Program-made: the position numbers and the translations under genes
Source of the DNA: Dehalococcoidia bacterium
GTDB lineage: Bacteria > Chloroflexota > Dehalococcoidia > Lucifugimonadales > JAGWBF01
DNA length: 64,000 nucleotides
NCBI GenBank assembly: GCA_965197405.1
Contig: OZ240206.1
Span: 1,408,179 to 1,472,178 of the forward strand
Direction of reading: 5' to 3'
Notes under the pieces: generated by a model
Database searches by the model: none
The model's input: the letters and a program-made list of their open reading frames with translations, nothing else
Told to the model about the DNA's origin: nothing
Part shown: positions 1 to 64,000 of the stretch, one piece after another
How the letters are laid out: each line of letters starts with the position of its first letter
How positions within the stretch are numbered: position 1 is the first letter of the stretch

Positions 1-1188
1 AACCCGATGCACCCAAGGATAGTCCTCCTGCAACTCTTGGACCCGAATCGTCGATGCTTCCTGAACGCCACGCTTGATGCTGTCGTAATGAAGAGCAAAT
101 TCATGACTGGAATGCTGGTTGACGGTCTGTTCAGCAGCTTCCCGTAGAGCGGCAAGAAACGACCTTGGGCTAACCAACCCCTCCGTATCAGCCAAGTGGT
201 TAGGGATCCAAGTGTAAGGGAAACCTCGTTTGGGCCCACGGCCCATCCAGGGCCCTGCTAATTTGCGAAACAACTTCCGCTGCTGTGCCTCCCCAAGCAA
301 ATCGCGCTTCATTTGGAATACTGGCTGGGCGCCCACCTTACTAGAGTCCCAATAATCGCCACCAAGAAAGTGACGGATAAGGTCGCCATATTCACCATTC
401 GCAAGGTAATGCCAAAGCAATCCATAGAGTTCCCGGCGCGGCCAATTCAACCGCACAGTTGACGAAAGCACATTAGCGGCATCGGAGAAATTGGCTACCT
501 CAGTTTCATCGAGTTGGTCAGAACGGAGGAAAACCTTTACACGCAATCTGCGGTAAGAACGCATTTCAAGCGCGACCTGAAGCAAACCGCGAATCGCCCG
601 GTTCATGGCCCTCCAATCATCGGAACAGCGGTCCAAAGCATCGAACAAAATGAGAAAGTAAATTTTCTGCTGATCAAACTCCTCGTCCCGCTTATAAAAC
701 AGCCGGTCAATAATTTCCGGGTTGTCGTTCACGTATGCCACCCGGTCTGACCAAGAGTCTAGGTGATGAAGGGGATGAGCTTCGGTAGCCAGATGCCAAG
801 AGAGGACCGTCCGCCAAATAATTCGAGGCTCAATGCCATTTCCTTCCAGATGTTGCAGGACGTCCTTACTGGGGTAGTGGTCCGGCTCTGGATTAACGCC
901 AAAGCCTGTATGAACCTCAGTATCCGAGTTCAACGCCGACCTTCGGGAAACTATGCCAAATAATTGACGTACTTCCTCGCTCTGGAGCGCCCTCCACCAG
1001 AAAGTCTTACCAGCCCCTCGCATAGCGGTAATCACCATGTTGTTCGGGTCAAGAGCCCTTACATGGGACGGCGGAAAGTACACTTCTTGAACGAGAGGCG
1101 GTCCACCGTGACTTGTACCTTGAGGCAAACCGGCAAGCGCCTTGCGAACCGATTCAATGCATTCAGGATTCGTGTAGGTTTTCATCAT
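1..1188 (-). CDS. STAND/NACHT-like P-loop NTPase; 5' end complete, 3' end runs off the window (396 codons visible)
   Basis: My own reverse-strand translation: ATG at 1188-1186 and no stop down to base 1. It is absent from the supplied ORF track because no stop lies in the window. Walker A 'AMRGAGKTFWW' about 55 aa in; Walker B-like 'IYFLILFDALDRC', as in NACHT/STAND NTPases. Overlaps the upstream gene by 26 nt. Confidence 0.6.
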   Translation of the reverse strand, partial: MMKTYTNPECIESVRKALAGLPQGTSHGGPPLVQEVYFPPSHVRALDPNNMVITAMRGAGKTFWWRALQSEEVRQLFGIVSRRSALNSDTEVHTGFGVNPEPDHYPSKDVLQHLEGNGIEPRIIWRTVLSWHLATEAHPLHHLDSWSDRVAYVNDNPEIIDRLFYKRDEEFDQQKIYFLILFDALDRCSDDWRAMNRAIRGLLQVALEMRSYRRLRVKVFLRSDQLDETEVANFSDAANVLSSTVRLNWPRRELYGLLWHYLANGEYGDLIRHFLGGDYWDSSKVGAQPVFQMKRDLLGEAQQRKLFRKLAGPWMGRGPKRGFPYTWIPNHLADTEGLVSPRSFLAALREAAEQTVNQHSSHEFALHYDSIKRGVQEASTIRVQELQEDYPWVHRV

Positions 1189-1498
1189 GCACCTCAAAAT
1201 ATGTCACGGTGCCCTCGTACAACCCATCAAAACGCTCGAAGAATTCCTCGTATGCGCTGGCCGCAATGCCGAAATCGGAATCAACCAATGAGGTACCAGC
1301 AGCAAGCTCCGTCGACCATTTGATAACCAACGGAGTATGGGGTGCATCGCTATTATCCAAGTCGAATGAGAACTCGTCAACGTTAATGCTTACAGGGTCT
1401 ATTTCGTCGTAAAGATAGTCCCGAAACAGGTGCCAAGCCCTCTCTTTCAAATTGTTTAAATATGTCGAGGTGTCCAGGAAAGGAGTCAGTGCAGACAC
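1163..1498 (-). CDS. small acidic protein (111 aa), unknown function, third gene of the operon
   Basis: ORF in the track. Rich in D/E. Starts 21 nt after the upstream gene's stop, and its 3' end overlaps the NTPase start by 26 nt. No motif I recognise. Confidence 0.5.
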   Translation of the reverse strand: MSALTPFLDTSTYLNNLKERAWHLFRDYLYDEIDPVSINVDEFSFDLDNSDAPHTPLVIKWSTELAAGTSLVDSDFGIAASAYEEFFERFDGLYEGTVTYFEVHDENLHES

Positions 1499-1519
1499 AA
1501 CCGAAAGGCTTTCCCGAAT

Positions 1520-2479
1520 CTACGGAGCCAAACCTAAACGCTGCCAATGACGGAAAAGAATTTCGTAGTCCGTCCAGGTGCTCTCCGAATCTGTAAGGAA
1601 CAAGAAGACATGAGCACCAAGGTCAGTAACCGCAGAAGCTGCTATATCGTTTAGTCCGCTACGACTCTCCACCAGAATAACCGTAGGCGAATATTTCTCT
1701 TCAAGCCGGGACAGCATGCGCTCCAGACGCATGGTCCAACTCTCACCGGAATCCATGAAAACTCTTCCCAATTTGGGGAGATACTCCCCCGGCTCGCATC
1801 CATGCGCAGGTACCACCCGGACATCTCCTTCCAAATTTTGGGCCCACTCTGGGGCACCAACCATAGAGGCGATGACCTGGTCACTCTGTCCTACCAAATC
1901 CTCTACGAACCAGTCGGTAACACCGTACTCGGGCTGAGTTGAGGATTCAAGCATTGCTGAAGATAAACCGGGCGATTCCAAGTCAAGGTCAACGACCATT
2001 ACATCCGCCCCTTTACTAGCTAAGTACCACGCGAGAACCGCTGCAGTAGTGCTGCGCCCAACTCCGCCCTTGACCGAAAACAACGTGAAGCGAGATGCAC
2101 CTTCCAAAGAATCGGTGGCACGGATAGTCCCCCATGCCTGACCAGTCACCAGTCGGTCAACCAAATACACATTCTGGTATATTTCAAGCGCGTTATTGGA
2201 AAGTTCGCCAAGAACTTCAACGTCAGAATACAGAACTGCCGAGTCAGACGAACTTGCACGTGGACCCAGAACGGCAGCTAAATCCTTGGCAAACCCTTGC
2301 AGGTTCTGCTGTATTTCTTCGGAATCTTCGAAAACGTCAGACACAGCGATATGCAATATACCAAACAGGTCGCGTACCAAGAAGATGCGGTCCACGCCAT
2401 CCGGAAGGCCCCCGGCTTTTCCCAAAAGCTCCTCGACACGTCCCAAAAGGCTATCGAATGAAACGAAGCTTAGGCTCAT
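1520..2479 (-). CDS. ParA/MinD-like ATPase with variant deviant Walker A 'KGGVGRST' and a ~130-aa N-terminal extension
   Basis: 'FSVKGGVGRSTTAAVLAWYLASKGADVMVVDLDLESPG' is the ParA/MinD deviant Walker A context, with Arg where the canonical GK[ST] Lys sits. 'ILVESRSG' is a Walker B-like strand. The start overlaps the upstream gene's stop (ATGA at 2476-2479). Confidence 0.75.
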   Translation of the reverse strand: MSLSFVSFDSLLGRVEELLGKAGGLPDGVDRIFLVRDLFGILHIAVSDVFEDSEEIQQNLQGFAKDLAAVLGPRASSSDSAVLYSDVEVLGELSNNALEIYQNVYLVDRLVTGQAWGTIRATDSLEGASRFTLFSVKGGVGRSTTAAVLAWYLASKGADVMVVDLDLESPGLSSAMLESSTQPEYGVTDWFVEDLVGQSDQVIASMVGAPEWAQNLEGDVRVVPAHGCEPGEYLPKLGRVFMDSGESWTMRLERMLSRLEEKYSPTVILVESRSGLNDIAASAVTDLGAHVFLFLTDSESTWTDYEILFRHWQRLGLAP

Positions 2480-2898
2480 AACAACCCCACCATTTGCGCC
2501 TTCTTCAAAAGGTTAAGCACTTTATTTGCTGCATCGCGGTGCGCGACAGTTTCGCTCTCGGTGATGCCCTGTTGGTGAGCATATCGGTCGTGCTCGGTCC
2601 AGTTGGCGAACGGCACACCCTTAGGCAAATTTGTAACATACCAACTTCCAACACGTCCTTGAGCGAATGACTGGAATTCTGGCCAAAGCTTGTTCACATG
2701 TCTTCGGTATTTGAATTTCTTAGGACTACCAGATGCATCAAGCTGCATACCCAATTTTGCCATCACAGCTTTCAAACCACATTCGACGCTAATCCCGTAT
2801 AGATGATCGGCGTTAGCCCACCGTGAATTGAGAAAAAGCATTTCCGCATCTACCCAGTGACGGCTATTAGCGTCCTTAAAATCCGCAGAGCGTGCCAT
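2476..2898 (-). CDS. small all-helical protein, HEPN-like (tentative), first gene of the operon
   Basis: 140 aa. Pattern 'HWVDAEMLF...NADHLYGISVECGLKA...YRRHVNKLW...HDRYAHQQGITESETVAHRDAANKVLNLLKK' resembles the HEPN helical layout, but no clean Rx4-6H motif is present. GGAGG lies 9 nt upstream of the ATG. Confidence 0.45.
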   Translation of the reverse strand: MARSADFKDANSRHWVDAEMLFLNSRWANADHLYGISVECGLKAVMAKLGMQLDASGSPKKFKYRRHVNKLWPEFQSFAQGRVGSWYVTNLPKGVPFANWTEHDRYAHQQGITESETVAHRDAANKVLNLLKKAQMVGLL

Positions 2899-3146
2899 CC
2901 TGGCTTGCCTCCAAATGAATTTTCACTATCAAACTCGCAAGAGGGCACCGATTCCCATACAGTAACACAGTAACCAAATCCATAAAAGGCATTCGCTCAA
3001 GCGAATCGTTTAAGAGTAGGATGCCAGCAGCAATGACATGACCTTACCCTGAAGTTAGTACCAATGGCTAGTAGGCCAACATCTTTGAAATGATGACTGA
3101 CTGGTTTATTCTGTCAAGCGGCTTTGCACCAAAAGTCGAGTTTGCT

Positions 3147-3184
3147 CGTGACTTTTAGTTCAGGTTGGTGACTTTTGATTCAAG
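3147..3184. promoter_or_regulatory. two direct repeats GTGACTTTT(A/G)(G/A)TTCA(G/A)G spaced 20 bp; possible operator
   Basis: 'cgtgacttttagttcagg' (3147-3164) and 'ggtgacttttgattcaag' (3167-3184) lie in the divergent intergenic region, between the four-gene operon and a small ORF. Confidence 0.2.
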
Positions 3185-3214
3185 TGATGTACTGGAGAAA
3201 GGAGTGAGGTAGCT

Positions 3215-3454
3215 ATGTCAGAAGCTAAGCAACCCGAGCTAGAAGAAGGGGAAATTAGAGAAACAATGTGGTCTATAGTTGACGGTCGCTTGGTGGCTTC
3301 AATTCCCGACTTCGTTCACAAGCATACTTATACCAATCAAGAAGTAAGTCGGCTAATAGACTCCATGCAGTCCCGTGTATGTACGATGCACGGTCACTTG
3401 TTGGTGGCCTTGCAGTTAGTATCACAACTTGTGTCTGAGTTGGGTTACAGGTAA
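3215..3454 (+). CDS. small hypothetical protein (79 aa)
   Basis: Strong RBS 'GGAGAAAGGAGTGAGG' just upstream of the ATG. No recognisable domain. An antisense ORF (3273-3566) with its own GGAGG competes, so the coding strand is uncertain. Confidence 0.3.
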   Translation: MSEAKQPELEEGEIRETMWSIVDGRLVASIPDFVHKHTYTNQEVSRLIDSMQSRVCTMHGHLLVALQLVSQLVSELGYR

Positions 3455-3566
3455 ATCGGGCTTCAAGGGATTTCTCATCATAAGGAACAATGTGATCCAG
3501 ATTCATCTTCGGATGGTGTCTCGACATAACGCACCTCCAGAACGTAGGTGCATTATAGCACACCAC

Positions 3567-4489
3567 TTAGTAACTATCTCAAATTAGCGAGGCTCCATAG
3601 GCGGCGGTACCAGATAAGGGCGCAAGCCAATTGAAGCAGGCCCAGGTAATTGGTGGGCTTCTTATCGTAGCGCACCAGTATCGCCCGGCACTTGGACAGC
3701 CAGCCCAGGGTGCGTTCCACCACCCACCGCCGGGCCGGGTGGGTTTTCTCGCCCGATTGGTCCAATTTCTCTTCGCCAATACGCCGGATATGAGGCTGGT
3801 ATCCGGCGTCGGCGACGGTCACGTGGCCGGTGGGATTGTCATACCCCTTGTCCAGGCACAGGTTTTGGACCCCTTCCGGCCGGTCCACCACTATGCTCTC
3901 CAGCGTCGGCCTAAGGAGTTTCGTATCGTGGACATTGGCTCCGGCCACCACCACGCTCAGTGGCCCGCCGGCCGCGTCGACCAGGATGCTCTTCTTGCTC
4001 CCAGCCTTGCCCCGGTCCGTGGGATTGCGTCCAATGGCGCCCCCCCAAAACGCGCTTTTCCCATGGAGCAATCGGCCGACTGCCATTCCCAGTTTACGCC
4101 GTCCAATTCCTGGCATTCTTCGATCAAGGCAGCCCAGATGCCATCCAGTACCCCACGCTCTACCCAACGCTGGAAGGTCCGGTGGATGGTGCTGTCATCC
4201 CCCAGTTCCTTGGGCAAGTGGTTCCATTGGCAGGAACTGCGCATACGGAAGATGACCCCTTCCAGCATCTTGCGCTGGTCCACCCTTTTGCGCCCCTTCG
4301 CCTTGGGCGGGTCCAACTCCAAAATCACGGGTTCGATTCGCTCCCACAGGCCATCGGATATTTCCCATATCGTTGGCAGAGTCTCGCTCTTTCCCATCAT
4401 CCACCACCACATGCGTTTCCCCTATCTTAACCGAACCCCCTACGTTTTCTCCCTTTCAGACCAATCCTATTTTGAGATAGTTTCTTAGT
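3567..4489 (-). mobile_element. IS5-family insertion sequence (two-ORF, frameshift type), copy 1
   Basis: Imperfect terminal inverted repeats 'cttagtaactatctcaaa' (left) and 'tttgagatagtttcttag' (right). Encloses an orfA/orfB transposase. A related copy lies at 17852-20024. Confidence 0.8.
3574..4412 (-). CDS. IS5-family DDE transposase, orfA (3957-4412) plus orfB (3574-4167), joined by a frameshift at a C7/G7 run
   Basis: orfA 'LWERIEPVILELDPPKAKGRKRVDQRKMLEGVIFRMRSSCQWNHLP' is the typical IS5/IS427-type N-terminus. orfB 'VVVAGANVHD...LCLDKGYD...RRWVVERTLGWL...RYDK' carries the DDE region. Confidence 0.8.
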
Positions 4490-4876
4490 CAGCGCATAGT
4501 AGTCAGCCTGACTAAAGCTGTGCGCCATGGTAGGGAGAATTGGGTCGGTACGGTTGTAAACGTATTCGATTGACTCCTGATCAATCCACACATGCCAGTC
4601 CACAAGGCTGTTGTACGCAATTCCTACAATGCTTCGCCGTTCGTCAACTCGGATATCCCGCAGTCTTCGTTCGGCCGGTAAGAACGACAGCACCGCAGCA
4701 TTGTCCAGGCCATGCTCGACTACAAGGCTGGCTGTCGATAGAGCGCTATGCGTTTCGATGAAGTCGTTCGGGCGCCAGCCGAATTCAATCGAGAAGTCTC
4801 TGGTCAAGTCCCGTCTTTGGCCGGTCGGTACGTCCCGTTCGGTCAAGGCGTGTACAAGTTCAAGCGCGGAGCGCAC
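4427..4876 (-). CDS. hypothetical protein whose 3' end is replaced by IS sequence (native part 4490-4876)
   Basis: The ORF reads through the IS terminal repeat ('...YYALTKKLSQNRIGL...'). No motif recognised. Confidence 0.4.
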   Translation of the reverse strand: MRSALELVHALTERDVPTGQRRDLTRDFSIEFGWRPNDFIETHSALSTASLVVEHGLDNAAVLSFLPAERRLRDIRVDERRSIVGIAYNSLVDWHVWIDQESIEYVYNRTDPILPTMAHSFSQADYYALTKKLSQNRIGLKGRKRRGFG

Positions 4877-5277
4877 GTAGGCTACCTCCCTGACTCGGGG
4901 TAATGGCGTGGGGTGTGACCATATAATACATCAGTTGCGTCCTTTGAGATAGACATACCTTCCAGGTTACAGCCGAATCGGGAGGACTCGACCCAGTGCG
5001 GCGGGCTGCACAGCAGTTTGAGTTGGGTGACGAAGTGGATGCGGGGGAGATCTCGTAGCTGTCGCAGGGGCAACCAGACCTCTATAGGACGGAAGCAGTG
5101 AACACCTTGCCGCAAAGGTGCGTTCCGGCCAGAACCGGTGAGTGGCGATGGATGGTGGGGGCAGACCGGGCTGCAAATCGGCTGGTGCGGCGGGAAACGC
5201 GGCGCAAAGGTCAATTGATGTGCCTGTGCATGTCCTGGGCCTACGGCGCTGCCCCTACCTCAGCACAAACCACCACA

Positions 5278-7125
5278 CTAGAAATCTGGCCGGAAAGTGG
5301 CGTCAGCCGGGTAAGCGGCTATACTTGTGGGAAACAAGTATAACGGGGGCTGAGAATGCTGGGAGAGCGTTCGAACCAGAGAGGTCTTTGGGAAGCGGAT
5401 AGTTTGTATTTGGACCACGTGGGGCGTGATAGCTTCTACGGTATATTGGCCTCGTTGCGGGGCCAGTTGTTTCGAGACTCCGATTTCGCCGTGTTGTACT
5501 GCGCCGACAACGGGCGGGACAGCGTACCGCCCAGCCTGCTGGCTACCGTTTTGCTGCTACAGGCTCATGATCGGGTGAGCGACGCCGAGGCCAAGGCGAG
5601 GGCGGACTTTGACCTCCGCTGGAAGGTAGCCCTGGGGATCGAGGTGGAGGATAGGCCCTTCGCCAAGAGTACGCTGCAAGTGTTTCGTGCGGGGTTGATA
5701 CTGCACGACAAAGTGCGGGAGGTATTCGAGCGTAGTCTGAAATTGGCGCGTGAATCAGGATACCTCAAGGGGAAACGCATGAAGGTGGCCTTGGACACGA
5801 CCAACATCCTCGGCCGCGGCGCTGTGAAGGACACCTACAATCTGCTGTCGGACGGGATCGTCCGGCTGGCGCGAGCGCTGGCGCAGCTAAGGGGAATCAG
5901 CGTTGGGGAATGGGCGAAGAGCCAGGGATACGCGCGTACCTGGCTTCCAGCGTCAAAGGAGAGGCGGCCATAGACTGGGCCGACCGGCAGGCCCGGGCAG
6001 CGCTGTTGGCTGGGATTGTGGAAGACGCGGACCGGCTATTGGAGTTGTCGCGGCAGGCGCAGGGGGAATTGGCAGAAGACAGCTCTGAGCATCAGCGGAT
6101 TGTGGCCGCGTCGGAACTGCTGGGCCAGTTGCTGCTACAGGACGTGGAACGGACTGAAGGCGGAGCGGACTTGAGGGATGGGGTGAGCCGGGACCGCATC
6201 TTGTCGGTGCATGACCCGGAGATGCGCCACAGCCACAAGAGCAGCAGCCGACGGTTCGATGGACACAAGGCGGCGGTGGTGGTGGACACCGACTCTCAGT
6301 TGATCACTGCGGTGGACGTATTGCCCGGCAATGCTGCGGACAGTCTGGGCGCGCTGGAACTGGTGGAACAGAGCGAAGCGAGCACCGGGATACCGGTGGA
6401 GGAGGCCATGGGTGATGCTGCGTACGGGGGTGGCGATACTCGCCAGACCTTCGCCGATGCGGGACGCAGGCTGGTGGCCAAGACGCCAGGGCGTCCCAAC
6501 CGGACTCATTTTCCCAAGGACGACTTCCGGATTGACTTTGGAGTCGGGCTCCTGCACCTGTCCGGCGGGGAATGTTACCCGAACCATGCTGCCAACGAGG
6601 AAACGAAACGACCATTTGGACCGGACCTATAGTTTCTTCCGATTCGATGCGGCGGTTTGTGGAGCGTGCCAGCTGCGGCCCCAGTGCGTTGCGGCGGGAC
6701 CGGGCACAGGCCGGACGGTGCGGCTGCATCCCCAGGAAACGCTATTGCAGCAGGCCCACGCCTTACAGCAGAGTGAGGCCTTTACCGGATACCGTAGACG
6801 CCGTGTGGTCGTTGAGCATCGGTTGGCGCGGCTGGTCCAGCTCGGAATCCGCCAGTCCCGCTACTTCGGACGCGCCAAGACACTATTCCAGCTGTACCTG
6901 GCGGCTACGGTCGCTAATCTGACCCTGGTGGCCGCCAAAGCCGGCATGACCGGTGAAACCGGCTCCGGTCCAAGTTCCGACAGCATCCTGGTAACTCGCA
7001 TCGTTAGCTCCGCCGCCAATACCGGTGCCGCGTGGCTCAGGCAAATTTGGACACTCACTTTGCTCGCGCCGGTCTTACTGCCACATTACCCCTTCCCTAC
7101 AAGGGGTTTCCGTCCGAGTTTCTAG
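5278..7125 (+). mobile_element. IS1182-like (IS5-superfamily) element, degenerate
   Basis: Imperfect terminal inverted repeats: 'ctagaaatctggccggaaag' at 5278 and 'gtttccgtccgagtttctag' ending at 7125. The transposase is broken over three frames. Confidence 0.65.
5356..7125 (+). pseudogene. IS1182-like transposase, disrupted by two frameshifts (ORFs 5356-5973, 5910-6632, 6331-7125)
   Basis: N-terminal 'DSVPPSLLATVLLLQAHDRVSDAEAKARADFDLRWKVALG' (transposase N-terminal domain). Middle 'GHKAAVVVDTDSQLITAVDVLPGNAADS...GDAAYG' (DDE). C-terminal 'YRRRRVVVEHRLARLVQLGIRQSRYFGRAKT'. Each part is in a different frame. Confidence 0.75.
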
Positions 7126-8007
7126 GAGTCTGCCGATCAGCAGCGTCAACAGCACGAAGGCGATCACGCGGGCCGCGATAAGCCCCTCCTTCGTCTCCTC
7201 GTGCGCGGCTCGCTCCTTCCGGTATGCCTCCTCCATCTCCTCATACGCCCGTCCGCTGGCGGACGCGGACTCCCTGACATCATCCCTCTCCCGCTCCAAC
7301 TCCGATGCTCGCCCATCCAACTCCCACACCGTCCTCTGAAGCTTGTCCTCCCGAACAAGGGACCGGCGAAGCAACTCATCGTCGCTCACGTACTCCGGCC
7401 CCTCCAGCCGCACGTAGACCCGGCGTCCCTCCCTGCGGACCTCGATCTTTCCCCTGCGAATCATCCGGTCGAGGGTTGAGACGGAGACCTCCATCTCCCG
7501 AACAGCCTCCGCCTTCGTCACCCAGCGGACCTGCTCATCCATCGCTCTTTTCCTCGCCCTGCGACTGACGCCTCCGCCTCCAGTTGAACAGACGCAGACC
7601 CCGCCCCTCAGCGTCGGGCGCATCCGCCGACTCTCCTGGCCCCCGGCTTCGTCCTCGGGCTTCTGTGCCGCCTCCAAGGCCTCCACGCGCTGCGTCAGAC
7701 TCTCCACCAGCGCCGCCAGCTCGTCCGCCACTTCGAGCGCCACCTGTATCCTCGCCTCCAACCTGTCTAGCGGTGTCGTCCTCTCCCACTCCGGATCGTC
7801 CAGGTTGGCCATGAGCCGCCGGACAGCCAGATTCATCCTGCCCGTCAACCGCTCCCGGCGCAGAGCCAGCGCCACCGTTTTCCGGTTCACACCCAGGAGG
7901 GCTGCCGTCTTGCGTTGTCCTTCCCGCTCGACCAGCCACTCAACGACCCACTTGAGGTCGGGCCTATCGTCGTCGGCCCTAGATGCCCGTCCGTCACTCA
8001 TTTCCAT
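7075..8007 (-). CDS. HTH (excisionase/MerR-like) DNA-binding protein with coiled coil and C-terminal hydrophobic segment; the 3' tail is IS-derived
   Basis: Two HTH-like segments ('TAALLGVNRKTVALAL' and 'VTKAEAVREMEVSVSTLDRMIRRGKIEV'). The last ~17 codons (7075-7125) lie inside the IS1182-like right end. Confidence 0.5.
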   Translation of the reverse strand: MEMSDGRASRADDDRPDLKWVVEWLVEREGQRKTAALLGVNRKTVALALRRERLTGRMNLAVRRLMANLDDPEWERTTPLDRLEARIQVALEVADELAALVESLTQRVEALEAAQKPEDEAGGQESRRMRPTLRGGVCVCSTGGGGVSRRARKRAMDEQVRWVTKAEAVREMEVSVSTLDRMIRRGKIEVRREGRRVYVRLEGPEYVSDDELLRRSLVREDKLQRTVWELDGRASELERERDDVRESASASGRAYEEMEEAYRKERAAHEETKEGLIAARVIAFVLLTLLIGRLLETRTETPCREGVMWQ

Positions 8008-8620
8008 CCTCTACAGGGGTGGCCCGCTTTTGCAAGTTCATCCACTTTTCGCCGGAACCAGCCCTATATTCAAAGTGTTCACTCGTTCTCGCCAGTTTCC
8101 TCCAAATGTGGCGCAAATCCCTAGCTGGCTGGCCCAGGATGTCCGTTTCTGCCCGCCCCCCAAATTCGCGTCGCCCTCCCCCACATCGTTTCGCGCCAAA
8201 ACCGATGGGCCAAACTGGGCCGCGGATGCCGCCGACACGCCAAATCCTGCCCCGATCAGCTCTGTGGACGCGCCGGACAGGTTCAGCCATAGCTAGTTCC
8301 CTCACTTTCGGATGACACGTCAGGGTTGCAAAAGTGCAATCAGGCCATAGTCGAAGGGGCGATTTAGTTTAGCATGGCTTCCCACTCACTTGCATTTTGG
8401 GGCGCTGACCAGTCAGAGGGTCTGTCAGCCCATTTCGTAGCTGAATCAGGGGTAAATGGGGCGGTTTGCGGCCTTTGAAGACCTCGCCGACAGGCCAGGA
8501 TGTACCGTTTTGTACCCCCCAGACAGCAAAGAGGGAAGATAGGGACGATACGTCCCTATCTATTCCCCCCTACAGGACTCTGACGCATCCGGTGGTAGAG
8601 CGAGTCCCACTGGTAGGCTC

Positions 8621-10261
8621 TCAGCCCGGACAGCGGCAGTCGTGGGGATTCCGGCTCCCACAGTGGACGCCACGACGGTCCCAGTATCCCTGTGTGGGAC
8701 AGAGCGGCCCGGCAGGACACGAAGATGGGCAGCGCCGGCTCATCCGGGAAGCGGTGCGCACGTAGGTGTCCTCGACATCCTCGGTGTCCACGACGAAGAG
8801 GGTGACGGGGTACGGCGGCTGGTCGTCTCTGTGCTCGTTGGACCAGTAGTAGCTCTCATAGGGGTCCAGGCGGGCGATAACTCCCCTGGGGTGACGGGCG
8901 CGTAGCTCGTACTCGAAGTAGAACGGTATCTGAAGGCCCTGGTCGGTCATCTGCCCCACAGCGTCGGGTGCGATGGCCGAATCGCCCCAGTTGTAGGCCC
9001 GGTCGGCCCTGGCGGTAGGGACGGACCACACTAGCTCGCTGTCGGGGTCGGCCCTCCCCTCGGCCTGAAGCTTCGTTAGGAACCACGTGATGCCGTCGGC
9101 GTGCTTCGTCTGCCTCGCCCATGTCTCGATGCGGTGGCCCACGTACCGTCTGCGGCCCTGTTTGTCTCTCGTGAGGGCGGTGCTCCAGATGCCCTGCGTC
9201 GTGGGCAGCTGGGCGCGGTCCCTGTGGGTGACGTAGCGTATGCCCTCGGCGGACAGCGTGTAACGTGTGTCTCCGCGTTGTCCCTGCCGCTCGACGAGAC
9301 CCCAGGTATCGACGAGGCTTCGCATCATCTGGCTGACCCGGCCCTCGGAGACTCCCAGCCAGAGGGCAAGGTGCTCACGGGGGATCATCGGGTGGTCGGT
9401 GATGAGGTCCAGCGTCCGCTTCTCAGACGGGCTGACGCCGAAGGCCGGCGCAGCCCGTGCCATCCGCTCGGGACGGGGCAGCGACGCCCGCTTCCGCTCC
9501 GGCGACTGGGTGCGATGCCTTCCGCCGGGGCTGCCGTGCGAACTCACGTCCTCCAGCGTGCGGTACGTGCTGCCGACCCACGAGTATTTGTGCCAGAGGC
9601 GAAGGTCCCGTCTTTCGAGCACGTTCCTCGACTCCACGGCGACGAAGTAGTCTTCAAGGTTCAGTCGCTCGCAGAACCTCGTCGTCAGCCCCTGCTCCCA
9701 CACGCTGGGCGTCAGGATCAGGACGGCACCGGGGCGGCGACTGTAGTCGTACCCCGCGAAGGCCCTCAGCCGGTCGTAGAGTGACCGGCGCCGCAGGGCC
9801 GGACCCTGCCGCACCACGCCGAACTTGCGGCCGTCGTGGAGGATGATGGTGGCGTCAAAGCGGCCCCGGCGGTGGAACTCCACCTGAGACCGGAGCGAGC
9901 CGGTCCCTGGTGACAGGGACGCGGCGAGGCGGTAGACGGTGGCCACCGCGTCCATCCGGCGGATCAGCAGCGTAAGCCATTCCCTGGACACCGAGTAGCT
10001 GCGCACGAAGTCCGAGGACGTATCGAAACCGAGGATCCCGGCGGCTTCGCCGATGCCCTCGGCGGTCAGGTAGTGTCGCCCGCTTGAAGGCAGGTGGGCG
10101 GTGCCATGACTGACGCGCCCAACGATGCCGCCGTCCAAGAGGCCGCTCAGGGCACGGTGAGTGGTTGCGTGAGCTTCGCCGAGGATGACCGCCAGTTCCG
10201 CCGTGTCGACGAACGGCAGCCGGCTGAGGCAGTGGAGTAACTGCTGGACGGAGATTGCCAT
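8621..10261 (-). CDS. replication-relaxation-like protein with winged-HTH modules
   Basis: Two wHTH-like stretches ('LAVILGEAHATTHRALSGLLDGGIV' and 'LALWLGVSEGRVSQMMRSLVDTWGLV'). 'IAPDAVGQMTDQGLQIPFYFEYELRARHP' resembles the Replic_Relax core. The C-terminal ~60 aa look aberrant, which may reflect a frameshift. Confidence 0.5.
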   Translation of the reverse strand: MAISVQQLLHCLSRLPFVDTAELAVILGEAHATTHRALSGLLDGGIVGRVSHGTAHLPSSGRHYLTAEGIGEAAGILGFDTSSDFVRSYSVSREWLTLLIRRMDAVATVYRLAASLSPGTGSLRSQVEFHRRGRFDATIILHDGRKFGVVRQGPALRRRSLYDRLRAFAGYDYSRRPGAVLILTPSVWEQGLTTRFCERLNLEDYFVAVESRNVLERRDLRLWHKYSWVGSTYRTLEDVSSHGSPGGRHRTQSPERKRASLPRPERMARAAPAFGVSPSEKRTLDLITDHPMIPREHLALWLGVSEGRVSQMMRSLVDTWGLVERQGQRGDTRYTLSAEGIRYVTHRDRAQLPTTQGIWSTALTRDKQGRRRYVGHRIETWARQTKHADGITWFLTKLQAEGRADPDSELVWSVPTARADRAYNWGDSAIAPDAVGQMTDQGLQIPFYFEYELRARHPRGVIARLDPYESYYWSNEHRDDQPPYPVTLFVVDTEDVEDTYVRTASRMSRRCPSSCPAGPLCPTQGYWDRRGVHCGSRNPHDCRCPG

Positions 10262-10986
10262 ACGTCCAGCGTAGCAGAGGAGGAGCGCGGCGGCCAGCCA
10301 TCAAGTGTCAGTGACGGTTGCGCCGTTTCGACGGGCCTCACACTCCAGCCTAGCCTTCCGTTAGCCCACGACCGCCACGGCGACTTTTCCAACAAGCCCA
10401 ATCTTGATGATTGACATATCCGGCGGGCGTCGGCGTTAAGGTTGGTCTTGGCCCTGAGTCCTCGGGCGGTTCCGTTATTGCTCCCTCGGAGCAAACGATA
10501 CCGGCGGGCACCGAGTTGGCGCGACACGGGGCCTCCGCCGCCCCTGACGCGCCAGACTACAACCACTCCTCGGCGGTTTTGGCAGTGGCCGGGCTGTAAG
10601 GGAATCTTGAATGCGTTGCATAGTGCAATCGGGGCCGATTCCAACGGGGATCGGGTGGGATTCGAGGGCGGGGCGGGCGATTTGTGCGGGGAGTCAGTTG
10701 ACGGTCTATAGCAACTTCATTGCAGCGGTTGTATTGCAGAACTTGCAGGTTTGGAGTATGGATGACGTGTCCTTGTATCCTTTCCAGCAGCGCTTGAGGT
10801 GGAGCGGGAACGGCGCTATTGCCATCGGGACCCCCTGTCAATGACAGCCAGATTGATCCGCGCAAGGCAATCCTAAGAATCCTCTGACTATCCATGCCTC
10901 TCGAGACTTCCCGTTGTGTGTCGCTCAATGATACACTTGATGTACTGAAACGGTGAGGCTAGGGTGGTCTTGCTGGGTGATGGGTA

Positions 10987-11223
10987 ATGCCGACAGTGGC
11001 GGCGGAAGGGCAGTTCCGCTTCGTAGTCAACACCAGGGAAAACGCCTTCGAGCCTCCCCACGTGCATGTTTGGGTGGGTAACGAAGACGTATGCCGCATT
11101 GAGTTGAACGGGGGCGGCTATATGGACCAGCCACCTCCTGGCAACTTCCGGGACATCATGCGGGCGTATGCTAGACACGCGGCGGAAATCAGGGCAACGT
11201 GGGAAGCGATACACGGGAGGTAA
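10987..11223 (+). CDS. DUF4160-family small protein
   Basis: 'FRFVVNTRENAFEPPHVHVW' is the characteristic DUF4160 motif. Lies 3 nt upstream of its partner gene. Confidence 0.7.
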   Translation: MPTVAAEGQFRFVVNTRENAFEPPHVHVWVGNEDVCRIELNGGGYMDQPPPGNFRDIMRAYARHAAEIRATWEAIHGR

Positions 11224-11226
11224 CCA

Positions 11227-11730
11227 ATGGACGTGGTTCTGGTGAAAAACGCCAACCGGATGATGACCACCGCCAGCCTATTGGATGACGGGATCGAGTT
11301 GAGCTTCGCCGACGGGTTCAGGGGCCTCATACCGTACGCCGATGTTCCCGAAGTCAGGGAGCGCGAGGGAATATACGGCCTGGAACTGCCGAACCCCTAC
11401 GAAATGGTGCTGGAAACGGCTGGGGGCGAGAGAGTCGAGGTTCCCTGGGACTTCGCCCGGCACTACTGCGACGCATCGTACCGGCCAACCATCGAAGCCA
11501 TTGCCGCATTGGGAAGGCAGACCATAGGCGAGCGGGTCCGCCGATTCAGGGAGTCAGCGGGGCTAACCCAGGAGGCGCTGGCCCATGCCGCGGACATAGG
11601 ACGGGTTACGCTGGTCAGGCTGGAGAATGGGGAACAGTCCCCCAGGTTCAAGACCCTGATGGCCATTGCTCACGCTCTGGGTTTGGACGCCCCGGAGTTG
11701 CTAGTCGAATCGGAGTTGCTGATTCGATAG
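11227..11730 (+). CDS. DUF2442-like N-terminal domain fused to an XRE-type HTH
   Basis: C-terminal 'IGERVRRFRESAGLTQEALAHAADIGRVTLVRLENGEQSPRFKTLMAIAHALG' is a canonical XRE HTH. The DUF4160/DUF2442 pairing is a recurrent two-gene module. Confidence 0.65.
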   Translation: MDVVLVKNANRMMTTASLLDDGIELSFADGFRGLIPYADVPEVREREGIYGLELPNPYEMVLETAGGERVEVPWDFARHYCDASYRPTIEAIAALGRQTIGERVRRFRESAGLTQEALAHAADIGRVTLVRLENGEQSPRFKTLMAIAHALGLDAPELLVESELLIR

Positions 11731-11770
11731 CTGCTGGGCGGTCGCAAAGAAGTGGAATGGACGCAGAAGT

Positions 11771-14700
11771 ATGGCAGAAGCTGGGAGAAAATCGTTGGCA
11801 GCCGTCGAGGACTACCTCGACGACCTGCGCAAGATACGCGCCTCTGGCGGCGGCACCGCCGAAACGTCCCACTACCCGCCGCTTACCAACCTGCTGAACG
11901 CCGTGGGCGGCGCGCTGAAGCCCAAGGTGTTCTGCATCAACCAAGTGGCAGAGCAGGGCGCTGGACACCCGGACTTGGGCCTCTTCGCCGCCAACCAGGT
12001 GCAGAAAGGCCAACCCAAGCAAGGGCAGAGCCAGAAGCCGGAGTGCGGGGTGGTGGAGGTCAAGCCCGCCGGCGACGACGCCTGGCTCACCGCCGACAGC
12101 TCTCAGGTCAGCCGCTATTGGGGCCTGTACCGTCTGGTGCTGGTCACCAACACCCGCGACTTCGTGCTGCTGGGCGAGGACTCGCAGGGCCAGCCCTCCA
12201 AGTGGGAGACCTTCCGGCTGGCTGACGCCGCCGACTTCGAGGCGAAGCTGCGACACCCCCGCGCCTTCGCCAACAGCGTCGGCCCGGCGCTGGCCGAGTA
12301 CCTGGGCCGCGCCCTGTCCCACCGGGCCACGCTGGCCGAACCCCGCGACTTGGCCCGGCTGCTGGCCTCCTATGCCCGCGATGGGTTGGCCCGGGTCGAG
12401 GCTTCCGGCGACGCATCGTCGCTGAACGCCGTGCGGTCGGCGCTGGAGGAGGCGCTGGGCGTCCGATTCGAGGGCGAGCGCGGCGTGGCCTTCTTCCGCT
12501 CGACGCTGGTGCAGACCCTCTTCTACGGCGTCTTCTCCACCTGGGTGCTGTGGGCGCGGCAGACTCCGGCTCCAGCGGGCCCCTTCGACTGGCGCACCTC
12601 CGTCTGGCACCTGCGCGCGCCCATCATGCAGGCCCTGTTTCAGCAGGTGACCAGCCCCGGACAGTTGCAGTCGCTGGACCTGGTGGAGGTGCTGGACTGG
12701 ACGGCGGCGGCCCTGGACCGGGTGGACCGCGACGCCTTCTTCGCCAGGTTCAACGAGGGCGAGGCGGTGCCCTACTTCTACGAGCCGTTTCTGGAAGCCT
12801 TCGACCCGGCCCTGCGCAAGCATCTGGGCGTCTGGTACACCCCCCAGCCGAGGTGGTGCGCTACATGGTGGCCCGCGTTGACCGCGCCCTGAAGGATGAC
12901 CTGGGCATCGAGGACGGGCTGGCCGCCGAGAACGTCTACGTCCTCGACCCCTGCTGCGGCACCGGGGCCTACCTGGCCGAGACGCTGAAGCGCATCGCCG
13001 CCAACCTGCTGGGCAAGGGCCTGGGAGCCCTCACCGGGGCGCGGGTGAAGCAGGCCGCGACGCAGCGGGTGTTCGGCTTCGAGATAATGCCCGCGCCCTT
13101 CGTGGTGGCCCACCTGCAGGTCGGCCTGATCATGCAGGCCCTGGACGCGCCTCTGTCCGAGGACGTCAACGAGCGGGCCGGGGTGTTCCTGACCAACGCG
13201 CTCACCGGCTGGGAGCCGAGGGCGCAGAAGCCCCTGCCCTTCCCGGAGTTGGAGGAAGAGCGGGACCGGGCCGAGCGGGTGAAGCAGGATACGCCGGTGC
13301 TGGTTATCCTGGGCAACCCGCCCTACAACGGCTTCGCGGGCGTGGCAATTGAGGAAGAGCAACGATTATTGGAAGCATATAGATCCGCGAAGCGCGTGGA
13401 TATTCCCGATACCAGAGCGCTTCACGACCTGTACGTGCGATTCTTCCGCATGGCGGAGCGGCGCATCGCGGAGAAGACCGGGCGGGGCGTCGTCTGCTTT
13501 ATCTCCAACTACTCCTGGCTGGACGGGCTGTCGTTCGCGGGAATGCGTGAGCATTATATGGGTGCTTTCGACGCCATTCGCATTGACTGTCTCAACGGAG
13601 ATGTTCGTAAGGGCGCAAAAACGCCTGACGGAGAACCTGATCCGAGTGTTTTCACCGTGCCACAGCAGTCGCTTGGTATTCAAGTAGGCACTGCTATAAC
13701 CACGCTGGTCCGCAAGGCTGAACACAGGCCAACCGAAACCATTAGTTTCCGCCATCTGTGGGGGCAATCCAAGCTCGATGCACTCAAGGCCACGGCGGAA
13801 TCAGAACCCATGGCACTTTATGTATCCATTGAACCAGTTCTCCCATTGGGCTTGCCCTTTGCCCCTACAGTTGTCAGTGAAGAGTGGCATGAGTGGCCGA
13901 CACTGCTAGAGCTATTCCCGACCTATTTCTGCGGCGTTAACACTAATCGGGACAAGTTGCTCGTAGAGATCGATCTCGAACACCTTAAATCCCGCATAAC
14001 TGATTATTTCAGCCCCGATTTGAGCCATGAGGAAATCGCCCGTCTTTACCCTACCGCGATGAAAACTACGGCACGATTCGACGCGCAGGCGGTACGCGAT
14101 ACTCTTCTCAAGCGTGGTGGCCCAGTGGATGCAGGGTTCGTCCGTTATTGTCATCGCCCCTTCGACACTCGTTGGCTGTACTGGGAAGCAGATACAAAGC
14201 TCCTTAACGAGAAACGGGCTGACTATATGCCACACGTGTTCCCCGAGAACATTTGGCTATCTGCTGTTCCTCGCTTACGGAAGGACGAAACTGAGCCACA
14301 AGCTGTGATTACGTCGCGCATGGCTTCTCTTCACTTGATTGAATAGGGCGCCAATATGTTCCCCGCGTGGCTCCGCGATGAGGGGTTGGCGCTGGACGGG
14401 GGCGGGGCGCAGCGTCGGCCCAACCTGTCGGCGGCGGCGCAACGCTACCTCGACCGGCTGGGGTTGGGGGTAGAGGAGCTGTTCCACCACGCGCTGGCGG
14501 TGCTGCACGACCCGGCCTACCGGGCGGCCAACGCCGGGGCGCTGCGGATGGAGTGGCCGCGCATACCGCTGCCCGGCTGGCCCGATGGCGACGCGCCTGG
14601 CGCTGCCGGGGAGCTGCGCGCCTCCGCAGCGCGGGGCCGGGAGTTGGCCGCGCTGCTGGACCCGGAGACGCCGGTGGCGGGGGTGACCGCCGGGGCGCTG

Positions 14701-15117
14701 CGCCCGGAGCTGGCGGCCATCGCCGTCCCGTCCACCGCCGACGGACGCAACATGAGCGGCGACGACTTCGCGCTGACTGCTGGCTGGGGCCACTTCGGGA
14801 CCGGAGACGCCGTGATGCCCGGCCAAGGCCGCGCCGTGGAGCACCCCTACACCGCAGACGAGCGGGAGGCACTGGGCGAGGCCGACGGCGTTCTCGGAGA
14901 TGCCACCTTCGACGTTCATCTGAACGACAACGCGCAGTGGAGCAACGTCCCCGACGCCGTCTGGAACTACAAGCTGGACGGCTACCAGGTTCTCAAGAAG
15001 TGGCTCTCATACCGGGAAAGCAAAGTCCTGGGTCGCAGCCTGCTGCCGGAGGAGGTGCAGCACTTCACGGACACCGCCCGCCGGATAGCGGCTATCCTAT
15101 TGGGCACGGGGACTTGA
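11771..15117 (+). pseudogene. MmeI-like type IIG restriction-modification enzyme (PD-ExK nuclease + gamma-class N6-adenine MTase + type ISP-like C-terminal domain), disrupted twice
   Basis: N-terminal 'GHPDLGLF...GVVEVKP...YRLVLVTNTRDFVLL' (PD..ExK). MTase motifs 'VLDPCCGTGAY' and 'ILGNPPYNGF'. C-terminal 'VWNYKLDGYQVLKKWLSYRE'. Frame change at the C6 run 12840-12845 ('GVWYTP|PAEVVRYMV'). The in-frame TAG at 14344-14346 separates ORFs 12550-14346 and 14356-15117, which share a frame. Confidence 0.75.
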
Positions 15118-15119
15118 AG

Positions 15120-16136
15120 ATGCCTGGATGGGTATGGCGCTGCCTTCTCTTTGTTCGACCTCTCTGGCGACTCTACCGTCGTGTACTCGGTTGGGATGGA
15201 TTCTGGTGGGTTTCCGGTATAACCGCCGTCCTGGTGATTGGGGTCCTTCTTTCGTGGTACTTCTGGGACGATTTAGGCGGTATTCAGGAATCCCTTAGCA
15301 CAACTATCCGCAATATGGGACTCGTAATCGGCGGCGTCCTAGCTATAATACTTGCTATCTGGCGCAGCATCGTGGCTGATTATCAATCAAGGACCTCCAA
15401 GGAAAATCTGTTGCTTGACAGGCAAAGTCAATCGAACCAAGAATTCCAGAGGGCGGTGGATATGCTACAGAGCCCTGCCATAGGGGTTCGCCTCGCCGGA
15501 ATTGAGGGATTGAAGTCGCTCGCCTACATCCAATCGAACCAATACCATGTTGCAGCAATGTAACAACTGTGCCTATTTGTTCGCTATCCAACGGATGTTG
15601 AGGGGCAGCGTATCGTATCCCTAGAAGAATACTCAGTGACACGCGAGCAAATCTTATCCATTTACCCAGATAGAGAAGACTTGCCGCCTAGAGTAACTTT
15701 AACGAGGTTCAAACCACGCGAGGACATTCAGGCTGCCATGACAGCAATCGCTTTGTGTCATGACAAGAACCAAAAGGCTGAAACGGACAATTCCTATTGG
15801 CTAGACCTGCACGGTGCAGACCTGAGAGGTACGAATCTCTATGGCATGAATCTAGCCAGAGCCCCTTGGACTCTGGAATCTGTGGGATCCCTTTACCATC
15901 TGACGACTTTGGGCATATACACTGACATGCGGGGAACCAAATTAGATGATGCCTCCCTACACTTGACTAACCTATCACGCGTTGACCTCAGTGGGTCAAC
16001 GGGCTTAACTCAAAGTGATCTTGATATGGCTACGTTTGATCCCGAAGAGCCGCCCAAGCTGGATCAGGTCTTTGATGCTAAGACGGGTGAGCCAATAGCT
16101 TTGGAGAAACCACCGTGCAATCATCATGAATCGTAA
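15120..16136 (+). pseudogene. membrane-anchored pentapeptide-repeat protein interrupted by a single in-frame TAA (15561-15563)
   Basis: The N-terminal part has two hydrophobic helices ('VSGITAVLVIGVLLSWYF' and 'GLVIGGVLAIILAIW'). The C-terminal part carries 'LHGADLRGTNLYGMNLARA...LTNLSRVDLSGSTGL' pentapeptide repeats. ORFs 15120-15563 and 15636-16136 share a frame, and no other stop lies between them. Confidence 0.65.
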
Positions 16137-16495
16137 CGGCACTTTTGGCGTGTAACTTGAGTTCATCAAGATTGAGCCTTGCTCCGTTGAATCAGCAGCG
16201 GGTTTGTAGATCAACGAGCGTCGTACACCCGGCCTACGAACGGATACGACAGTCGTGAAGCCGGGTGGGGACGCAGACCTCTGCGTTAGCAGGACCGTCC
16301 TGGCTTAGCCACGGTTAGCCCTGGAGGCCTGTCCAAGGAAGATCTGTTGCGGCCCACCAACAGTAGCCCAGCCGCTATCACGACTTTCCTGCTACCGGAC
16401 ACCAAGCCCAAGGAACGCCACTGAGCGCTCCCTAAAGTGGATGATAATACACTTTTGCAGAACAAAACCCCCGACAGATAGGAGGAGAACCGGCG

Positions 16496-17980
16496 ATGCC
16501 AGAACTGCGCATCTATCAGCAGAATCTCTTTGAGCGGACGGTGTCCTGTGTGCAACCCGCCCAGGCGCGGGCGATGCTCCAGTTGCCGACTGGCGGAGGC
16601 AAGACCCACATCGCTGGGGCGTTACTGAGACACTGGCTGCACAACGGGCGCAAGGCAGTCTGGCTGACCCACCGCGTGGAGTTGGCTGAACAAACTCGCC
16701 GAATGCTGACGGAGGCCGGAATATCTGCTATTAACCTGAGTTGGCCGCTGGGCGAAGGTGCTCCGTTTATTTCCAACGGTGTAGTTATATTGATGGCCCA
16801 GACCGTCGGCAGACGCACCGGCCGGATGCAAATTTGGGGCCAATACGATAGCGGCGACATCCTAGTTATAGATGAGGCGCATCACGCCACTGCCAAGGGG
16901 TGGGAGCGGGCGATAAGCCAGTGGCCAGGCCGGGTTATCGGCCTGACCGCTACCCCTTGGCGACTGTCCCAGACCGAGGGGTTTGACCACCTATTCAGAG
17001 AACTACTCTGCGGCCCCCAGGTCAGCGAGCTTCAAGCCGATGGCTATCTGTGCCAAACCCGGGTACTCATGCCCAGGCCAGAGGAGGTTATACGTGGCGG
17101 CGCAGTCAACGCTCTCGGTGAATACTCCGAATCCGGAATCGAGCAGGCCAATCGGGACCGCCCCGACATAATGACCGCGGGTGCATTCCGCTACTGGGAT
17201 CTCCATGCCAAGAAACGCCAGACCATCATCTACGCCGTATCGCAGGATCACGCCCGCAACCTGGCAGCGCTGTTCAACGGCGCCGGCATTCCCGCCAATG
17301 TGATGCTCAGCGACACGCCTCCCCAGGAACGGGCCGAGATTATCGAATCCTTTGGTGACGGCACCCTTCGCGTTTTGGTCAACGTCGCGGTCGCAACCGA
17401 GGGGTTTGACCTACCCGACGCCTCCTGCGTTGTAATCACGCGGCCCACCATGAGCCTGGCGTTGTACCTGCAAATGGTAGGCCGAGGCATGAGGCCAAAA
17501 GCCAACGGGGAGGACTGCCTGATCTTGGACCTCGCAGGCAACGCAGATATTCACGGGTTGCCTGAGGACAACAGGAAGTGGACGCTGGCGCCTCGCTTTA
17601 ACGACGCCGATGGTAAAGGTCCAATTGTAAGGTGCGAGAAATGCGAAGCGGTTTCGCCTGCGGCCAGCCATTTTTGCGTCTTCTGCGAGTATCCGTTCGG
17701 CAAGGACTGCCCTCGGTGCGGCACATGGCGGGCCTGGGAACGCTGGCGGTATGAAAATCACTGCGGCAACCAGCACGATTTGGTCTGCGATCTCTGCCAC
17801 TATGACGCTCACATTCAGTCGGAATTGCCTCTCACTGGCGAACTGAGGAGACTAAGAAACTATCTCAAATTGTGGTTCCAAATTGTAGTTAATGTGAGGG
17901 AGTTGTCGCTAGTAGTCAGTCATGTTTGGAATCGAAGGGATAGAGGCGGTGTAATTTGGTTCGGGCATCCTGAGTCTTGA
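16496..17980 (+). CDS. RadD-like SF2 DNA helicase with C-terminal Cys-rich zinc ribbons; native sequence ends at ~17851, and the last ~43 codons are IS-derived
   Basis: Helicase motifs 'LQLPTGGGKTHIA', 'LVIDEAHHAT', 'GLTATPWR' and 'ATEGFDLPDASCVVITRPTMSLALYLQMVGRGMRP'. Zinc-ribbon region 'CEKCEAVSPAASHFCVFCEYPFGKDCPRCG...CDLCHYDAH'. The IS5-type terminal repeat starts at 17852. Confidence 0.7.
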   Translation: MPELRIYQQNLFERTVSCVQPAQARAMLQLPTGGGKTHIAGALLRHWLHNGRKAVWLTHRVELAEQTRRMLTEAGISAINLSWPLGEGAPFISNGVVILMAQTVGRRTGRMQIWGQYDSGDILVIDEAHHATAKGWERAISQWPGRVIGLTATPWRLSQTEGFDHLFRELLCGPQVSELQADGYLCQTRVLMPRPEEVIRGGAVNALGEYSESGIEQANRDRPDIMTAGAFRYWDLHAKKRQTIIYAVSQDHARNLAALFNGAGIPANVMLSDTPPQERAEIIESFGDGTLRVLVNVAVATEGFDLPDASCVVITRPTMSLALYLQMVGRGMRPKANGEDCLILDLAGNADIHGLPEDNRKWTLAPRFNDADGKGPIVRCEKCEAVSPAASHFCVFCEYPFGKDCPRCGTWRAWERWRYENHCGNQHDLVCDLCHYDAHIQSELPLTGELRRLRNYLKLWFQIVVNVRELSLVVSHVWNRRDRGGVIWFGHPES

Positions 17981-19156
17981 ACCGCCAGTTGATGGTGACC
18001 CGCGCCTCGTTTCGCTCCTGCACCGAGGCCCCGACTTCCCGTTGGAGCGATTCTGCGTCGGGGAGCCGCTGCTTCAGACAGGAGCGGGATAGCACGCTGA
18101 ACTCGATCTCCGCCATGTTCAGCCAACTGCCGTGCTTGGGCGTATAGTGGAACTCCAGCCGTTTAGCTATCCGCCGGGCTTCCGGCGCGGGGAAGGTCTC
18201 GTACAACGAAGCGAGGCGATGGGTGTTCAGGTTGTCCAGCACCACCCGCACCACCTCGACCTCCGGGTAGGCCTCATCCACCAGCCAGCGCATCTGGTGG
18301 GCGAAGTCCTGCATGGTGCGCCGTTCGGTCACCGCCACCTGCCGCCAGCCAGCCAGGGGCTCACAGGCCAGGAACAGGTTGCGGGTTCCCTCCCGCCGGT
18401 ACTCGTAGTCCCGACGCAGCGGACGCCCCGGCTCGGCAGGGAGAGAGGGCCGCGTCTCGGCTAACAACTGGGTGGAGGTCTCATCAAAGCAGACCACCGG
18501 CCGTTGCGGGTCATAGGGTTCGGCGTACAAATCCAGGACGTCCTCCATGTGGGCCACGAAGTCGGCGCTTACCTCGGGGATGCACCACTCCTGCTTCTGC
18601 CACGGCTTAAGGACGTTTTTTTGAGCCGCTGGCGCACCGTCTCGTGGGACAAGGATGACGCCAACCCCAACTCCACCACTTTGTCCTCCAGCAAGCGCAG
18701 GGTCCAATGGTCATGTCCTTCCGGCGCTGGGCTACAGGCCAAGGCAATCAGAGCCTGCCCCGTACTGGATACGGGGTGGGCTTCGCCCAGGTCCTCCAGC
18801 TTCCGGTACCCGTTCGCTTGGACCCGGTCTTGCAGCGCCCCAGCCAACCCAGCTTCGGCAAAGCGGCGCTTGACGCGGAACACCGTGCCCTCGACCACAT
18901 CCAAGGCTTGCGCCACCCGGGGCGCAGACCAACCTGCATCGGTCTTGAGCAGTATCCGCGCCCGAATAGTCACCCGGGCGGTACTTTTACCAGCCCGAAC
19001 CAAGTGTTCCAGTTGGTTCCGCTGCTCCGGCGTCAACCTGACTCCGTACTTTTCCCTGACCATACCACCACCTCACTTCAACCCAGTCTGTTGCTCAGTA
19101 TAGCGCCTTGGTTCAGACTCTTTAAACTACCATCAAAAACAGATTTGACTGACTAC
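17912..19156 (-). mobile_element. IS630-family element (type C), copy 1, nested in the IS5-family copy, flanked by TA
   Basis: Ends 'gtagtcagtca...tgactgactac', with TA on both sides (17910-11 and 19157-58). 1245 bp. Near-identical copy at 54671-55915. Confidence 0.85.
17916..19063 (-). CDS. IS630-family transposase, orfA (18569-19063, HTH) + orfB (17916-18707, DDE), slippery A7 run
   Basis: orfB 'VVCFDETSTQL...YEYRREGTRNLF...VLDNLNTHR...FHYTPKHGSWLNMAEIEFS' is a DDE_3/Tc1-mariner-like core. A T7/A7 run at 18606-18612 sits where the two frames meet. Confidence 0.85.
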
Positions 19157-19191
19157 TAGGATGACCCCAAAGGGTTGGGTGGAGGTGAATC

Positions 19192-20009
19192 GTGCTGGAA
19201 GGGAAACCGTTACCTGCTATTTGGGATGTTCCGGACGACCTTTGGGAACGAATCGAACCGGTGATATTGCAGTTGGACCCGCCCAAAGCCAGGGGGCGCA
19301 AACGAGGGGACCAGCGGAAGATGCTGGAAGGCATTATCTTTCGGATGCGCAGTGGTTGCCAGTGGAACCGCCTGCCCCGGGAGTTGGGAGACGACAGTAC
19401 CATCCATCGGACCTTCCAGCGCTGGGTGGGGTGTAGGGTGCTGGAGGGTATCTGGGCTGCCCTGATAGAAGAATGCCAGGAGTTGGGCGGGGTGAACTGG
19501 GAATGGCAGTCGGCGGATTGCGCCATGGGTAAAGCGCGGTTTGGGGGGGCGCCATTGGACACAACCCCACCGACCGGGGCAAAGCTGGAAGCAAGAAGAG
19601 CATCCTGGTGGACGCAGTTGGCGGACCTCTGAGCGTGGTGGTGGCTGGAGCCAACGTCCATGACACGAAACTCTTGAGGCCGACCCTGGAGAGCATCGTA
19701 GTGGCACGCCCGGAAGGCACCCAAAACCTGTGCCTGGGCAAAGGGTATGACAATCCCACGGGGCGAAAAGCGGCAGCGGCCGGAGGGTATCAGGCCCACA
19801 TCAGGCGCATAGGAGAGGAGAAGCTGGACCCCCAGGGGGTAAAACGGTATCCAGCCCGCCGGTGGGTGGTGGAACACACCTTGGCCTGGCTGTCCAAGTG
19901 CCGGGGCATTCTGGTGCGCTACGACAAGAAAGCCGCCAATTATTTGGGATTGCTCCAATTGGCCTGTGCCCTGCTCTGGTACCGAAGACAGTACAGCCTG
20001 CTATTTTGA
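19192..20009 (+). CDS. IS5-family transposase orfA (19192-19632) / orfB (19608-20009), frameshift at a G7 run
   Basis: Clearly homologous to, but diverged from, the 3574-4412 transposase throughout. Confidence 0.8.
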
Positions 20010-20083
20010 GATAGTTTCTTAGTCATACGATGTGCCAGGCTTTTATTCTATCACGACCTCGATGTACAGTATCTAATCCTCTA

Positions 20084-21349
20084 GTACCGCTTCCAGATAG
20101 ATTTGTAAGAATATGATAAAGCAGTCATACTTGGGTATGATCTTTCTTTGAGGAAGTGCCCAGCCATGGCTGCCATCAAGTATAAAATCAAACTGACCGG
20201 GTCCGAACGGACCTGCCTCAATGAGGTTTCCCACCGGGGCAAGCCGTCAGTCCGCACCGTCAAGCGGGCGCTCGCGCTGCTCAAAGCTGACGAAGGACTT
20301 CGGGACCGTGAGATAGCCGATGTGCTTTTGGTCAACGCCGCTACGGTTGCCAGAGCGCGGAAGCGGTACGTGGAGGAAGGACTTGAGGACGCCATTAATG
20401 ACAGACCGCGGCCGGGCCGGGAGCGCAAGCTGGACGACAAGCAGCAAGCCCACCTGATCGCCTTCGCGTGCAGCGCAGCGCCCGAAGGACACACGCACTG
20501 GACGCTCCGGTTGCTGGCCGGCAAGGTGGTGGAGTTGGAGTTTGCTGAGAGCATCTCCCTTGAGACAGTGCGCCAGATACTCAAAAAATGAACTCAAGCC
20601 CTGGAAGAAGAAGGAGTGGTGTATCCCCAAGGTGAGCGGGGAGTTCGTGGCGCGGATGGAGGACGTGCTGGACTTGTACCACCAAGAGTACAACCCGGAG
20701 CGTCCGGTAGTGTGTTTCGACAAGACCTCCAGGCAATTGACCGGGGATGTGAGGCCGCCCATCAAGGCCGCCCCCGGACGGGTGGAACGCTATGACACTA
20801 CCAAGTAACAAGCAGTTACTTACCTCTGCAGGGCCCGGGACACGGGCATAGGGATGCTGAGTACAAGCGAAACGGGACCCGGAACCTGTTCATGATCTGC
20901 GAGCCGAAGGGCGGATGGAGACACGTCGAAGTGACCGGGCGTCGCACTGCCGTGGACTTCGCGCATCAGATGAAGTGGTTGGTGGACAGCGCATACCCTG
21001 ACGCAGAGGTGATCAGGCTGGTCCTGGACAACCTCAACACCCACAAGTTGGGCTCGCTCTACCAAGCGTTTGAGCCATCCGAAGCCCGGCGCATCGCCAA
21101 ACGGCTGGAGTTTCATTACACTCCCACTCATGGAAGCTGGCTGAACATGGCTGAGATCGAGTTGAGCGTCTTCAGCAGACAGTGTTTGGACCGCCGTATC
21201 GGCGATGAAGCGTTGCTGAGACGGGAGGTCGCGGCGCTCGAACGTGAGCGCAACGAGGCCGCCGCCATCATAGACTGGCGGTTCTCCACCCAAGACGCCC
21301 GCAGTAAGCTCAAACATGTATATCCAATAGAATTAAATTGAAACGGTAC
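20084..21349 (+). mobile_element. IS630-family element (type B), copy 1, degenerate, flanked by TA
   Basis: Ends 'gtaccgcttccagatag...gaaacggtac', with TA at 20082-83 and 21350-51. Homologous copy at 56563-57819. Confidence 0.8.
20148..21341 (+). pseudogene. IS630-family transposase broken by a 60-nt stop-containing insertion (20799-20858)
   Basis: Three ORF pieces (20148-20591, 20542-20808, 20892-21341). Alignment by eye to copy 2 shows an extra 60 nt between 'cgctatgacac' and 'gagtacaag'. Confidence 0.75.
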
Positions 21350-21378
21350 TAGAGATGGCTAACTCGCGTTATGTGGCT

Positions 21379-22197
21379 AGGGTGTGTTGACATTTCACCG
21401 CAGCCAAATGAGTGCAGCGGTGAAGTGAAGGAAGCCCAGATATCCGGTGTCTAGCTTCTCAAACCGGGAGAACACCCGGCGATAGTGCTTTATCTTGTTG
21501 ATGAAACATTCCACCAAGTGACGCTCCCGGTACAGGTAGGCATCGTAGGCTTGGGATTCCTTCCGGTTGGAGCGCGCAGGTATGACCGGATTCATGCCCT
21601 GTGCCAGGATGTACTGGCGAAACTCCCGGGAATCATAGAATCATACCCCTTGTCGGCAACCACGTACTCCCCGGCATAACCGGCTATCAGACCCGCGGCC
21701 TGGGTGATGTCGTGCTTTTGACCCCCGGTCAGGATGAATCGCAAGGGATTACCCAAGGCATCCACGCTCACGTGGACCTTGGTGCTGGACCCGCCGCAGC
21801 TCCGGCCCAAGGCCTGGGCTGCTTGGCCACCCTTTGGGGGGGCGCTCCGGCGGCACAAGGGTGTGCCCGGACTACGGTGCTGTCTACGATGAGGTATTCC
21901 ATATCCGGGTCGTCGGCGAAATGTTGATGCAGCAGTTCCCAGATACCCCGGTCGGCCCAGCGGCCAAACCTTTTGTAGACGCTGTTCCAATTCCCATACT
22001 CGGCTGGCAGGAGTCGCCACTGGGCGCCGGAGCGGTCCACCCACAGCACCGCTTCTATGAAACGTCGGCATTCCTCTTCCTGACCGACGTACAGGTCGGT
22101 GCGCCCTCGCAAAAAACTGGAGAATCTTGGTCCACTGGCTTGTTGAGGGCTTAAGTCTTGACATATTTCTATTATAGCCAAATGTCAACACACCCTA
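21379..22197 (-). mobile_element. IS5-family (IS427-like) element
   Basis: Terminal inverted repeats 'agggtgtgttgacattt' (21379-21395) and 'aaatgtcaacacaccct' (22181-22197). Confidence 0.8.
21395..22181 (-). pseudogene. IS5-family transposase spread over three frames
   Basis: '[38 protein letters not shown]' (orfA), '[24 protein letters not shown]...VVADKGYDS', and 'YRERHLVECFINKIKHYRRVFSRFEKL'. One frame change may be programmed; the second is not. Confidence 0.7.
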
Positions 22198-22563
22198 AAC
22201 ATAGCCTACTTCCCCGATGCAGGAGCGCAGCACCTCTGGCTTGGCCAACAGTCGCTCCACCGTACCCCAGAACTCCCTGAGCAACTGCCCCAGATCAGTG
22301 CAAATCACGTTCCTCAATTCGACCCGCTTCATGTAGCGCCAGACCCCCTCGTCCGGGTTCAATTCCGGGGCGTACGCGGGCAACCTCTCCAGTTGGATGC
22401 GCCTGGCCCCGCCTTGGGCAGCCAGGCTGCGGTGGATGGGCGCTCCGTCCCAGATCACCAGTAGTTTGCCCGGTATCTCTTCAAGCAACTGTTCCAGGAA
22501 CCTGATGATGTCCGGCCCTTTATAGGAGTGGTCTTGCACTTCATTGTTTAGATAATCATTCAC
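22195..22563 (-). pseudogene. C-terminal fragment of a third IS630-family transposase
   Basis: 'GKLLVIWDGAPIHRS...LERLPAYAPELNPDEGVWRYMKRVELRNV' is only the distal DDE part. It abuts the IS5-family element. Confidence 0.75.
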
Positions 22564-22756
22564 GCATCAGTAAAAGACCCCGCTATCTTCACAGGGCGAA
22601 ATTGACAGCATTGTTGCGTTCCACTACACTTGTTCTTGCCGGGGGCCATGCCCCCATCAGGCACGGGCAGGATGGCCTGACGAGGGGTGCCTAAGGAGAT
22701 ATGAGGAGATATACTGTGGCGGCCCGGTGGGGAAATCACGGAGAGGGGGGCTTTCC

Positions 22757-24217
22757 ATGGCTACAGGCAATGAAATATGCCGTATGGATGCGGTGACGCT
22801 GGCGAACAGCATCCGGGCCAAAGAGCTGTCACCCGTTGAGGTCGTTGATGCGGTCCTCGCACGCATGGACAGCCTGGAGCCTACCCTGCACGCGTTCTGC
22901 ACTCCAACGCCCAATTTGGCCAGGGAAACCGCGAAGAGAATTGAGCAAGCTCTGATGTCCGGAGACCAGGTAGGGCCATTGGCCGGGGTCCCGGTGGGCA
23001 TCAAGGACCTGGTTTCCACGAAAGGCATTCGCACCGCCTCCGGCTCTATTGCGTATAAAGACTTCTTCCCCACAGAGGACGACATCGTGGTCGAGCGCTT
23101 GAAGGACGCTGGCGCGGTCATCATCGGCAAAACGAACGTGACGGAGCTTGGCTATAGCGGCGCCAGCCACAACCCCGTTTTCGAGACCACCCGCAACCCT
23201 TGGAATACGGACCTCACGTCGGGAGGGTCGAGCGCAGGCTCCGGCGCCGCGGTAGCCTCCGGTATGGGGCCATTCGCCATTGGCAGCGATGGCGGCGGGT
23301 CCGTCCGCATCCCGGCGGCCCACTGTGGCATTTACGGGTTCAAGGCGTCCATGGGGCGCGTTCCGCTGTACCCCGGCGCTCGCGACGAGCGATACCCGGG
23401 CGTGTCCAGCTGGGAGGGGCTGGAGCACATCGGTCCGATGAGCCGGACCGTGGCCGACAGCGCGCTGATGCTCTCGGTCATTGCTTCCGGTCCCGATGAC
23501 CGGGACCGCCACACGCTGCCCGCGCCGGACTTCGACTGGATGGAGGACTGCCTTGAAGGCGCTCTGCGAGGCTTGAGGGTCGCGTACAGCCCCGACTGGG
23601 GGTATGCTGCGGTAGACCCACAGGTGCGCCATGTTGTAGGCGAGGCCGTCAAGGTGTTCGAGCGCGACCTGGGCTGCGTGGTCGAGGAAGCCCACCCCGG
23701 TTGGGATGACCCGTATTACGCCTTCTGGGGCCTGGTGGCCCTGGAGTCGGACTTGCAGGGCATGAGGGAACTGGTCGCCAAGTACCCGGGCCAGATGAGC
23801 CCACACCTGGTTGACTTCATACAGCGCCCCTGGACTGCCGAGGAACTGACCGGTTCGGTAATCGCAAGGAAGGCCGTGGTCAACAAGATGTGGAAATTCA
23901 TGCGCAAATATGACCTTCTGCTGACTCCTACCCTTGCGTGTCCGCCGTTCCCGGTCAATATACAGGGACCCGAGAAGATTGATGGTCGGATGGTCGAGCC
24001 GTTTCGGTGGCTCGCCTTCACCTTCCCCCTCAACATGACAGGACAGCCGGCGGCATCCATCCCCGCCGGTTGGACCGAGGACGGCCTGCCGGTGGGTCTG
24101 CAAATCATCGGGCGACACCTGGACGACCCCCTGGTGCTGAGAGCGTCCACGGCCTTTGAGGCGGCAAAGCCCTGGAGGGACCAGTGGCCGCCCATCCTCA
24201 AGGAACTGGGCTTGTAA
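22757..24217 (+). CDS. amidase-signature family amidase
   Basis: 'GVPVGIKDL...[12 protein letters not shown]...[13 protein letters not shown]' are amidase signature motifs. ATG at 22757 preferred (purine-rich stretch upstream); the track ORF starts at GTG 22727. Confidence 0.85.
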
Positions 24218-24251
24218 AGAGAGAATCAACTCTGGACCGAGGAGAGTAATC

Positions 24252-24965
24252 ATGAGCATCTACGTGCTGGTACATGGAGCGTTTCACGGGGGCTGGGCAT
24301 GGGAGAAGGTAGCTCCCCTCCTGGAAAAGGAGGGGCACAAGGTAATCTCCCCCGACCTGCCGGGCCACGGGGAGGATAAGACGCCGGTATCGCAAATTAC
24401 CCTGCAAGCCTACACTGATACGGTGTGCGAAATCCTGGATGAGCAGCCTGAGCCGGTGATTCTGGTCGGCCACAGCCTGGGAGGCATCTCCATATCCACG
24501 GCGGCAGAGGCCAGGCCCGAAAAGGTCAAGACCCTGGTATACCTGGCAGCCCTTCTCCAGCAGGACGGCGAGACTTCGACGGGCGTGATGAGCGGAGATA
24601 CGGAGTCCATCGCTCCCCAGTACGCGGTGATGTCCGAGGACAATAGCACCATCAGCATCCCCATCGAGGGGTACAAGGTAGTGTCCTACAACACCTGCTC
24701 CGACGAGGACGTGGCGTGGGCCGCCCCTTTCCTGGTGCCCGAACCCACGGCTCCCATGTCAACGCCGGTACACGTTACGGAAGAGCGCTTTGGCCGGGTG
24801 CCCCGGGTCTACATAGAGACCCTTCTGGACAAGGGGGTCACTCCATCGTTGCAGAAGAAGATGTACACGGCCCTGCCGTGCCAAAAGGTAATCAGCATGA
24901 ACACCGACCACTCGCCCTTCCTCTGCGCTCCCCAGGAGTTGGCAGACCACCTCCTGGCGCTGTAG
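24252..24965 (+). CDS. alpha/beta hydrolase (methylesterase/SABP2-like)
   Basis: 'YVLVHGAFHGGWAWEKV' and the nucleophile elbow 'GHSLGG'. Internal ATG at 24252 chosen as the start. Confidence 0.75.
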   Translation: MSIYVLVHGAFHGGWAWEKVAPLLEKEGHKVISPDLPGHGEDKTPVSQITLQAYTDTVCEILDEQPEPVILVGHSLGGISISTAAEARPEKVKTLVYLAALLQQDGETSTGVMSGDTESIAPQYAVMSEDNSTISIPIEGYKVVSYNTCSDEDVAWAAPFLVPEPTAPMSTPVHVTEERFGRVPRVYIETLLDKGVTPSLQKKMYTALPCQKVISMNTDHSPFLCAPQELADHLLAL

Positions 24966-25052
24966 GGTTCTGGGGAGAGTCCAATCTTTTCTAGGTATTC
25001 TCCATACGCGCATGAGTGATAGAGTCGGACTGATTCTAATACGAAGTGCAGG

Positions 25053-26558
25053 ATGGAAGCGTTAAGTAAGACGGCGTTAATTACCAAACTCTTGAACCGC
25101 TCGTCCCTGCTGGTCATATTGAGCATATGCACACTGATCATAGCGGTGTCTCTGGCTTGCGGGAACCAGGACTTCACTCAGCTAAGTATGTGTGACAGTG
25201 ATTACTGGCGCCACATGGAAGATAGTCACTGGCCCGGCGCAGATGGCGCACTTGTGCCTTGGTCTCCGATCTCTTCTATCTCCTCTTGGCGTAACGCTGA
25301 CGTAGAAGACGTGCTTGCCGAACTGGAGGGCGGCAGGCATGTCACCGCCAAGGACGACTCAGGCCGGACGCTCTTGCATTGGGCGGCGATGTGTAATGAA
25401 GCTCCGGCAGTTATAAAGTTGCTGCTGGCCCGGGGTGCGGACATCAATGCAAGAGACAATTCGGGCCGGACGCCACTGCACAGCGCAGCAAAATACAATG
25501 AAGCTCCGGCAGTTATAAAGTTGCTGCTGGACCGGGGCGCAGACGTGGACACCAGGGACAATGCCGACAGTACGCCCCTGCAGATCGCAGCGTTACAGAA
25601 TGAAGCGCCGGCGGTTATCAAGATGCTGCTGGACCGCGGAGCAGACGTAGACGCCAGGGAACATCACAGCAGTACGCCCCTGATTTCGGCGGGGCACCTC
25701 AACAAGCCTGAGGTTATCATGCTTCTGCTGGAAGCAGGCGCGGACGTCAATGCAAGGAACGATTTTGGCCACACCCCCTTGAATACGGCGGCTCAGCGTC
25801 AAGATTTGGCGGTGATCCAAGCGCTGCTGGACCGCGGCGCGGACGTCAATGCAAGGGACCATGCCGGTAGTACGCCCCTGCACCGGGCAGCCTTACGTCA
25901 AGAGCCGGCCGTAATCGAATTGCTGCTGGAACGAGGCGCAGACGTCCATGATACGACCAATTCAGGCGACACTCCCCTGCACCGAGCGGCAAGCTCCAAT
26001 GAAACGCCGGTCATTGAGTTGCTGCTGGACCTTGGCTTGGACGTCAATGTAAGGGGCCACAATGGTGACACGGCTTTGCATAATGCGGCAAATTACACTG
26101 AAGAACCGGAGGTTATAGCACTGCTGCTGGACCGTGGCGCAAACATCGATGCCAAAAACGATTTTAGTATAACGCCCCTCCAAACGGCAGCCGCCTACAG
26201 CGAAAGTTTGCCGGTCATTGAGTTGCTGCTGGACCGCGGCGCAGACATCGAGTCCAGGAGCCACTTGGGCTTCACACCTCTGCACTGGGCAGTGGACACC
26301 AATGAAGAACCGGTTATCGAGTTGCTGCTGGACCACGGCGCGGACATCGACGCGAGGGACAATTCCGGCAACACTCCCCTGCATGCACTCGCGGGCGCTA
26401 CGTCGTGGGGCAACTACGTGCCGGCGATCATTGAGCTTCTGGTGAATCGCGGTGCAGACACCAGCTTGAAAAACAGCTCCGGTTTGACGCCATGCCAGCT
26501 CGCGCGAGAAAGTCGCGTTCTCTCCAATACGGACACACAGAACCTGTTGTGCCAGTAG
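25053..26558 (+). CDS. lipoprotein with ~12 tandem ankyrin repeats
   Basis: N-terminal hydrophobic signal ending in the lipobox-like 'VSLAC'. Repeated 33-aa units 'GxTPLHxAAxxNEAPAVIKLLLDRGADVxARDxx'. Confidence 0.85.
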   Translation: MEALSKTALITKLLNRSSLLVILSICTLIIAVSLACGNQDFTQLSMCDSDYWRHMEDSHWPGADGALVPWSPISSISSWRNADVEDVLAELEGGRHVTAKDDSGRTLLHWAAMCNEAPAVIKLLLARGADINARDNSGRTPLHSAAKYNEAPAVIKLLLDRGADVDTRDNADSTPLQIAALQNEAPAVIKMLLDRGADVDAREHHSSTPLISAGHLNKPEVIMLLLEAGADVNARNDFGHTPLNTAAQRQDLAVIQALLDRGADVNARDHAGSTPLHRAALRQEPAVIELLLERGADVHDTTNSGDTPLHRAASSNETPVIELLLDLGLDVNVRGHNGDTALHNAANYTEEPEVIALLLDRGANIDAKNDFSITPLQTAAAYSESLPVIELLLDRGADIESRSHLGFTPLHWAVDTNEEPVIELLLDHGADIDARDNSGNTPLHALAGATSWGNYVPAIIELLVNRGADTSLKNSSGLTPCQLARESRVLSNTDTQNLLCQ

Positions 26559-26702
26559 GCAGTCCGGGCTTACGCCAGATGCGACGTAAATCAAAGTTCA
26601 GTCAAACCGGAGAAAACCTTGACCTCCAGTATCCTCTACACTTGATGGTTCTACGAAGGTGATTCGCTAGCACCTGTTGAGAATGCCCCTTTCTACTCAG
26701 GC

Positions 26703-26731
26703 TTGACACCGGAGCTCAAATGTTGTAATTT
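26703..26731 (+). promoter_or_regulatory. possible sigma70-type promoter for hyuAB
   Basis: TTGACA (26703-26708), a 17-nt spacer, then TAATTT (26726-26731). Followed by the direct repeat 'tagaaatc cc tagaaatc'. Confidence 0.3.
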
Positions 26732-26900
26732 CCCACAGTAGAAATCCCTAGAAATCACCTCATACGACGCCTGCTTTGAGCCTGATATGGATAGCATCGA
26801 GCATATAGGCCTCGCCATTTCGTCCGATTAGAGCCTGGCAGACTCATTGAACTCATGGGACTCATGGCGCGGGCAACTCTGCGCATTAGGAGGCAGTGCA

Positions 26901-28949
26901 TTGGCATATAGGTTGGGAGTAGATGTGGGTGGCACCTTCACCGATCTGCTGTTGATTGATGAAAGCTCCGGAGACACCTACCGCGCCAAGGTCCAGTCCA
27001 CACCGGCCGACTCCTCTATTGGAGTGCTGCAGGGGATCGAGAAGGTCTGCACCACCGCCCAGGTGGACCCTGGAATGATTACCCAGATCATGCACGGGAC
27101 AACCGTCGGGACCAACGCGATTCTCCAGGGCAGGGGCGCCAAAATCGGCCTCGTTACCACGACCGGGTACAGACAGGTGTTGCAGATTGGCCGGTCCTTT
27201 GTGCCCGGCATCCTGGCAGGTTGGATCATTTGGAACATGCCCGAACCCCTGGCGCCTCTGGACCTCACCATCGAGGCGAAGGAACGGATGAGCGCCCGCG
27301 GTGACGTGGTGGAGCCACTGGAGGAGGAATCCCTCCGGGAAGGCCTCCAACTGCTGAAGGAGCGAGGCATTGAGGCGCTGACCGTTTCGCTAATCAACTC
27401 CTATGCGAACGGGGCGCACGAGGAGCGCGTCCGAGAGATAGCGGCGGAAATCATGCCCGGCATCCCCATATCCATCTCCTCCGAGATTCTGCCGGAGATG
27501 CAAGAGTACGAGCGGACCCTCACCACGGTGGCTAACTCCTACGTGGCGCCGGTTGTCTCCAGCTACATTGACAACATGCAGAAAGAGCTGAACAACCGGG
27601 GCATTTCCGCCCACCTTCACATCCTGCGCTCCGACGGCGGTCTCGCCTCGGTTGACGTGGCCCAGAAAATGCCGGTCAGCACCCTGATGAGCGGCCCGGC
27701 CGGGGGTGTCGCCGGCGCCCTCTGGATCGCGGAGCAGGCGGGCTATGACAACCTGTTGACCTTCGACATGGGCGGCACCTCGACGGACGTGGCCCTGATT
27801 CAGAACGGCGTGCCGCTGGTGCGGCGCGAGACCACGGTGGGAGACGTGACCATCAGGGCCTCGTCCCTCGATGTCCGGAGCGTCGGCGCCGGCGGCGGCT
27901 CCATCGCCCACGTTCCGGAGCTGACCAGGGCGCTCCGTGTCGGTCCCGAGAGCGCAGGCGCCGACCCGGGGCCTGCCTCCTACGGCAAGGGGGGAGATAG
28001 GCCCACGGTCACCGACGCCAACGTGGTGCTGGGCCGTCTGCCGACGAGGCTCGCCGGCGAGATGGACCTGGATATGGCGGCCTCCGAGAGGACCGTACAG
28101 AGTATCGCCGACGCCCTTGGCCTCGACCTCAAGCGTGCGGCTGCCGGCATTATAGACATCGTCAACGAGAATATGTTCGGCGCGCTGAGGCTCGTCTCGG
28201 TGCAGCAGGGCTACGACCCACGGGACTTCGCCCTGATTGCCTTCGGCGGCGCGGGGCCGCTGCACGCCAACGCTCTCGCCAGGCTGATGAGCTCCTGGCC
28301 GGTAATCATCCCGCCATCGCCGGGCGTGCTGTGCGCCTACGGCGACGCCACCACCAGGCTGCGCAACGACGTCTCTCGCACCTTCATCCGCCAGTTTTCA
28401 GAGACCACCAACGAGGAGATTGAGGGTATTCTGAGAGAGCTGGCCGAGAGCGCATCCCAGGCGCTGGACGCCGAGGGAGTGCCCCGCTCCGACCAGTCAA
28501 CGCAGTCCGAGATTGACGTGCGCTATCACGGGCAGGGGCTGGTCCTCCCCGTCGAGGTTGACATGAGCGGCTTCGATAAAGACGGTCTCGACAGGGTGCG
28601 TCAGAGCTTCGACGAGGCCCACACCCAGCTCTTCACCTTCGCCCTTGAGGCTGAGCCGGAGGTGGTGAACCTGCGCGCGGTCGTCCAGGGCAAGTCCACC
28701 CTGGTCAAAGCCGGGACCATCGAGAAGGGCGACGCCGACCCCTCGGCGGCAAAGGTTGATGTCACCACCATCTTCGTGGACAATGGCGATAGAGAGGCCG
28801 CCATCTATGACAGGTCGAAGCTCCTGGCTGGCAACCGGATCGTCGGCCCTGCCATCGTTACGGAGATGGACTCGACCACCCTCATTCTGCCGGACCATGC
28901 CGGCGAAGTGGATACCTACGGCAATATCATCATCAACCCACTTACCTAG
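26901..28949 (+). CDS. hyuA: hydantoinase/oxoprolinase family, A subunit
   Basis: 'YRLGVDVGGTFTDLLLID' is the N-terminal hallmark. TTG at 26901 with AGGAGG 7 nt upstream is preferred; the track ORF starts at 26847. Confidence 0.85.
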   Translation: MAYRLGVDVGGTFTDLLLIDESSGDTYRAKVQSTPADSSIGVLQGIEKVCTTAQVDPGMITQIMHGTTVGTNAILQGRGAKIGLVTTTGYRQVLQIGRSFVPGILAGWIIWNMPEPLAPLDLTIEAKERMSARGDVVEPLEEESLREGLQLLKERGIEALTVSLINSYANGAHEERVREIAAEIMPGIPISISSEILPEMQEYERTLTTVANSYVAPVVSSYIDNMQKELNNRGISAHLHILRSDGGLASVDVAQKMPVSTLMSGPAGGVAGALWIAEQAGYDNLLTFDMGGTSTDVALIQNGVPLVRRETTVGDVTIRASSLDVRSVGAGGGSIAHVPELTRALRVGPESAGADPGPASYGKGGDRPTVTDANVVLGRLPTRLAGEMDLDMAASERTVQSIADALGLDLKRAAAGIIDIVNENMFGALRLVSVQQGYDPRDFALIAFGGAGPLHANALARLMSSWPVIIPPSPGVLCAYGDATTRLRNDVSRTFIRQFSETTNEEIEGILRELAESASQALDAEGVPRSDQSTQSEIDVRYHGQGLVLPVEVDMSGFDKDGLDRVRQSFDEAHTQLFTFALEAEPEVVNLRAVVQGKSTLVKAGTIEKGDADPSAAKVDVTTIFVDNGDREAAIYDRSKLLAGNRIVGPAIVTEMDSTTLILPDHAGEVDTYGNIIINPLT

Positions 28950-29002
28950 CTAACCAGGGTCATTCAATTCTCGACGCTAGGCGAGTACAGGCCCTCGTCG
29001 CG

Positions 29003-29136
29003 TGTCATTCCGAACGCAGCGAGGCGGAGTGAGGAATCTAAAATGGCGGCTAACAGGAACCGGAATCAAGGCGTACCGGCGAGAAAAACACAGCGGTCAA
29101 CTAGGACTTTAGACCCCTCGCTCCGCTCGGGGTGAC
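29003..29136. repeat. MITE-like palindromic repeat, family 1 (GTCATTCCGA... termini), copy 1
   Basis: 'gtcattccgaacgcagcgaggcggagtgaggaatctaaa ... tttagacccctcgctccgctcggggtgac', with imperfect terminal inverted repeats. Homologous to 31145-31279. Confidence 0.7.
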
Positions 29137-29139
29137 AAT

Positions 29140-29181
29140 TGAATGGCCCTGCCTAACTAATGAATGGCCCTGCCTAACTAA
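29140..29181. repeat. perfect tandem duplication of a 21-nt unit TGAATGGCCCTGCCTAACTAA
   Basis: Two identical adjacent copies, read directly. Confidence 0.9.
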
Positions 29182-29209
29182 CCCGGCGACTTGAGTATGG
29201 AGGCTACAG

Positions 29210-31126
29210 ATGCCCGCAGAAATCATTGAAACCAACCCCACGCCCTTCAACAAGGTCAGCGTTGACCCGATAACCCTCGATATAATTGAAAGCGCCCTCC
29301 GTAACGCGCGCTTTGAGATGGATGCGGTGCTGTTCCGCACCGCCATGTCGCCGGGAATCCGTGAGCAGCACGACGAGTTCCCGATGATTGCCAACCCCGA
29401 CGGCAAGATGGTCGTCGGGCAGTTCGGCTCCTTCGTCCACGGCTTCAAGCGAGAGTACGACGGGACAATCGAGGAGGGGACCACCTTCCTCACCTCCGAC
29501 CCGTACAGCTGCGGGGGCGCGATCAGCCACGCCAACGACTGGCTCGTGCTGAAGCCCGTCTACCTGGAGGGCAGGCTCATAGGCTATATCGCCATGTTCG
29601 GCCACATGACCGACCTCGGCGGCAAGGTGCCGGGCAGCCTGCCGACGGACGCCAACCAGATATACGAAGAGGGGGTCGTCATCCCCATCGTCAAGATATA
29701 CAAGGATAACCAGCTTCAAGAGGACGTGCTAAAGGTTATCCTACACCAGTGCCGCCTGCCCCAATGGAACCGGAGCGATTTCAACGCCTTGATCGCCGCC
29801 GTCAATCTGGCCGAAAGGCGCGTCCTGGACCTCTGCGAGCGCTTCGGGGTGGACACATACGTCTCGGCTTGCGACGACCTCCTGGAGCGCAACCGGCGCG
29901 CCATGGTGCAACTCATCCAGACCACCGTCTCGGAGGAGAAGCTATATTTCGAGGACTTCGTCTGCGACGACGGCATCGGGATGGGGCCGTACAAGATCGC
30001 CTGCACCATGTGGCGCGAGGGCGACCAGGTAATCTTCGACTTCGAGGGCACCGACCCTCAATCGGCAAGCTCCATCAACTTCTTCCTTAACGAGGAGATG
30101 TTCAAGATGTTCGTGGGGGTCTACATGATCAACGTGTTCGACCCCCAGATTCTGTTCAACGACGGCTTCTACGACCACCTCGACGTGCGCATCCCCCCGG
30201 GCACCCTGCTCAAGCCCCTGAAGCCCGCGGCCCTCTCGTCCCGCACCCACGCGCTGGGGCGCATCTTCGACGTTATAGGGGGACTCCTGGGCCAGCGGGC
30301 GCCGGAGTTCCTCATAGCCGCCGGGTTCTCGGACAGCCCTCACCTGATGTATTCGGGCTACAACAAAGACGGCGAGTGGTACCAGCTTTACCAGATTGGC
30401 TTCGGCGGCATCCCCGGACGGCCCTTCGGCGATGGCCCCGACGGCCATTCCCTGTGGCCCTCCTTCACCAACGTGCCCAACGAGTTCCTTGAGAGCTACT
30501 TCCCGCTGCGCATGGAGATATACGAGACCATCGCCGACTCGGGAGGCCCCGGGTTCTTCCGGGGGGGCAACGGGATCAAGATTGGCTACAGGTGCCTGGA
30601 GCCGGGTGAGATGTCCATCCACGACGACCGCTGGCTCACCTATCCCTGGGGCGTGAACGGCGGGCTGCCCGGCGGCAGGAGTCGCAAGGAAATTATCCGG
30701 GCGGACGGCACGGCCGAAATCCTCCAGTCCAAGTGCGACCACGTAAAGGTGGACGTGGGCGACCTGCTGATTCTCTACACCTGGGGCGGCGGCGGCTGGG
30801 GCGACCCCTACAAGCGGGACCCGGAGAAGGTCGCCCTGGACGTGAGGCGCGGCCTGGCAACCCACGAGGGGGCCAGGCGCTACGGTGTCGTGCTCGGCGA
30901 TGATTACGTCGTGGACGAGAAGGCGACGGCGGAGCTTCGCGCCGACCTTTCCGCCCAGCGGGGCGAGCCGAAGATGTTCGACCGCGGCGGGACCATCGAG
31001 GACCTCAAGGCCCGCTGCCTCGCGGAGACCGGCCTCGAGCCGCCAAGGGACCCCGTCTTCCCCCAGCACATTCTGAGGGCTGCCCAGAAGGAGATGTCGA
31101 GGCGGGTCCCGGCGGCAGCCGACTAA
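29210..31126 (+). CDS. hyuB: hydantoinase B/oxoprolinase family, B subunit
   Basis: 638 aa. Characteristic 'DPITLDIIESALRNARFEMD' N-terminus and 'GGGGWGDP' near the C-terminus. GGAGG upstream. Confidence 0.85.
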   Translation: MPAEIIETNPTPFNKVSVDPITLDIIESALRNARFEMDAVLFRTAMSPGIREQHDEFPMIANPDGKMVVGQFGSFVHGFKREYDGTIEEGTTFLTSDPYSCGGAISHANDWLVLKPVYLEGRLIGYIAMFGHMTDLGGKVPGSLPTDANQIYEEGVVIPIVKIYKDNQLQEDVLKVILHQCRLPQWNRSDFNALIAAVNLAERRVLDLCERFGVDTYVSACDDLLERNRRAMVQLIQTTVSEEKLYFEDFVCDDGIGMGPYKIACTMWREGDQVIFDFEGTDPQSASSINFFLNEEMFKMFVGVYMINVFDPQILFNDGFYDHLDVRIPPGTLLKPLKPAALSSRTHALGRIFDVIGGLLGQRAPEFLIAAGFSDSPHLMYSGYNKDGEWYQLYQIGFGGIPGRPFGDGPDGHSLWPSFTNVPNEFLESYFPLRMEIYETIADSGGPGFFRGGNGIKIGYRCLEPGEMSIHDDRWLTYPWGVNGGLPGGRSRKEIIRADGTAEILQSKCDHVKVDVGDLLILYTWGGGGWGDPYKRDPEKVALDVRRGLATHEGARRYGVVLGDDYVVDEKATAELRADLSAQRGEPKMFDRGGTIEDLKARCLAETGLEPPRDPVFPQHILRAAQKEMSRRVPAAAD

Positions 31127-31144
31127 TCCACCATCTCCATCAGG

Positions 31145-31279
31145 GTCATTCCGAACGTAGCGAAGCGGAGTGAGGAATCTGAAATGGTGACTAACAAAAA
31201 AACCGGAATCAAGGCGCGCCGGCCAGAACAAGGCCGTAGTCGGCTAGCACTTTAGACCCCTCGCTCCGCTTGGGGTGAC
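31145..31279. repeat. MITE-like palindromic repeat, family 1, copy 2 (same orientation as copy 1)
   Basis: Aligns along its length with 29003-29136. Confidence 0.7.
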
Positions 31280-31366
31280 AATCAAAAGACCCTGCCATCT
31301 CCGGTGGATATGCAGCATATAGCGGACTATATCTGCCGTTGGAAAGGCCGGAAAGGAATATAGCTA

Positions 31367-32014
31367 ATGGGCCAGCAAAGTCTACAGGACAATTATCAAG
31401 GAGTCTTCGACGGGCGGATTGGGTATGGCCGCAAGCCGGCCGTGATTGTGGTTGATTTCATCAATGCCTACACCACCCCAGGCTCGCCCCTGTACGCGGC
31501 GCCGGTGGTGGACGCCGTGCGGGAGACCGCCCCGCTGCTGGACATGGCCCGTCGCAACGGGGTCCTGGTGATATACAGCCGGGTGATTTACTCGCCCCAC
31601 GGCGTGGACGGCGGCATCTTCGTGCGAAAGGTCCCGGTGCTGCGGAAGATGGTGGAAGGAGAACCCCTGGCCGACATCGTTCCGGAGCTTCCGCCCGCTC
31701 CCCAGGACGTCATCATCAACAAGCAGTACGCCAGCGTCTTCTTCGGCACCTCCCTGGCGGCGACCCTCACCAGCCAGGGGGTGGACACCGTGATAGTGAC
31801 CGGCTGCTCGACGAGCGGCTGCGTTCGCGCCACGGCGGTGGACGGAATGCAGTACGGCTTTCGCGTCATCGTGCCAAGGGAGTGCGTGGGCGACCGCCAC
31901 CCGGAGCCTCACGAAGCCAACCTGTTCGACATAGACAGCAAGTACGGGGACGTGGTATCGAAGGGCGAGGTCCTGGAGTACCTGGCGACCGCTTCCGGTG
32001 TCCCCAGTGCCTAG
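31367..32014 (+). CDS. isochorismatase-family cysteine hydrolase (N-carbamoylsarcosine amidase-like)
   Basis: 'AVIVVDFINAY' and 'VIVTGCSTSGCVRATAVDG' (Asp/Lys/Cys hydrolase fold). Confidence 0.75.
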   Translation: MGQQSLQDNYQGVFDGRIGYGRKPAVIVVDFINAYTTPGSPLYAAPVVDAVRETAPLLDMARRNGVLVIYSRVIYSPHGVDGGIFVRKVPVLRKMVEGEPLADIVPELPPAPQDVIINKQYASVFFGTSLAATLTSQGVDTVIVTGCSTSGCVRATAVDGMQYGFRVIVPRECVGDRHPEPHEANLFDIDSKYGDVVSKGEVLEYLATASGVPSA

Positions 32015-32146
32015 CGCTACCGACCAGCTACTTTCAACCGCACTCTAAAACCCCTTGCATATGGTCAAGCCTCATCCCAGTCCACAGACAGGCAGAGCTG
32101 CTGTCCGAGCAATCGTCAAGTTTCTTGAGGCTATAGGGGTGACGCC

Positions 32147-32488
32147 ATGATGGAGTACAAGGGGTATATCGCCACAATCGAATACGACGATTCTGTGGAC
32201 TTGTTTCATGGTGCTGTCGTGAATGCTGGGCCCTATCCGATAGTGACATTCGAGGCCTCCGACGTGGAAGGGCTGAAACGTGAGCTTCAAACATCCATCG
32301 AGGACTATTTGGCTTGGTGCGCAGAGGACGGTGTTGAGCCTCGGCGGCCATTTTCAGGTAAATTGGACCTGCAATTGGGGTCGGACTTGCACCGTCGCGT
32401 GGCCATTTCCGCTGCCAAGACTGGCATGAGCATCAATGCTTGGATAACTAGCACGCTGGAAAAGGAAGCGGACTCTCTCCAAACCTAG
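32147..32488 (+). CDS. HicB-family antitoxin-like protein, no adjacent hicA
   Basis: 'YKGYIATIEYDDSVDLFHGAVVN' N-terminus and a ribbon-helix-helix-like C-terminus 'LDLQLGSDLHRRVAISAAKTGMSINAWI'. Confidence 0.6.
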   Translation: MMEYKGYIATIEYDDSVDLFHGAVVNAGPYPIVTFEASDVEGLKRELQTSIEDYLAWCAEDGVEPRRPFSGKLDLQLGSDLHRRVAISAAKTGMSINAWITSTLEKEADSLQT

Positions 32489-32605
32489 TGCCCTTGGCAG
32501 TCCGCTCACGGTCCCCGGTATGCACCCGTGCAATTCCACCGGGTGAAGTAGTATACTGGTGTCAGCACAAGTCGAGCCAGCACAAATCAGGAAGGAGTGG
32601 CGGTT

Positions 32606-33067
32606 ATGGTAAAGATTAGCAAGGTCGCACACGTTGTCCTTAACGTCCGTGACCCGGAGGAATCGGCCAAGTGGTACTGTGACGTGCTGGGGATGGAGCT
32701 CCTGCACCTCAACGAGGATCTGGGGATGGCCTTTCTCTCCTTCGGGGTCTCGGACCACGACATCGCCCTTATGAAGGCGCCCGAGGGTGTGGAGACGGGC
32801 AGCCCGGGCATGAGCCACACCGCCTTGCAGATTGAGGGTGGCGAAGAGGACCTGAGGGACCTGTACCAGAAGCTGCTGGACTCCGGCAGCCGCATTGATT
32901 TCCTCACCGACCACGGCCTCAGCAAGAGCATCTACCTGTTCGACCCGGACGGCAACCGTCTGGAGGTCTTCTACCAGACGATGTATGGCGAAGAGGCCAA
33001 ACAGTACATGCGAGAAGGACGCTCCGGCCTCGCCCCCTACGAGCTGGAGCCGAGCGCAGCGCCCTAG
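32606..33067 (+). CDS. VOC (glyoxalase/extradiol dioxygenase) family protein
   Basis: 'KVAHVVLNVRDPEESAKWYCDVLGME' and 'GMSHTALQIE...SIYLFDPDGNRLEVF'. ATG at 32606 with GGAAGGAG upstream. Confidence 0.75.
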   Translation: MVKISKVAHVVLNVRDPEESAKWYCDVLGMELLHLNEDLGMAFLSFGVSDHDIALMKAPEGVETGSPGMSHTALQIEGGEEDLRDLYQKLLDSGSRIDFLTDHGLSKSIYLFDPDGNRLEVFYQTMYGEEAKQYMREGRSGLAPYELEPSAAP

Positions 33068-33117
33068 CCGGGCCAGGCCCCGAGCATATTATAAGGGCCG
33101 TAGATAGCAGCCGCCTG

Positions 33118-33366
33118 GTAGCGTTTCCATTCAGGTAGCTGGGCTTCTCCTGCGTCGTCCCGTGCACGATGTCACCGCCATGAAATTAGCCTTCGTCATA
33201 CCCGCGAAGCTTGTCCCCGTGAAAACGGGGAGCGGGTATCCACAGCCAGGGTCCCCTGGACTCCCGCTTTCGCGGGAGTGACGGTACAGATAAACGGGGC
33301 AACCACAAGGGTTGCCCCTACCAACGACGGACTGTTCCGTAGGGGCGTCCACAAGGGACGCCCCTA
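33118..33366. repeat. cluster of four different perfect or near-perfect hairpins plus a shared 45-nt module
   Basis: Hairpins at 33198-33239, 33260-33279, 33296-33318 and 33341-33365. The module 'gcgtttccattcag..tg.g.ttc.cctgcgtcgtccc' recurs at 38613-38656. Confidence 0.6.
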
Positions 33367-33391
33367 TCACCCGGTAATCGCAACGAATCGG

Positions 33392-34801
33392 TTAGCCTTC
33401 CCCCGGGGGCAGGGATGAAAACAGGGCCACCAGGTTCGAGACCCTTTCCACCCCCTCCAGGTTGTCAATGGCCGCGAGTATCCCGTTGACCCGGTCCCCT
33501 TCGATGACCTGGGAGGTGATGGCGACGAACTTGCTCCTGAGCTCATCGGCGCTCTGAGCTTCCCCAACACTCTCCACGCGCGCGTTGTATCTCTGCCCCG
33601 CCTTGGTGCGGACCATGACCTTACTCATGCGAAGGTGTCTCTCCTGGAAGACCCGCTCGCACTCCTCGTCGAAGGATAGCGTCACCCGCTTTGACATGGT
33701 CGCGACCTCGGGCTTGCCGGCGGTGGTCTCCGTGTACCAGTTTGGCCCACCCTCCCCGGCAAAGAGGGCTGCCGCTATCTGGTAAGGGGTGCTGAACTCC
33801 ATGTCCGACAGCCCGTGAGGATCCTGGTCGCCGAATCCGACCCCGTCGTGCTCGTTGGTGATGATCTCGATCTCTTCTATGTCGTCGAGGCCAATCCCGT
33901 GCTCTTTCACCAGGTCCTCAACGCCCGCTATGGCGGTATGGGTCACGGCACACCCGGGGTAGACCTTCGAGGTGAAATCCCGGATGTGGTACGTCCGGCC
34001 AAACCCCGCCGTAAGCCGTTCCTCCTTGAAAATGTCCATCCCCAGCATCACCGACAGCCCCTTCTCGCCGTCCAGGACGTTGTTCTCCTGCAACATCTTC
34101 AGGCCCTTCCTCGCGGATGCGGCGGCGAAGGCCCCCGTCATGCACATCCAGGCCCAACCCTGCTTGATGTCCTTCCTTGGGGTGAGCCCCTCATCGCTAA
34201 TCCACTTGTACCAAGCGGGCACGGGCGTGTAAATGCCGGCCATGCCCAGGGCCGACAGCATCTCATCTTCGTCGAGTCCCAGCGCCCGCCCGGCGCCGCC
34301 CACTGCTGCGAATACCGATATGGTCTCCCCGCCAAGCTGCTTCGACTGCTCCATGCTCATGTCCATGGAGTGCTGCACTCGCGTCGCGCACTCGTACCCC
34401 GCCACCACGCTGGCGATTAGCTCCTTCCCCGAGATTCCCCGGGCCTCCCCGGCAGCCAGGGCGGCAGGCACTGCGAGAGCGCCGGGCCAGATCGCGCAGC
34501 GCCCGCTCTCGCTGCGGGCGTAATCGGAGTAGTCCAGCATGGTGGACAGCGCCCCGTTGCCGAAGGCCGCCATCGCCGCCGATACCTTCGTACCGTCGCC
34601 GATGAGGGTGGCGTCGTCCCTTCCGCCCCCCAGGTCCTTCGCCAGCTCCAGGAAGGTCCTGGACAATCTCAGGGGATAGCCTCCAATCATGTTGCCTACG
34701 GCGTCCATGACAACAAGCTTCCCCTTTTCGACTACCTCGGGCGGCAGGTCTTCATATTTCAGGTTGGACAGGTAGCCAGCCAGATTTCTCGTAGAGGACA
34801 T
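33392..34801 (-). CDS. MmgE/PrpD family protein
   Basis: 469 aa, with overall MmgE/PrpD-like sequence. AGGAGG upstream of the ATG. Confidence 0.75.
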   Translation of the reverse strand: MSSTRNLAGYLSNLKYEDLPPEVVEKGKLVVMDAVGNMIGGYPLRLSRTFLELAKDLGGGRDDATLIGDGTKVSAAMAAFGNGALSTMLDYSDYARSESGRCAIWPGALAVPAALAAGEARGISGKELIASVVAGYECATRVQHSMDMSMEQSKQLGGETISVFAAVGGAGRALGLDEDEMLSALGMAGIYTPVPAWYKWISDEGLTPRKDIKQGWAWMCMTGAFAAASARKGLKMLQENNVLDGEKGLSVMLGMDIFKEERLTAGFGRTYHIRDFTSKVYPGCAVTHTAIAGVEDLVKEHGIGLDDIEEIEIITNEHDGVGFGDQDPHGLSDMEFSTPYQIAAALFAGEGGPNWYTETTAGKPEVATMSKRVTLSFDEECERVFQERHLRMSKVMVRTKAGQRYNARVESVGEAQSADELRSKFVAITSQVIEGDRVNGILAAIDNLEGVERVSNLVALFSSLPPGEG

Positions 34802-34937
34802 ATGTTACCTCCTTCATGCAGCTTCATAGGCACGTAGCTTCATAGCGCGCCAGTTCTCTTCGCCGTTCATCGAGCCGACGCGAGAATTATCAGTTATCAC
34901 AGCTCCCAATCGCATAGATATGTGCTAGTATAGACTC

Positions 34938-35144
34938 ATGCACGGCAGGGAATTCGTAAGGCGAGCCCGGCGATATGCCCGGAAGAACGGGGTTGACTTC
35001 GACTTCGACCCCAGCAAGGGCAAAGGCAGTCATGGACAAATCAGGATGGGCAACCGCCGCACCACTGTCCCGCATAGCGAGATTAATCCCAGGACCCTGG
35101 CGTCCATGCTTAGAGACCTCGGAATTGATAGGAGGGACTTCTAG
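34938..35144 (+). CDS. hicA: type II toxin HicA
   Basis: 68 aa, 'KGKGSHGQIRMGNRRTTVPH' HicA core. Directly abuts hicB. Confidence 0.8.
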   Translation: MHGREFVRRARRYARKNGVDFDFDPSKGKGSHGQIRMGNRRTTVPHSEINPRTLASMLRDLGIDRRDF

Positions 35145-35582
35145 ATGCAATACGCTTACCCATGTGAAGTCATCGGGAATGAGGATGACGGCGAGGGATT
35201 CACCCTTAACTTCCCTGACGTATACGGGGCCAACACCGGCGGCTGGACCAGGGAAGAAGCCCTGGAGATGGCCGGGGACTGTCTCGGTGTCGCCTTGAGC
35301 GGGTATGTCAAATGCCATGAAGACATTCCTGTCCCCAGTCCTGCGAAGAAAGGGCAGGTCTTGATCGCAGTGTCGCCCATCGTCGCGGCCAAGCTGTCCC
35401 TTTACACCGCCATGCGCGAACAGGGCATCACCAAAGTCGAACTGGCCGCCCGGCTGGGCGTCTACGAGAGTGCTGCCCGTAGGATTGTTGATCCAAGACA
35501 CCGGTCTCACATCAGCCAAGTTGAGAAGGCCCTCCGAGCCGTGGGGCGTTCATTGATTGTTGAAGATAGAGTAACAGCCTAA
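35145..35582 (+). CDS. hicB: type II antitoxin HicB with C-terminal HTH
   Basis: 'YAYPCEVIGNEDDGEGFTLNFPDVYGANTGGWTREEALEMAGDCL' plus an HTH 'ITKVELAARLGVYESAARRIVD'. Confidence 0.8.
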   Translation: MQYAYPCEVIGNEDDGEGFTLNFPDVYGANTGGWTREEALEMAGDCLGVALSGYVKCHEDIPVPSPAKKGQVLIAVSPIVAAKLSLYTAMREQGITKVELAARLGVYESAARRIVDPRHRSHISQVEKALRAVGRSLIVEDRVTA

Positions 35583-35597
35583 AGCCAGCCGCCCACC

Positions 35598-36989
35598 TTA
35601 TGCGGCGGGCGGTCTCATGGCGTGCCATGACGTATTCTGTTCGTAGGCGTGGGCCACCTTCAGGACCATCTCCTCTCCACCGGCCCGGCCCCCTATCTGG
35701 AGTCCTATGGGCAAGCCCTGGGAGCTGGTCCCGCAGGGTATGGTTATGGCAGGGGCGCTGGCTACGTTGAATATGGGGGTCAGAATATACGACAGGTTCG
35801 TCACCGCATCCCTCTCGAAGCCCTCTATTCTCTGGGCCGGCTTTCCCGTGGTGGGCAGCACCAGCACGTCGTACTGCTCCAGGGCTTCGTGGACCTGCTG
35901 CCTCAGCAGGCTCCTGAGCTTCTGGGACTTGTAGTAGGCCTGGGCCGGCATGATGCTACCCGTCAGAAGCCCTATGCGGTTGGCGTGGCCGTAGTCCTGG
36001 AGCCGGTCCCTGAGCCAGTCATGGTGGTCGAGGGCCGGCTCCATGACCAGCGACGGCAACGTAATTGTCCAGGCGTGCCGCGTGAGGGGGAGAGAGACCT
36101 CCTCCACCGACGCCCCCAGCTCTCCCAGTACCGAGGCGGCCTTAACGACGGCCTCTCGGACCTCCGGTTCCACAACATCGCTGTTAACCTGCTCCGTTAT
36201 CACCCCTATGCGCCTGCCCTTTATGTTCCCATCGAGGGCCTGCCTATAGTCGGGCACGGGTGAGTCCCAGGTATAGGGGTCCTTGGGGTCATAACCGGCA
36301 ATGGCCCCAAGGGTGATGGCGGCATCCTCCACCGTTCTTGACATGGGGCCAACCGTGTCCATAGACCAAACGCCCCGCATCAGCCCGTATCGGCTCACCC
36401 TGCCCCAGCTGGGCCTCAGACCCGCCAGCCCGCACCAGGACGAGGGCATTCTTATGGAGCCGCCGGTATCCTCGCCCAGGGAGGTCGCGCAGAGGAAAGC
36501 GGCGGTAGCGGCCCCCGAGCCGCTGCTGGACGCGCCGCAGTGCATGTCCAGGTCCCAGGGGTTGCGGGGAGTGCTGAAGCGCTGGGGGAGGCCTAGGGCA
36601 AACTCCGTGAGGTTAGTCTTGCCCAGCAGGATGGCCCCCGCATTTTTAAGATTCGCTATGACGGTGGCATCCTCCTCGGGGATGGAATCGGCGAGGAAAC
36701 GAGAGCCGCCCGTGGAGCGGATGCCCCTGGTCCAGAGCTGGTCCTTCACGCCCACGGGGATTCCGTGCATAGGCCCCAGGTAGCCGCCCTGGGCTATGGC
36801 CTGCTCCGCTTCACGCGCGGCCTGGAGGGCCTCTTTGCGGCACACCGTCAGATAGGAGTTGAACTTGAAGTCAATCTCGTCAATGCGGTCCAGGTAGGCC
36901 TCCGTAGCCTCCACGGGGGAGACCTCTCTTCTCTCAATCAGCCGCGAAAGCTCCGCTGCGGAAAGGAAGGGTATGTTTGCTTTTTCCAT
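35598..36989 (-). CDS. amidase-signature family amidase (GatA-like)
   Basis: 'GIPVGVKDQ...GASSSGSGAATA...GEDTGGSIRMPSS'. Confidence 0.85.
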   Translation of the reverse strand: MEKANIPFLSAAELSRLIERREVSPVEATEAYLDRIDEIDFKFNSYLTVCRKEALQAAREAEQAIAQGGYLGPMHGIPVGVKDQLWTRGIRSTGGSRFLADSIPEEDATVIANLKNAGAILLGKTNLTEFALGLPQRFSTPRNPWDLDMHCGASSSGSGAATAAFLCATSLGEDTGGSIRMPSSWCGLAGLRPSWGRVSRYGLMRGVWSMDTVGPMSRTVEDAAITLGAIAGYDPKDPYTWDSPVPDYRQALDGNIKGRRIGVITEQVNSDVVEPEVREAVVKAASVLGELGASVEEVSLPLTRHAWTITLPSLVMEPALDHHDWLRDRLQDYGHANRIGLLTGSIMPAQAYYKSQKLRSLLRQQVHEALEQYDVLVLPTTGKPAQRIEGFERDAVTNLSYILTPIFNVASAPAITIPCGTSSQGLPIGLQIGGRAGGEEMVLKVAHAYEQNTSWHAMRPPAA

Positions 36990-37135
36990 GATACCTCCTC
37001 GATACTTCCTTCAGAAGAAGTTGAGATAGGATTGGGGGCTTCTTTAGATTGCAGCGATCATAATTCTGAGAGGAGAGCCGGGAGAGGCCCTGCCGCTAGG
37101 GCGTGTTCACACTTCCTCGTCGCTCCCCCCACACT

Positions 37136-37278
37136 GTCATTCCGAAAGAGCGAAGCGACTGAGGAATCTAAAGTCCATGCCCATAAAGCCGGTCCGGCAA
37201 TGCTATGTGTGTCCGTCGCCGGAATGACACCATGACCGTGAAGAGGCTCTTTAGATTCCTCACTGCGTTCGGAATGAC
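37136..37278. repeat. MITE-like palindromic repeat, family 1, copy 3
   Basis: 'gtcattccgaaagagcgaagcgactgaggaatctaaag ... ctttagattcctcactgcgttcggaatgac'. Confidence 0.7.
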
Positions 37279-37327
37279 ATGATGCGGGCATTTCGGGACG
37301 CCTTGCGCTCCTTTGCATGAACACGCC

Positions 37328-38458
37328 CTAGTCAAGATGGTAGATTCTCGCGGCGTTACCTCCGCCGATCTTGGCCTTTTCCTCCTCAGTGCAATCTGCC
37401 AGAATCTCTTCGAGTATCTGCCTGCTCCTTGGGAAGGTAGACTCTTGGTGAGGATAATCCGAGCCCCACACAAGGTTGTCCACGCCTATAATGTCCCGGA
37501 GCCTGATGCCGAGAGCGTCTTCCTGGAAGCCGAGGAAAACGTTGCGGTGGAAATAGTCGCTGGGAAGCAGGTCATCCTTGAACCGGTGCCAGCTATCCCC
37601 CTTCCTGACAGGTCTTTCTACATAAGTGTAGTCGAGACGGTCCAGAAAGTGCGCGGCCCAGGACAGCTCCATCTCGATGGAGCCCACATGCAGTTTCGGA
37701 TAGCGCTCGAATACGCTGGCGAAGATCATAGAGGCGAGAGACATGCGGACCCAATGGTCCACATTGGTAAAGAAGGGACGGGTAGCGGCGTCGAAATCGG
37801 CGAACTCCTGACCTGGGCCGGCACGATTTGTGCCGATGTGAAGGTTAAGGGGAATCTCCATGTCCTGGGCGGCAGCCCATAGCGGTTCGTACTCCGCCAA
37901 ATCGTAGGACCTCCCCTCCGGAGGGTAAATCGTGATCATAGCCCCGGCAAGCCCCATCTTCGCGCACCTCTCCATCTCCCTCACACCCACCCATACGTCG
38001 TCCAAGTTGATCATGGCGATGCCCTTGATACGCTTGGGGAAGGGTTTACAGAACTCAGCAAGCCAGTCGTTGTACGTCCTGAACATAGAATTGAGAAGCT
38101 CGGTATCTGATAGGCTATATAGCACCGCGCCAACGCTGGGAAAGACTATGCCCACGTCAATCCCGTCAGTGTCCATGTCCTTTACGTGCTCTTCGGGGAT
38201 GTAGCCCCCGGGACGCACGTTTTCCACCCTATCGGAAAGAATCAAGCTTTCCGGTTCTTCAAACCTCACTCCGGCCTGCGTCCCGAAGAAAGCGGCGCCG
38301 ATCAGTGTATGGCCGTCGCAGGCCCAATAATCTGTCCCATCCTCAAGGCGGACAATTCGTGGAAGCCGGTCCTTGAACTCGCGTTCTCCCCGGCTCGTCC
38401 AGAGGTCTGGCGGCTCAACAATATGATTGTCAGATGATATGATTCTATAATCGGCCAT
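37328..38458 (-). CDS. amidohydrolase-2 (ACMSD-like TIM-barrel metal hydrolase) family protein
   Basis: 'IISSDNHIVEPPDLW' and 'VWGSDYPHQEST'. ATG at 38458 with GGGAGG upstream; the track ORF starts at 38515. Confidence 0.8.
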   Translation of the reverse strand: MADYRIISSDNHIVEPPDLWTSRGEREFKDRLPRIVRLEDGTDYWACDGHTLIGAAFFGTQAGVRFEEPESLILSDRVENVRPGGYIPEEHVKDMDTDGIDVGIVFPSVGAVLYSLSDTELLNSMFRTYNDWLAEFCKPFPKRIKGIAMINLDDVWVGVREMERCAKMGLAGAMITIYPPEGRSYDLAEYEPLWAAAQDMEIPLNLHIGTNRAGPGQEFADFDAATRPFFTNVDHWVRMSLASMIFASVFERYPKLHVGSIEMELSWAAHFLDRLDYTYVERPVRKGDSWHRFKDDLLPSDYFHRNVFLGFQEDALGIRLRDIIGVDNLVWGSDYPHQESTFPRSRQILEEILADCTEEEKAKIGGGNAARIYHLD

Positions 38459-38612
38459 CTCTGAGCCTCCCAAGGTTTTATTAGTACCCAGTCCAGCTTT
38501 CTGTATCCAGGACAACCCGTCCGGCTGCCGGCACGTGGAGTGAACCTCTGCGGCTGGCTCTAAGTATGCTCAAGGCGCTGAAATATGTCAACAGACATGC
38601 TTATAAGAAGTA

Positions 38613-38776
38613 GCGTTTCCATTCAGATGGTTGAGTTTCCTCTGCGTCGTCCCTGTCTGCCGTCAGACAGGCCACGCATCATGTCAGCCACAACCCCGCT
38701 TATGTCATTCCGAGCGCAGCGAGGAATCTAAAAATCTATGCTCTCGAATAAGCAGGGGCGATTCGCGATTCGCCCC
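38613..38776. repeat. composite repeat block: 45-nt shared module, half copy of family 1 (38704-38752), GC hairpin (38753-38776)
   Basis: 'gtcattccgagcgcagcgaggaatctaaaaatc' lacks a right terminal repeat. It is followed by 'aggggcgattcgcgattcgcccct'. Confidence 0.55.
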
Positions 38777-38860
38777 TACAGGAGGTTGGACAAAGGGTAT
38801 TTTCATGGTAATGACGCGCGGCGAGGGCCTGTATGGAATAGGCGCTTCAGAGCATGAGGT

Positions 38861-38935
38861 TGGAGCGGGCGATGGGGATCGAACCCACGACAGCTAGCTT
38901 GGAAGGCTAGCGCTCTACCACTGAGCTACACCCGC
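38861..38935 (-). tRNA. tRNA-Gly (anticodon UCC), CCA encoded
   Basis: Reverse complement 'GCGGGTGTAGCTCAGTGGTAGAGCGCTAGCCTTCCAAGCTAGCTGTCGTGGGTTCGATCCCCATCGCCCGCTCCA' folds as a cloverleaf. Anticodon loop CTTCCAA. Confidence 0.9.
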
Positions 38936-39026
38936 TCTTTGGGATAGTGAATAGTTGATAGTGAACAGTGGATAGTTGTTTGATGGAGTCCCTATCCACT
39001 TCTCACTATCCACTATCCACTCCCCG

Positions 39027-41087
39027 CTAGCTGATGAGAGGCTCTACCTTGAGAAAGACGGGAGCGAACACCAGGGATACTATAGCCATCAGCTTGAGCA
39101 GGATGTTCAGGGAAGGGCCGGAGGTGTCTTTGAAGGGGTCGCCCACCACGTCGCCTTCCACCGCAGCCTTATGAGGGTCGGACCCCTTCCCCCCGTAGTG
39201 GCCGATCTCGATGTATTTCTTCGCGTTGTCCCAGGCCCCTCCCGCGTTGGCCATAGTTATCGCCAGGACAAAGCCTGCACCGACGGACCCCATGAGAAGA
39301 CCGCCCAGTGCCTGGGTCCCCAGGACGAACCCTATCACCAGGGGCGCGCCCACCGCTATGACTCCAGGAAGGATCATCTCCCGGAGGGCGCCACGGGTGC
39401 TAATATCCACGCAGCGGGCGTATTCCGGGCGGCCCGTACCCTCCATTATTCCCGGGATTTCCCGGAACTGCCTCCTAACTTCGTTGACGATGGAAAAGGC
39501 GGCCCTTCCCACAGCCCTCATAGTCATGGCGGAGAAGAGGAATGGGAGCATAGCGCCTATCAGCAGTCCGGCCAGCGTGGTGTGGTTCAGCAGGTTTATC
39601 TCCGACAGGTTAGCCGCCTGGCCGTAGGCCGCCAGCAGGGCGAGGGCGGTGAGGCCCGCAGAGCCGATGGCAAACCCTTTGCCGGTGGCGGCGGTGGTGT
39701 TGCCCAGCGCGTCCAGGGCGTCCGTGCGCTGCCGGACCTCCGGCGCCAGCTGGGCTTGCTCGGATATGCCCCCGGCGTTATCGGCCACGGGGCCGTAGGC
39801 ATCGGTCGCAAGGGTTATGCCCAGGGTGGACAGCATACCCACCCCGGCCAGGGCCACGCCGTAGAAACCGGCCAACTCAAAGGCGGCCAGAATTGCGCCG
39901 CCTATGATAAGCACCGGCATCACGGTGCTCTGCATTCCCGTCGCTATGCCGCTAATCATGGTGGTGGCAGCCCCGGTTTGCGCCGCCTCAGCCACTCGCT
40001 TGGTCGGACCATAGTTATAGGAGGTGTAATACTCGGTTATCACGCCTATTATGACCCCTGCACCCAGGCCGGCCACAATCGCCCAGAAGATGTCGAAGTT
40101 GCTGACCGTCGGGCCTATCAGACCATCCAGGTCGAGCCAGAACATTAGTCCCAGGGCAAAGACGACAACCAGTATGGCGGAGGCAAAGATGCCCCGCCGA
40201 AGCGCCCACAACAGCTCTCCAAAGCTGGCCCGCTCTCCACTCCTGACCAGGAAGGTGCCAATGATGGAGGCCACTATCCCAGCGCCGGCCAGAATTATCG
40301 GGAGAATGGCCACGTCGCTCTTCCAGTCCTGCCCCTCTACACTGGCCACCGCGGCGGCGGCCAGGGCTATGGCTGCTATGATGGAGCCTACATAGGACTC
40401 GAACAGGTCGGCCCCCATGCCGGCCACGTCGCCCACGTTGTCCCCCACGTTATCCGCTATCACCGCCGGGTTTCGCGGGTCATCCTCGGGAATGCCGGCT
40501 TCCACCTTGCCCACCAGGTCAGCGCCCACGTCGGCGGCCTTGGTAAAAATCCCGCCGCCCACCCTGGCAAACAGGGCTATGGTGGAGGCGCCCATGCCGA
40601 AGCCTATCACATAAGTTATGTCCTGAAAGATGACGAAGAGGATAATCACACCCAGGAGACCCACACCCACCACGGTTATCCCCATAACGGCGCCGCTGGA
40701 GAAGGCGACCCTCAGCGCGGGGTTCAGCCCCCTCATGGCGGCGGCGGTGGTCCTGACGTTGGCGCGTATAGCTACGTTCATGCCGATGAATCCGGCGGTA
40801 GCGGAGCAGAGGGTCCCGGCCAGGTACGCTATGGCAGTCCTGGGTATCCAGGAGCCGCCAGTGTACCAGTCTATCAGCAGCCACAGGGCGATAGCCACCA
40901 CGATGATGAAGGGCGCCAGGGTCATGTATTCCCGTCGAAGGAAGGCCAGAGCGCCTTCTTTGATAGCCTGTGCGATGGCCCTCATCCTGTTGTTCCCCTC
41001 GTCGCTCCTCAATACGCGCATGGTCAGAGCGACGGAGAAGAGGAGGGCTACGCCACCGATAATAGCGGCTATCACAATGGGCAGCAT
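39027..41087 (-). CDS. hppA: membrane-bound ion-translocating pyrophosphatase, K+-dependent subfamily by the 'GNTTAA' motif
   Basis: 686 aa and polytopic. '[20 protein letters not shown]', '[16 protein letters not shown]' and '[19 protein letters not shown]'. Confidence 0.9.
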
Positions 41088-41183
41088 GGTAAGACTCCGA
41101 AAATGGACTTGCTACTAGACGTTAAGCTATGAGAAGCTATCACACATGCCTCAGGCTGTCAAGGGAACCATCATGCCGCAACT

Positions 41184-41270
41184 CTAAGAGGGTGTGTGAC
41201 AAGGTATGAGCGCACTTCCTCTCCCTCGACGGGATAGGGGGGAGAAGGAACTTTTTACACACCCTCTAAC
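41184..41270. repeat. MITE-like palindromic repeat, family 2 (TTAGAGGGTGTGT termini)
   Basis: 'ctaagagggtgtgtgac...cctctccctcgacggg...acacaccctctaac'. Homologous, in inverted orientation, to 44601-44766. Confidence 0.6.
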
Positions 41271-41397
41271 ATAAGGGTTGAATGTAAGCTTGCCATCGTA
41301 TGGGGCTGCGAGTATCATATAGCCGACGTTACTCTTGCATTTTGCAATTAACTCCTGTGTCCGGCATTCTACCGGGGGCCGCTGGAAGGATGAGGCT

Positions 41398-42342
41398 ATG
41401 ACCAACAAGCGACGGGATATTTCCCACGTGTATGCCGGCAACCCGCTGGACAGGGGTGACCGCGAGCGCCGTGATGAAAAGTGGCTCAGCGATAAAGCCA
41501 GGGACCCCGGAAGCAGGTTCCTGCCGCTGTGGGACCTGAACGTTCTCGTATCCGAAGAGCCAGGGCATGGCCTGGGGTGGCTGGACGTAGCCGACTTGGA
41601 CCGGCTCGGCATCGAGACTGCCCCGATATTTTTGGGGCTGCAGGGCCAGGCGACCTTTTTCGCCGTAGACGTATCCAAGAATGACCTCGCAGTCCAGGAG
41701 CTGCGTGAGAGCGGGAGATGGAGGTTCCAGGATGCCAGGTCCGTTACAGAGGTGCTCAGCGGGCCGGACTCCGGGATAGTCGCACAGGCGCGGTCGCAGG
41801 TCAACTGGCATAGCCGCAACGGGTTTTGCTCTATGTGCGGGCACGAGACCTCGGTGAGACGCGGGGGGCAGGTGCGGTACTGCTCCAAATGCGATACGGA
41901 GCACTTCCCACGCACCGACCCCGTGGTTATCACCCTGGTGTCCCATGAAGACCGCTGCCTGCTGGGCCAGTCCCGCGGGCGGCTCTACGGCATGAAGATG
42001 TACTCCGCCCTGGCCGGATTCGTGGACCAGGGGGAATCAATCGAGGAAGCCGTGACCAGAGAAATAATGGAGGAGGCGGGAATCAAGATAAAGAATATCC
42101 GTTACCACTCCTCCCAACCCTGGCCATTTCCCTGGTCGCTCATGATAGGCTGCCATGCCGATGCGGTGACGACGGATATTTCAATGGACGTCGAGGAGAT
42201 GGCTGACGTGCGCTGGTTCCAGCAGGAGGAGGTCCTCCTGGCCCTGGAAGGAAAGAGTGAAGAGCTAATGGTCCCCGGACGGATTGCCATCGCCCACCAC
42301 TTGATTAAAGCCTGGGCAACCGGGACCATTGACGGCTCGTAG
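41398..42342 (+). CDS. nudC: NAD(+) diphosphatase (NADH pyrophosphatase)
   Basis: Zinc ribbon 'CSMCGHETSVRRGGQVRYCSKC', Nudix box 'GFVDQGESIEEAVTREIMEEAGI' and NudC signature 'SQPWPFPWS'. ATG at 41398 preferred. Confidence 0.85.
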   Translation: MTNKRRDISHVYAGNPLDRGDRERRDEKWLSDKARDPGSRFLPLWDLNVLVSEEPGHGLGWLDVADLDRLGIETAPIFLGLQGQATFFAVDVSKNDLAVQELRESGRWRFQDARSVTEVLSGPDSGIVAQARSQVNWHSRNGFCSMCGHETSVRRGGQVRYCSKCDTEHFPRTDPVVITLVSHEDRCLLGQSRGRLYGMKMYSALAGFVDQGESIEEAVTREIMEEAGIKIKNIRYHSSQPWPFPWSLMIGCHADAVTTDISMDVEEMADVRWFQQEEVLLALEGKSEELMVPGRIAIAHHLIKAWATGTIDGS

Positions 42343-42422
42343 CGCTGAACGCATCGGGTGTCCCTTTTTGATAGACGCCCGGGCAATAAATTACAATGAG
42401 AATAACCTGCATCCCCTCTGAT

Positions 42423-42517
42423 GTCATTCCGAGCGCAGCGAGGAATCTAAAAATCCACGCTCTCGGATAAGCCTGCGCTTGAGATTCCTCACTCCGCTTC
42501 GCTCCGTTCGGAATGAC
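42423..42517. repeat. MITE-like palindromic repeat, family 1, short copy
   Basis: 'gtcattccgagcgcagcgaggaatctaaaaatc...gagattcctcactccgcttcgctccgttcggaatgac'. Confidence 0.7.
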
Positions 42518-42622
42518 ATGGGGTAGGAGCCTGTATTACCTGAAAATAGTGGGGGCATCGCTCTTGATGTGGCCTGGCAAGGCCATCCACAGCTACAATG
42601 CAATAGCCGGTGAGGGTGAAGA

Positions 42623-42784
42623 ATGGCGAGAAGCAACTGGTACACCGAGCACCCCCCTGCATGTACTTGCTCTTTTTGCCAGGACAGGCGGACTATACTC
42701 CGCCAACAGGGTCGGAAGATAGGCCGGAACGAGAAGTGTCCCTGTGGAAGTGGCAAGAAGTACAAGAGATGTCACGGGGTATGA
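42623..42784 (+). CDS. small SEC-C motif protein (53 aa), below the ORF-track length cutoff
   Basis: My own translation: '[53 protein letters not shown]'. The C-terminal '[13 protein letters not shown]' is the SEC-C metal-binding motif. A purine-rich RBS lies upstream. Confidence 0.5.
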
Positions 42785-42857
42785 GGGGCCTTGCGGCGGT
42801 GCTATGTTTGCCCCGATAGCTCGATTGCTTGATCTACTTTGAGAAGGGGGTTCGAAG

Positions 42858-44585
42858 GTGGCAGAATATGACGTTCTCATAAAGGGAGGCACAATCGTTG
42901 ACGGGACCCGCACCCCCCGATATGTGGGGGATTTGGCCGTCAAGGACGGGAGAATCGCACAGATTGGCGGGCTGCGCGGCAGCCGGGCCGCCAAAGTGAT
43001 AGACGCGTCGGGGCTCGTGGTCGCCCCCGGCTTCGTGGACCTCCATACCCACTACGACGCTCAGATTCAGTGGGACCCATACTGCACCATGTCTTGCTGG
43101 CATGGCGTGACCTCCGTGGCCATCGGCAACTGCGGCTTCGGGTTCGCTCCCTGCCGCCCCGAGGACCAGCAGGCGGCGATGCTGTCGCTGACCCGCAACG
43201 AAGCCATACCCTTCGAGGCCATGGACGCCGGGATGCTGTGGGACTGGGTGACCTTCCCCGAGTTTCTCGATAGCCTCGATCGCGTTCCGAAGGGACTGAA
43301 CGTGCTCAGCTATGTCCCCCTGACGCCCCTGTACGTCTGGGTGATGGGCATGGAAGCGGCCAAGAGGAGGCGGCCAAACAGGGAGGAGATGAAGGAGATG
43401 GCCCGGCTGGTGCATGAAGGGATGGATGCCGGAGCATGTGGCTGGTCCGCCCAGGTCTTCGGCCCCAACTCCGCCCAGCGGGACTACGACGGTACGCCCA
43501 TGATCACGGACCTGATGACCCATGAGGAGATTCTTACCTTTGCCCAGGTGCTGGGCGAGCGGGACGAGGGCTTCATAGAGCTGGCCTACCAGGAGAATGA
43601 CAAAGAGGGCCGGCTTATGAGAGAGTCCACGTTCAAGCTCTTCGAGCGAGTGGCGGAGGTGAGCGGCCGGCCCGTCCTCTACCAGATTATCCAGGCCATC
43701 GCCGACGAGCCGGAGCACCACCGGGGGATAATTCGCTGGCTCGAGGACTGCAACCGGAGAGGTCTGAGGGTGTATGGACAGGGCGAGACACATAAGGGCG
43801 GCTTTGAGTTTACCCTGCGAGACTGGAACCTGTTCGACACCAGCCCGGCCTGGCGGGAGGTGACCGTTGGGACGCCCGAAGAGCGCAAGGAGAAGATGCA
43901 GGACCCGGAGCACCGGAGAAGGCTGCGCGCCGAGTGGGACAGTGGCGTTAAACCCGGACTAGGCGTCGTATCCGGGTCTCTGGAGGGCCTGGTTGTTGAG
44001 GAAGTGGGCCGGCGGGAGCTGGAGCGCTACGTGGGTCAAAGGGTTGGAGAGATTGCAGCCAGCGAGGGTAAGCACGTCGTTGACGCCGTGCTCGACATAG
44101 CGGTGGAGGACGACCTGCGGACCGAGTTCTACGCCCTGCACCTTCGCAACAATCCCCAGTATACCGGGGAGCTGGTGCAGTCGCCCTACGTGATTCCCGG
44201 CACGTCCGACGGAGGGGCGCACGTCAAGTTTGCCACCTTCGGACGGTTCCCGACGGAGATACTGGTCTGGCTGGTCCGGGATACGGAAGCAGTGAGCCTG
44301 GAGCAGGCACACTACGCCCTGAGCTACCTACCCGCCTTCTTCGGTGGGTTCCAGGACAGGGGATTCCTGCGTGAAGGCGCACCGGCGGATATAATCGTAT
44401 ACGACTTGGAGGGGCTGAAGATGCTTCCCAGCGAGGTTGTCCACGACTTCCCCGGCAATGCGTGGCGGCGGGTGCAGAGGGCCGAGGGATACCGCTGGAT
44501 TATGGTGAATGGCGAAGTGACCTTCGAGGATGGAAATCCAACGGGGGCGCTACCCGGCAGGCTCTTGCGCCACGGTCGCGGCTAG
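42858..44585 (+). CDS. N-acyl-D-amino-acid deacylase (D-aminoacylase) family amidohydrolase
   Basis: 'YDVLIKGGTIVDGTRTP...DGRIAQIG...IDASGLVVAPGFVDLHTHYD'. GTG start. Confidence 0.8.
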   Translation: MAEYDVLIKGGTIVDGTRTPRYVGDLAVKDGRIAQIGGLRGSRAAKVIDASGLVVAPGFVDLHTHYDAQIQWDPYCTMSCWHGVTSVAIGNCGFGFAPCRPEDQQAAMLSLTRNEAIPFEAMDAGMLWDWVTFPEFLDSLDRVPKGLNVLSYVPLTPLYVWVMGMEAAKRRRPNREEMKEMARLVHEGMDAGACGWSAQVFGPNSAQRDYDGTPMITDLMTHEEILTFAQVLGERDEGFIELAYQENDKEGRLMRESTFKLFERVAEVSGRPVLYQIIQAIADEPEHHRGIIRWLEDCNRRGLRVYGQGETHKGGFEFTLRDWNLFDTSPAWREVTVGTPEERKEKMQDPEHRRRLRAEWDSGVKPGLGVVSGSLEGLVVEEVGRRELERYVGQRVGEIAASEGKHVVDAVLDIAVEDDLRTEFYALHLRNNPQYTGELVQSPYVIPGTSDGGAHVKFATFGRFPTEILVWLVRDTEAVSLEQAHYALSYLPAFFGGFQDRGFLREGAPADIIVYDLEGLKMLPSEVVHDFPGNAWRRVQRAEGYRWIMVNGEVTFEDGNPTGALPGRLLRHGRG

Positions 44586-44600
44586 AAATATAGTTCGCTT

Positions 44601-44766
44601 CTTAGCAGGGTGGTTAAAAGGTCCCTTCTCTCCTGGCGGAAGAAGGTTAGAGCCTGCCCTGAGCCCAGCTGAAGAGATGCGGGGACGCCATCGCATCACC
44701 CTCACCTCAATCCTCTCCCGTCGAGGGAGAGGAAGTGTCCCCGTACCTTATTAGACACCCTCTTAG
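44601..44766. repeat. MITE-like repeat, family 2, longer copy with a ~75-nt internal insert
   Basis: Termini 'cttagcagggtgg' and 'gacaccctcttag'. The core 'tcctctcccgtcgagggagaggaagtg' is shared with 41184-41270. Confidence 0.55.
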
Positions 44767-44939
44767 ACGCTTTGGCCGCACGATTAGGGTGGCACGGCTA
44801 AACCGTCAGTCGTGTACCGTCACAGGGTCCCGTCACCACTCCCAAACCGGACTCGCTAGACTCCCGGCTTGGAAGTTACTAGCTATGATCGGTTCGCCCG
44901 GTTCGTAGTCGTTCCCCTATTCCTATCCCTACGTTTGTA

Positions 44940-44968
44940 TTGTACATTCGGATGAACATTGCTATAGT
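44940..44968 (+). promoter_or_regulatory. possible promoter of the type I R-M operon
   Basis: TTGTAC (44940-45), a 17-nt spacer containing the direct repeat ACATT...ACATT, then TATAGT (44963-68). GGGAGGAG RBS before GTG 45004. Confidence 0.35.
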
Positions 44969-45003
44969 CGAACCCCGTGCATTAATCCTGGGAGGAGCGG
45001 CCT

Positions 45004-45369
45004 GTGGTCAAGAGAGCGAGATTCGATCGCGACGCCTTTTACGCCGCCCTTGACGGGGAGAGGCAAGCACGCCAATGCACCTGGAGGCGAGTAGCTGAAG
45101 AAAGCGGGGTGAGCGCTTCCACACTGACTCGCATCTCTCAAGGCAAGCGGCCTGACGTGGACAGCCTTGCCGCCTTATCAGCCTGGTCAGGACTGGACGT
45201 AGACAGGTTCGTCAAAGGCGGTCCTTCCAGGAAGGAGCCGGAGCCTCTGGCGATGATTTCATCGTGCCTCCGGTCTGATCCTCGGTTGAATGAGAAGGCC
45301 GCCACTGCTCTGGACCAGATGGTGAAGGCAGCGTATAAGAGCATGAGCAGTCCAGAGAGAACTGTATGA
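45004..45369 (+). CDS. XRE-type HTH protein, possible controller of the R-M operon
   Basis: 'WRRVAEESGVSASTLTRISQGKRPDVDSLAALSAWSGLD'. Its stop overlaps the hsdM start (ATGA). Confidence 0.6.
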   Translation: MVKRARFDRDAFYAALDGERQARQCTWRRVAEESGVSASTLTRISQGKRPDVDSLAALSAWSGLDVDRFVKGGPSRKEPEPLAMISSCLRSDPRLNEKAATALDQMVKAAYKSMSSPERTV

Positions 45370-47330
45370 GCGCCCTTAACATCAGCAGCTTCATATGGGG
45401 CATCGCGGACGACGTTCTGCGCGATGTCTATGTCCGGGGCAAGTATCGCGACGTCATCCTGCCCATGACAGTCATCCGCCGCCTTGACGCGGTGCTGGAA
45501 CCGGCAAAGGAAGCGGTGCTCCGCATGAAGCAGCAGATGGACGCCGCCGGTATCACCAACCAGGACCGGGCGCTGCGCCAGGCCTCCGGCGAGGCCTTCT
45601 ACAACACCTCCTCCTTCCGGCTCCGTGACCTGACCTCTATCGGCCAGCAGCAGAGGCTCCGGGCCGACTTCGAGGCGTACCTCGACGGCTTCTCGCCCAA
45701 CATCCAGGAGGTCCTGGAGAAGTTCGAGTTCCGCAACCAGATTCCCAGGCTGGTCGAGACGCATGCGCTGGGGTTCCTGCTGGAGAAGTTCCTCGACAAG
45801 TCGATCAACCTCAGCCCCCGGCCCGTTCTGAACGGAGACGGCTCCGTGCGTCTGGAGGGCCTCGACAACCACGGCATGGGCACCGTCTTCGAAGAGCTCA
45901 TCCGGCGCTTCAACGAGGAGAACAACGAGGAGGCCGGGGAGCACTTCACCCCGCGCGACGTGGTGCAGCTCATGGCCCGCCTCGTCTTCCTGCCGGTTGC
46001 CGATGAGATCAGGCCCGCCACCTACCTGGTCTATGACGGCGCGTGTGGCACCGGCGGGATGCTGACGGTCGCGGAGGAGACGCTGACGCGGCTGGCCGGC
46101 GAGCAGGACAAGGAAGTGTCTGTCCACCTGTACGGCCAGGAGGTGAACCCTGAGACCTACGCCATCAGCAAGGCCGACCTCATCCTGAAGGGAGAAGGCG
46201 TCGAGGCTGACAATATGCAGTTCGGCTCCACCCTCTCCTCCGACGCCTTCCCAGCCCGAGAGTTCGACTTCATGCTCTCCAATCCGCCCTACGGCAAGAG
46301 TTGGAAGAGCGACCTGGAGCGCATGGGCGGCAAGTCCGGCATCACGGACCCGCGCTTCGTCGTGGAGCACGGCGGCAACCCGGAACACTCCCTCATCACT
46401 CGCTCCAGCGACGGCCAGATGATGTTCCTGGCAAACATGCTCAGCAAGATGAAGCACGACAACCAAATGGGCAGCCGCATCGCCGAGGTGCACAACGGCA
46501 GCTCCCTCTTCACCGGCGACGCCGGGCAGGGCGAGAGCAACATCCGCCGCTGGATCATCGAGAACGACTGGCTGGAGGCTATCGTTGCCCTGCCGCTCAA
46601 CATGTTCTACAACACCGGCATCGCCACCTACATCTGGGTGCTCAGCAACCGCAAGCCGGAGCATCGCCGGGGCCAGGTGCAGCTGATAGACGCCACCCAG
46701 TGGTACAGGCCGCTGCGCAAGAACCTGGGCAGCAAGAACTGCGAGTTGTCCGACGAGGACATCCGGCGCATCTGCGACGCTTTCCTCGCCTTCGAGGAGA
46801 CGGAGCAGTCGAAGATATTCCCCAACGAGGCCTTCGGCTACTGGAAGGTTACCGTGGAGCGCCCGTTGCGATTACACGGGATTGACCCTGAACGGGCCTA
46901 CACCGCCAAGGAGATCAAGACCCTCAGGGACGAGGCCGAGCGTTCGGAGACCGCGCCGCCTGTTATCAGGCGAGTCCACAAGACGGGCACACAGCCGGAC
47001 CCGCTTCGCGGCCTGTTCCCGGTTACGCTCGACGGCAGGGAAGCCGTGGTGGAGTATGAGCCGGACACCGACCTGCGTGACACCGAGCAGGTGCCGCTTC
47101 TCCACGAAGGCGGCACCGAAGCCTTCCTCCGCCGGGAGGTGCTTCCCTACGCCCCGGACGCCTGGTACGCCCCGGACAGCGTGAAGGTCGGCTACGAGAT
47201 CAGCTTCACCCGCCACTTCTACAAATCCCAACCGTTGCGACCCCTGGAGGAGATACGGGCCGACATCCTCGCGCTGGAGCGGGAGACGGAGGGGCTGCTG
47301 GCGGAGATTGTTGGAGATGGAAGACTGTGA
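45366..47330 (+). CDS. hsdM: type I restriction-modification methyltransferase subunit
   Basis: 'YDGACGTGGML' (motif I) and 'MLSNPPYGKSW' (motif IV). N-terminal HsdM helical domain. Confidence 0.9.
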   Translation: MSALNISSFIWGIADDVLRDVYVRGKYRDVILPMTVIRRLDAVLEPAKEAVLRMKQQMDAAGITNQDRALRQASGEAFYNTSSFRLRDLTSIGQQQRLRADFEAYLDGFSPNIQEVLEKFEFRNQIPRLVETHALGFLLEKFLDKSINLSPRPVLNGDGSVRLEGLDNHGMGTVFEELIRRFNEENNEEAGEHFTPRDVVQLMARLVFLPVADEIRPATYLVYDGACGTGGMLTVAEETLTRLAGEQDKEVSVHLYGQEVNPETYAISKADLILKGEGVEADNMQFGSTLSSDAFPAREFDFMLSNPPYGKSWKSDLERMGGKSGITDPRFVVEHGGNPEHSLITRSSDGQMMFLANMLSKMKHDNQMGSRIAEVHNGSSLFTGDAGQGESNIRRWIIENDWLEAIVALPLNMFYNTGIATYIWVLSNRKPEHRRGQVQLIDATQWYRPLRKNLGSKNCELSDEDIRRICDAFLAFEETEQSKIFPNEAFGYWKVTVERPLRLHGIDPERAYTAKEIKTLRDEAERSETAPPVIRRVHKTGTQPDPLRGLFPVTLDGREAVVEYEPDTDLRDTEQVPLLHEGGTEAFLRREVLPYAPDAWYAPDSVKVGYEISFTRHFYKSQPLRPLEEIRADILALERETEGLLAEIVGDGRL

Positions 47331-47373
47331 AGCGAGTGTTGCCAAAATGCACACATAGTGCGATAATAGTTAT

Positions 47374-47661
47374 GTGAACATTGCCTTTGACTGGAGCACT
47401 GAGAAGAACCGGCAACTCATTGAGCAGCGGGGAATTTCGTTTGAGGGCATCGTATCCGCCATAGAGCAAGGTGGGCTTCTGGATGTGCTGGAACACCTGA
47501 ACCAGGGCCGCTATCCGGGGCAACAGGTCTACGTTGTCGCAGTGCAGGAATACATTCACCTTGTGCCGTTCGTGATACAGGGAGACGGCGCCCGTTTTCT
47601 CAAGACGATTATCCCCAGCCGGAAGGCAACAAGAGATTATTGGAGGATGCGGCCATCATGA
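47374..47661 (+). CDS. brnT: BrnT-family (DUF497) toxin
   Basis: 'FDWSTEKNRQLIEQRGISFEGIV...IIPSRKATRDY'. GTG start. Confidence 0.65.
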   Translation: MNIAFDWSTEKNRQLIEQRGISFEGIVSAIEQGGLLDVLEHLNQGRYPGQQVYVVAVQEYIHLVPFVIQGDGARFLKTIIPSRKATRDYWRMRPS

Positions 47662-47933
47662 ACGATACAATGGACACGGAGGAGCGGGACATTCTGAGCC
47701 GATTTGAAATGGGCGAGTTGCGCCCGTCTCCCGACGCTACCCGTGAGATCAAGGCGGCGCAAGAAGCGGCGCGTAACACTTTCAACAAGACCCGGCGAGT
47801 AAACCTACGCGTAACCGAGCGCGACTATATGCTGGCGCATACGCGGGCCAGGGAAGAGGGGATACCCTACCAGACACTGCTGTCCAGCGTCATCCACAAG
47901 TACCTGTCGGGCAGATTGGCCGAGAAGGGGTAA
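47658..47933 (+). CDS. brnA: BrnA/CopG-like antitoxin
   Basis: 'VNLRVTERDYMLAHTRAREEGIPYQTLLSSVIHKYLSGRL'. The ATG overlaps the brnT stop (ATGA). Confidence 0.65.
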   Translation: MNDTMDTEERDILSRFEMGELRPSPDATREIKAAQEAARNTFNKTRRVNLRVTERDYMLAHTRAREEGIPYQTLLSSVIHKYLSGRLAEKG

Positions 47934-47935
47934 TG

Positions 47936-48046
47936 GGCATCCTGGCGCTGGAGCGGGAGACGGAGGGGCTGTTGGGGGAGATTGTGGGGGACCTCGACGG
48001 GCCTTCACGCAACAAAGACAAGTTTTACGGTAATGTGGTATGCTAG
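47936..48046 (+). repeat. relic second copy of the hsdM 3' end
   Basis: 47936-47995 aligns with 47261-47320 at roughly 50 of 57 positions by eye ('ILALERETEGLLGEIVGD' versus 'ILALERETEGLLAEIVGD'). It then continues to a TAG at 48044-46. Confidence 0.7.
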
Positions 48047-48066
48047 GCTCCTCAGGAGGGGATGCG

Positions 48067-49197
48067 ATGCCGAGCATAGAACTTTTGCGACCACACCTTC
48101 ACGGGGCGCGTTTCGAAAACGGTGAAATCCCTTTAGAAGTTCTCGGCGATCTGGCGGCTCTGCGAGAAATGGTCTTGGAAGTCGCAAAATGGAGGTTCCT
48201 CCAGGAACACCCCACCCGCCAACGTTCTCCACGTGGTTTCACAGATAATGTTGACTTGAAGCTCACTGGTTTGGAAAGGGGAAGCGCCATTCCGATAATT
48301 GGATTGTCAAGTCGACAACCTGCTTTGCCGGGAGTACAAGAGCCGTACCAAGAATACATTGAGCAAGCGATGAAGTGCATTATCAACGCTGTGGACTCGC
48401 CGGAGTCAGATGCCCTGTCAAGTGCGAACATTCAAATGCCGCGGAAGTACTTCGCTTATTTTGATAGAGTTGGGCGCAGCCTTCGCCAAGGCGAATCCAT
48501 TGAGTTTTGCTTCCCTTCAGGCAAAATATCAGCACAGCTTGACCAGGAAAAGCGGCGCAATTTGCTTGCGATTTCCCACATAAGAGAGCTTACATCAGAA
48601 GTGACTCTCCGCGGCTCCGTTAGCGAGATGGACCAGGACAGAATGACATTCGAGTTGCAACCTATTTATGGGCACAAGATAACCGGCCCTATACCCGAGC
48701 AGCATCGCGATGCCATCATGGAAGCATTGAACGGCTACTGGCATGGGGCACGGGTCATTGTCCAGGGCATCGGCAAGTACGACCGGAGAAACCGCCTGCT
48801 CAGTCTGGAATCCGTTGAGCAGATTGACGAGCTAGACCCGCTGGACGTGCCGGCGCAACTGGATGGCCTACGGGATATGCGAAACGGTTGGTATGAGGGG
48901 GAAGGCCTTGCCCTACCTCATTCGGGGCTCGATTGGCTGACCGGACGCTTTGAACGGTACTATCCCGACGACATGCCGTTGCCCTATGTTTACCCTACCT
49001 ACGAGGGAGGCATACGAATGGAATGGTCCCAGGGAGCTAATGCCATTATCCTTGAAATTGACCTGAATACCCACGTCGGGGAATGGCTCTGGTTCGACCG
49101 GGATTCTGATGCCGAGTACGAGAAGAGTTTAGCCCTAGACGATGCTACCGATTGGGTGTGGCTGGCCTCGGAAATCCGCAGCAAGGCGACGAGTTAA
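48067..49197 (+). CDS. unknown protein (376 aa) embedded in the R-M operon
   Basis: AGGAGG 7 nt upstream of ATG 48067. No motif I recognise. AT-richer than the hsd genes. Confidence 0.6.
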   Translation: MPSIELLRPHLHGARFENGEIPLEVLGDLAALREMVLEVAKWRFLQEHPTRQRSPRGFTDNVDLKLTGLERGSAIPIIGLSSRQPALPGVQEPYQEYIEQAMKCIINAVDSPESDALSSANIQMPRKYFAYFDRVGRSLRQGESIEFCFPSGKISAQLDQEKRRNLLAISHIRELTSEVTLRGSVSEMDQDRMTFELQPIYGHKITGPIPEQHRDAIMEALNGYWHGARVIVQGIGKYDRRNRLLSLESVEQIDELDPLDVPAQLDGLRDMRNGWYEGEGLALPHSGLDWLTGRFERYYPDDMPLPYVYPTYEGGIRMEWSQGANAIILEIDLNTHVGEWLWFDRDSDAEYEKSLALDDATDWVWLASEIRSKATS

Positions 49198-49199
49198 GC

Positions 49200-49574
49200 A
49201 TGAACCCCAGCACATTGCTCTACCGGCAAGTCAATCCCCAATGGATACGTAACGGTAAAGTTAACTCGCAAACATTCTTACCAACAAGAAAAAATGAAGG
49301 TCTCCTGTCGGCCTACGACGGCGATCAAATTACACCGGAGAAGTCTTGGAGGCATTTCACTAATCATCTAGGCTTCCAGTCGGCCGGTGTAGTAGCCGTT
49401 ACTGTAGGAGAATGCCACGATCGGCAACTTCCAGTTAGATCGGACCCCTCACAGTTTCCTGAGCATGTCGTTGTAGATTTTACAGGGCTGAAAAAGAGCG
49501 CGATTGAACGAAGGGCTGATAGCCTCAAAACGTTTGCCAACGCCCGCGGCTGGCTATTTGGCCCGACGAGCTAG
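49200..49574 (+). CDS. unknown small protein (124 aa) embedded in the R-M operon
   Basis: Starts 3 nt after the previous stop and ends 2 nt before hsdS. Begins 'LYRQVNPQW...'. No confident family assignment. Confidence 0.55.
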   Translation: MNPSTLLYRQVNPQWIRNGKVNSQTFLPTRKNEGLLSAYDGDQITPEKSWRHFTNHLGFQSAGVVAVTVGECHDRQLPVRSDPSQFPEHVVVDFTGLKKSAIERRADSLKTFANARGWLFGPTS

Positions 49575-49576
49575 CC

Positions 49577-51068
49577 ATGACAACCACTAGCCAAGAAACC
49601 GGTCCGGGCGTTTGCCCCACCCTCCACCCCCATCCCGTCTACAAGCCCTCCGGCGTCCCCTGGCTCGGCGACGTGCCGGAGCATTGGGACGTGAGGCGGG
49701 GCAAGGCGATGTTGCGGCCCGTTGATGTTCGCTCCGAGACAGGGGATGAGGAGTTGCTGACGGTCTCTGCCCATCGGGGTGTTGTTCCAAGGAAGTCTGC
49801 CAACGTAACTATGTTCAAGGCAGAATCATATGTTGGCTACAAGCTGTGTTGGCCAGGAGACCTGGTTATCAATAGTCTTTAGGGCGTGGGCGCACGGCTT
49901 GGGCGTTTCGCAGCACCACGGCATCGTTAGCTCAGCATATGGTGTCTATCGCCCATTGTCGAAAGCCCACGCTCGGTTCATCCATCTGCTAGTGCGTTCA
50001 GTCCCCTTCCAGTGGGAGTTGCAAGTCCGCTCCAAGGGCATATGGGTGTCGCGTCTTCAGTTGACCGACGAGGCATTTCTTGGAGCGCCGTTCCCCCTCC
50101 CCCCACTCCCCGAGCAGGCGGCCATCGTCCGCTACCTGGACTACGTGGACCGGCGCATCCGGCGGTACGTCGGCGCCAAGCGAAAGCTCATCGCCCTGCT
50201 GGAGGAGGAGAAGCAGGCCATTGTCAACCAGGCCGTCACCCGTGGCTTCGACCCCAACGTCCGCTTCAAGCCCTCCGGCGTCGAGTGGCTCGGAGACGTG
50301 CCGGAGCATTGGGAGGTGCGACGGCTGCGGACCGTTGCCGACATGCGTGTCAGCAACGTGGACAAGCACACTAGAGAAGATGAGGTTCCCGTTCGCCTCT
50401 GCAACTACGTCGATGTCTACAAGAACGACCGTATCACGTTGGCCATGCCTTTTATGGCAGCGACGGCCTCGCGGGACGAGATTGAGCGATTCCGGCTAGA
50501 GTCAGGTGATGTCCTCATCACCAAAGACTCCGAGACCTGGGACGACATTGGAGTCTCGGCCTTGGTAGCGGAGTCGGCCCATGACCTTCTCTCTGGCTAC
50601 CATCTGGCCTTGCTCCGGCCAACGAACGAGATACTGGGGTCATATCTGGCCCGAACCTTGCAGAGCAAGGGGGTGGCCTACCAGTTTCACGTAAGGGCGA
50701 ATGGCGTGACGCGATACGGCCTCACTCACAACGGCATTCAATCGGTTTGCCTACCACTGCCACCCCTCGCCGAACAAACCGTCATTGCCGCGTACCTGGA
50801 CAAGGCCACCGCCACCATAGACGCCGCCATCGCCCGTGCCCGCCGCCAGGTCGAGCTGGTCCAGGAATACCGCACGCGCCTCATCGCCGACGTGGTTACG
50901 GGCAATCTGGACGTGCGCGAGGCGGCGGCCCAGTTGCCCGATGAAGCCGGCGAGGAGCATCCAATCGAAGAAGGCTATATGCTGACAGGTAGCCTGGACA
51001 ATAACTCCTACATCTCCGACGAGTCGTTGGGAGAAGAACTAGCAATGGAAAGCGAGGTGACGGCATGA
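49577..51068 (+). pseudogene. hsdS: type I R-M specificity subunit, interrupted by a frameshift near 49870-49882
   Basis: Two half-TRD repeats, each introduced by 'KPSGV(P/E)WLGDVPEHW(D/E)VRR'. Conserved 'PLPPL(P/A)EQ' spacers. 'GDLVINSL*' in one frame continues as 'RAWAHGLGVSQHHGIVSSAYGVYR' in another. Confidence 0.8.
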
Positions 51069-51304
51069 CGGACTGGAGCAAGTGCCCGGCGGTGGAAAGC
51101 GTGCCCGGCAGGGTGAGCGGCAATTGGGTGTTCAAGGGCACACGTTTGCCGGTCTACGCTCTCTTCGAGAATCTGGCCGGGGGCGCTACCATCTACGACT
51201 TCATCGAATGGTTTGAAGGCGCAGAGGAATCAGACCTGAAGGCAGTGTTGGAGCATGTCGCCCAGGACCTCCGGGCCAAGGTAAGCCATGAGAATCTTGT
51301 TTGA
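51065..51304 (+). CDS. DUF433-family protein (antitoxin-like)
   Basis: 'GNWVFKGTRLPVYALFENLAGGATIYDFIEWF'. The start overlaps the hsdS stop (ATGA). Confidence 0.65.
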   Translation: MTDWSKCPAVESVPGRVSGNWVFKGTRLPVYALFENLAGGATIYDFIEWFEGAEESDLKAVLEHVAQDLRAKVSHENLV

Positions 51305-51623
51305 CAACGGGTCACCCAGGCCGTTGCGCCACCGGCTCTTCGGACACCAGGTCGAGACGGCCAGAGAACGCGGCTGGGGCACCTTAGCCAACGGCGTCCT
51401 GCTGAGCCAGGCCGAGGAAGCCGGTTTTGAAGTTCTGCTCACCACTGACCAAGGCATCCGATACCAACAAAATATGGCCAACCGGCAAATAGCCGTAGTC
51501 GTCCTGATGAACACTGCTTGGCCCCGCATTTCGCGGCGAGCGGAGGCTATCCGCAACGCCATCGAGGGGATGCAGCCCGGTGAAGTGCGGGAAGTCCACA
51601 TCCCGATGAGAGGCGAGGCATAG
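51288..51623 (+). CDS. DUF5615/Mut7-C PIN-like protein (toxin-like)
   Basis: 'MRILFDNGSPRPLRHRL...EVLLTTDQGIRYQQN'. Overlaps the DUF433 gene by 17 nt. Confidence 0.6.
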   Translation: MRILFDNGSPRPLRHRLFGHQVETARERGWGTLANGVLLSQAEEAGFEVLLTTDQGIRYQQNMANRQIAVVVLMNTAWPRISRRAEAIRNAIEGMQPGEVREVHIPMRGEA

Positions 51624-51624
51624 C

Positions 51625-54600
51625 GTGACCACCGACACCAGCGAGAAGGGCCTTGAGCGCCTCATCTGCACCGCGCTCACGGGCGCGCCCTGCGACCCAC
51701 CGCAGGGCGGCATTGTGCGCGAGCGGCCCGCCGGCTACGGCGCCGGCTGGATTTGCGAAGATTCGCAGGACTACGACCGGGAGTACTGCGTAGACCTGGC
51801 CCAGCTCTCCGCCTTCCTCCATGCCACCCAGCCCAACGCCGCCGAATCGCTGGGCCTCGGCCAGGACAGCCCGACGCGGCGCAAGTTCCTGGCCCGGCTG
51901 CAAGGGGAAATCACCCGGCGAGGGACCATTGACGTGCTCCGCAAGGGCGTCAAGCACGGGCCGCACCAGATCGACCTGCTCTACGGGACACCGTCGCCGG
52001 GGAACGAAAAGGCCAGGGTCCAGTACGGGCAGAACCGCTTCAGCGTGACGAGGCAGCTCCACTACAGCCGGGACCAGGCCCAGCTTGCCCTGGACCTGTG
52101 CCTGTTCATCAACGGCCTGCCCGTCGCCACCTTCGAGCTGAAGAACAGCCTGACCAAGCAGACGGTGGACGACGCCGTCGAGCAGTACAAGCGGGACCGA
52201 CACCCCAGTGAGAAGCTCTTCGAGCTTGGCCGCTGCCTTGTCCACTTCGCCGTGGACGACCACGAGGTGAAGTTCTGCACGCACCTAAAAGGCAAGGCGT
52301 CGTGGTTCCTGCCCTTCAACAAGGGGTGGAATGACGGCAAAGGCAACCCGGCGAACCCCAACGGCCTCAAGACCGACTACCTGTGGAAGCAAGTCCTCAC
52401 CCGCGACGGGCTCACCGACATCATCGAGAACTACGCTCAGATCGTGGAGACGAGGGACGACAAGACCGGACGCAAGAGGCGGGAGCAGATATGGCCTCGC
52501 TACCACCAGTTGGACGTGGTGCGCAGGCTGTTGGCCGACGCATCCGGTAGAGGAGTCGGCCCCAGGTATCTGGTCCAGCACTCGGCGGGCAGCGGCAAGT
52601 CCAACTCCATCGCGTGGCTGGCCCACCAGCTAATCGGGTTGGAGCAGGACGGCAAGGCGCTCTTCGATTCGGCCATCGTCGTCACGGACCGCAGGATATT
52701 GGACAAGCAGATACGGGACACCATCAAGCAGTTCGCCCAGGTCGGCTCCGTGGTGGGCCACGCCGAGGACTCCGGCCATCTCCGCACCCTGCTCCAGGAT
52801 GGCAAGCGGATCGTCATCACCACCGTCCAGAAGTTCCCCTTCATCCTGGACGCCATCGGCAACGAGCACCGGGGGCGCAAGTTCGCCATCATCATTGACG
52901 AGGCCCATTCGAGCCAGGGAGGGCGCACGTCGGCATCTGTATCCATGGCGCTGGGAGAGGCCGGTTCAGAGGGTGAAGAAGAGACCACGGAAGACAAGAT
53001 CAACCGGCTGATGGAGAGCAAGAAGCTGCTGCTCAACGCCAGCTACTTCGCCTTCACGGCCACCCCCAAGAACAAGACACTGGAGATCTTCGGCGACCCG
53101 TCGCCGGAGGGCGGGAACACCAGGCATCTCCCATTCCACGTCTACACCATGAAGCAGGCGATTCAGGAGGGGTTCATCATAGACGTGCTTGAGCACTACA
53201 CGCCGGTGGACAGCTACTACCGGCTCGTCAAGACGGTGGAGGGAGACCCGGAGTTCGACACCAAGCGGGCCGGGAAGAAGCTGCGGCGCTACGTGGAGGA
53301 CAACGAGCACGCCATCCGCCTCAAGGCGGAGATCATGGTGGACCACTTCCACGAGCAGGTGGCCGGCTTGCACAAAATTGGCGGGCAGGCGCGGGTCATG
53401 GTGGTCACGAGCAGCATCCAGCGGGCCATCAGCTACTTCTACGCCATCCGGGACTACCTGGCGGAGCGTAAGAGCCCCTACCGGGCCATCGCCGCCTTCT
53501 CCGGAGAGCACGAGTACGGCGGCGCGAAGGTCACGGAGGCATCCCTCAATGGCTTCTCGTCGAACCTGATCGCCGACAGGATTCAGGAAGACCCGTACCG
53601 CTTCCTGGTATGTGCCGACAAGTTCCAGACCGGCTACGACGAGCCTCTGCTGCACACGATGTACGTGGACAAGATCTTGTCTGGCGTCAAGGCTGTGCAA
53701 ACGCTGTCGCGTCTCAACCGAGCGCACCCCAAGAAGCACGACACCTTCGTGCTGGATTTCAACAACGACGCCGACACGATCCAGGACGCCTTCGCCGACT
53801 ACTACCGGACCACGGTCCTGGCGGAAGAGACCGACCCTGACAGGCTGCACGATCTCAAGGCGGCGCTTGATGGCTATCAGGTCTACGCCCCGGCGCAGTT
53901 GGACGAATTGGTGGAGCGGTACCTTTCGGGGGCCGACCGCGACCAACTCGACCCCATCCTGGACACCTGCGTCTCTGCCTATCGAGAGCAGCTGGACGAG
54001 GACGGTCAGGTGGACTTCAAGGGCAAGGCCAAGGCGTTCCTCCGGACTTACGGGTTCCTGGCCGCAATCCTGCCCTACGCCAACGCCGAGTGGGAGAAGC
54101 TCTCCATCTTCCTGACCTTCCTCGTTCCCAAGCTGCCTGCGCCCATCGAGGACGACTTGTCGAAGGGGATTCTGGAAGCCATCGACATGGACAGCTACCG
54201 GGTGGAGAAGCAGGCGGTGCGGGGCGTCCAGCTTCCCGACGAGGACGCCGAGATCGAGCCGGTATCCGCCAGCGGCGGCGGGCAGAAGCCGGAACCGGAG
54301 ATGGAGCGGCTCTCCAACATCATCAGGGAGTTCAACAACCAGTTCGGCAACATCGAGTGGAAGAACCAGGACAAGATCGAGAGGGTGATCACCGAAGAGC
54401 TGCCCGCCAAGGTTGCCGGGGACCGGGCGTACCGGAACGCCATGGCCAACTCCGACCGGCAGAACGCCCGGATTGAGCACGACAAGGCCCTGGAACGCGC
54501 CATGACCGACTATGTGGCAGACCCAATCGAGCTGTTCAAGCAGTTCAGCGACAACGATTTGTTCCGCCGGTGGCTTTCCGAGATAGTCTTCGCCGCTACA

Positions 54601-54651
54601 TACACCGAACCTGCCGCCACGACCAGCGCGTCAAGAAGTCTGGATGTCTGA
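51625..54651 (+). CDS. hsdR: type I restriction endonuclease subunit R
   Basis: 1008 aa. 'HSAGSGKSNSIAW' (motif I), 'IIIDEAHSSQ' (DEAH), 'FTATPK' and 'DKFQTGYDEPLLHTMYVDK'. GTG start 1 nt after the previous stop. Confidence 0.9.
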   Translation: MTTDTSEKGLERLICTALTGAPCDPPQGGIVRERPAGYGAGWICEDSQDYDREYCVDLAQLSAFLHATQPNAAESLGLGQDSPTRRKFLARLQGEITRRGTIDVLRKGVKHGPHQIDLLYGTPSPGNEKARVQYGQNRFSVTRQLHYSRDQAQLALDLCLFINGLPVATFELKNSLTKQTVDDAVEQYKRDRHPSEKLFELGRCLVHFAVDDHEVKFCTHLKGKASWFLPFNKGWNDGKGNPANPNGLKTDYLWKQVLTRDGLTDIIENYAQIVETRDDKTGRKRREQIWPRYHQLDVVRRLLADASGRGVGPRYLVQHSAGSGKSNSIAWLAHQLIGLEQDGKALFDSAIVVTDRRILDKQIRDTIKQFAQVGSVVGHAEDSGHLRTLLQDGKRIVITTVQKFPFILDAIGNEHRGRKFAIIIDEAHSSQGGRTSASVSMALGEAGSEGEEETTEDKINRLMESKKLLLNASYFAFTATPKNKTLEIFGDPSPEGGNTRHLPFHVYTMKQAIQEGFIIDVLEHYTPVDSYYRLVKTVEGDPEFDTKRAGKKLRRYVEDNEHAIRLKAEIMVDHFHEQVAGLHKIGGQARVMVVTSSIQRAISYFYAIRDYLAERKSPYRAIAAFSGEHEYGGAKVTEASLNGFSSNLIADRIQEDPYRFLVCADKFQTGYDEPLLHTMYVDKILSGVKAVQTLSRLNRAHPKKHDTFVLDFNNDADTIQDAFADYYRTTVLAEETDPDRLHDLKAALDGYQVYAPAQLDELVERYLSGADRDQLDPILDTCVSAYREQLDEDGQVDFKGKAKAFLRTYGFLAAILPYANAEWEKLSIFLTFLVPKLPAPIEDDLSKGILEAIDMDSYRVEKQAVRGVQLPDEDAEIEPVSASGGGQKPEPEMERLSNIIREFNNQFGNIEWKNQDKIERVITEELPAKVAGDRAYRNAMANSDRQNARIEHDKALERAMTDYVADPIELFKQFSDNDLFRRWLSEIVFAATYTEPAATTSASRSLDV

Positions 54652-54670
54652 TAGAAGCTGGGGACTGCTA

Positions 54671-55915
54671 GTAGTCAGTCAAATCTGTTTTTGATGGTAG
54701 TTTAAAGAGTCTGAACCAAGGCGCTATACTGAGCAACAGACTGGGTTGAAGTGAGGTGGTGGTATGGTCAGGGAAAAGTACGGAGTCAGGTTGACGCCGG
54801 AGCAGCGGAACCAACTGGAACACTTGGTTCGGGCTGGTAAAAGTACCGCCCGGGTGACTATTCGGGCGCGGATACTGCTCAAGACCGATGCAGGTTGGTC
54901 TGCGCCCCGGGTGGCGCAAGCCTTGGATGTGGTCGAGGGCACGGTGTTCCGCGTCAAGCGCCGCTTTGCCGAAGCTGGGTTGGCTGGGGCGCTGCAAGAC
55001 CGGGTCCAAGCGAACGGGTACCGGAAGCTGGAGGACCTGGGCGAAGCCCACCCCGTATCCAGTACGGGGCAGGCTCTGATTGCCTTGGCCTGTAGCCCAG
55101 CGCCGGAAGGACATGACCATTGGACCCTGCGCTTGCTGGCGGGCAAAGTGGTGGAGTTGGGGTTGGCGTCATCCTTGTCCCACGAGACGGTGCGCCAGCG
55201 GCTCAAAAAAACGTCCTTAAGCCGTGGCAGAAGCAGGAGTGGTGCATCCCCGAGGTAAGCGCCGACTTCGTGGCCCACATGGAGGACGTCCTGGATTTGT
55301 ACGCCGAACCCTATGACCCGCAACGGCCGGTGGTCTGCTTTGATGAGACCTCCACCCAGTTGTTAGCCGAGACGCGGCCCTCTCTCCCTGCCGAGCCGGG
55401 GCGTCCGCTGCGTCGGGACTACGAGTACCGGCGGGAGGGAACCCGCAACCTGTTCGTGGCCTGTGAGCCCCTGGCTGGCTGGCGGCAGGTGGCGGTGACC
55501 GAACGGCGCACCATGCAGGACTTCGCCCACCAGATGCGCTGGCTGGTGGATGAGGCCTACCCGGAGGTCGAGGTGGTGCGGGTGGTGCTGGACAACCTGA
55601 ACACCCATCGCCTCGCTTCGTTGTACGAGACCTTCCCCGCGCCGGAAGCCCGGCGGATAGCTAAACGGCTGGAGTTCCACTATACGCCCAAGCACGGCAG
55701 TTGGCTGAACATGGCGGAGATCGAGTTCAGCGTGCTATCCCGCTCCTGTCTGAAGCAGCGGCTCCCCGACGCAGAATCGCTCCAACGGGAAGTCGGGGCC
55801 TCGGTGCAGGAGCGAAACGAGGCGCGGGTCACCATCAACTGGCGGTTCAAGACTCAGGATGCCCGAACCAAATTACACCGCCTCTATCCCTTCGATCCCA
55901 AACATGACTGACTAC
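54671..55915 (+). mobile_element. IS630-family element (type C), copy 2, flanked by TA, inverted relative to copy 1
   Basis: Same termini as 17912-19156. The translated ORFs differ from copy 1 at only 4 residues. Confidence 0.85.
54764..55911 (+). CDS. IS630-family transposase, orfA (54764-55258) + orfB (55120-55911), A7 slippery run at 55205-55211
   Basis: Same as copy 1. Confidence 0.85.
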
Positions 55916-56223
55916 TAGTGAAGATTCGATTGGAAGTCGACGGTCAGACCATCGAATAACGCGGGAGCCTCAACCCCAATCCCGTACGACGGGCAATGCT
56001 CTCCGCAATAATGAGCCTCCGTGGGGTTAATTCGCCGGGGCTTATTCTATCCCATAGGTTGACAGTGGCAATCCCTGTTGCTACCGTGTGAGTAGGTTGC
56101 CAGACCTTCTATCCCAGCATAGGCGTCTCACCAGCCGAGGATGTGGCATTATGCTCTCTTGCGGCCTATGCTGAAGATGGCACCCGGCAACCACCACACC
56201 CCGTACCGGAAGAGAGCGCCTGT

Positions 56224-56562
56224 ATGCGAACCCTGACATATCTGTTCATCGGCATTATCGTACTCATAAGCGGGTTGGCCTGCGCTGCTGAAGAGGAACC
56301 CGATGTAATTCCGTCCGCTGCCACACCCTCACCAACCGGTGCTTCCACGCCAACAGCTACCCCTATATTGGCACTTGCTCCAACGGCAACTCCAGAGCAA
56401 AACGCTACTCCTACGTCTGTACCTCCGACAGCCTCACTAGAGCCTACATCTACCTCGGAGCCTGCCGGAACGCCTACTCCAACTCTTACACCAGAGCCTA
56501 CTCTGCAATCTACTCCCAGGCCAACGGCTACTCCTACGTCTGTACCTCCGATAGCCACACTA
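56224..56562 (+). pseudogene. Pro/Thr-rich lipoprotein, 3' end truncated by an IS630-type insertion
   Basis: 'MRTLTYLFIGIIVLISGLAC' signal plus lipobox, followed by PT-rich low-complexity sequence. The IS terminal sequence begins at 56563. Confidence 0.55.
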
Positions 56563-57819
56563 GTACCATTTCCAGATAGATTTACAAGGATATGAGAAGG
56601 CAGCCATACTTGGGTATGATCTTTCTGTGAGGGAGTATCCAGACATGGCTGCCATCAAGTATAAAGTCAAGCTGGCTGAATCCGAACGATTCCGTCTCAA
56701 TGAGGTTTCCCACCGGGGCAAGCCGTCAGTCCGCACCGTCAAGCGGGCGCTGGCGCTGCTCAAAGCGGATGAAGGACTTCGGGACGCTGAGATAGCCGGT
56801 GTGCTTTTGATCAATGCCGCCACCGTTGCCAGAGTGCGGAAGCGGTACGTCGAGGAAGGAGTTGAGGCCGCCATCAATGACAAGCCAAGGCCGGGCCGGG
56901 AGCGCAAGTTGGACGGCAAGCAGCAAGCGCACCCCGTATCCAGTACGGGGCAGGCTCTGGTTGCCATCGCGTGCAGCAGTCCACCCGAAGGACATGTGAG
57001 CTGGACGCTCCATCTGCTGGCGGACAAGGTGGTGGAGCTGGAGTTGGCCGGGAGCATCTCCCTTGAGACGGTGCGCCAGATACTCAAAAAAACGAACTCA
57101 AGCCGTGGAAGAAGAAAGAGTGGTGCATCCCCAAGGTGAGCGGGGAGTTCGTCGCCCGGATGGAGGATGTGGTGGACCTTTATCACGAAGAGTACGACCG
57201 GGAGCGTCCGGTGGCGTGTTTCGACGAGACCTCCAAGCAGTTGCTCGGGGACGTGAGGCCGCCCGTCAAAGCCAAGCCCGGACGGGTGGAGCGCTATGAC
57301 ACCGAGTACCAGCGAAACGGGACCCGGAACCTGTTCATGTTCTGTGAACCGAAGGGTGGGTGGAGGCACGTCGAGGTGACCGAGCGCCGGACTGCCGTGG
57401 ACTTCGCGCACCGGATGAAGTGGTTGGTGGACGAGGCATATCCTGACGCCACAGTGATCAGGCTGGTGCTGGACAATCTCAACACCCACAAGCCCGGCTC
57501 GCTCTACGAGGCATTTGGAGCGTCCGAGGCGCGCCGCATAGCCAAACGCCTGGAGTTTCACCACACACCCAATCACGGAAGCTGGCTGAACATGGCCGAG
57601 ATCGAGTTGAGCGTCTTCAGCAGGCAGTGTCTGGACCGCCGGACCGGCGATGAAGCGTTGCTGAGACGGGAGGTCGCGGCGCTCGAACGCGAGCGCAACG
57701 AGGCCGCCGCCATCATAGACTGGCGGTTCTCCACCCAGAGCCTGCCCTCGGCCACGACCGGGGGACGCTCGCAGCAAGCTCAAACATGTATATCCAATAG
57801 AATTAAATTGAAACGGTAC
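56563..57819 (+). mobile_element. IS630-family element (type B), copy 2, flanked by TA
   Basis: Ends 'gtaccatttccagatag...gaaacggtac', with TA at 56561-62 and 57820-21. Confidence 0.8.
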
Positions 57820-57822
57820 TAG
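56627..57822 (+). CDS. IS630-family transposase, orfA (56627-57139) + orfB (57136-57822); the 3' end is altered by a ~30-nt insertion relative to copy 1
   Basis: 'VACFDETSKQL...YQRNGTRNLF...VLDNLNTHK...FHHTPNHGSWLNMAEIELS'. The tail 'STQSLPSATTGGRSQQAQ...' differs from 'STQDARSKLKHVYP' in copy 1. Confidence 0.7.
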
Positions 57823-60077
57823 AAACAGCGCGACAGTATATGAAGGCGCGAGTGGCAGTCAAAGTGGACCGTCTCTGGAGGCCCGATGATTCCACGGCTT
57901 AGCATTGTCGCTAACTGGGTTCCACGGCCTCAATGCGGCCGAGGGATTTCAGCGCCCAACTAACTTGCGGGTAGCGCTGTTGCTCTGCTTCTTCAATCCG
58001 CCGCCGCCGCTCCTCTGCCAGATTCGAGGAACCCCCTTCATCTCGTCGGAGATTGGCCTCCCATGCGGGCAATATCTGACGCTGACTCTCGGTTCCGCTC
58101 TCCTGAATGCGGGCTAGTGTGGCTCGCGTAGCCTCGACCTTGTCCATGGCAGCGCGCTCTTTGTAATCGTAGAAACCCACAAGTCGCGAAATCTCGCGTT
58201 CGATGCGCCCTGCGGCCTCAGCCTCAGCCTCACTTTGTAGTGCTTGTTGCCTGGTACTGGCATAATTGCTGGCCTGAGGCTCGATTTGGTCTAGATTATC
58301 CGGAATCTGCTCCCAGCTGATGCTTTCTTCTTTGTCAAAGCGGAAGGCCCGTTGCACTAGCAATCGTCCCCTCTCCCGGCTCACTTCACCGGCATCGCTA
58401 ACGAATACTGCTTCCAAGTGTTCGGTGTCACGTATGCCGGAGGTGGTGAACTGGTACTGGAACAGCCATCCCTTCGTGGCCGGCAAATCTCCATCCGCAA
58501 CGAGCACCCGAGTGCCCGTGGCCCCTTCATATTCCTCGCCAAGCACTTGGTTGACGATGGTGTCGACGACTTTGTGGCCGAAGACCATAAACTCAACGTC
58601 CTCGGCATCCGCCCGTCGGTCCGGGCGTAGCACGGCTTTCATACGCGGCCCGCCGACAAAAAGCTGCCTTCGATAGTCCTCGAGAAAATCGCCGTGAAAG
58701 GTTAACTCGTAGGTATCGCCTGATTTTTTTATGTAGGTGTTCACGTCGGCGAGGAGTTGCCCGATGAATGCTTCGAAGTTGTCGTTGTCCACCGGCGAGG
58801 TTTGACCTGAAATACGCTCGGCAATCTCCCGCCGAAAAGACTTAGTGTCCATAATGAAGTCGCCCAGCAGTTCTCCAGCCTCTCTCGATGCGCGGACTTT
58901 CTCTTCGGTCTGACGGTCGAAATCGGCAAGGACCGCTTCCAGATTGTCCTTAGCGGCCCTCATTATTTTCTGAATGTCACTTTCTATGTTCTCTGCGTCT
59001 CCTAGGATAGGGTCGAGTCCTCCTACTGTCTCTTCGAACATTCTGATGCGGTTTTCCAGGATGTCCAACACCCGCTCTTCAATCGTGTCCTTCACCCATA
59101 GATTAAAAATGCTGATCGGCTGGGTCTGGCCTATGCGGTCAACCCGTCCGATGCGTTGCTCGACTTTCATCGGGTTCCAGGGCAGGTCGTAGTTGACCAG
59201 CAAGTGGCAGAACTGCAGATTTCGTCCCTCGCCGCCCGCTTCCGTGCAGATAAGCACTTGGGAACCCGAGTTTTTCTTGAACTGCTCTATGGCGCGGTCT
59301 TTCGCACCCGGGTTCATTGCCCCGTGGAACACATTGACGTCCCAGCCTCGTCCAGTGAACAGTTCTTCCAGATGGCGCTGAGTCTCGCGGAACTGGGTGA
59401 ACACAATCACCTTCTCATTCGGCTGCTCATGGAACAAGTCGTTCAGCCGATCTACAAGCACACGCGCCTTGGAGTCGGTTTCGCCGACGGCGTTCAGGGC
59501 TCCTATGGCATTGTCTAAGAATAGTAGTTCTTCCGCCGCTCTATCGGCGATAGTGGTGCCCATCTCCACAACATCGCTGGCATTCAAGTCGTCGTCCAGC
59601 ATCTCCTCCATGTCATCCTGAGATGCGTTACCGGCAGCCGATATGGCCTGGACTTTCTCCCTGCGCCTGCGAAGTGACTGTCGGATAGCAGCGATGCTGG
59701 AAGCCGCCAGTTTCTGGAATATGACCATTAGGAACCCGATAGCGTTGGCGTTGGTGTCCGAGGCAAACTGGTAACCGAAACGAACGTAGTCTTCGACTGC
59801 TTGGAGTGCAATGCGTTCCTCCGGCGACAAGTCGACCTCCCAGCGGAAGGCGGTGCGGGGCATAAAGCCGCCTACCAGCGCCTTTCGATTTCGTATTAGA
59901 ACTTCGCTGAGACGATGCTTGTCCGCCAGCATATCGGCAATTTCCTGCAATTCATCTTGACCGGCGGACAGGCGTCCGCACACTTCCCGGGCGTCCATCT
60001 CCAACCACGCGGCAACATGTCCTACGGTCTGAGCGGTTTCCTCTTCGTCCTGGCCAGGAATAGGAAACACACGGTGA

Positions 60078-61055
60078 CTAAGAGCCTATCCTAATAACCC
60101 GGCGGCTCTGAGAGCGATAAGGGCACAGGCGAAATGAAGAAAGGCTATGTAGTTGGTGGGAGACTTGTCCCAGCGGACCAAAATGCGCCGGAAGCGGTTC
60201 ATCCAGCTGTGGGTGCGTTCCACCACCCAGCGCCGGGCTTTGAAGCCGGCCTCTTTCTTGATGGCCTGAGCCTCTTCCCCACGGCTGCGTATGTGGGCCG
60301 TGAAGCCAAACTCGTCCACGGTCCGGCGCACCTCATCAAAGTCGTAGCCCTTGTCCAAGCACAGACCCTGGGGATGCTCCGGGCTGGGCGCGGGGCGTGG
60401 CACGGGGAGGCTGTCCACCGTGGCCCGCACCAGCTTCATATCGTGGCGGTTGGCCCCGTCCACTGCCAGCCCCACCGGAATGCCCCCGGCTTCGGTCAAG
60501 AGACTGCGTTTGACCCCGCTCTTACCCCGGTCCGTGGGGTTGGGACCGGTTTTTCCCCCCGCCCAAGGGGGATTTGGTCAAGGCCCCGTCCATGCTCAGC
60601 CAACTCCAGTCCAAACCCTTCAATTCGTCATAGCGTTCCAGCCCAGTCCGCCATAGCTCCAGGAACACCCCGGCGGCGGCCCATTCCTGAAAGCGCAGGT
60701 GGGCGGTGGAGCCGGAGCAAATGCCGGTGGCATCCAAGGACTTCCACTGGCAACCGGTGCGAAGCACGTAGAAGATACCGTTGGCGCAGGTCCGGTCCGG
60801 GACCCGGGGGCGGCCTCCGCCCAAGGGATGGGTATTCACCCGCTGGGGAAGGAGTGGAGCCAGTGCCTCCCACAGTTCGTCGGATACTTGGAAGGAGCCG
60901 GTGGTGGGGTTGGTCGGAGAGGCTGGGCCGGCGCGGGGTGGTCGAGGCGGCTTGGGTTCTTTCGCTTTCGTCATTCCCCAAGTTTAGCCGCTCCTCTGCC
61001 TCCTTCCTCATTCACTACTCAGCGGGTTTCACCGGTTTTTAGGATAGGCTCTAAG
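60078..61055 (-). mobile_element. IS5-family (IS427-like) element inserted in the SNF2 gene
   Basis: Terminal inverted repeats 'ctaagagcctatcctaa' and 'ttaggataggctctaag'. Direct CTAAG at both junctions. Confidence 0.85.
60086..60974 (-). CDS. IS5-family transposase, orfA (60522-60974) / orfB (60086-60499)
   Basis: 'DELWEALAPLLPQ...GIFYVLRTGCQWKSL' and 'AVDGANRHD...LCLDKGYD...RRWVVERTHSWM...RWDK'. Confidence 0.85.
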
Positions 61056-62313
61056 ACTCTCAACCAGCCGGGAAAGACCGGGCGTTGCCCTCCGGTGCTG
61101 CTCAAAATCCTCCTCCGACGGGAATAAGGTTGGGTCCAATATCTCCACCAGTGAGTACAGTTCATGCGTATTGAGCTGCATCGGCGTTGCAGTGAGAAAG
61201 AGCATCATGCGCTGTGGATGCTCCTCCGGCGCAAGGTCTCTGACCAGCCGGTACAACGCCGTAGTGGTACCGTCAGGGTAGCTACGCGCGTGATGGGCCT
61301 CGTCCAAGATAATCAAATCCCAGTAGGCTTCGGTGCACAAGTCCCTCCACTTTCGGTTGCTTGCCCACCTCGACGAGCACAGTAAACTGGGGTAATCCGG
61401 ATGGGCAAAAGGATTTCCATGATATCCGTTGGCTTGAAGACTGTTGACAGTGGCGGTGTTCAGCACCGCGAAAGGCTCATTGAACTTCGTCCTCATTTCG
61501 AACTGCCACTGGCGTACCAAGTTAGGTGGAACAATGGCCAGGACTCGTTGAGCGCCGCCTCTAGCTCGCAATTCCTTGAGCGCCATTCCGGCCTCAATAG
61601 TCTTTCCAAGGCCTACTTCGTCGCAAAGAAGAAAGCGGTGTGGATAGTTGGAAATCACCTTGTGAACCACTGACACCTGATGGGGCTGTATGTCTACCTG
61701 CGACTGCCCCAATGAGACAAGGTCGTCCTGCAAGTTTTGCATCCGGTATTGCTGAGCGACCTGACGGAGCAAATACCGTTTCGTGGAACCGATTTCGGCA
61801 GCGCGGAATCGTTCCAGTGGGTCTGTCATGGCCATTGGACGCAAGTCCGCTTCGGGCACGTTGGCAGTACTCGCCGTTCCTGTGGAGGAGAAGATTTGAC
61901 ATCGCCAAGTGGGCGTTGCCGAGGCCACCGGGCTCAACACGGCGACATTTTGCCCAGTGGACTTCCGCTGAACGGGCCTGCCAATAAAGTCAACCCTTGA
62001 TAGTGGAGGGTCCGAGGCCGAGAAGTCAGGAGGGTGGTCTGCGTCATCCCAGTGCACGTGAATCATCTGCCCGTCGTTGGCGGCGATTACCCCGTATGCT
62101 TTTACGTGATCCCATTGAACGAGAGCACCAGGAACTAAGGACTGCTGCTGGTCGGATGCCAAGACGTTATCCCTCCATAGCTTTGTCTGATCCCACACTA
62201 ATATATGCGGTGTTAATTCAGTCTGTCAACGACGCCGTAGCCTGGCTGCATTATATCCGGTATTTCCCATATTGGCAGTCTTCAGGCTCAAAGGGCAGTC
62301 CAAACGAGATGCT

Positions 62314-63201
62314 AGGGCGTGTTTGCAAACCCAAGCAGTGGGGATAAAATGAGTTGGATAAGTAGATAAGGAGGTGAGGGGTGTGGGACAAGGGGACTTG
62401 ACCGACCAGCAGTGGCGGCGAATAGAGCCTTTATTGCCAGCGCAGAAACCAAGGACTGGACGACATGGGAAGGACCATCGCACGATCATCAATGGCATCT
62501 TGTGGGTGTTGCGCACCGGCGCTCCCTGGCGGGACCTGCCCGAGGGATATGGCCCCTGGCCTACGGCAGCCGGTCGTTTCTACCGTTGGAGAGAGCAAGG
62601 TTTGTGGCAATGTCTCCTAGCTGGGCTTCAAGAGGAGGCTGATAGTATTGGGGAGTTGGAGTGGGAAGTCCACTATGGCGATGGGACCATCATCCGAGCC
62701 CATCAACACGCCGCTGGCGCAAAAAAGGGGGAGGAGACCAGGCATTAGGCCGCTCCCAAGGGGGCTTTGGAACCAAGGTTCACCTACGGGTAGAAGGTTC
62801 TGGTAAGCCTATGGCCTTCGTGCTGCCCCCCGGACAGCAGCATGAGGCCAGCGTGTTCGAGGAATTGATGACCCTTGGAGCAGTGAAAAGACCAGGGAGT
62901 GGCCATCCCCGGGTAAGACCCCAGCGGGTCTGTGGTGACAAGGGGTACAGCAGCCGGAAGATTCGCACATACCTTCGTCGGCGGGGGACCAGTTACACCA
63001 TACCCAGAAAGAGGAATGAAAGGCGCACTGGACCTTTCGACAAAGCCCGGTATCGTCTTCGTAATCTGGTAGAGCGGGCCATCAACCGGCTGAAGCAGTT
63101 CCGGAGGACCGCCGCCAGATACGAAAAGAGGGCTGACAACTATCTGGCGATGCTACAAATCGGGTCAATTCTACTTTGGTTATAGTTTGCAAACACACCC
63201 T
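62314..63201 (+). mobile_element. IS5-family (IS427-like) element
   Basis: Terminal inverted repeats 'agggcgtgtttgcaaac' and 'gtttgcaaacacaccct'. Confidence 0.8.
62374..63185 (+). CDS. IS5-family transposase, orfA (62374-62748) / orfB (62661-63185), frameshift near an A-run
   Basis: 'LTDQQWRRIEPLLPAQ...INGILWVLRTGAPWRDLP' and 'GFGTKVHLRVEGSGKPMAFVLPPGQQHE...GDKGYSS...LRNLVERAINRLKQFRRTAARYEK'. Confidence 0.85.
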
Positions 63202-63218
63202 AGGCCTACACCGCCAGC

Positions 63219-63710
63219 GTGAACCTGAGCACGAAGGTTCTCGATTTTGCCAGTTTGGTGGACCCTGCGGCCTGCCGACGGAACAACGCCCACGTCATCT
63301 CGGAGCAGGGGAAGCCGCCGCCGGACTTCGTGCTGGAAATAGCCTCTCTGCCCACCGGGCGCATAGACGTGATGGAGAAGCGTCGGGATTACGCCGCTCT
63401 GGGCTTGGGGAATACTGACAGTTCGACGAGACGGACCGGTAACGGGAAGCGGCTGGCCAGGGAGTGGCTGATGGAGGGCGAGTACGTCGCCGTAGACATC
63501 GAGAAACTCCCCGACGAGAACTTGCAGGGATACAGCCCAGTGCTGAACCTGCACATCCGTTGGGAGGGTGGCGAGTTGCACTTCCACGAACCAGCCATGG
63601 GCTGCCGCATAGCCACCTTTATCTATGCCGCGGTAGACGTCTCACCCCCGCATCTTCCCAAGTGCTGCCACCACGAAGTCCGGTTCAGAGGCACCCTCGC
63701 CCACCTATAG
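63219..63710 (+). pseudogene. Uma2-family (DUF820) endonuclease remnant, N-terminally truncated and locally out of frame
   Basis: 'PPDFVLEIAS' and 'LQGYSPVLNLHIRWEGGELHFHEPAMGCRIATF' are typical Uma2 segments. The expected 'EYWQFDE' stretch is only readable in another frame and contains a TGA. Confidence 0.55.
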
Positions 63711-63761
63711 GCGATTCCATTCCCAGCATCACGGCCCCATCTACCTGGGGGGGAGCATCGC

Positions 63762-63989
63762 CTATTCGTCAGTTGCACGGGTTGGCACGGCGTGGATTCG
63801 ATGAATTAGCTTGTTGGCGGCGGTGCTGGCGGCGTTCAGATGCGCCAAGTGCGAGTTCTGCTCCTCACGCAACCGGTTGAGTTCGTCGCGCTGTTGGACA
63901 ATCTGTTCCAGCGGGTCATCCAACACTTCCCTCATAATCGTCTTCCACTGGATGGTGAACTTGTCCCTGATTTCAATACTGACGCTCAC
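63762..63989 (-). CDS. small hypothetical protein (75 aa)
   Basis: ORF only; helical and charged. No motif. Close to the window edge. Confidence 0.25.
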   Translation of the reverse strand: MSVSIEIRDKFTIQWKTIMREVLDDPLEQIVQQRDELNRLREEQNSHLAHLNAASTAANKLIHRIHAVPTRATDE

Positions 63990-64000
63990 GAATTGTGCGC

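What the first reader, a model, noticed from the sequence alone, without database searches (positions are those of the whole stretch)
1..2898. Four-gene coupled operon (HEPN-like / KGGVGR ParA-like ATPase / acidic small protein / STAND-like NTPase): candidate undescribed NTPase-based conflict system
**Seen in the sequence.**
- Four minus-strand genes are packed as one unit: a 4-nt ATGA overlap at 2476-2479, a 21-nt gap at 1499-1519, and a 26-nt overlap at 1163-1188.
- The block is visibly AT-richer than most of the window.
- An IS5-family copy sits about 670 bp upstream.
- Gene 1 (140 aa) has a HEPN-like helical layout.
- Gene 2 is a ParA/MinD core behind an unassigned ~130-aa N-terminal domain.
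- Gene 3 is a 111-aa highly acidic protein.
- Gene 4 has Walker A 'GAGKT' and a NACHT-type 'LILFDALDRC' Walker B, and continues beyond the window.

**Established knowledge.** STAND/NACHT NTPases (Avs, bNACHT), HEPN domains and accessory ATPases are recurrent building blocks of antiphage and conflict systems. Such systems sit in AT-skewed, IS-flanked islands.

**Inference.** This particular four-gene combination does not match any named defence system I can recall, so it may be new.
Basis: partly seen in the sequence, partly recalled or inferred. Interest (0 to 1): 0.8.

Follow-up and report, generated by a model that had tools for sequence, protein, structure and literature searches.

The report
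Broken copy of PDC-M28 defence candidate
The block is a three-gene (not four-gene) cassette already listed in the PADLOC database as the untested phage-defence candidate PDC-M28, and in this genome a single stop-codon mutation cuts its middle gene in two.

Summary
The gene count is wrong. "Gene 2" (1520-2479) and "gene 3" (1163-1498) are in the same frame, separated only by TAG at 1520-1522. More than 100 homologues are single 423-449 aa proteins that cover both parts. The closest orthologue (92% identity) has CAG at that codon.

The cassette is therefore A (140 aa), B (437 codons, amber-interrupted) and C (first 396 of about 490 codons). All three match the PADLOC models PDC-M28A/B/C (E = 1e-49, 1e-102 plus 6.5e-17, and 2e-134). 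PDC-M28 is one of 145 untested candidates from Payne et al. 2024, so the cassette is catalogued, not undescribed.

- A has a HEPN fold (AbiV-like) but no Rx4-6H motif.
- B is a ParA-like ATPase whose P-loop lysine is replaced by arginine (NCBIfam AAA_KGGVGR).
- C resembles ORC/Cdc6 and BREX BrxC AAA+ ATPases, not NACHT/STAND proteins.

A-B-C order is kept in 71 of 83 loci across many phyla, often beside DISARM, restriction-modification and other defence genes. B and C are fused in four loci. A defence function is plausible but untested, and this copy is probably inactivated.

The parts
2476..2898 (-). PDC-M28A: 140-aa basic (pI 9.6) all-helical protein with a HEPN-like (AbiV-like) fold. No canonical Rx4-6H motif.
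   Evidence: The ORF is. It matches PADLOC PDLC04558 at E = 1.1e-49 over profile positions 2-137 of 138. The AlphaFold model has pLDDT 95. The top PDB Foldseek hits are all HEPN proteins, with probability 0.85-0.99 and TM 0.45-0.6. The conserved residues are listed.
1523..2479 (-). PDC-M28B, codons 1-319: an unassigned N-terminal domain (about residues 1-125) followed by a ParA/MinD-like (SIMIBI) ATPase core. Its Walker A is KGGVGRST, with the P-loop Lys replaced by Arg.
   Evidence: It matches PADLOC PDLC04559 at E = 1.2e-102 over profile positions 3-323 of 438. It scores 167 bits on NCBIfam NF047398 AAA_KGGVGR, above the cut-off of 90. It also matches Pfam CbiA and ParA.
1520..1522 (-). In-frame amber codon (TAG) at codon 320 of PDC-M28B. 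It is a nonsense mutation relative to CAG (Gln) in the 92%-identical orthologue and AAG (Lys) in the 84-87% orthologues.
   Evidence: The 30 nt on either side are nearly identical to L002 and L001.
1163..1519 (-). PDC-M28B, codons 321-437 plus the stop: the conserved acidic C-terminal domain. The source genome annotates this as a separate 111-aa ORF starting at GTG 1498.
   Evidence: It is in the same frame as 1523-2479. It matches PADLOC PDLC04559 profile positions 336-424 at E = 6.5e-17. Homologues are single 423-449 aa proteins covering 95-100% of the joined sequence. dN/dS against L002 is 0.34, the same as upstream of the stop.
1..1188 (-). PDC-M28C, first 396 of about 490 codons (the 3' end lies beyond the window). 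It is an ORC/Cdc6/BrxC-like AAA+ P-loop ATPase with Walker A GAGKT and Walker B LILFDALD, close to the NCBIfam Sll1717 family.
   Evidence: It matches PADLOC PDLC04561 at E = 1.9e-134 over profile positions 6-391 of 480. It scores 69.5 bits on NF047389 (74.0 for the full-length orthologue), below the cut-off of 75. The model of the 92% orthologue P0243 has pLDDT 87. Foldseek top hits are Cdc6 1fnn, ORC2 1w5s and BrxC 9zll/9zdx.
3574..4412 (-). Context: an IS5-family insertion sequence with its transposase in two overlapping frames, 676 bp upstream of gene A.
   Evidence: It matches Pfam DUF4096 (E = 2e-22) and DDE_Tnp_1 (E = 2e-15).

Best explanation
**What it is.** Positions 1-2898 hold one copy of the three-gene cassette that PADLOC catalogues as phage-defence candidate PDC-M28. 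The genes are A (HEPN-fold protein), B (ParA-like KGGVGR ATPase) and C (ORC/BrxC-like AAA+ ATPase).

**State of this copy.** A single C-to-T change (CAG to TAG, codon 320) cuts B into a 319-aa fragment and an orphaned C-terminal domain. This copy is therefore most likely a recently inactivated pseudo-operon. It lies in a decaying, IS-ridden defence and mobile-element island.

**Mechanism (inferred, not shown; about 0.3 for the specific scheme, about 0.6 that the family is an anti-phage or anti-plasmid system at all).**
- C binds nucleic acid through its AAA+ and winged-helix-like C-terminal modules and acts as the nucleotide-dependent sensor.
- B is physically coupled to C and is even fused to it in some lineages. 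It acts as a dimerising nucleotide switch or adaptor that hydrolyses slowly or not at all, because its P-loop Lys is Arg.
- On sensing an invader, the B-C complex releases or activates A, a non-canonical AbiV-like HEPN-fold effector. A then shuts down translation or RNA, as in abortive infection.
For: **Identity**
- PADLOC matches cover nearly the full profile length: PDC-M28A 1.1e-49, PDC-M28B 1.2e-102 plus 6.5e-17, PDC-M28C 1.9e-134.
- Payne et al. list PDC-M28 as a three-family cassette, CAS_00115, "Assign as candidate".

**One gene B**
- The two ORFs share a frame.
- 1293 homologue clusters were found; nearly all of the 120 listed are 423-449 aa and cover 95-100% of the joined sequence.
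- Orthologues have Gln or Lys at codon 320.
- The intact cassettes L001 and L002 have A 140 aa, B 438 aa and C 490 aa, with the same 4-nt A/B overlap and a B/C overlap (23 nt).

**Conserved unit**
- 71 of 83 loci have A-B-C colinear on one strand, and B-C are adjacent in 81 of the 83.
- 383 loci were found among 185,579 species representatives, across at least 10 phylum- or class-level groups.
- B-C are fused as single ORFs of 921-971 aa in L061, L068, L070 and L077.
- The same triplet lies on Enterobacter and Tistrella plasmids.

**Defence context**
- L002 lies beside a type I restriction-modification system.
- DrmMI is directly upstream in L069, and DrmA directly downstream in L051.
- Flanking ORFs of about 80 loci hit DISARM, type I and IIG restriction-modification, IetS, MADS, Hma, HEC-01/AriA, AbiLi and PDC-M07.
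- The window island holds type IIG restriction-modification fragments and a restriction-type helicase.

**Folds**
- A resembles HEPN proteins.
- One homologue has a Fic domain fused to an A-like domain, which gives a sub-threshold Pfam HEPN_AbiV match (E = 5e-5).
- C resembles ORC/Cdc6/BrxC.

**Conserved nucleotide-binding motifs**
- B: K137, G138-G141 and R142. C: G57, G59, K60, T61, D182 and D185.

**Recent mutation**
- dN/dS is 0.33 upstream of the stop and 0.34 downstream.
Against: - No experiment on PDC-M28 was found. A full-text search for the name gave 0 papers, and Payne et al. call the 145 candidates untested.
- A lacks the Rx4-6H motif that defines catalytic HEPN RNases and hits no Pfam HEPN model itself. 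Its effector role is therefore a guess.
- The neighbourhood evidence has no formal background control. Some loci, such as L001, show no obvious defence neighbour apart from a HigB toxin gene.
- No relative was found on viral contigs.
- An ORC-like ATPase plus a ParA-like ATPase is also what a replicon-maintenance module would contain.
- The TAG could be an assembly or consensus error, or a minority allele. Reads were not available.
- The 3' end of C lies outside the window. The source genome's own C product was not in the protein database (the best hit was only 92% identical), so its state is unknown.
Confidence: 0.8

Rival explanations
1. The cassette is a maintenance module of mobile elements, not an immune system. 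In this reading the ORC/Cdc6-like C acts as a replication-initiator-like or DNA-loading ATPase, the ParA-like B acts as a partition or positioning ATPase, and A is a small accessory or adaptor protein.
For: - C's best structural matches include the archaeal initiators Cdc6 and ORC2.
- B belongs to the ParA/MinD (SIMIBI) class.
- Copies occur on plasmids, including a conjugative IncF plasmid next to a tyrosine recombinase.
- The window copy lies near a Replic_Relax gene and IS elements.
Against: - B scores far below the cut-off of every ParA, MinD and RepA equivalog model (18-34 bits against 150-450). Its P-loop Lys is invariably Arg.
- No ParB-like partner was seen next to the cassette.
- Most of the 383 loci are chromosomal, single-copy and patchily spread over many phyla.
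- The cassette is found inside or beside DISARM and restriction-modification systems, and this embedding was the basis for its listing as a defence candidate.
- BrxC, a defence ATPase, matches C about as well as ORC does.
- The closest Pfam relative of A is an abortive-infection HEPN family.
Confidence: 0.12
2. The cassette in this genome is still functional. Either the TAG is a sequencing or consensus error or a minority allele, or the split B works as two polypeptides (the 319-aa ATPase plus a 111-aa C-terminal domain restarted at GTG 1498), or the amber codon is read through at a useful rate.
For: - The sequence downstream of the stop shows no extra decay: dN/dS is 0.34 against 0.33 upstream, with no frameshifts.
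- A GTG lies 21 nt after the stop, with a purine-rich stretch (GGGAAAG) before it.
- A and the visible part of C are intact.
Against: - None of the B homologues examined is split at this point. Nearly all of the 120 listed are 423-449 aa, and the few short entries are from short contigs.
- Equal dN/dS is equally well explained by a very recent mutation.
- The GTG and its upstream sequence are simply the conserved coding sequence of intact orthologues, so they are not evidence of an evolved restart.
- The surrounding island is visibly decaying: it has fragmented type IIG restriction-modification genes and split transposases.
- TAG is a normal terminator in this window.
Confidence: 0.12
3. One reading: a previously undescribed four-gene system built around a STAND/NACHT NTPase, with a separate small acidic protein.
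For: - The Walker B hhhhDxxD of C resembles STAND motifs.
- There is a weak Pfam NPHP3_N (NACHT-related) match at E = 0.09.
- No named, experimentally validated defence system in PADLOC matches.
Against: - All parts match PDC-M28A/B/C.
- The acidic ORF is part of B.
- C has no repeat sensor domain, and its closest folds are ORC/Cdc6/BrxC.
- The NPHP3_N score of 13 bits is far below the cut-off of 24.8.
Confidence: 0.02

Closest known systems
PADLOC phage-defence candidate PDC-M28 (Payne et al. 2024, bioRxiv 10.1101/2024.01.29.577857; cassette CAS_00115, FAM_01482>>FAM_02546>>FAM_01036)
   Same: All three proteins match its HMMs over nearly the full profile length, in the same order and on the same strand.
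   Different: In this copy B is interrupted by an amber codon and C runs off the window. PDC-M28 itself is only a prediction from "guilt by embedding", with no tested function or mechanism.
BREX BrxC and archaeal ORC/Cdc6 (initiator-clade AAA+ ATPases)
   Same: These are the best structural matches of C: Foldseek E = 9e-6 to 3e-4 with probability 1.0. The shared parts are the P-loop core, the helical lid and a C-terminal helical or winged-helix-like module.
   Different: TM-scores are only 0.27-0.37 and sequence identity is 10-13%. There is no sequence-level match to PDB chains. C is much shorter than BrxC, and no other BREX genes (PglX, PglZ, BrxL) belong to the cassette.
ParA/MinD/Soj family (SIMIBI-class deviant Walker A ATPases); NCBIfam NF047398 AAA_KGGVGR
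   Same: B has the deviant Walker A with the signature Lys (KGG), a DLD Walker A' and an overall CbiA/ParA core. It passes the AAA_KGGVGR cut-off.
   Different: The canonical P-loop Lys (GK[ST]) is Arg in every homologue aligned. The Walker B acidic residue is Glu in an ESRSG motif. There are extra N-terminal (about 125 aa) and C-terminal (about 115 aa) domains of unknown fold. B scores far below all ParA, MinD and RepA cut-offs.
HEPN superfamily, especially the AbiV-type abortive-infection HEPN (Pfam PF18728) and minimal HEPN proteins of MNT-HEPN pairs
   Same: A shares the four-helix HEPN-like fold. The six best probable PDB matches are HEPN proteins, and the AbiV structure 9bj7 is also hit. 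A Fic-fused homologue gives a near-threshold HEPN_AbiV match.
   Different: A has no Rx4-6H motif. Its conserved polar residues are R13, H14, D17, D31, E39, K43, H67, R105, Y106 and H120. A has no Pfam HEPN hit of its own, and the Foldseek E-values are weak (0.09-3).
STAND NTPase defence proteins (Avs, bNACHT)
   Same: C is a P-loop NTPase with an hhhhDxxD Walker B and lies in a defence-island context.
   Different: C has no NACHT or NB-ARC match and no TPR, WD40 or LRR sensor domain. It is only 490 aa, and its best folds are initiator-clade AAA+.

Membership tests
PADLOC PDC-M28 | Proteins matching the PDC-M28A, PDC-M28B and PDC-M28C HMMs | tested here: met
   A matches at 1.1e-49 (profile positions 2-137 of 138). 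B matches at 1.2e-102 (3-323 of 438) plus 6.5e-17 (336-424 of 438). C matches at 1.9e-134 (6-391 of 480).
PADLOC PDC-M28 | The three genes are adjacent, in the order A>>B>>C, on one strand | tested here: met
   The cassette definition FAM_01482>>FAM_02546>>FAM_01036 is. The same order is found in 71 of 83 loci.
PADLOC PDC-M28 | All genes are intact (a complete, potentially functional system) | tested here: not met
   B carries an in-frame TAG at codon 320. The last 95 or so codons of C lie outside the window and could not be checked.
PADLOC PDC-M28 | Demonstrated anti-phage activity | not testable with these tools
   The candidates are described as untested. No paper mentions PDC-M28 in its main text.
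NCBIfam NF047398 KGGVGR-motif variant AAA ATPase | Score at or above the curated cut-off (90 bits), with the KGGVGR motif present | tested here: met
   B scores 167.2 bits over residues 129-313. KGGVGR is at residues 137-142.
NCBIfam NF047389 P-loop ATPase, Sll1717 family | Score at or above the curated cut-off (75 bits) | tested here: not met
   The window fragment scores 69.5 bits. The full-length orthologues score 74.0 and 68.1 bits. This is a near miss, so C is a close relative rather than a member by the curated rule.
HEPN superfamily | Four-helix up-down HEPN fold | tested here: met
   The model has pLDDT 95. The top six probable PDB matches are HEPN proteins, with probability 0.85-0.99 and TM 0.45-0.6. 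The E-values are weak, so support is moderate.
HEPN superfamily | Conserved Rx4-6H catalytic motif at the start of the last helix | tested here: not met
   Column conservation in 101 homologues shows R105 invariant. The next His, at +3 (H108), is kept in only 57 of 101 sequences, and H120 lies 15 residues away.
HEPN superfamily | Match to a Pfam HEPN family model | tested here: inconclusive
   A itself has no Pfam hit at E <= 0.1. The A-like domain of the homologue P0427 scores 23.9 bits on HEPN_AbiV, against a cut-off of 27.1.
STAND / NACHT NTPases | A NACHT or NB-ARC NTPase module detectable by profile, plus a C-terminal repeat (TPR, WD40 or LRR) or other sensor domain | tested here: not met
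   The only hit is NPHP3_N at 13.4 bits, against a cut-off of 24.8. The 490-aa orthologue model has no repeat domain. The best folds are ORC/Cdc6/BrxC.
ParA/MinD partition or positioning ATPases | A KGGxGK[ST] deviant Walker A with the P-loop lysine, a score above the family cut-offs, and a ParB/MinE-type partner | tested here: not met
   The motif is KGGVGR[ST], with Arg invariant in the 15-sequence alignment. B scores 18-34 bits against cut-offs of 150-450. The flanking genes are A and C, not a ParB-like gene.
IS5 family insertion sequence (neighbour at 3574-4412) | A DDE_Tnp_1 transposase with a DUF4096 N-terminal part | tested here: met
   DUF4096 matches at 2.1e-22 and DDE_Tnp_1 at 1.8e-15, in two overlapping frames. 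Terminal inverted repeats were not examined.

The most novel reading that the evidence does not exclude
PDC-M28 may be a real immune system against phages or plasmids with a mechanism not yet described. In this reading an ORC/BrxC-like AAA+ ATPase and a ParA-like ATPase with an arginine-substituted P-loop work as one machine, and are fused into one polypeptide in some lineages. That machine senses invading DNA and controls a non-canonical, AbiV-like HEPN-fold effector lacking the usual RNase motif. The amber-cut copy in this window would then be a natural loss-of-function allele.
Probability: 0.35. Interest if true: 0.6.

Novelty: already known. Interest (0 to 1): 0.3.

Why it matters
**For the scan.** An apparently new four-gene system turns out to be a catalogued three-gene candidate with a nonsense mutation. 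It should not be counted as a discovery.

**For the field.** PDC-M28 is still only a prediction. The cassette is widespread: 383 of about 186,000 species representatives carry it, in many phyla and on some plasmids. It combines two ATPase types that have not been shown to cooperate in immunity.

- C has an ORC/BrxC-like fold.
- B has an invariant Lys-to-Arg P-loop.
- B and C are fused in four loci (Vicinamibacteria, Rhodothermales ×2, Longimicrobiales).
- A has an AbiV-like HEPN fold without Rx4-6H.
- Some loci lie next to DISARM genes.
- Culturable sources exist (Enterobacter and Tistrella plasmids).

Together these make the candidate easier to test and suggest which residues to mutate.

Tried and rejected
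- **Recovering the missing 3' end of C from the source contig.** Exact look-ups of the window's gene 2 and gene 1 products found no contig on record. The source's own C product is not in the protein database. The end of C was therefore described from the 92% orthologue in L002.
- **Sequence search of the A and C profiles against PDB chains.** Only chance-level hits appeared. The B profile matched only the Walker A region of ParA, ArsA and NifH-type proteins.
- **Literature.** "PDC-M28", "KGGVGR" and "Sll1717" gave no relevant paper. Two recent defence-discovery papers were checked and do not describe this cassette.
- **TAG recoding.** Rejected, because TAG ends 11 of 28 long ORFs in the window.
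- **Phage carriage.** No relative was found on viral contigs.
- **E. coli homologue.** None was found at DNA level.
- **Promoter and terminator scan of 1-3600.** The counts did not exceed the shuffled expectation. The TTGACA-16-CATCAT site at 3117-3090 is not treated as evidence.
- **An alternative first gene in the eight B-C-only loci.** Only one A remnant was found (L016). The others lack A.
- **The two 470-aa ORFs at 33392-37010.** They looked like possible repeats, but they are MmgE/PrpD-type paralogues with no DNA repeat.

Full report
**1. The observation**

The minus strand of 1-2898 carries these ORFs:
- 2476-2898: 140 aa.
- 1520-2479: 319 aa.
- 1163-1498: 111 aa, with a GTG start.
- An ORF starting at 1188 that runs off the window: 396 codons.

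The stated junctions are all present: an ATGA overlap at 2476-2479, a 21-nt spacer at 1499-1519 and a 26-nt overlap at 1163-1188. So are the stated motifs: KGGVGR at residue 137 of gene 2, and GAGKT and LILFDALDRC at residues 58 and 179 of gene 4.

The block is AT-richer than the rest of the window, at G+C 0.51 against 0.60. That is the 6th lowest of 306 windows of equal length. An IS5-type element lies 676 bp upstream of gene 1, at 3574-4412 (Pfam DUF4096 plus DDE_Tnp_1, split over two frames). Gene 3 is indeed acidic, with pI 4.05.

**2. The gene count is wrong**

Translating 1166-2479 in one frame gives 437 sense codons with a single internal stop. "Gene 2" and "gene 3" are therefore in the same frame, separated only by TAG at 1520-1522 and seven sense codons.

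Several results show they are one gene:
- They match consecutive parts of one PADLOC profile, PDC-M28B: positions 3-323 and 336-424 of 438.
- A database search with the joined sequence found 1293 clusters. Nearly all of the 120 listed are 423-449 aa and cover 95-100% of the query.
- At the stop position, the 92%-identical orthologue has Gln (CAG) and the 84-87% orthologues have Lys (AAG). The 30 nt on each side are almost unchanged.

TAG is an ordinary terminator in this window, since 11 of 28 long ORFs end in it. This is therefore a nonsense mutation and not recoding.

dN/dS against the closest orthologue is the same upstream (0.33) and downstream (0.34) of the stop. The change is therefore recent, or it is an assembly artefact that I cannot exclude without reads.

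**3. What the cassette is**

All three proteins match PADLOC-DB models of one candidate system:
- PDC-M28A: 1.1e-49.
- PDC-M28B: 1.2e-102 and 6.5e-17.
- PDC-M28C: 1.9e-134.

PDC-M28 is one of 145 "phage defence candidates" that Payne et al. derived from genes embedded in BREX, DISARM and type I restriction-modification systems. The authors call these candidates untested. Their supplementary table lists it as a three-family cassette, CAS_00115, "Assign as candidate PDC-M28". A full-text search found no paper that mentions it in its main text.

NCBIfam already has a model for the ATPase domain of B, NF047398 "KGGVGR-motif variant AAA ATPase". B scores 167 bits against a cut-off of 90. NCBIfam also has a model close to C, NF047389 "P-loop ATPase, Sll1717 family". 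C scores 69.5 bits, and the full-length orthologue scores 74.0, just under the cut-off of 75.

**4. Conservation and context**

Intact orthologous cassettes in L001 and L002 have A 140 aa, B 438 aa and C 490 aa, with the same 4-nt A/B overlap and a B/C overlap (23 nt).

A scan of one genome per species found 383 loci. They span Acidobacteriota (Vicinamibacterales), Binatia, Latescibacterota, Entotheonella, Spirochaetia, Alpha- and Gammaproteobacteria, Chloroflexota, Rhodothermales, Longimicrobiales and others.

I mapped home-made HMMs of A, B and C onto 82 loci plus the window:
- A-B-C is colinear on one strand in 71 of 83.
- B-C occur without A in 8. Only one of these has an A remnant.
- A-B occur without C in 2.

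In four loci from three lineages, B and C form one uninterrupted ORF of 921-971 aa. This gene-fusion argument suggests the two ATPases act together.

The neighbourhoods point to defence:
- L002 lies next to a type I restriction-modification system.
- L069 has DISARM DrmMI directly upstream, and L051 has DrmA directly downstream.
- The largest flanking ORFs of about 80 loci hit many PADLOC families: DISARM, type I and IIG restriction-modification, IetS, MADS, Hma, HEC-01/AriA, AbiLi and PDC-M07.

I could not run a background control, so this is supportive rather than a formal enrichment.

In the window itself, the cassette sits in an island that contains:
- two split IS5-type elements;
- a Replic_Relax gene;
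- fragments of a type IIG restriction-modification gene (12550-15114);
- a restriction-type helicase (16496-17977).

No relative was found on viral contigs. Twenty plasmids carry relatives of B. The Enterobacter bugandensis IncF plasmid pSurvcare220 and Tistrella mobilis pTM2 carry the full triplet, annotated only as hypothetical protein / AAA family ATPase / hypothetical protein.

**5. The three proteins**

*Protein A*
- The model is confident (pLDDT 95) and all-helical.
- Its best probable PDB matches are HEPN proteins: 1wol, 4nqf, 1ufb, 1o3u, 2q00 and 2hsb, with probability 0.85-0.99 and TM 0.45-0.6. Sacsin HEPN, Csm6' and AbiV follow further down. The E-values are weak (0.09-3).
- Sequence support is indirect. 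A profile search of 1.84 billion representatives found 1102 relatives, almost all stand-alone proteins of about 140 aa.
- One relative, P0427, has a Fic domain fused in front of an A-like domain. That domain scores 23.9 bits on Pfam HEPN_AbiV, against a cut-off of 27.1.
- A has no Rx4-6H motif. Its invariant or near-invariant polar residues are R13, H14, D17, R26, N29, D31, Y34, E39, K43, H67, R105, Y106 and H120.
- "HEPN-like" therefore holds at fold level. RNase activity is not implied.

*Protein B*
- The ParA/MinD-type core spans residues 127-313.
- The canonical P-loop Lys is replaced by Arg in all 15 aligned homologues. The Walker B region reads ESRSG.
- The N-terminal domain (about 125 aa) and the C-terminal domain (about 115 aa) have no match.

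*Protein C*
- I modelled the 92% orthologue P0243 (pLDDT 87).
- The best matches are Cdc6 (1fnn), ORC2 (1w5s, 1w5t) and the BREX ATPase BrxC (9zll, 9zdx), at E = 9e-6 to 3e-4. Generic AAA+ proteins follow.
- Walker A (G57, G59, K60, T61) and Walker B (D182, D185) are invariant in 105 homologues.
- There is no repeat sensor domain and no NACHT match. NPHP3_N scores 13 bits, below its cut-off. "STAND-like" is therefore true only in the loose sense of a related P-loop class.

**6. How it most likely works**

Shown:
- It is a conserved three-gene unit.
- Two nucleotide-binding proteins have conserved motifs and are sometimes fused.
- A small HEPN-fold protein is encoded first and is translationally coupled to B.
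- The cassette is frequently adjacent to defence genes.

Inferred (about 0.6 for a defence role, about 0.3 for this particular scheme):
- C is the nucleic-acid-sensing AAA+ module.
- B is a dimerising nucleotide switch or adaptor with slow or no hydrolysis, because of the Lys-to-Arg change.
- A is the effector, restrained or activated by B-C, and acts on RNA or translation as AbiV-type proteins do.

In this window the amber codon removes B's conserved C-terminal domain, so the copy is probably inactive.

**7. Rival explanations**

- *A mobile-element maintenance module (ORC-like plus ParA-like), about 0.12.* B's degenerate P-loop, the lack of a ParB-like partner, the chromosomal and patchy distribution, and the embedding in DISARM and restriction-modification loci all argue against it.
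- *A still-functional copy (sequencing error, split protein or readthrough), about 0.12.* This cannot be excluded without reads and experiments.

**8. Verdict**

The cassette is, however, already catalogued as PDC-M28, and the copy here is damaged. Novelty is "already known", though known only as an untested candidate.

Interest is modest at 0.3. The residual value is that PDC-M28 remains mechanistically unexplored. This analysis supplies fold assignments, key residues, fusion evidence and culturable sources for testing it.

Noticed in passing
window 12226-15117 (+), mainly ORFs 12550-14343 and 14356-15114: These are fragments of a type IIG restriction-modification enzyme. The 598-aa ORF matches only profile positions of about 314-823 of about 1090, and the next ORF matches about 1005-1043. 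This looks like a degraded gene, which fits a decaying defence island.
   Followed up: partly
window 16496-17977 (+): This is a ResIII/Helicase_C helicase with PADLOC matches to type IV restriction enzyme and PbeA models (E = 2e-22 and 2e-19). It may be another defence remnant near the cassette.
   Followed up: partly
window 5356-7125 (+): This is a second transposase gene, broken into three overlapping ORFs (DUF772, DDE_Tnp_1, DDE_Tnp_1_6). It lies next to an HTH_17 protein (7078-8007, weak mad1-like hit) and a Replic_Relax/MarR protein (8624-10261). Together these look like mobile-element debris.
   Followed up: partly
window 51610-54648 (+): This is a 1013-aa type I restriction enzyme R subunit (HSDR_N, SWI2_SNF2, ResIII, T1R_D3-like). 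It marks a second defence locus about 50 kb from the cassette. Its M and S partners were not looked for.
   Followed up: no
window 25053-26555 (+): This is a 501-aa protein made almost entirely of ankyrin repeats. From my own knowledge, such proteins are typical of bacteria that live with eukaryotic hosts such as sponges. That fits the kinds of uncultured lineages that carry the closest cassettes.
   Followed up: no
L002 10001-11317 (protein P0121): The closest intact orthologue of B (92% identity) reads NGGVGR instead of KGGVGR. It has therefore lost the signature lysine of the deviant Walker A, which is invariant in the other 15 aligned sequences.
   Followed up: no
L061 7878-10793, L068 7986-10751, L070 7965-10760, L077 8001-10820: B and C are fused into single ORFs of 921-971 aa in Vicinamibacteria, Rhodothermales (twice) and Longimicrobiales genomes.
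   Followed up: yes
L045 6060-10756: This is a tandem arrangement: a partial A, a frameshifted B, and then a complete A-B-C. It looks like a duplicated cassette with one decayed copy.
   Followed up: no
protein P0427: This is a 425-aa protein with a Fic/DOC domain (residues 121-226) fused in front of an A-like domain (residues 289-420). It is the only clear fusion among the 150 best A relatives. It might be a gene-calling artefact, or it might hint that A-like domains pair with toxin domains.
   Followed up: partly
window 1-1188 (gene C) and the source genome: The products of genes 1, 2 and 3 are in the protein database with a 3,377,400-bp source contig. No 100%-identical product of gene C was found; the best hit was 92% identical. 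Gene C may therefore be disrupted, unannotated or cut in the source record.
   Followed up: partly
window vs L002/L001, genes A, B, C: dN/dS between close orthologues is fairly high for all three genes and highest for A (0.58-0.62, against 0.27-0.46 for B and C). This fits fast evolution of the small HEPN-fold protein.
   Followed up: partly

Follow-up and report, generated by a model that had tools for sequence, protein, structure and literature searches.

A disrupted DrdV-like Type IIL restriction-modification gene and its low-GC3 candidate specificity module in a Dehalococcoidia genome

Comparison with described enzymes

The closest structural counterpart of the gene described here is the restriction-modification (R-M) enzyme DrdV (PDB 7LO5/7LVV), a single chain of 1029 aa in which a nuclease, a helical connector, a gamma-class N6-adenine methyltransferase (MTase) and a target-recognition domain (TRD) follow one another. 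The base contacts of DrdV used below were taken from bioRxiv 10.1101/2021.01.06.425610. The first three domains of the Type ISP enzymes LlaBIII and LlaGI share more than 95% identity; this value falls below 50% in the MTase-C/TRD region and rises again in the last ~100 aa (PMC3553950). In the MmeI family, the recognized bases depend on a small number of TRD residues around positions 806-810 (PMC2731914). The exchange of specificity segments via flanking conserved sequence has been described as 'domain movement' in Helicobacter pylori and as the shuffling of Type I hsdS genes, and mutations have truncated a large number of the Type IIG and Type III genes in the genomes of these studies (PMC3077401, PMC3467074, PMC3983042).

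The window (the whole stretch of 64,000 nucleotides of Dehalococcoidia DNA analyzed here) contains an R-M gene that shares the domain order of DrdV and is of similar length (~1114 aa); the residues equivalent to the base contacts of both the MTase and the TRD of DrdV map into a patch of low GC3 within the gene. However, the two proteins are only ~20% identical, their N-terminal nucleases cannot be aligned by sequence, and the window gene, unlike DrdV, is a pseudogene. Homology to LlaGI and LlaBIII likewise covers the MTase and TRD (Pfam Type_ISP_C; E ~1e-60 for both in a family-profile search of the PDB), and the LlaGI/LlaBIII pattern resembles that of the window family, with conserved flanks around a swapped specificity module. 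Type ISP enzymes have a RecA-like helicase/translocase and an Mrr nuclease, whereas the window protein lacks a helicase domain and leaves no space for it: no helicase family matched, and the structural model of an intact homologue (P0001) contained a helical connector only. Type ISP structures aligned to the family over the MTase-TRD region only.

MmeI belongs to the same enzyme class (Type IIL), and its residues 806-810 are analogous to the variable column that is struck by a TAG codon in the window gene. The term 'MmeI-like' in the initial annotation was nevertheless too loose, as the Pfam model MmeI_Mtase scored 18.3 bits against a cut-off of 27 and the other MmeI domains were unmatched; the MmeI structure 5HR4 was absent from the sequence and profile matches in the PDB at E <=0.01 and ranked 33rd by fold. 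TRD movement and the window family have in common the swapping of specificity segments between otherwise near-identical genes; however, TRD movement takes place within one species, whereas the window family exchanges segments between genomes of different phyla, and its exchanged unit includes half of the MTase domain. The window gene is a clear but ordinary case of this known module-exchange behavior.

Gene reconstruction and the two lesions

Reconstruction and homology showed that the ORFs at 11771-12892, 12550-14346 and 14356-15117 are one gene of ~1,114 codons after repair, in line with the single nuclease-MTase-TRD gene of ~1115 codons that the initial annotation had proposed. The PD..ExK nuclease, the NPPY motifs and the type ISP-like C-terminal domain named there were likewise recovered, by alignment and by the Pfam Type_ISP_C model. 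In the repaired protein, Type_ISP_C was matched at 1.7e-39 (residues 714-1090), together with N6_Mtase, and the PADLOC profile REase_MTase_IIG matched P0001 at 1e-82 and 2e-72 (residues 5-513 and 6-925). The repaired ORF, PADLOC and Foldseek all placed nuclease, MTase and TRD in this order in one polypeptide, as in Type IIL/IIG enzymes.

An AlphaFold2 (AF2) model of P0001 reached a pLDDT of only 53 with homologues of at least 75% identity and of 90.6 when relatives of 35-55% identity were added; with the latter model, the top Foldseek match was DrdV (7lo5; E 5e-41, full length). DrdV was also the best PDB match by sequence (E 2e-35 with the single sequence and 2.9e-79 with the family profile). 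The nuclease was assigned from its motif, the PADLOC profile and the fold, since the Pfam nuclease models gave no match; all 121 aligned sequences have D68 and E96, and 120 of them have K98. The gamma-class N6-adenine MTase motifs DPCCGTG, NPPY and GVWYTP were conserved, and the YTP of the window gene is broken only by a +2 frameshift. The C-terminal TRD is homologous to that of DrdV and of the Type ISP enzymes, and the alignment with DrdV reaches residue 937-961. By sequence and predicted fold, these features mark the window gene as a disrupted gene for a DrdV-like R-M enzyme of Type IIL (Type IIG); an enzyme of this type would be expected to cleave at a fixed distance from an asymmetric site and to place m6A on a single strand. 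The coordinates of the gene and its surroundings are listed in Table 1.

Table 1. Positions of the R-M pseudogene, its motifs and lesions, and neighboring genes in the window
Feature	Position	Strand	Remarks
Replication-relaxation gene (Replic_Relax/MarR_2)	8621..10261	-	Mobile-element context
DUF4160 gene	10987..11223	+	First gene of a 4.2-kb unit common to the window, L001, L002 and L003
HTH_3 protein gene, 167 aa	11227..11730	+	Possible controller (C) protein; Pfam HTH_3 1e-14, PADLOC Control_protein 5e-8
R-M pseudogene, single-chain Type IIL/IIG	11771..15117	+	ORFs, reconstruction, Pfam, PADLOC, homologues, AF2/Foldseek on homologue P0001
PD-(D/E)xK nuclease motif, intact	11966..12064	+	HPD 11966-11974, EVK 12056-12064
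C6 run with frameshift	12840..12845	+	+2 bp relative to all homologues, which read TAC ACC CCA/CCC GCC
MTase motif I DPCCGTG, intact	12946..12966	+	Conserved in the family alignment
MTase motif IV NPPY, intact	13315..13326	+	Six codons 5' of the patch; aligns with DrdV N448-Y451
Low-GC3 patch, candidate exchangeable specificity module	13345..14355	+	C-terminal half of MTase domain and first half of TRD; GC3 change points, L001/L002 block, DrdV contacts
In-frame TAG	14344..14346	+	TGG (Trp) in nearest alleles L001 and L002; aligns with DrdV base-contact residue K807
Conserved C-terminal TRD part/Type_ISP_C domain	14347..15117	+	Includes GYQVLKKWLSYRE at 14980-15018; stop TGA 15115-15117
Membrane-anchored pentapeptide-repeat protein gene	15120..16136	+	Tightly coupled partner; broken by in-frame TAA 15561-15563
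DDE_3 transposase gene	17916..18707	-	Mobile-element context

More than 8000 homologues were found, the best 120 of which were full length and 75-86% identical; relatives of 70-86% identity are spread over many phyla of uncultured bacteria. A plasmid database gave weak, partial matches only, annotated as 'type ISP restriction/modification enzyme'. Membership in BREX or MADS was rejected: the NCBIfam profiles for BREX PglX and the MADS methyltransferase scored 14.7 and 23 bits against cut-offs of 400 and 720, and the neighbors are DUF4160, HTH and pentapeptide-repeat genes.

The first lesion lies in a C6 run at which homology passes from one frame to another, the ORFs 11771-12892 and 12550-14346 being in different frames. 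This change of frame had been located correctly, and one extra C does give GVWYTPPAEVV; however, the lesion is a gain of two bases and not a missing C. A single Pro (GVWYT-PAEVV; codons ACC CCA/CCC/CCG GCC) was present in all 196 homologues (120 from the database and 76 locus-derived genes), and the C run comprised 2-5 bases in the 76 homologues as against six in the window. Because every homologue has one Pro, the lesion is +2 (C4 to C6, or a CA insertion) rather than -1, and the ancestral state at the C run is two bases shorter. The second lesion is the TAG that alone separates the ORFs 12550-14346 and 14356-15117, which share one frame, as had been annotated; the closest alleles, L001 and L002, have TGG at this position. 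Stop-codon reassignment was rejected since TAG is an ordinary stop here, ending 14 of the 30 long ORFs in the window, where it is the commonest stop.

The catalytic motifs are intact and few conserved columns are altered (8 of 500 highly conserved columns deviate in the window gene; median 4 and 90th percentile 10 in the homologues), and the death of the gene therefore appears to be recent. The intact motifs would also be expected if the gene were functional and both lesions were sequencing or assembly errors in a metagenome-assembled genome. The frameshift sits in a homopolymer, where an indel could be an assembly error, and the related records are metagenome contigs with names such as ctg..._9x, which we read as ~9-13x coverage. 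A metagenome origin of the window itself is suggested by the provenance of its relatives, mostly Dehalococcoidia MAGs. However, three independent errors would be needed in 4.4 kb, two of them stop-creating substitutions (TAG 14344 and TAA 15561); the indel is +2 relative to the homologues and not the usual +/-1, and clean nonsense codons occur in other family members from other assemblies. An intact gene obscured by errors is thus very unlikely, and we infer that the lesions are biological.

The loss of frame inside a homopolymer also raises the question of whether the gene is expressed conditionally, through phase variation or programmed frameshifting at the C run; as reasoned from the sequence, slippage by -1 on CCC CCC would bring the downstream part back into frame and yield YTPPAEVV. 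Against this, C6 is short for a contingency tract, and no long simple-sequence tract varying in length among relatives was found (C2-C5 in the 76 homologues, none long). The slipped product would add a Pro to a motif that lacks the insertion in 196 of 196 homologues, and the downstream TAG would still truncate the protein. We consider such a switch scarcely credible.

The seven nonsense codons seen in the family include three at codons 830-859, a post hoc observation that we do not claim as a finding; a histogram of fragment ends, drawn up to look for such a hotspot, was confounded by the way in which the fragments had been selected.

The low-GC3 patch and the proposed module exchange

A two-change-point fit on GC3 delimited the patch to 13345-14355, with each boundary placed to +/- ~15 nt, which agrees with the AT-rich stretch first described as beginning at ~13.35 kb and giving way to GC-rich sequence after the TAG. 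GC3 was 0.91 upstream, 0.57 in the patch and 0.88 downstream, and bulk GC was 0.49-0.56 in the patch and 0.68-0.80 in the flanks. The composition of the gene is not uniform, as the change-point log-likelihood ratio (LLR) was 77, in comparison with a mean of 5.2 and a maximum of 10.5 in 200 codon shuffles; GC3 partly recovers at ~13400-13480, ahead of the consistently low stretch. The same contrast was found in the intact homologues, in which backbone GC3 exceeded variable-core GC3 in 72 of 75 cases (p = 8e-14). Lower GC3 is a general property of the family's modules and is only more extreme in the window gene; it is therefore no mark of a single event here and provides no tie to inactivation. 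Decay after inactivation was rejected as the source of the AT-richness: dN/dS between the window gene and its closest backbone relative was 0.09-0.20 throughout, including the patch (at most 0.26 in all comparisons), the borders are sharp, and intact homologues have the same dip.

The variable core of the family spans approximately aa 650-860, where homologues differ pairwise by 35-50%, as against 4-17% elsewhere. The base contacts of DrdV map to codons 547, 548, 550, 618, 630, 726, 776, 814, 855 and 859, and the patch holds every mapped equivalent except the Asn of NPPY; the last of them, K807, falls at the TAG codon. This mapping supports the earlier proposal that the patch covers the target-recognition part, and it suggests, through an alignment to DrdV at ~20% identity, that the patch determines specificity. 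The patch seems to end at the stop because the TAG fell on the last variable, base-contact codon; nothing indicated that the stop had been produced by a recombination junction.

Two intact homologues also bear the pattern of such an exchange. L001 and L002 share a block of 97-99% identity within backbones that are 67-93% identical, and this block (codons ~504-867, equivalent to 13282-14373 in the window) has nearly the same borders as the patch. The dS values between the window gene and L001 were 0.27 and 0.44 in the flanks and 1.51 and 0.71 in the patch, and those between L001 and L002 followed the reciprocal pattern (0.07-0.09 in the patch and 0.40-0.51 in the flanks). The distance matrices of the two flanks were correlated with each other (rho 0.67) more strongly than with that of the patch (rho 0.36 and 0.23).

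The initial annotation had proposed a swap from a lower-GC donor. Recombinational exchange is the best explanation of the discordant dS values and the L001/L002 block, and the mechanism is suggested by these sequence comparisons; the lower-GC donor itself was not found. In clustering at >=85% nucleotide identity, the backbone of the window gene grouped with L001-L004 and L008, and its patch was a singleton. Leaving aside P0121, which is the annotated fragment of the window itself (100%), the best match to the patch was ~78-79% identical in amino acids or 78% in nucleotides in a full-length protein search and 80 genome loci; a patch-only search was apparently confined to proteins of at most 595 aa and would have missed full-length donors. 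Sub-segments of the patch had different best matches, and the patch may therefore stem from several events rather than one. No repeats, inverted repeats, site-specific recombination signatures or invertase sites were found at the patch borders, and the window contains no second family copy as an intragenomic donor.

The swap had also been proposed to be followed or accompanied by inactivation. In such a scenario, a lower-GC module is recombined in, the new sites are unmethylated, the enzyme becomes toxic to its own cell and inactivation is selected. The window module is indeed a singleton allele in a common backbone, the gene has decayed very little and must have died recently, the partner gene is dead too, and possible donors with low GC3 over the whole gene exist (e.g. 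L082; GC3 0.44-0.52). However, exchanged modules are also carried by intact genes such as L001 and L002, low GC3 is found family-wide, and the frameshift lies outside the patch, ~500 bp upstream in the conserved backbone, the TAG being a simple TGG to TAG change. Six of the 82 other family loci are also broken (~7% of loci are pseudogenes), at different positions unrelated to each other. Furthermore, the patch is far from every known relative (dS 0.7-1.5); such divergence, with no recent donor known, gives no means of placing the swap in time against the lesions. We found no link between swap and death and regard a causal connection as unlikely.

The window gene is thus likely to be a recently dead DrdV-like Type IIL R-M gene, in which the AT-rich patch is the family's exchangeable specificity module and the lesions are unlinked to the swap. 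In the intact protein, a helical connector would have joined the N-terminal PD-ExK nuclease to a gamma-class N6-adenine MTase, with the TRD at the C-terminus. Family members may swap the module by homologous recombination between the conserved anchors NPPY (upstream) and GANMFPAWLRDEGL (downstream), and the window would represent a rare, old module allele in a backbone common to close relatives. The R-M gene would have been killed by two independent small lesions, the 2-bp gain in the C run and the TGG to TAG change, with the TAA in the partner gene as a third. Since the R-M gene is disrupted, the organism probably lacks that restriction barrier. The locus should be annotated not as three separate ORFs but as a single DrdV-like Type IIL R-M gene that is disrupted, next to a partner gene that is disrupted too.

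The limits of the exchangeable module, immediately 3' of NPPY and at the equivalent of K807, are placed with a precision of a few codons in a conserved scaffold with hundreds of natural variants, and they are practical information for the engineering of Type IIL specificities through module swapping. Moreover, the GC3 deficit of the module is a consistent and measurable signal that could help the study of recombination regimes within genes.

Genetic neighborhood and wider context

The R-M gene probably belongs to a horizontally spread module comprising the DUF4160 gene, the HTH controller-like gene, the R-M gene and the membrane pentapeptide-repeat partner, with a replication-relaxation gene and transposases nearby. 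The family shows the very recent cross-phylum spread of one defense gene in apparent sponge microbiomes. A broader and rather doubtful possibility is that the family forms a community-level system, in which the Type IIL scaffold is kept homogeneous and GC3-rich by frequent inter-genome recombination, older modules of lower GC3 persist as a balanced polymorphism, and the window gene is one casualty. The scaffold in question has 70-95% amino acid identity over Chloroflexota, Acidobacteriota, Latescibacterota, Binatia, Proteobacteria, Nitrospirales, Entotheonella and others, which are apparently sponge-associated. If this possibility were true, modules would move from scaffold to scaffold, each genome would have two or three copies with different modules, and the GC3 contrast would record two evolutionary regimes, for example GC-biased conversion of the scaffold and long-lived module alleles.

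A scan for promoters and terminators gave nothing above chance. A homologue of the pentapeptide-repeat partner lies directly 3' of the R-M gene in 17 of the 82 family loci, and the HTH_3 gene is kept upstream of the R-M gene in L001, L002, L003, L078 and L034. In L001 and L002, weak Pfam matches led to the annotation of Replic_Relax genes 5' of the R-M gene; tblastn with the replication-relaxation protein of the window (E 1e-5) did not recover these two loci. The DDE_3 transposase of the window is 75% identical in nucleotides and 78% identical in amino acids to the copy at L002.

Reconstruction and class of the R-M gene

The initial annotation had read three forward-strand open reading frames (11771-12892, 12550-14346 and 14356-15117 in our ORF map) as one restriction-modification (R-M) gene with a change of frame at a run of C residues, the latter two being separated by a TAG alone. 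A tblastn search of the window with the repaired protein bore this out, as the frame of homology changed at 12838-12844 and then continued past the TAG as far as 15114. The proposed addition of one C restores the frame; however, it also adds a Pro found in none of the homologues. A single Pro (GVWYT-P-AEVV) was present in all 120 protein homologues (the best 120 of at least 8000) and in 76 of 76 locus-derived genes, where the codons were ACC CCA/CCC/CCG GCC with C runs of 2-5 bases. The window reads TAC ACC CCC CAG CC, and the frameshift is therefore a +2 expansion from C4 to C6.

The column of the TAG is occupied by Trp (TGG) in the alleles nearest over that region (P0001-P0004 and P0015; the TGG was seen in the DNA of loci L001 and L002) and by Arg, Gly, Ser or Asn in the remaining homologues. 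TAG is an ordinary stop here, since 14 of the 30 long ORFs of the window terminate with it. An assembly artefact is unlikely as the source of the lesions because three of them, including a TAA in the downstream gene, are independent and two are substitutions. The gene deviates at only 8 of 500 highly conserved columns (homologues: median, 4; 90th percentile, 10), and its inactivation is therefore recent. Among the 82 family loci fetched, five carry in-frame stops at different positions and one a frameshift; thus, pseudogenisation is common in this family.

Pfam matched the repaired protein to Type_ISP_C (1.7e-39; residues 714-1090, across the TAG) and N6_Mtase, and the scores for MmeI_Mtase and Eco57I were under their cut-offs. 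The best PDB match was DrdV (2e-35 with a single sequence and 2.9e-79 with a profile), followed by LlaBIII and LlaGI, and MmeI was absent from the matches of both searches. PADLOC Type IIG profiles covered residues 5-925 of the intact homologue P0001. When an AF2 model of P0001 built from a diverse alignment (pLDDT 90.6, pTM 0.86) was submitted to Foldseek, DrdV ranked first over its full length (5e-41), followed by Type ISP enzymes, with BpuSI 27th and MmeI 33rd. The window retains the HPD...EVK nuclease motif, motif I (DPCCGTG) and NPPY, all of whose positions are shared by 119 or more of the 121 sequences, with D68, E96 and NPPY invariant in all 121; no helicase domain was found in the repaired protein. 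The gene therefore encodes a DrdV-like Type IIL/IIG enzyme. A Type ISP enzyme was rejected owing to the missing helicase domain, and the MmeI family sensu stricto owing to the Pfam, PDB and fold results; the earlier label 'MmeI-like' is too loose.

Composition and probable exchange of the putative specificity module

In 50-codon windows, GC3 was 0.86-0.96 up to about 13.27 kb, 0.48-0.68 over 13.27-14.25 kb (one window, 0.82) and 0.78-0.96 beyond. A two-change-point likelihood fit placed the low-GC3 patch at 13345-14355, each border within about 15 nt, with a GC3 of 0.57 versus 0.91 upstream and 0.88 downstream (LLR 77; 200 codon shuffles: mean 5.2, maximum 10.5), confirming that the patch is AT-richer than both flanks. 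Over the other long ORFs of the window, the median GC3 is 0.755 (range 0.51-0.88). The flanks therefore reach the upper end of the values seen locally, and the patch lies close to the lower end.

The base-specific contacts of DrdV are N448, Q485, K486, K488, N548, R554 and D564 in the MTase domain and N673, R721, Y764, D803 and K807 in the TRD (bioRxiv 10.1101/2021.01.06.425610). Aligned through the family HMM, in which N548 was left unaligned, they fall on codons 516 (the NPPY Asn), 547, 548, 550, 618, 630, 726, 776, 814, 855 and 859 of the repaired gene. All mapped contacts but the catalytic NPPY Asn lie within the patch, which the initial annotation took for the likely target-recognition part; the exchangeable module would therefore be the complete specificity-determining stretch. 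The last contact, K807, aligned with the TAG codon, and the conserved sequence GANMFPAWLRDEGL returns directly after the module.

Homologues were 50-65% identical to each other at residues of about 650-860 and 83-96% elsewhere; the patch therefore matches the variable core of the family and reaches further 5'. For nearly every 50-aa window of the flanks, a homologue with 92-100% identity exists, versus 68-92% at best for the patch, whose best match differed among sub-segments. Relative to L001, the closest backbone relative, dS was 0.27 (codons 100-500) and 0.44 (C-terminal part) in the flanks versus 1.51 (codons 526-650) and 0.71 (codons 651-858) in the patch. Decay was rejected as the cause, since dN/dS was 0.09-0.20 across all segments and the patch thus diverged as functional coding sequence. 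Distance matrices of the 76 genes gave a rho of 0.67 between flanks and 0.36 and 0.23 between flank and patch, and clustering at 85% nucleotide identity grouped the backbone with L001-L004 and L008, leaving the patch a singleton. We regard the reciprocal case as decisive: intact L001 and L002 share a 97-99% identical block (codons about 504-867, equivalent to window 13282-14373) and are only 67-93% identical outside it. Here the module, with borders close to those of the patch, has moved between unlike backbones. These results support the recombinational exchange proposed initially. It would have proceeded by homologous recombination within conserved anchors, a mechanism inferred from the lack of repeats or recombinase sites bordering the patch. 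The first 100 or so codons are also mosaic (best match P0021, 92-98%), with no compositional contrast.

The further proposals, import from a lower-GC donor and a link between swap and inactivation, are wrong or unproven. Backbone GC3 exceeded that of the core (codons about 651-858, equivalent to 13.72-14.35 kb) in 72 of 75 intact homologues (median difference, 0.12; Wilcoxon p 8e-14), whatever the host GC (0.50-0.74), and family mean GC3 followed amino-acid conservation (rho 0.76, 25-codon bins). The dip is therefore no mark of a unique low-GC import. The difference in the window, about 0.36, is the second largest, and its low-GC3 tract also takes in codons 575-650, a stretch that most relatives keep GC3-rich. 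The dip could stem from older module alleles drifting to AT, from a scaffold homogenised with a GC bias, or from the two together. The nonsense mutation struck the final variable codon by happenstance, in one step from TGG to TAG, and nothing indicated that the stop was created by a recombination junction.

Seven nonsense codons were seen in family pseudogenes, and three of them (codon 846 of L012, codon 830 of L032 and codon 858/859 of the window) lie inside 30 codons at the module's 3' end. The pattern was noticed post hoc, the numbers are small, and it may reflect chance.

It is well established that near-identical single-chain R-M genes exchange TRD modules and are then often killed by mutation; LlaGI/LlaBIII (PMC3553950) and the TRD movement of H. 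pylori (PMC3077401, PMC3467074, PMC3983042) are examples.

Distribution and neighbourhood

A word-indexed search scored at least 8000 relatives, the best 120 being full length (about 1,105-1,125 aa) and 75-86% identical; in an exhaustive 50%-cluster library (2,723 clusters at E <=1e-30), this tight clade merges and the next relatives are at most 55% identical. A scan of species-representative genomes yielded at least 578 relatives, in MAGs of Dehalococcoidia/SAR202, Bryobacterales, Latescibacterota, Binatia, Entotheonella, Nitrospirales, Gemmatimonadetes, Alpha- and Gammaproteobacteria and Thermodesulfobacteriota; the family, at about 70-86% amino-acid identity, thus occurs in at least 578 such genomes of roughly ten phyla. 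The relatives apparently come from sponge-associated consortia, as their record titles and the background of these MAG series suggest; the bin prefix 'SB0661' occurs in two sponge-symbiont papers. In several genomes, two or three copies combine similar backbones with unlike modules, such as L005, L029 and L079 on OZ244718.1 (backbones 84-89%, modules 69-76% nucleotide identity).

Features in and around the R-M gene
Feature	Position	Strand	Remark
DUF4160 gene and 167-aa protein with C-terminal HTH_3 domain	10987-11730	+	directly 5' of R-M gene
C6 run	12840-12845	+	frameshift site
In-frame TAG	14344-14346	+	
Membrane-anchored pentapeptide-repeat protein gene	15120-16136	+	begins 2 nt past R-M stop
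ResIII/Helicase_C protein, 494 aa, Cys-rich C-terminus	16496-17980	+	adjoins dead R-M module
Type I R-M genes, hsdM-like and hsdR-like	45339-47330 and 51610-54651	+	
Mobile-element genes	1520-2479, 5356-7125, 8621-10261, 17916-18707	-, +, -, -	

A 4.2-kb unit (10900-15100; DUF4160, HTH_3 and R-M genes) is common to the window, L001, L002 and L003 at 79-84% nucleotide identity. In the window it is preceded by a Replic_Relax gene and followed by a DDE_3 transposase, an arrangement also seen in L002. The HTH protein weakly matched R-M controller-protein models in PADLOC, and the DUF4160/HTH pair is kept only in the closest relatives (L001, L002, L003 and L078; the HTH gene also in L034).

In 17 of the 82 loci, the R-M gene is translationally coupled to the pentapeptide-repeat partner (about 300 aa), which lies just 3' of it in L078 (8345-9256), L003, L007, L008, L013, L016, L018, L019, L024, L036 and others. 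In the window the partner is interrupted by the in-frame TAA (15561-15563; Glu in an intact homologue), and L014, L017, L012 and L028 likewise have a split copy. PADLOC gave no match for it; since pentapeptide-repeat proteins can mimic DNA, it might be a putative regulator of the enzyme.

The ResIII/Helicase_C protein weakly matched Type IV restriction and PbeA helicase components in PADLOC, and the Type I R-M genes make the region and genome rich in defence genes. The mobile-element genes encode a ParA-like ATPase, an IS-type transposase in two ORFs (DUF772, DDE_Tnp_1_6), a replication-relaxation protein and a DDE_3 transposase. GC in 1-kb windows there spans 0.50-0.70, and the first 19 kb or so of the window resemble an integrated mobile element or island.

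Follow-up and report, generated by a model that had tools for sequence, protein, structure and literature searches.

Cassette exchange at the internal junctions of a type I restriction–modification operon that is probably mobile

Why should a type I restriction–modification (R-M) operon hold six genes that are not hsd genes between its own? In the window, the whole 64,000-nucleotide stretch of DNA analysed here, the plus strand carries HTH, hsdM, brnT-like, brnA-like, 376-aa, 124-aa, hsdS, DUF433, PIN-like and hsdR genes in that order, and two slots, hsdM–hsdS and hsdS–hsdR, contain the six cargo genes (a cargo load of 2804 nt). The reading that we prefer, with a probability of about three in four, is that of a horizontally mobile type I R-M operon whose two internal junctions are habitual landing slots for defence and toxin–antitoxin (TA) cassettes. 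All features of the operon given with coordinates below lie on the plus strand.

A sequence-only reading had proposed a ten-gene row on one strand, and rechecking each coordinate and each described junction bears it out. ATGA overlaps are present at all three of the places named (HTH/hsdM, brnT/brnA and hsdS/DUF433), the gaps around the 376/124-aa pair are 2 nt at 376/124 and 2 nt at 124/hsdS, a 1-nt gap precedes hsdR, and the DUF433 and PIN-like genes overlap by 17 nt. The tight packing it described holds at most junctions but not at two, with 43 nt from hsdM to brnT and 133 nt from brnA to the 376-aa gene. The first gene (45,004–45,369) encodes a 121-aa HTH_3/Xre-type regulator (Pfam HTH_3, 23.3 bits) and is limited to the closest sub-clade, with homologues upstream of hsdM in loci L001, L005, L008, L014 and also L089. 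We rejected the idea that it is a homologue of RptR, to which it has no homology. An IS630 element lies directly downstream of the operon, and IS copies move around the locus.

Some 36 nt before the HTH gene begins, a TG-extended promoter-like site (TGTACA-16-TATAGT, 44,941–44,968, 9/12 match) is a candidate operon promoter, from which the row may be co-transcribed. A further TG-extended site (TTGCCA-17-GATAAT, 47,339–47,367, 10/12 match), in the 43-nt gap between hsdM and brnT, is the best sigma-70-like match within 44,400–55,000 and could serve as an internal promoter. Six promoter-like sites occur in that interval against 2.4 ± 1.5 in shuffled sequence, by a sigma-70-type consensus that need not hold for this organism, probably a member of the Chloroflexota.

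The R-M core is largely, though not wholly, as the sequence-only reading had it. HsdM (45,366–47,330, 654 aa) is intact and has the domains and motifs of a type I methyltransferase subunit (PF02384, 188.7 bits, 2e-55; PF12161, 74.9 bits, 1.2e-20; PADLOC MTase_I, 807 bits; DGACGTGG and NPPY in the translation), and its relatives in the PDB are M subunits of type I enzymes. HsdR (51,625–54,651, 1008 aa, GTG start) is likewise intact, with HSDR_N, SWI2_SNF2/ResIII and T1R_D3-like regions (TIGR00348, 2.1e-58), an ELK nuclease motif and the DEAH of an SF2 motor; it aligns over its full length with close relatives at 79–89% identity, and its nearest solved relative, at a distance, is EcoR124 HsdR. 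What does not hold is hsdS as one gene (49,577–51,068): a +1 frameshift, caused by one T too many in the T run 49,878–49,880, divides it in two. The 5′ part (49,577–49,882, 101 codons) ends at a premature TAG (49,880–49,882, frame 2) and covers PADLOC Specificity_I positions 5–87; the 3′ part (49,881–51,068), in another frame, covers positions 102–445 (1.2e-87; PF01420), i.e., the rest of TRD1, the central conserved region, TRD2 and the distal conserved region. Both halves are thus recognisable, but the single open reading frame expected of a type I HsdS is missing. With one T removed from the run in silico, the two parts read through as a 496-aa HsdS whose alignment with intact relatives extends from end to end (residues 15–459 with L029 and L034). 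Because of the frameshift, the core as written is without a specificity subunit and cannot recognise DNA; the lesion is either recent or an assembly error. Between haplotypes, pN/pS is 0.11–0.14 for hsdM and hsdR, which shows constraint until very recently, and 0.04–0.24 across hsdM, hsdR, DUF433 and the PIN-like gene, evidence of purifying selection.

What, then, are the cargo genes? The first pair lies just behind the internal promoter-like site. Its 95-aa brnT-like toxin gene (47,374–47,661, GTG start) matches PF04365 (BrnT_toxin) over profile positions 1–75 of 77 at 24.3 bits, below the gathering score of 34.5, and gives a weak full-length match to PDB 7vd7, a “toxin” (E 0.14); the protein is plausibly BrnT-like, short of a confirmed family member. 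The 91-aa brnA-like gene (47,658–47,933; CopG/RHH-type antitoxin) has a weak match to PF12441 (CopG_antitoxin, E 0.022) and 1284 homologues at 75–100% identity, some of them “antitoxin” by NCBI name. In Brucella, too, brnT comes before brnA and the genes overlap.

The third pair, between hsdS and hsdR, consists of a 79-aa DUF433 (COG2442) antitoxin-like gene (51,065–51,304; 40.6 bits for PF04255, whose cut-off is 23.6) and a 111-aa toxin-like gene (51,288–51,623) of the Mut7-C-group PIN-like family DUF5615 (COG4634). The latter scores 15.1 bits against PF18480, below the cut-off of 23.8, but covers profile positions 1–94 of 110; ten orthologues in relatives pass the cut-off (best 4.9e-16), with a weak copy in L081, and D6, E43/E44 and D54 are conserved across 14 aligned copies. 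On these grounds the PIN-like gene is a predicted DUF5615, the putative partner of DUF433 in a VapBC-type TA pair. The earlier description of the small pairs as TA-like therefore stands for DUF433/DUF5615, a known TA-type family, and for the BrnT/BrnA-like pair only at a sub-threshold level.

The middle pair, which had been called unknown, is the PADLOC candidate PDC-M32, as neighbouring genes at 2-nt spacing match both models: PDC-M32A (48,067–49,197, 376 aa; 1.8e-125, 416.7 bits) and PDC-M32B (49,200–49,574, 124 aa; 9.4e-49, 163.1 bits). PDC-M32A has more than 466 homologues and no Pfam match. Its AF2 model (pLDDT 87.5), with local OB-fold matches only, suggests a multidomain protein with an OB-like beta-barrel at about residues 175–255 and a C-terminal alpha/beta domain at about 257–376; the latter, retained in the shortened forms of L036 and L086, is probably the minimal partner of M32B. 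PDC-M32B, the presumed effector, is a small alpha/beta protein (AF2 pLDDT 96) with invariant R9, S37, Y39, D40, G41, H52 and H89 in its alignment and 1350 cluster representatives at E ≤ 1e-3, the best 150 of which are nearly all about 125 aa; its fold finds no match in PDB or BFVD. Since PDC-M32 is without recognisable fold relatives, its candidate defence role is drawn from context alone. By tblastn, homologues of the two proteins adjoin each other in L081, L083, L085, L086, L087 and L088; in L084 the one ORF after M32A is just 82 aa long, at most a candidate M32B. In four loci (L083, L084, L087 and L088) the pair is found outside R-M loci, and where it is not embedded it lies in defence islands. 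The sequence-only reading had treated cargo that is independently transcribed and scattered in relatives as evidence against itself, and this is in part what we find: M32AB outside R-M loci, and brnTA behind its own promoter-like site.

Are such filled junctions usual? We compared 80 loci in 80 genomes, from many bacterial phyla and some archaea, with hsdM 69–90% identical to that of the window. The gene order M…S…R is kept in all 80. Among the 65 complete loci, more than 300 nt of cargo are found in the hsdM–hsdS slot in 58, in the hsdS–hsdR slot in 51, in both in 48 and in neither in 4, counts that are approximate because slot limits were taken from tblastn and ORFs from a crude picker. The slots are therefore habitually filled, and the three two-gene modules reported between the hsd genes occupy genuine, recurrent positions. 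Median cargo in the complete relatives is 2949 nt, which puts the load of the window at the median, and 11 of the 65 carry at least six cargo ORFs; three modules are not exceptional in this hsdM family. Known defence and TA families dominate: GmrSD/HEC-05/06, ThsB-TIR, SIR2-HerA, HicA and Fic between hsdM and hsdS, and DUF433+DUF5615, DarTG, Schlafen-like, M78+HTH and HEC-01 between hsdS and hsdR. The DUF433/DUF5615 pair is the commonest cargo, recurring in 17 to 25 of the 80 loci and fixed in the closest clade; DUF433 has a tblastn match in 25, mostly in the hsdS–hsdR slot, with exceptions in the hsdM–hsdS slot of L006, L011 and L085 and a tandem duplicate in L005.

The DNA itself carries footprints of exchange. 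Homology to related operons begins at 44,992, with flanks not shared, ends at the hsdM 3′ end (47,308–47,317), returns only in the conserved segments of hsdS and then, with the closest clade, runs continuously over 50,755–54,607 (hsdS 3′ end, DUF433/PIN and hsdR). Within the hsdM 3′ end lies one copy of a 54-nt direct repeat (47,264–47,317, coding for ILALERETEGLLAEIVGD); the second (47,938–47,991, 91% identical) is a non-coding scar of the hsdM 3′ end that opens the 133-nt gap and marks the brnTA/M32AB cassette boundary. Similar scars stand between stacked cassettes in six other loci (L003, L006, L023, L036, L085 and L086). A direct swap is seen in L089, a sister haplotype that occupies the same site in the chromosome (flank 98% identical), which shares brnTA (BrnA 100% identical), DUF433/PIN and hsdR with the window operon but where the window has M32AB it has a 171-aa + DUF1828/PDC-M24B-like pair. 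The point at which homology is lost is exactly 47,992, where the scar ends, and it is regained at 49,618, in the 5′ conserved region of hsdS. Haplotype comparison also shows that the DUF5615 toxin allele was swapped independently of its neighbours (85.8% against 96–97% identity), while DUF433 has a pN/pS of 0.04–0.07 against sister haplotypes.

On this basis, recombination between related hsd loci would bring about cassette gain and swap, anchored in the 3′ end of hsdM and in segments of hsdS, both of them conserved, and the stacking of a second cassette would leave a short hsdM-3′ scar, here 47,938–47,991. The window operon has three such cassettes: a BrnT/BrnA-like pair preceded by a promoter-like site of its own, PDC-M32A/B abutting hsdS, and a DUF433/DUF5615 pair that appears translationally coupled between hsdS and hsdR.

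Embedding of this kind has precedents. Embedded defence genes are known in type I R-M, BREX, DISARM and Hma, and PDC-M32 was itself defined by guilt-by-embedding (cassette CAS_00128, count 98, listed as a candidate) by Payne et al. (2024, bioRxiv 10.1101/2024.01.29.577857). The cases described there are like ours in having non-hsd genes between same-strand hsd genes; they differ in that three cassettes are stacked in the window, two of them TA-type pairs with no PADLOC model. In EPEC, the IS-flanked RRDM island has the order RptR-HsdM-HsdS-DarT-DarG-HsdR-M48, and its authors regard the site between hsdS and hsdR as a possible hotspot at which defence systems recombine (Zhang et al. 2025, PMC12255303). 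In both loci a small regulator gene directly precedes hsdM, the hsdS–hsdR slot contains a TA-type pair, and IS elements lie at the flanks; ours has an Xre-type HTH instead of RptR, DUF433/DUF5615 instead of DarTG (which several relatives of the window operon carry at that place), and two further cassettes in the hsdM–hsdS slot. PIN-like TA modules have also been described together with subunits of type I R-M systems, as in Belliella baltica, where DUF433-PIN_10 is combined with HsdM/HsdS and GmrSD, and the arrangements vary between close relatives (Matelska et al. 2017, PMC5499597). There, as predicted here, DUF433 and a Mut7-C-group PIN-like toxin share an operon with hsd genes, although the toxin in the window is assigned to the COG4634/DUF5615 branch rather than to PIN_10, and an hsdR is present here.

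Might the cargo be wired into restriction itself? The model case of a second, abortive layer that depends on R-M status is prrC, a toxic effector gene inside an hsd operon, where it lies between hsdS and hsdR. Its product is an ABC-ATPase/anticodon nuclease, sequestered and held latent by the type IC EcoprrI R-M complex (Loenen et al. 2014, PMC3874165). By analogy, at least one of the cargo toxins, with DUF433/DUF5615 the likeliest, would be coupled physically or through regulation to the R-M complex and unleashed when a phage inhibits restriction, and the cassettes would then be integral parts of the system, not independent neighbours. The pair does share its slot with DarTG2 of EPEC, there is no space for a promoter of its own between the ATGA overlap with hsdS and the 1-nt gap before hsdR, and both its frequency in this slot and the fact that in the closest clade it is inherited together with hsdR and the 3′ end of hsdS fit such a coupling. 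We nevertheless think it improbable. PrrC is a single protein, whereas every putative toxin of the window operon is paired with a partner gene, and none of the six cargo proteins matches PrrC or ABC-ATPase models in PADLOC or Pfam; the likeness to PrrC/RloC is one of position only. The DUF433–PIN-like pairing is moreover self-sufficient in Synechocystis, where the VapBC10 genes share one transcript, the toxin acts as such in E. coli, its DUF433 partner neutralises it and ClpXP activates the system (Ning et al. 2013, PMC3834315), although the toxin in the window is a reduced Mut7-C-like DUF5615 and not a canonical PIN. The appearances of the pair in the hsdM–hsdS slot and in tandem, and the independent replacement of its toxin allele, also speak against a fixed coupling. 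Compared with both VapBC10 and Brucella BrnTA, the toxins here score below Pfam cut-offs and their pairs are embedded in an hsd operon, not free-standing.

Two other readings deserve more credit, although we consider each of them unlikely. The modules could be selfish, TA-type addiction modules in permissive co-transcribed junctions that stabilise the operon with neither anti-phage activity nor any link to restriction. COG2442/COG4634 and COG2929/COG3514 (the latter two being the COGs of BrnT/BrnA) are generally abundant in sponge-symbiont genomes, lineages to which several relatives appear by name to belong; the BrnA-like family keeps its high identity across phyla; and in pneumococcus the tvrAT pair of a type I locus has a regulatory effect only and showed no phenotype of addiction or defence. 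Each of the three haplotypes has a damaged hsd gene (in L081 a 3.7-kb insertion splits hsdR, and L089 has a 3′-truncated hsdR and a 1-nt deletion in hsdM), while the cargo ORFs of the window, and those called in L089, are open. Against this stand the validated defence systems in the slots of relatives (GmrSD-like HEC-05/06, HEC-01, DarTG, SIR2-HerA and ThsB), the defence-island setting of M32AB when not embedded, and the activity of seven of the nine embedded candidates assayed by Payne et al. (2024). The same lesions bear on the possibility, to our minds a doubtful one, that the R-M system is dead, with hsdS a pseudogene and the row a fossil operon that is losing the open frames it still has. 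The frameshift, the IS630 and moving IS copies, and the independent structural hsdR lesions in L081 and L089, which cannot be read errors, are what a relic would show. Yet the window operon has a single lesion, its hsdM and hsdR are full length with motifs intact and low pN/pS between haplotypes, and the one extra base could be an assembly error, the sister contigs having homopolymer indels and 1x coverage.

For the mobile operon with cassette-accepting junctions, the most likely working logic is a layered defence, in which DNA restriction would act first and the toxin modules, if the small proteins are indeed toxic, would serve as independent back-ups with an anti-phage role and/or as addiction modules that keep the island. 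With its frameshifted hsdS and the hsd lesions of its sisters, the locus may be in decay and no longer at work. The hsdM-3′ scars and the haplotype-level swap, of which we found no mention in the sections of Payne et al. (2024) used here, add footprints of cassette exchange, from the window and its relatives, to what was known of embedding in type I R-M operons.

All genes between 45004 and 54651 lie on the plus strand, as is confirmed by listing the ORFs and reading the sequence across the junctions: an HTH gene (45004-45369, 121 aa), hsdM (45366-47330, 654 aa), a brnT-like gene (47374-47661, 95 aa), a brnA-like gene (47658-47933, 91 aa), genes for proteins of 376 aa (48067-49197) and 124 aa (49200-49574), hsdS (49577-51068), a DUF433 gene (51065-51304), a PIN-like gene (51288-51623) and hsdR (51625-54651, 1008 aa). 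The sequence-only reading had described a row of ten tightly joined genes, and the order and positions stand, as do the ATGA overlaps at HTH/hsdM, brnT/brnA and hsdS/DUF433 and the gaps of 2 nt between the 376- and 124-aa genes, 2 nt between the latter and hsdS, and 1 nt before hsdR. The description is nevertheless only partly confirmed, since hsdS is split over two frames rather than being one ORF, and since two junctions are loose (the 43 nt from hsdM to brnT and the 133 nt from brnA to the 376-aa gene). Two long minus-strand ORFs, at 45138-46664 (508 aa) opposite hsdM and at 52966-54480 (504 aa) opposite hsdR, resemble the shadow ORFs that are common in GC-rich coding sequence.

The first 101 codons of hsdS end at a TAG (49880-49882), and the remainder continues in another frame from 49881; against the specificity-subunit models of PADLOC, the first piece accounts for positions 5-87 and the second for 102-445. 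With one T deleted from the run at 49878-49880, a 496-aa HsdS results, residues 15-459 of which align with the intact HsdS of relatives. HsdM has N6_Mtase and HsdM_N domains and the NPPY motif, and HsdR has HSDR_N, SWI2/SNF2-ResIII and T1R_D3 domains. An hsd lesion is found in every one of the three haplotypes, that is, the window and the sister loci L081 and L089: the frameshift in the window, an hsdR split in L081 by a 3.7-kb IS1595/Bro-N/MTase-HNH insertion (L081 4729-8402, at about 52312-52325 of the window hsdR), and in L089 a G4 to G3 deletion in hsdM together with a replaced hsdR 3' end. The structural lesions are not read errors, while the single-base ones could be. L081 is uninformative on the window frameshift, because its target-recognition domains (TRDs) differ and its contig, assembled at 1x, has several breaks of frame. 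The L081 insertion, in a haplotype otherwise 98-99% identical, encodes an IS1595-type transposase, a Bro-N protein and an N6_N4 methyltransferase-HNH fusion, and its joint carries an hsdR duplication of about 13 nt. From the pN/pS values between haplotypes (0.14 for hsdM, 0.11-0.14 for hsdR, 0.04-0.07 for DUF433 and 0.24 for the PIN-like gene), all four genes were constrained until recently.

The proposal that two-gene cargo is carried inside the hsd operon is borne out, with the brnTA-like pair and the 376/124-aa pair in the slot between hsdM and hsdS (M-S) and the DUF433/PIN-like pair in that between hsdS and hsdR (S-R). The DUF433 protein scores above its Pfam cut-off. Its partner matches DUF5615 at a sub-threshold 15 bits in the window copy and clearly in orthologues (best 4.9e-16), has D6, E43/44 and D54 conserved across the aligned copies, and is by predicted family a DUF5615 protein (COG4634, Mut7-C group). 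DUF433 (COG2442) with a PIN protein is a predicted toxin-antitoxin (TA) type, shown to work for Synechocystis VapBC10 (Ning et al. 2013, PMC3834315), and COG4634 counts among the potential TA toxins. Identity to the L089 and L081 alleles falls to 85.8% in the PIN-like gene (pS 0.31), compared with 96-97% for the neighbouring DUF433 gene and hsdR, which suggests that the toxin allele alone was replaced. The brnT/brnA pair is best called BrnTA-like: the BrnT-like protein matches its Pfam family over the full length yet below threshold (24.3 against 34.5 bits), the BrnA-like protein has only a weak CopG-antitoxin match, and relaxed Pfam scans of BrnA, DUF5615 and the 376/124-aa proteins gave sub-threshold matches only. 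The 91-aa BrnA-like protein has 1284 close homologues, 75-100% identical and some named "antitoxin"; the family (>1280 proteins) spans Chloroflexota, Gemmatimonadota and Acidobacteriota MAGs, and this conservation, unusually high for a small antitoxin, suggests a recent and wide horizontal spread. In the related locus L085, small ORFs similar to the first 42 residues of this protein adjoin DUF433 and the homologue of the 376-aa gene.

The 376- and 124-aa genes had been left as an unknown pair, a label that falls, as they match the PADLOC models PDC-M32A (1.8e-125) and PDC-M32B (9.4e-49). Payne et al. (2024, 10.1101/2024.01.29.577857) list PDC-M32 among 145 phage defence candidates, all drawn from genes lodged within BREX, DISARM and type I R-M loci. 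M32A belongs to a family of >466 members lacking a Pfam domain, and in its AF2 model (pLDDT 87.5) a helical/beta part at the N-terminus is followed by an OB-like barrel (about 175-255) and then by an alpha-beta5-alpha domain at the C-terminus; Foldseek against the PDB returned only local OB-fold matches to this model (LysRS N-domain, eIF5A, IF1, RPA). The M32B model (pLDDT 96) carries the invariant residues R9, S37, Y39, D40, G41, H52 and H89. There was no significant global match for either model against the PDB, or for M32B against BFVD, and neither profile matched PDB sequences below E of about 0.4. A HMMER profile of M32B had 1350 matches (E<=1e-3) among 1.8 billion representatives; there were no fusions in the best 150 of the 1350 cluster representatives, and these 150 are almost all stand-alone proteins of about 125 aa and so offer no domain clues. 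Its invariant R/S/E-H residues raised the suspicion of an R-S-E ADP-ribosyltransferase, a reading that we do not adopt, as the sole supporting match, to AvrPphF ORF2, was non-significant (E 0.27).

Truncated forms of M32A adjoin M32B in two relatives, L036 (158 aa, equivalent to residues about 257-372) and L086 (212 aa, residues 148-370), and their persistence there suggests that the C-terminal domain is the minimal partner. M32A is modular, and solely its C-terminal domain is always retained beside M32B, a structural hint for this candidate pair. M32B would be a putative effector enzyme of unrecognised fold, held inactive by the C-terminal domain of M32A, while the OB-containing N-terminal part would sense a nucleic-acid cue. 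The pair also occurs outside R-M loci: between pgi and glnS (L083), beside CBASS and type III R-M (L084, with an 82-aa ORF after M32A), among the DndB, NYN, radical-SAM and NADAR genes of an island (L087), and beside type II R-M (L088).

Look-ups of the exact HsdM and M32A proteins of the window gave no record. A scan of one genome per species gave >590 relatives of the window HsdM, of which the best 80 (69-90% identity) were kept; their hosts are Dehalococcoidia, Latescibacterota, Nitrospirales, Acidobacteriota, Planctomycetota, Proteobacteria and methanogenic archaea, and the order M...S...R is conserved in all 80. The comparison of homologous loci, which the sequence-only reading had called for, finds cargo of >300 nt in the M-S slot of 58 of the 65 relatives with all three hsd genes and in the S-R slot of 51 (both slots in 48, neither in 4), counts that are approximate, coming from tblastn boundaries and a crude ORF picker, and that stay high at stricter thresholds (at >450 nt, for example, 54, 47 and 41 for M-S, S-R and both). 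Three modules are normal in this hsdM family, since the 2804 nt of cargo in the window lie near the median of 2949 nt and 11 of the 65 loci have at least six cargo ORFs. The M-S slot of relatives holds GmrSD-like (HEC-05/06), ThsB-TIR, SIR2-HerA, DUF1016/YhcG, HicA, PIN, Fic and ApeA-HEPN families, and the S-R slot DUF433 (12) and DUF5615 (10), DarT/DarG, Schlafen-like, M78 peptidase with HTH, DUF4411 and HEC-01. By tblastn, DUF433 is present in 25/80 loci and its PIN-like partner in 17/80, mostly in the S-R slot. Within the closest clade, DNA homology runs unbroken over 50755-54607, the pair being inherited together with hsdR and the 3' end of hsdS. One relative (L005, 13898-15115) has two tandem DUF433/PIN pairs ahead of hsdR.

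DNA similarity between the window and its relatives always ends at the hsdM 3' end (47308-47317), and is back only in the central conserved region of hsdS (about 50095-50327) and from about 50755. Flank synteny with the window was found in none of the 80 genome loci, L089 alone having a common flank. Homology that never reaches the chromosomal flanks, with a patchy interior, identifies the operon as a mobile unit with a mosaic interior. The hsdM 3' end recurs as a 54-nt copy, a "scar", immediately past brnA (47938-47991 against 47264-47317, 91% identical). L089 shares with the window the flank at 40620-44767 (98%), HTH, hsdM, brnT, brnA (the BrnA-like protein being 100% identical), DUF433, PIN and most of hsdR; its hsdS is a different, intact allele, and in place of M32AB it has a 171-aa gene paired with a DUF1828/PDC-M24B-like one. 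Homology between the two breaks exactly at 47992, where the scar ends, and returns at 49618-49687, in the conserved 5' part of hsdS. L081 keeps M32AB as in the window (99%), with different TRDs.

Such scars also separate stacked cassettes in L003, L006, L023 and L036, flanking in L006 a DUF433/PIN pair located in the M-S slot. In L085, where DUF433/PIN and M32AB share one slot, and in L086 a scar lies immediately upstream of M32A, and at L086 4738-7508 a scar splits two tandem M32 modules, the first with the truncated M32A. The scars vary from 20 to 200 nt and no recombinase gene is involved, which points to homologous or illegitimate rather than site-specific recombination. Cassettes, often with TRDs, would move by recombination between hsd loci anchored at conserved gene ends, and stacking would leave a scar.

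Transposable elements occur in the neighbourhood. An IS630-family transposase in two overlapping ORFs (54764-55911; HTH 54764-55258, DDE_3 55120-55911) begins about 110 nt past the hsdR stop, and an HTH and DDE_3 transposase pair, with the domains typical of IS630, adjoins hsdM in L085. A 980-bp element at 60078-61057, called as DDE_Tnp_1 and DUF4096 genes in L089, has a 99% identical copy there (4135-5114) just upstream of the HTH gene, at the equivalent of window 44760-44767; the 8-bp overlap is likely a target duplication. Downstream of the IS630 lie, on the minus strand, a 406-aa ORF lacking a Pfam match (56560-57783) and a 718-aa Helicase_C/RapA_C-like gene (57911-60070), which may belong to a larger defence island.

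Within 44400-55000 the strongest promoter-like match (10/12, TG-extended) is in the hsdM-brnT gap, scored with a consensus that may not fit this host; a second lies 36 nt upstream of the HTH gene, and a third, under the tool threshold, was seen by eye upstream of M32A (AAGACA-18-TGgTATGCT). No operator-like inverted repeats were found near the three, and Rfam had no match in 40000-64000. The DUF433/DUF5615 pair has no space for a promoter of its own. One long transcript from the HTH promoter is likely, with autonomous promoters predicted for brnTA and perhaps M32AB, as far as the consensus fits the host.

That type I R-M operons harbour defence and TA genes is already documented, and the window locus is ordinary for its family. 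The phenomenon is systematised in Payne et al. (2024, 10.1101/2024.01.29.577857), and Matelska et al. (2017, PMC5499597) noted the coupling of PIN-like TA genes to hsd genes, one case being DUF433-PIN_10 alongside HsdMS and GmrSD. An analogue with activity shown by experiment is the EPEC island RptR-HsdM-HsdS-DarTG-HsdR-M48, whose hsdS-hsdR site is described by its authors as a potential recombination hotspot (PMC12255303); the HTH protein of the window is not a homologue of RptR. PrrC/EcoprrI is the classic guard case (Loenen et al. 2014, PMC3874165), and in the pneumococcal tvr locus a Phd-Doc pair acts in regulation, not addiction. The earlier interpretation as a whole is partly supported, and the hsdM-3' scars, with the cassette swap between haplotypes, add a little to what is known.

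A bolder reading, to which we give a probability of about 0.3, is that this hsdM lineage may be a recombinase-free cassette platform: with the hsdM 3' end and conserved hsdS segments as homology arms, cassettes and their neighbouring TRDs would be swapped between strains and stacked, and PDC-M32 would be a new sensor-effector pair within it. The window and L089 are a clean natural case at the same chromosomal site, in which PDC-M32 and a PDC-M24-like cassette were exchanged, the 3' end of hsdM and the conserved region of hsdS serving as anchors, and scars record earlier stacking. As the commonest cargo of a widely transferred R-M family, DUF433/DUF5615 offers a good test of an S-R TA back-up to restriction. 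If the platform reading is true, a single step would reshuffle both the phage-defence content and the specificity for DNA.

Follow-up and report, generated by a model that had tools for sequence, protein, structure and literature searches.

The two-gene pair that lies between hsdM and hsdS of a type I RM operon in the window (the whole 64,000-nucleotide stretch of DNA that was analysed) is, judging from its profile matches, a fresh example of PDC-M32, a catalogued predicted phage defence candidate. The chances seem about even that PDC-M32 works as a toxin-antitoxin-like abortive-infection module, in which the small protein B would be the effector and the larger protein A its neutraliser or sensor.

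Genes A and B were intact and co-directional in the gap from hsdM to hsdS. The features of the operon were as follows:

45366-47330, plus strand: hsdM (Pfam N6_Mtase, 2e-55; HsdM_N, 1e-20)
47374-47933, plus strand: BrnT-like toxin and CopG-like antitoxin cassette (Pfam BrnT_toxin, 4e-5; CopG_antitoxin, 0.025; both under the curated cut-offs)
47938-47991, plus strand: relic hsdM 3' end, 91% identical over 54 nt to 47264-47317, adjoining A upstream
48053-48058, plus strand: Shine-Dalgarno-like AGGAGG, 8 nt 5' of the A start codon (direct sequence reading)
48067-49197, plus strand: gene A, matching PDC-M32A (376 aa, ATG start, TAA stop)
49200-49574, plus strand: gene B, matching PDC-M32B (124 aa, ATG start)
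49577-51068, plus strand: hsdS, a split gene (Pfam Methylase_S) with a 1-nt insertion near 49877-49880
51625-54651, plus strand: hsdR (Pfam HSDR_N, ResIII, SWI2_SNF2, T1R_D3-like)

Both genes had good starts, as stated in the original prediction. In addition to the AGGAGG before A, the A-B spacer was 2 nt, with the ATG of B opening at the third base past the TAA of A. A longer A ORF is possible from an ATG at 48040; the start at 48067 is supported by 50 homologues, in which the protein opens at the MPSxE position. The pair was also correctly described as AT-richer than the hsd genes: GC content was 50-57% for A and B vs. 61-69% for hsdM and hsdR, and the pair lay 5-15 points under its flanks. 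At E ≤ 1e-3, A had more than 466 homologues and B had 1353 homologous clusters (50% identity).

A matched PADLOC model PDLC04574 (PDC-M32A) with an E value of 1.8e-125 (residues 3-372 on model positions 4-370 of 376), and B matched PDLC04579 (PDC-M32B) with an E value of 6.1e-49 (residues 1-121 on model positions 1-121 of 123). All sequence characters that define PDC-M32 were present: the A model, the B model, adjacency on the same strand, and the order A then B. The pair agreed with PDC-M32 at the family level in gene order, strand, adjacency and type I RM embedding, and no difference was seen. In PHROGs, A belonged to phrog_30544 (E 2e-76) and B to phrog_31579 (E 5e-36), both families of unknown function. 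PDC-M32, which is listed in PADLOC-DB v2, is among 145 predicted phage defence candidates of Payne, Hughes, Fineran and Jackson that were selected for their embedding in BREX, DISARM or type I RM loci; it is cassette CAS_00128 (FAM_01821>>FAM_00608), and 98 stands beside its entry in the supplementary table (bioRxiv 10.1101/2024.01.29.577857). The searched text of these supplementary tables holds no domain note for either PDC-M32 family. The sole other text mention that we found was the annotation of PDC-M32 by PADLOC in a Sinorhizobium prophage (PMC12429752). PDC-M32 was not among the several PDC systems assayed in a cold-seep study, and no experiments on it were found in the searchable literature.

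Because PDC-M32A and PDC-M32B were matched over their full length, the original description of the pair as unassignable and as a novel module is wrong; the same embedding argument had led to the earlier prediction of PDC-M32. The statement that neither protein has an assignable motif holds for Pfam and NCBIfam, in which A and B had no match and 47 and 50 family members gave only noise at E ≤ 10, but it does not hold for the curated PADLOC and PHROG families, which match both proteins. Homology to a known family, which was to count against novelty, was found in a weak sense: the family is catalogued, and its function is only predicted. PDB sequence profiles, searched with three alignments, gave only noise, including a recurrent insignificant match to Cas6f. 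Apart from one sibling metagenome contig, which was 98.9% identical to it, the window copy shared ~55-70% identity with its closest relatives in the databases. B of the window carries N32, whereas D stands at this position in the sibling contig and in 88% of homologues.

The pairing of A and B is essentially obligate, as was seen from both sides, and the lack of conserved pairing named in the original prediction as a refutation was not observed. Among 80 A-seeded loci in one-genome-per-species contigs, B lay directly downstream of A in 77, typically with a 4-nt overlap, and one of the three loci without an adjacent B stops at a contig edge. A lay directly upstream of B in 87 of 87 B-seeded loci (80/80 from metagenomes and 7/7 from IMG/VR), three apparent exceptions being ORF-extension artefacts. 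Plasmid homologues 26-29% identical to A kept the A-B architecture, and their small partner fitted the B profile (E 1e-21 to 3e-32). We found no domain fusions of A or B, and no conserved third gene beyond hsdM, hsdS and hsdR. Longer B-containing proteins were rejected as fusions, being read-throughs or the products of mis-called starts.

In several loci B had decayed while A was kept. A was intact where B was absent (L060), cut to its last ~45 residues (L062), replaced past ~36-50 residues (L005 and L010, with a DUF433 domain as the replacement in L010), or interrupted (L011 and L050). In L013, B was frameshifted and A was also truncated, to 335 aa. Errors in long-read assembly may account for some of the frameshifted copies of B. 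B without A was found in neither the A-seeded nor the B-seeded loci.

The original view of a discrete module wedged into a type I RM operon was borne out, in that the pair is a two-gene, horizontally acquired and embedded unit; the order hsdM-A-B-hsdS also recurred across loci. Of the 80 A-seeded loci, about 22 had hsd genes nearby; among B-seeded loci that span 4 kb or more, the figure was 13 of 50. Type I RM operons housed about 26% of the loci, almost without exception as hsdM-A-B-hsdS(-hsdR), and ~74% had no hsd genes within 6-10 kb. The hsdM-hsdS slot is therefore recurrent, yet approximately three quarters of copies lie elsewhere, and the question of whether homologues always reside inside hsd loci must be answered in the negative. 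With crude ORF calling, the neighbours at non-hsd loci were partly defence genes (GmrSD, CBASS cyclase and E2, AriA, MADS, HEC-01, and AbiEii-like AAA_21); enrichment in defence islands is not demonstrated, because many of these loci have housekeeping genes as neighbours. On a Limnohabitans plasmid, A-B lay among RelE/ParE and VapBC pairs. The plasmid search gave five tblastn matches, all annotated as hypothetical proteins, and GenBank phages gave no tblastn match. Some copies were on viral contigs, and plasmid and viral copies were without hsd genes. Hosts belonged to about a dozen phyla, including Chloroflexota, Planctomycetota, Chlorobiota, Proteobacteria, Acidobacteriota and Gemmatimonadota, plus one archaeal MAG. 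The mixed settings, wide host range and low GC content point to mobility of the cassette and to its independence from type I RM. PDC-M32 is widespread: clustered at 50% identity, B homologues alone make up over 1300 clusters, from many phyla and some viral contigs. If it defends against phages, a mechanistically unexplored effector joins the prokaryotic immune repertoire.

The AF2 model of A (pLDDT 87.9) had three domains:

48067-48582, plus strand: N-terminal alpha/beta region (aa 1-172), with Arg-rich motifs NPxRQRxPRGF and YFDRIGRSL conserved in 50 homologues
48583-48837, plus strand: central OB-like five-strand barrel (aa ~173-257), with a conserved LRGxVxEADQD hairpin
48838-49194, plus strand: C-terminal domain (aa 258-376; pI 4.2), with the densest conservation and motifs LDPLDVPARLDEF, DGWxEGxGxAP and YPTxEGGxxxEWS

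A had a pI of 4.9 and was acidic across its family (median 4.9). Its residues 4-88 weakly matched PDC-M63B (E 1.5e-4) and phrog_6603 (E 1.3e-3). The first ~80 residues correspond to the middle of these ~310-aa proteins; the match is local only, the rest of the proteins are unlike, and PDC-M63 is a candidate too. This local match suggests an N-terminal module common to candidate systems. The central domain had the secondary structure b-b-b-helix-b-b, which fits the OB order, and a pI of 5.1. Its sole partial Foldseek matches in PDB were of OB type (LysRS N-domain, eIF5A, SilF, Stn1 and RPA; E 0.03-0.3, with low whole-chain TM), and together with the strand order they suggest an OB-like barrel. 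The C-terminal domain was modelled as a helix and a meander sheet, and had no family or fold match. Foldseek with A against PDB gave nothing at E ≤ 1e-3, and no catalytic motif was found in A.

B was modelled as a compact alpha/beta protein with a pLDDT of 95.8 and the order b-(h)-b-a-b-a-b-b-a. Foldseek gave nothing at E ≤ 1e-3 for B in either PDB (best E 0.25) or BFVD (best E 0.02, an unnamed protein), and the structural comparison proposed with the original prediction accordingly yielded no significant match for A or B. The top TM-score in PDB was that of 1s21, an ADP-ribosyltransferase-like effector (E 0.39, probability 0.35, TM 0.39, rmsd 14 Å). Conservation was computed over 209 B homologues, with the following values:

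R9: 98.6%
F26: 99.5%
S37: 99.5%
G63: 98%
H89: 98%
E71: 86% E and 9% D (acidic ~94%)
E88 (of 'PEH'): 67%

Distant plasmid versions of B kept R9, S23, F26, P28, D32, S37, G63, E71, H89 and D93, had a basic residue followed by G at R116-G117, and were without the YDGD motif, H52 and C72. These retained residues point to R9-S37-E/D71-H89 as the functional core of B. E88 of 'PEH' was rejected as a catalytic Glu because of its 67% conservation. B was likewise judged not to be a TIR, deaminase, PIN, Toprim, GIY-YIG or papain-like protein; inspection of the order and spacing of its motifs spoke against these readings, and Foldseek returned none of these common folds. With many invariant polar residues in 124 aa and a model pLDDT of 96, B looks like an enzyme. 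Its pI was 9.6 in the window; that of the family is variable (median 6.4), and charge complementarity between A and B is therefore not general. The interest that remains in the family, still a candidate, lies in a confidently modelled B fold that has no match in PDB or BFVD.

The toxin-antitoxin-like reading of PDC-M32 draws on four observations: an obligate, autonomous and mobile pair; an enzyme-like B; an A without a catalytic motif; and the decay of B. B, as a small enzyme-like protein, would be the toxic effector, and its polar core of R9, S37, E/D71 and H89 would act without a metal on a nucleotide or nucleic-acid substrate. A, made from the same message just upstream, would keep B inactive and may also detect infection by way of its OB-like or acidic domains, so that a phage cue would release B. 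The hsdM-hsdS gap would be one favoured landing site of a cassette able to work without the type I RM enzyme. Like toxin-antitoxin pairs (RES-Xre, DarTG, and the logic of barnase-barstar), A-B consists of a small enzyme-like protein and a partner, encoded by overlapping genes; the small gene decays while its partner persists, and the pair occurs in toxin-antitoxin islands. Unlike such pairs, A is three times larger than B, has an OB-like barrel, and is without an HTH, RHH or macro domain. Searches of Pfam, NCBIfam and PADLOC linked neither A nor B to a toxin-antitoxin family, and no DNA-binding domain of type II antitoxins (HTH, RHH or AbrB) was found in B or in the 376 aa of A.

HMM and Foldseek searches gave no fold or family link that assigns a chemistry to B, and its conserved residues fit both an RNase (Glu, His, Arg) and a NAD+-using transferase (Arg, Ser, Glu), neither of which has fold support. 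B could be a metal-independent endoribonuclease that acidic A blocks as a substrate mimic, in the manner of barstar on barnase; we consider this unlikely. The set R9/E71/H89/S37 fits acid-base cleavage of RNA, and Glu/His/Arg chemistry is used by microbial RNases and by some toxin or Cas6-type enzymes. In the window A is very acidic and B basic, but the pI of the B family is often near neutral. The C-terminal strand and basic helix of B gave the recurrent local HMM match to Cas6f, which covers ~34 residues and is insignificant (E 0.5-1.9), and Foldseek revealed no RNase fold for B. RNases are a frequent type of effector in candidates that are RM- or Hma-embedded (bioRxiv 10.1101/2024.01.29.577857). 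It is quite improbable that B is instead a minimal R-S-E ADP-ribosyltransferase or NAD+-consuming toxin with the triad R9, S37 and E71 and with A as antitoxin. The triad residues, pointed out in the original prediction, are indeed among the best conserved in B and survive in distant plasmid homologues, and the ADP-ribosyltransferase class would allow their order: a strand-borne aromatic-R, a strand-borne S followed by a helix, and then an acidic residue. The fold itself is not supported by HMM or Foldseek searches: the 1s21 match, although the highest in TM, is insignificant, no Pfam ADP-ribosyltransferase, RES or DarT match was found at E ≤ 10 in any of 47 family members, and B had no PDB sequence match. 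B is also without an STS or ExE motif, S37 being followed by V/A-Y rather than x-S/T, and E71 lies outside a Q/E-x-E context and opens a short helix after strand 3 rather than a strand following an ARTT-like loop. The glutamate E88 reaches no more than 67% conservation, and H89, which exceeds E71 in conservation, has no role in this class.

As to the role of the pair, the original prediction placed it in the slot of PrrC/RloC-type effectors. The positional analogy stands: like these, A-B is accessory to an hsd operon, where such genes are thought to form a second line of defence. The likeness is one of position only. The gene prrC is found between hsdS and hsdR. PrrC and RloC are anticodon nucleases, each a single chain in which an N-terminal ABC-type ATPase (Walker A/B) is joined to a C-terminal nuclease domain, whereas A-B comprises two proteins with no ABC, AAA or PrrC match in Pfam, NCBIfam or PADLOC and no P-loop among their conserved columns, and the near-exclusive residence in type I RM loci that marks PrrC/RloC was not observed (about 22/80 and 13/50 loci). 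A-B is thus, from its sequence, not a PrrC/RloC relative and shares with them a comparable niche only. It is very improbable that A-B is a PrrC-like guard, latent under HsdMSR and triggered when the enzyme is blocked by an anti-restriction protein from a phage. The fixed hsdM-hsdS slot, found here and in roughly one locus in four, would suit a guard, as would the likely co-transcription with the co-directional hsd genes, there being no promoter-like site directly upstream of A; but the pair is without the ABC ATPase domain and the PADLOC PrrC model match, most loci, including the plasmid and viral copies, are without hsd genes in the range of 6-10 kb, and A and B are intact in the window even though hsdS is frameshifted. 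A purely selfish addiction cassette, which stabilises plasmids, prophages and genomic islands and has no anti-phage role, is improbable. Several observations would agree with such a cassette: on a plasmid, A-B is found among several toxin-antitoxin pairs of type II; in the window, two further toxin-antitoxin-like pairs lie beside it in the hsd operon; and B decays where A is retained. As an antitoxin, however, A would be unusually large, with three domains and no DNA-binding domain, and recurrent embedding in RM operons was the ground on which A-B was chosen as a defence candidate. Addiction and defence roles are not mutually exclusive. As handles on PDC-M32, the analysis provides residues R9, S37, E71 and H89, the domain map of A, and evidence for the autonomy of the module from the RM enzyme.

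The operon around the pair carried traces of rearrangement. The stretch 47264-47317, which is the source of the relic copy, comprises the last codons of hsdM, and the relic upstream of A shows that A-B formerly stood directly after hsdM. The relic and this former adjacency had been recognized originally, but the extent given, 47936-48046, was too long, since nucleotide similarity stops near 47991. The BrnT/CopG-like cassette is an insertion that separates hsdM from the relic. A promoter-like site lay near this cassette, at 47339-47367; none was seen directly 5' of A. The insertion in hsdS is one extra T, at which tblastn with two intact HsdS homologues changes frame. This split could be a true frameshift or an assembly error; as hsdS is frameshifted, the A-B locus in the window may be decaying. 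A broader reading is possible but doubtful: PDC-M32B would have an unseen enzyme fold with an R-S-E/D-H centre and act as an abortive-infection effector checked by an acidic OB-fold infection sensor, which would make PDC-M32 a defence of new mechanism, and cassettes like it may be stacked in type I RM operons by recombination that duplicates the hsdM 3' end. Besides A-B, the hsd operon in the window holds two other toxin-antitoxin-like pairs. The window is a natural example of three two-gene cassettes stacked in one hsd operon together with a visible recombination scar, a modest result in itself.

Copies of the hsdM 3′ end were found at several positions around the A-B gene pair (PDC-M32A and PDC-M32B) and its homologues. 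Within the window, direct repeats of this end (47264-47317 and 47938-47991) bracket a BrnT-like toxin-antitoxin pair, which is inserted between hsdM and the second, relic copy.

47374-47933: BrnT-like toxin and CopG-like antitoxin genes (Pfam E 4e-5 and E 0.025, respectively; both under curated cut-offs)

The two genes overlap each other, and a strong promoter-like site (10/12 matches, TG-extended) is located nearby at 47339-47367. In comparison locus L033, an hsdM fragment (aa 566-650; L033:11526-11843) comes after the A-B pair. In comparison locus L020, a fragment (aa 605-651; L020:9772-10023) lies immediately 5′ of A, and neither hsdS nor hsdR is present near A with its hsdM fragment. The hsdM 3′ tail seems to accompany cassettes of hsd operons. 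The presence of hsdM-end copies in the window, L033, and L020 suggests that recombination at the hsdM 3′ end stacks or moves the cassettes.

A third two-gene cassette of the window's hsd operon was found between hsdS and hsdR.

51065-51623: DUF433 gene and DUF5615/PIN-like gene

A DUF433 domain also occurs in comparison locus L010 (11119-11574), in which it replaces the body of B past ~50 residues.

The hsdS gene that follows B is interrupted in the window.

49577-51068: hsdS, in two frames, with the break near 49877-49880

One extra T (CTTTAGG) divides the gene into the two frames, and two intact homologues align through the break; hsdS may be a true pseudogene, or the break may be a homopolymer assembly error. 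In L081, a sibling metagenome contig with 98.9% identity, the hsdS target-recognition region differs from that of the window (compared with 49677-50829). The hsdR gene of L081 carries a 3.7-kb insertion (site ~52312-52325 in window numbering), which encodes an IS1595 transposase, a Bro-N protein, and an N6_N4 methyltransferase-HNH protein.

Between the window and the sibling, A is 99% identical, and B has 6 differences in its 124 residues. Codon 32 of B (49293-49295) encodes Asn in the window; 88% of 209 homologues, as well as the sibling contigs, have Asp at this position. At the C-terminal end of B, residues ~93-118 (49476-49553) comprise a strand, a basic helix, and 'RGW'. An HMM match of this region to the strand and Arg-rich helix of Cas6f/Csy4 (PDB 9irf_B) was recurrent, at insignificant values (E 0.5-1.9).

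Two further features lie at the edges of the operon.

45004-45369: small HTH_3 (Xre-type) gene, overlapping the start codon of hsdM
54764-55911: IS630-type transposase, encoded by two frames that overlap (HTH_32/HTH_23 in the first, DDE_3 in the second), directly past hsdR

The small HTH_3 gene may encode a controller of the RM operon.
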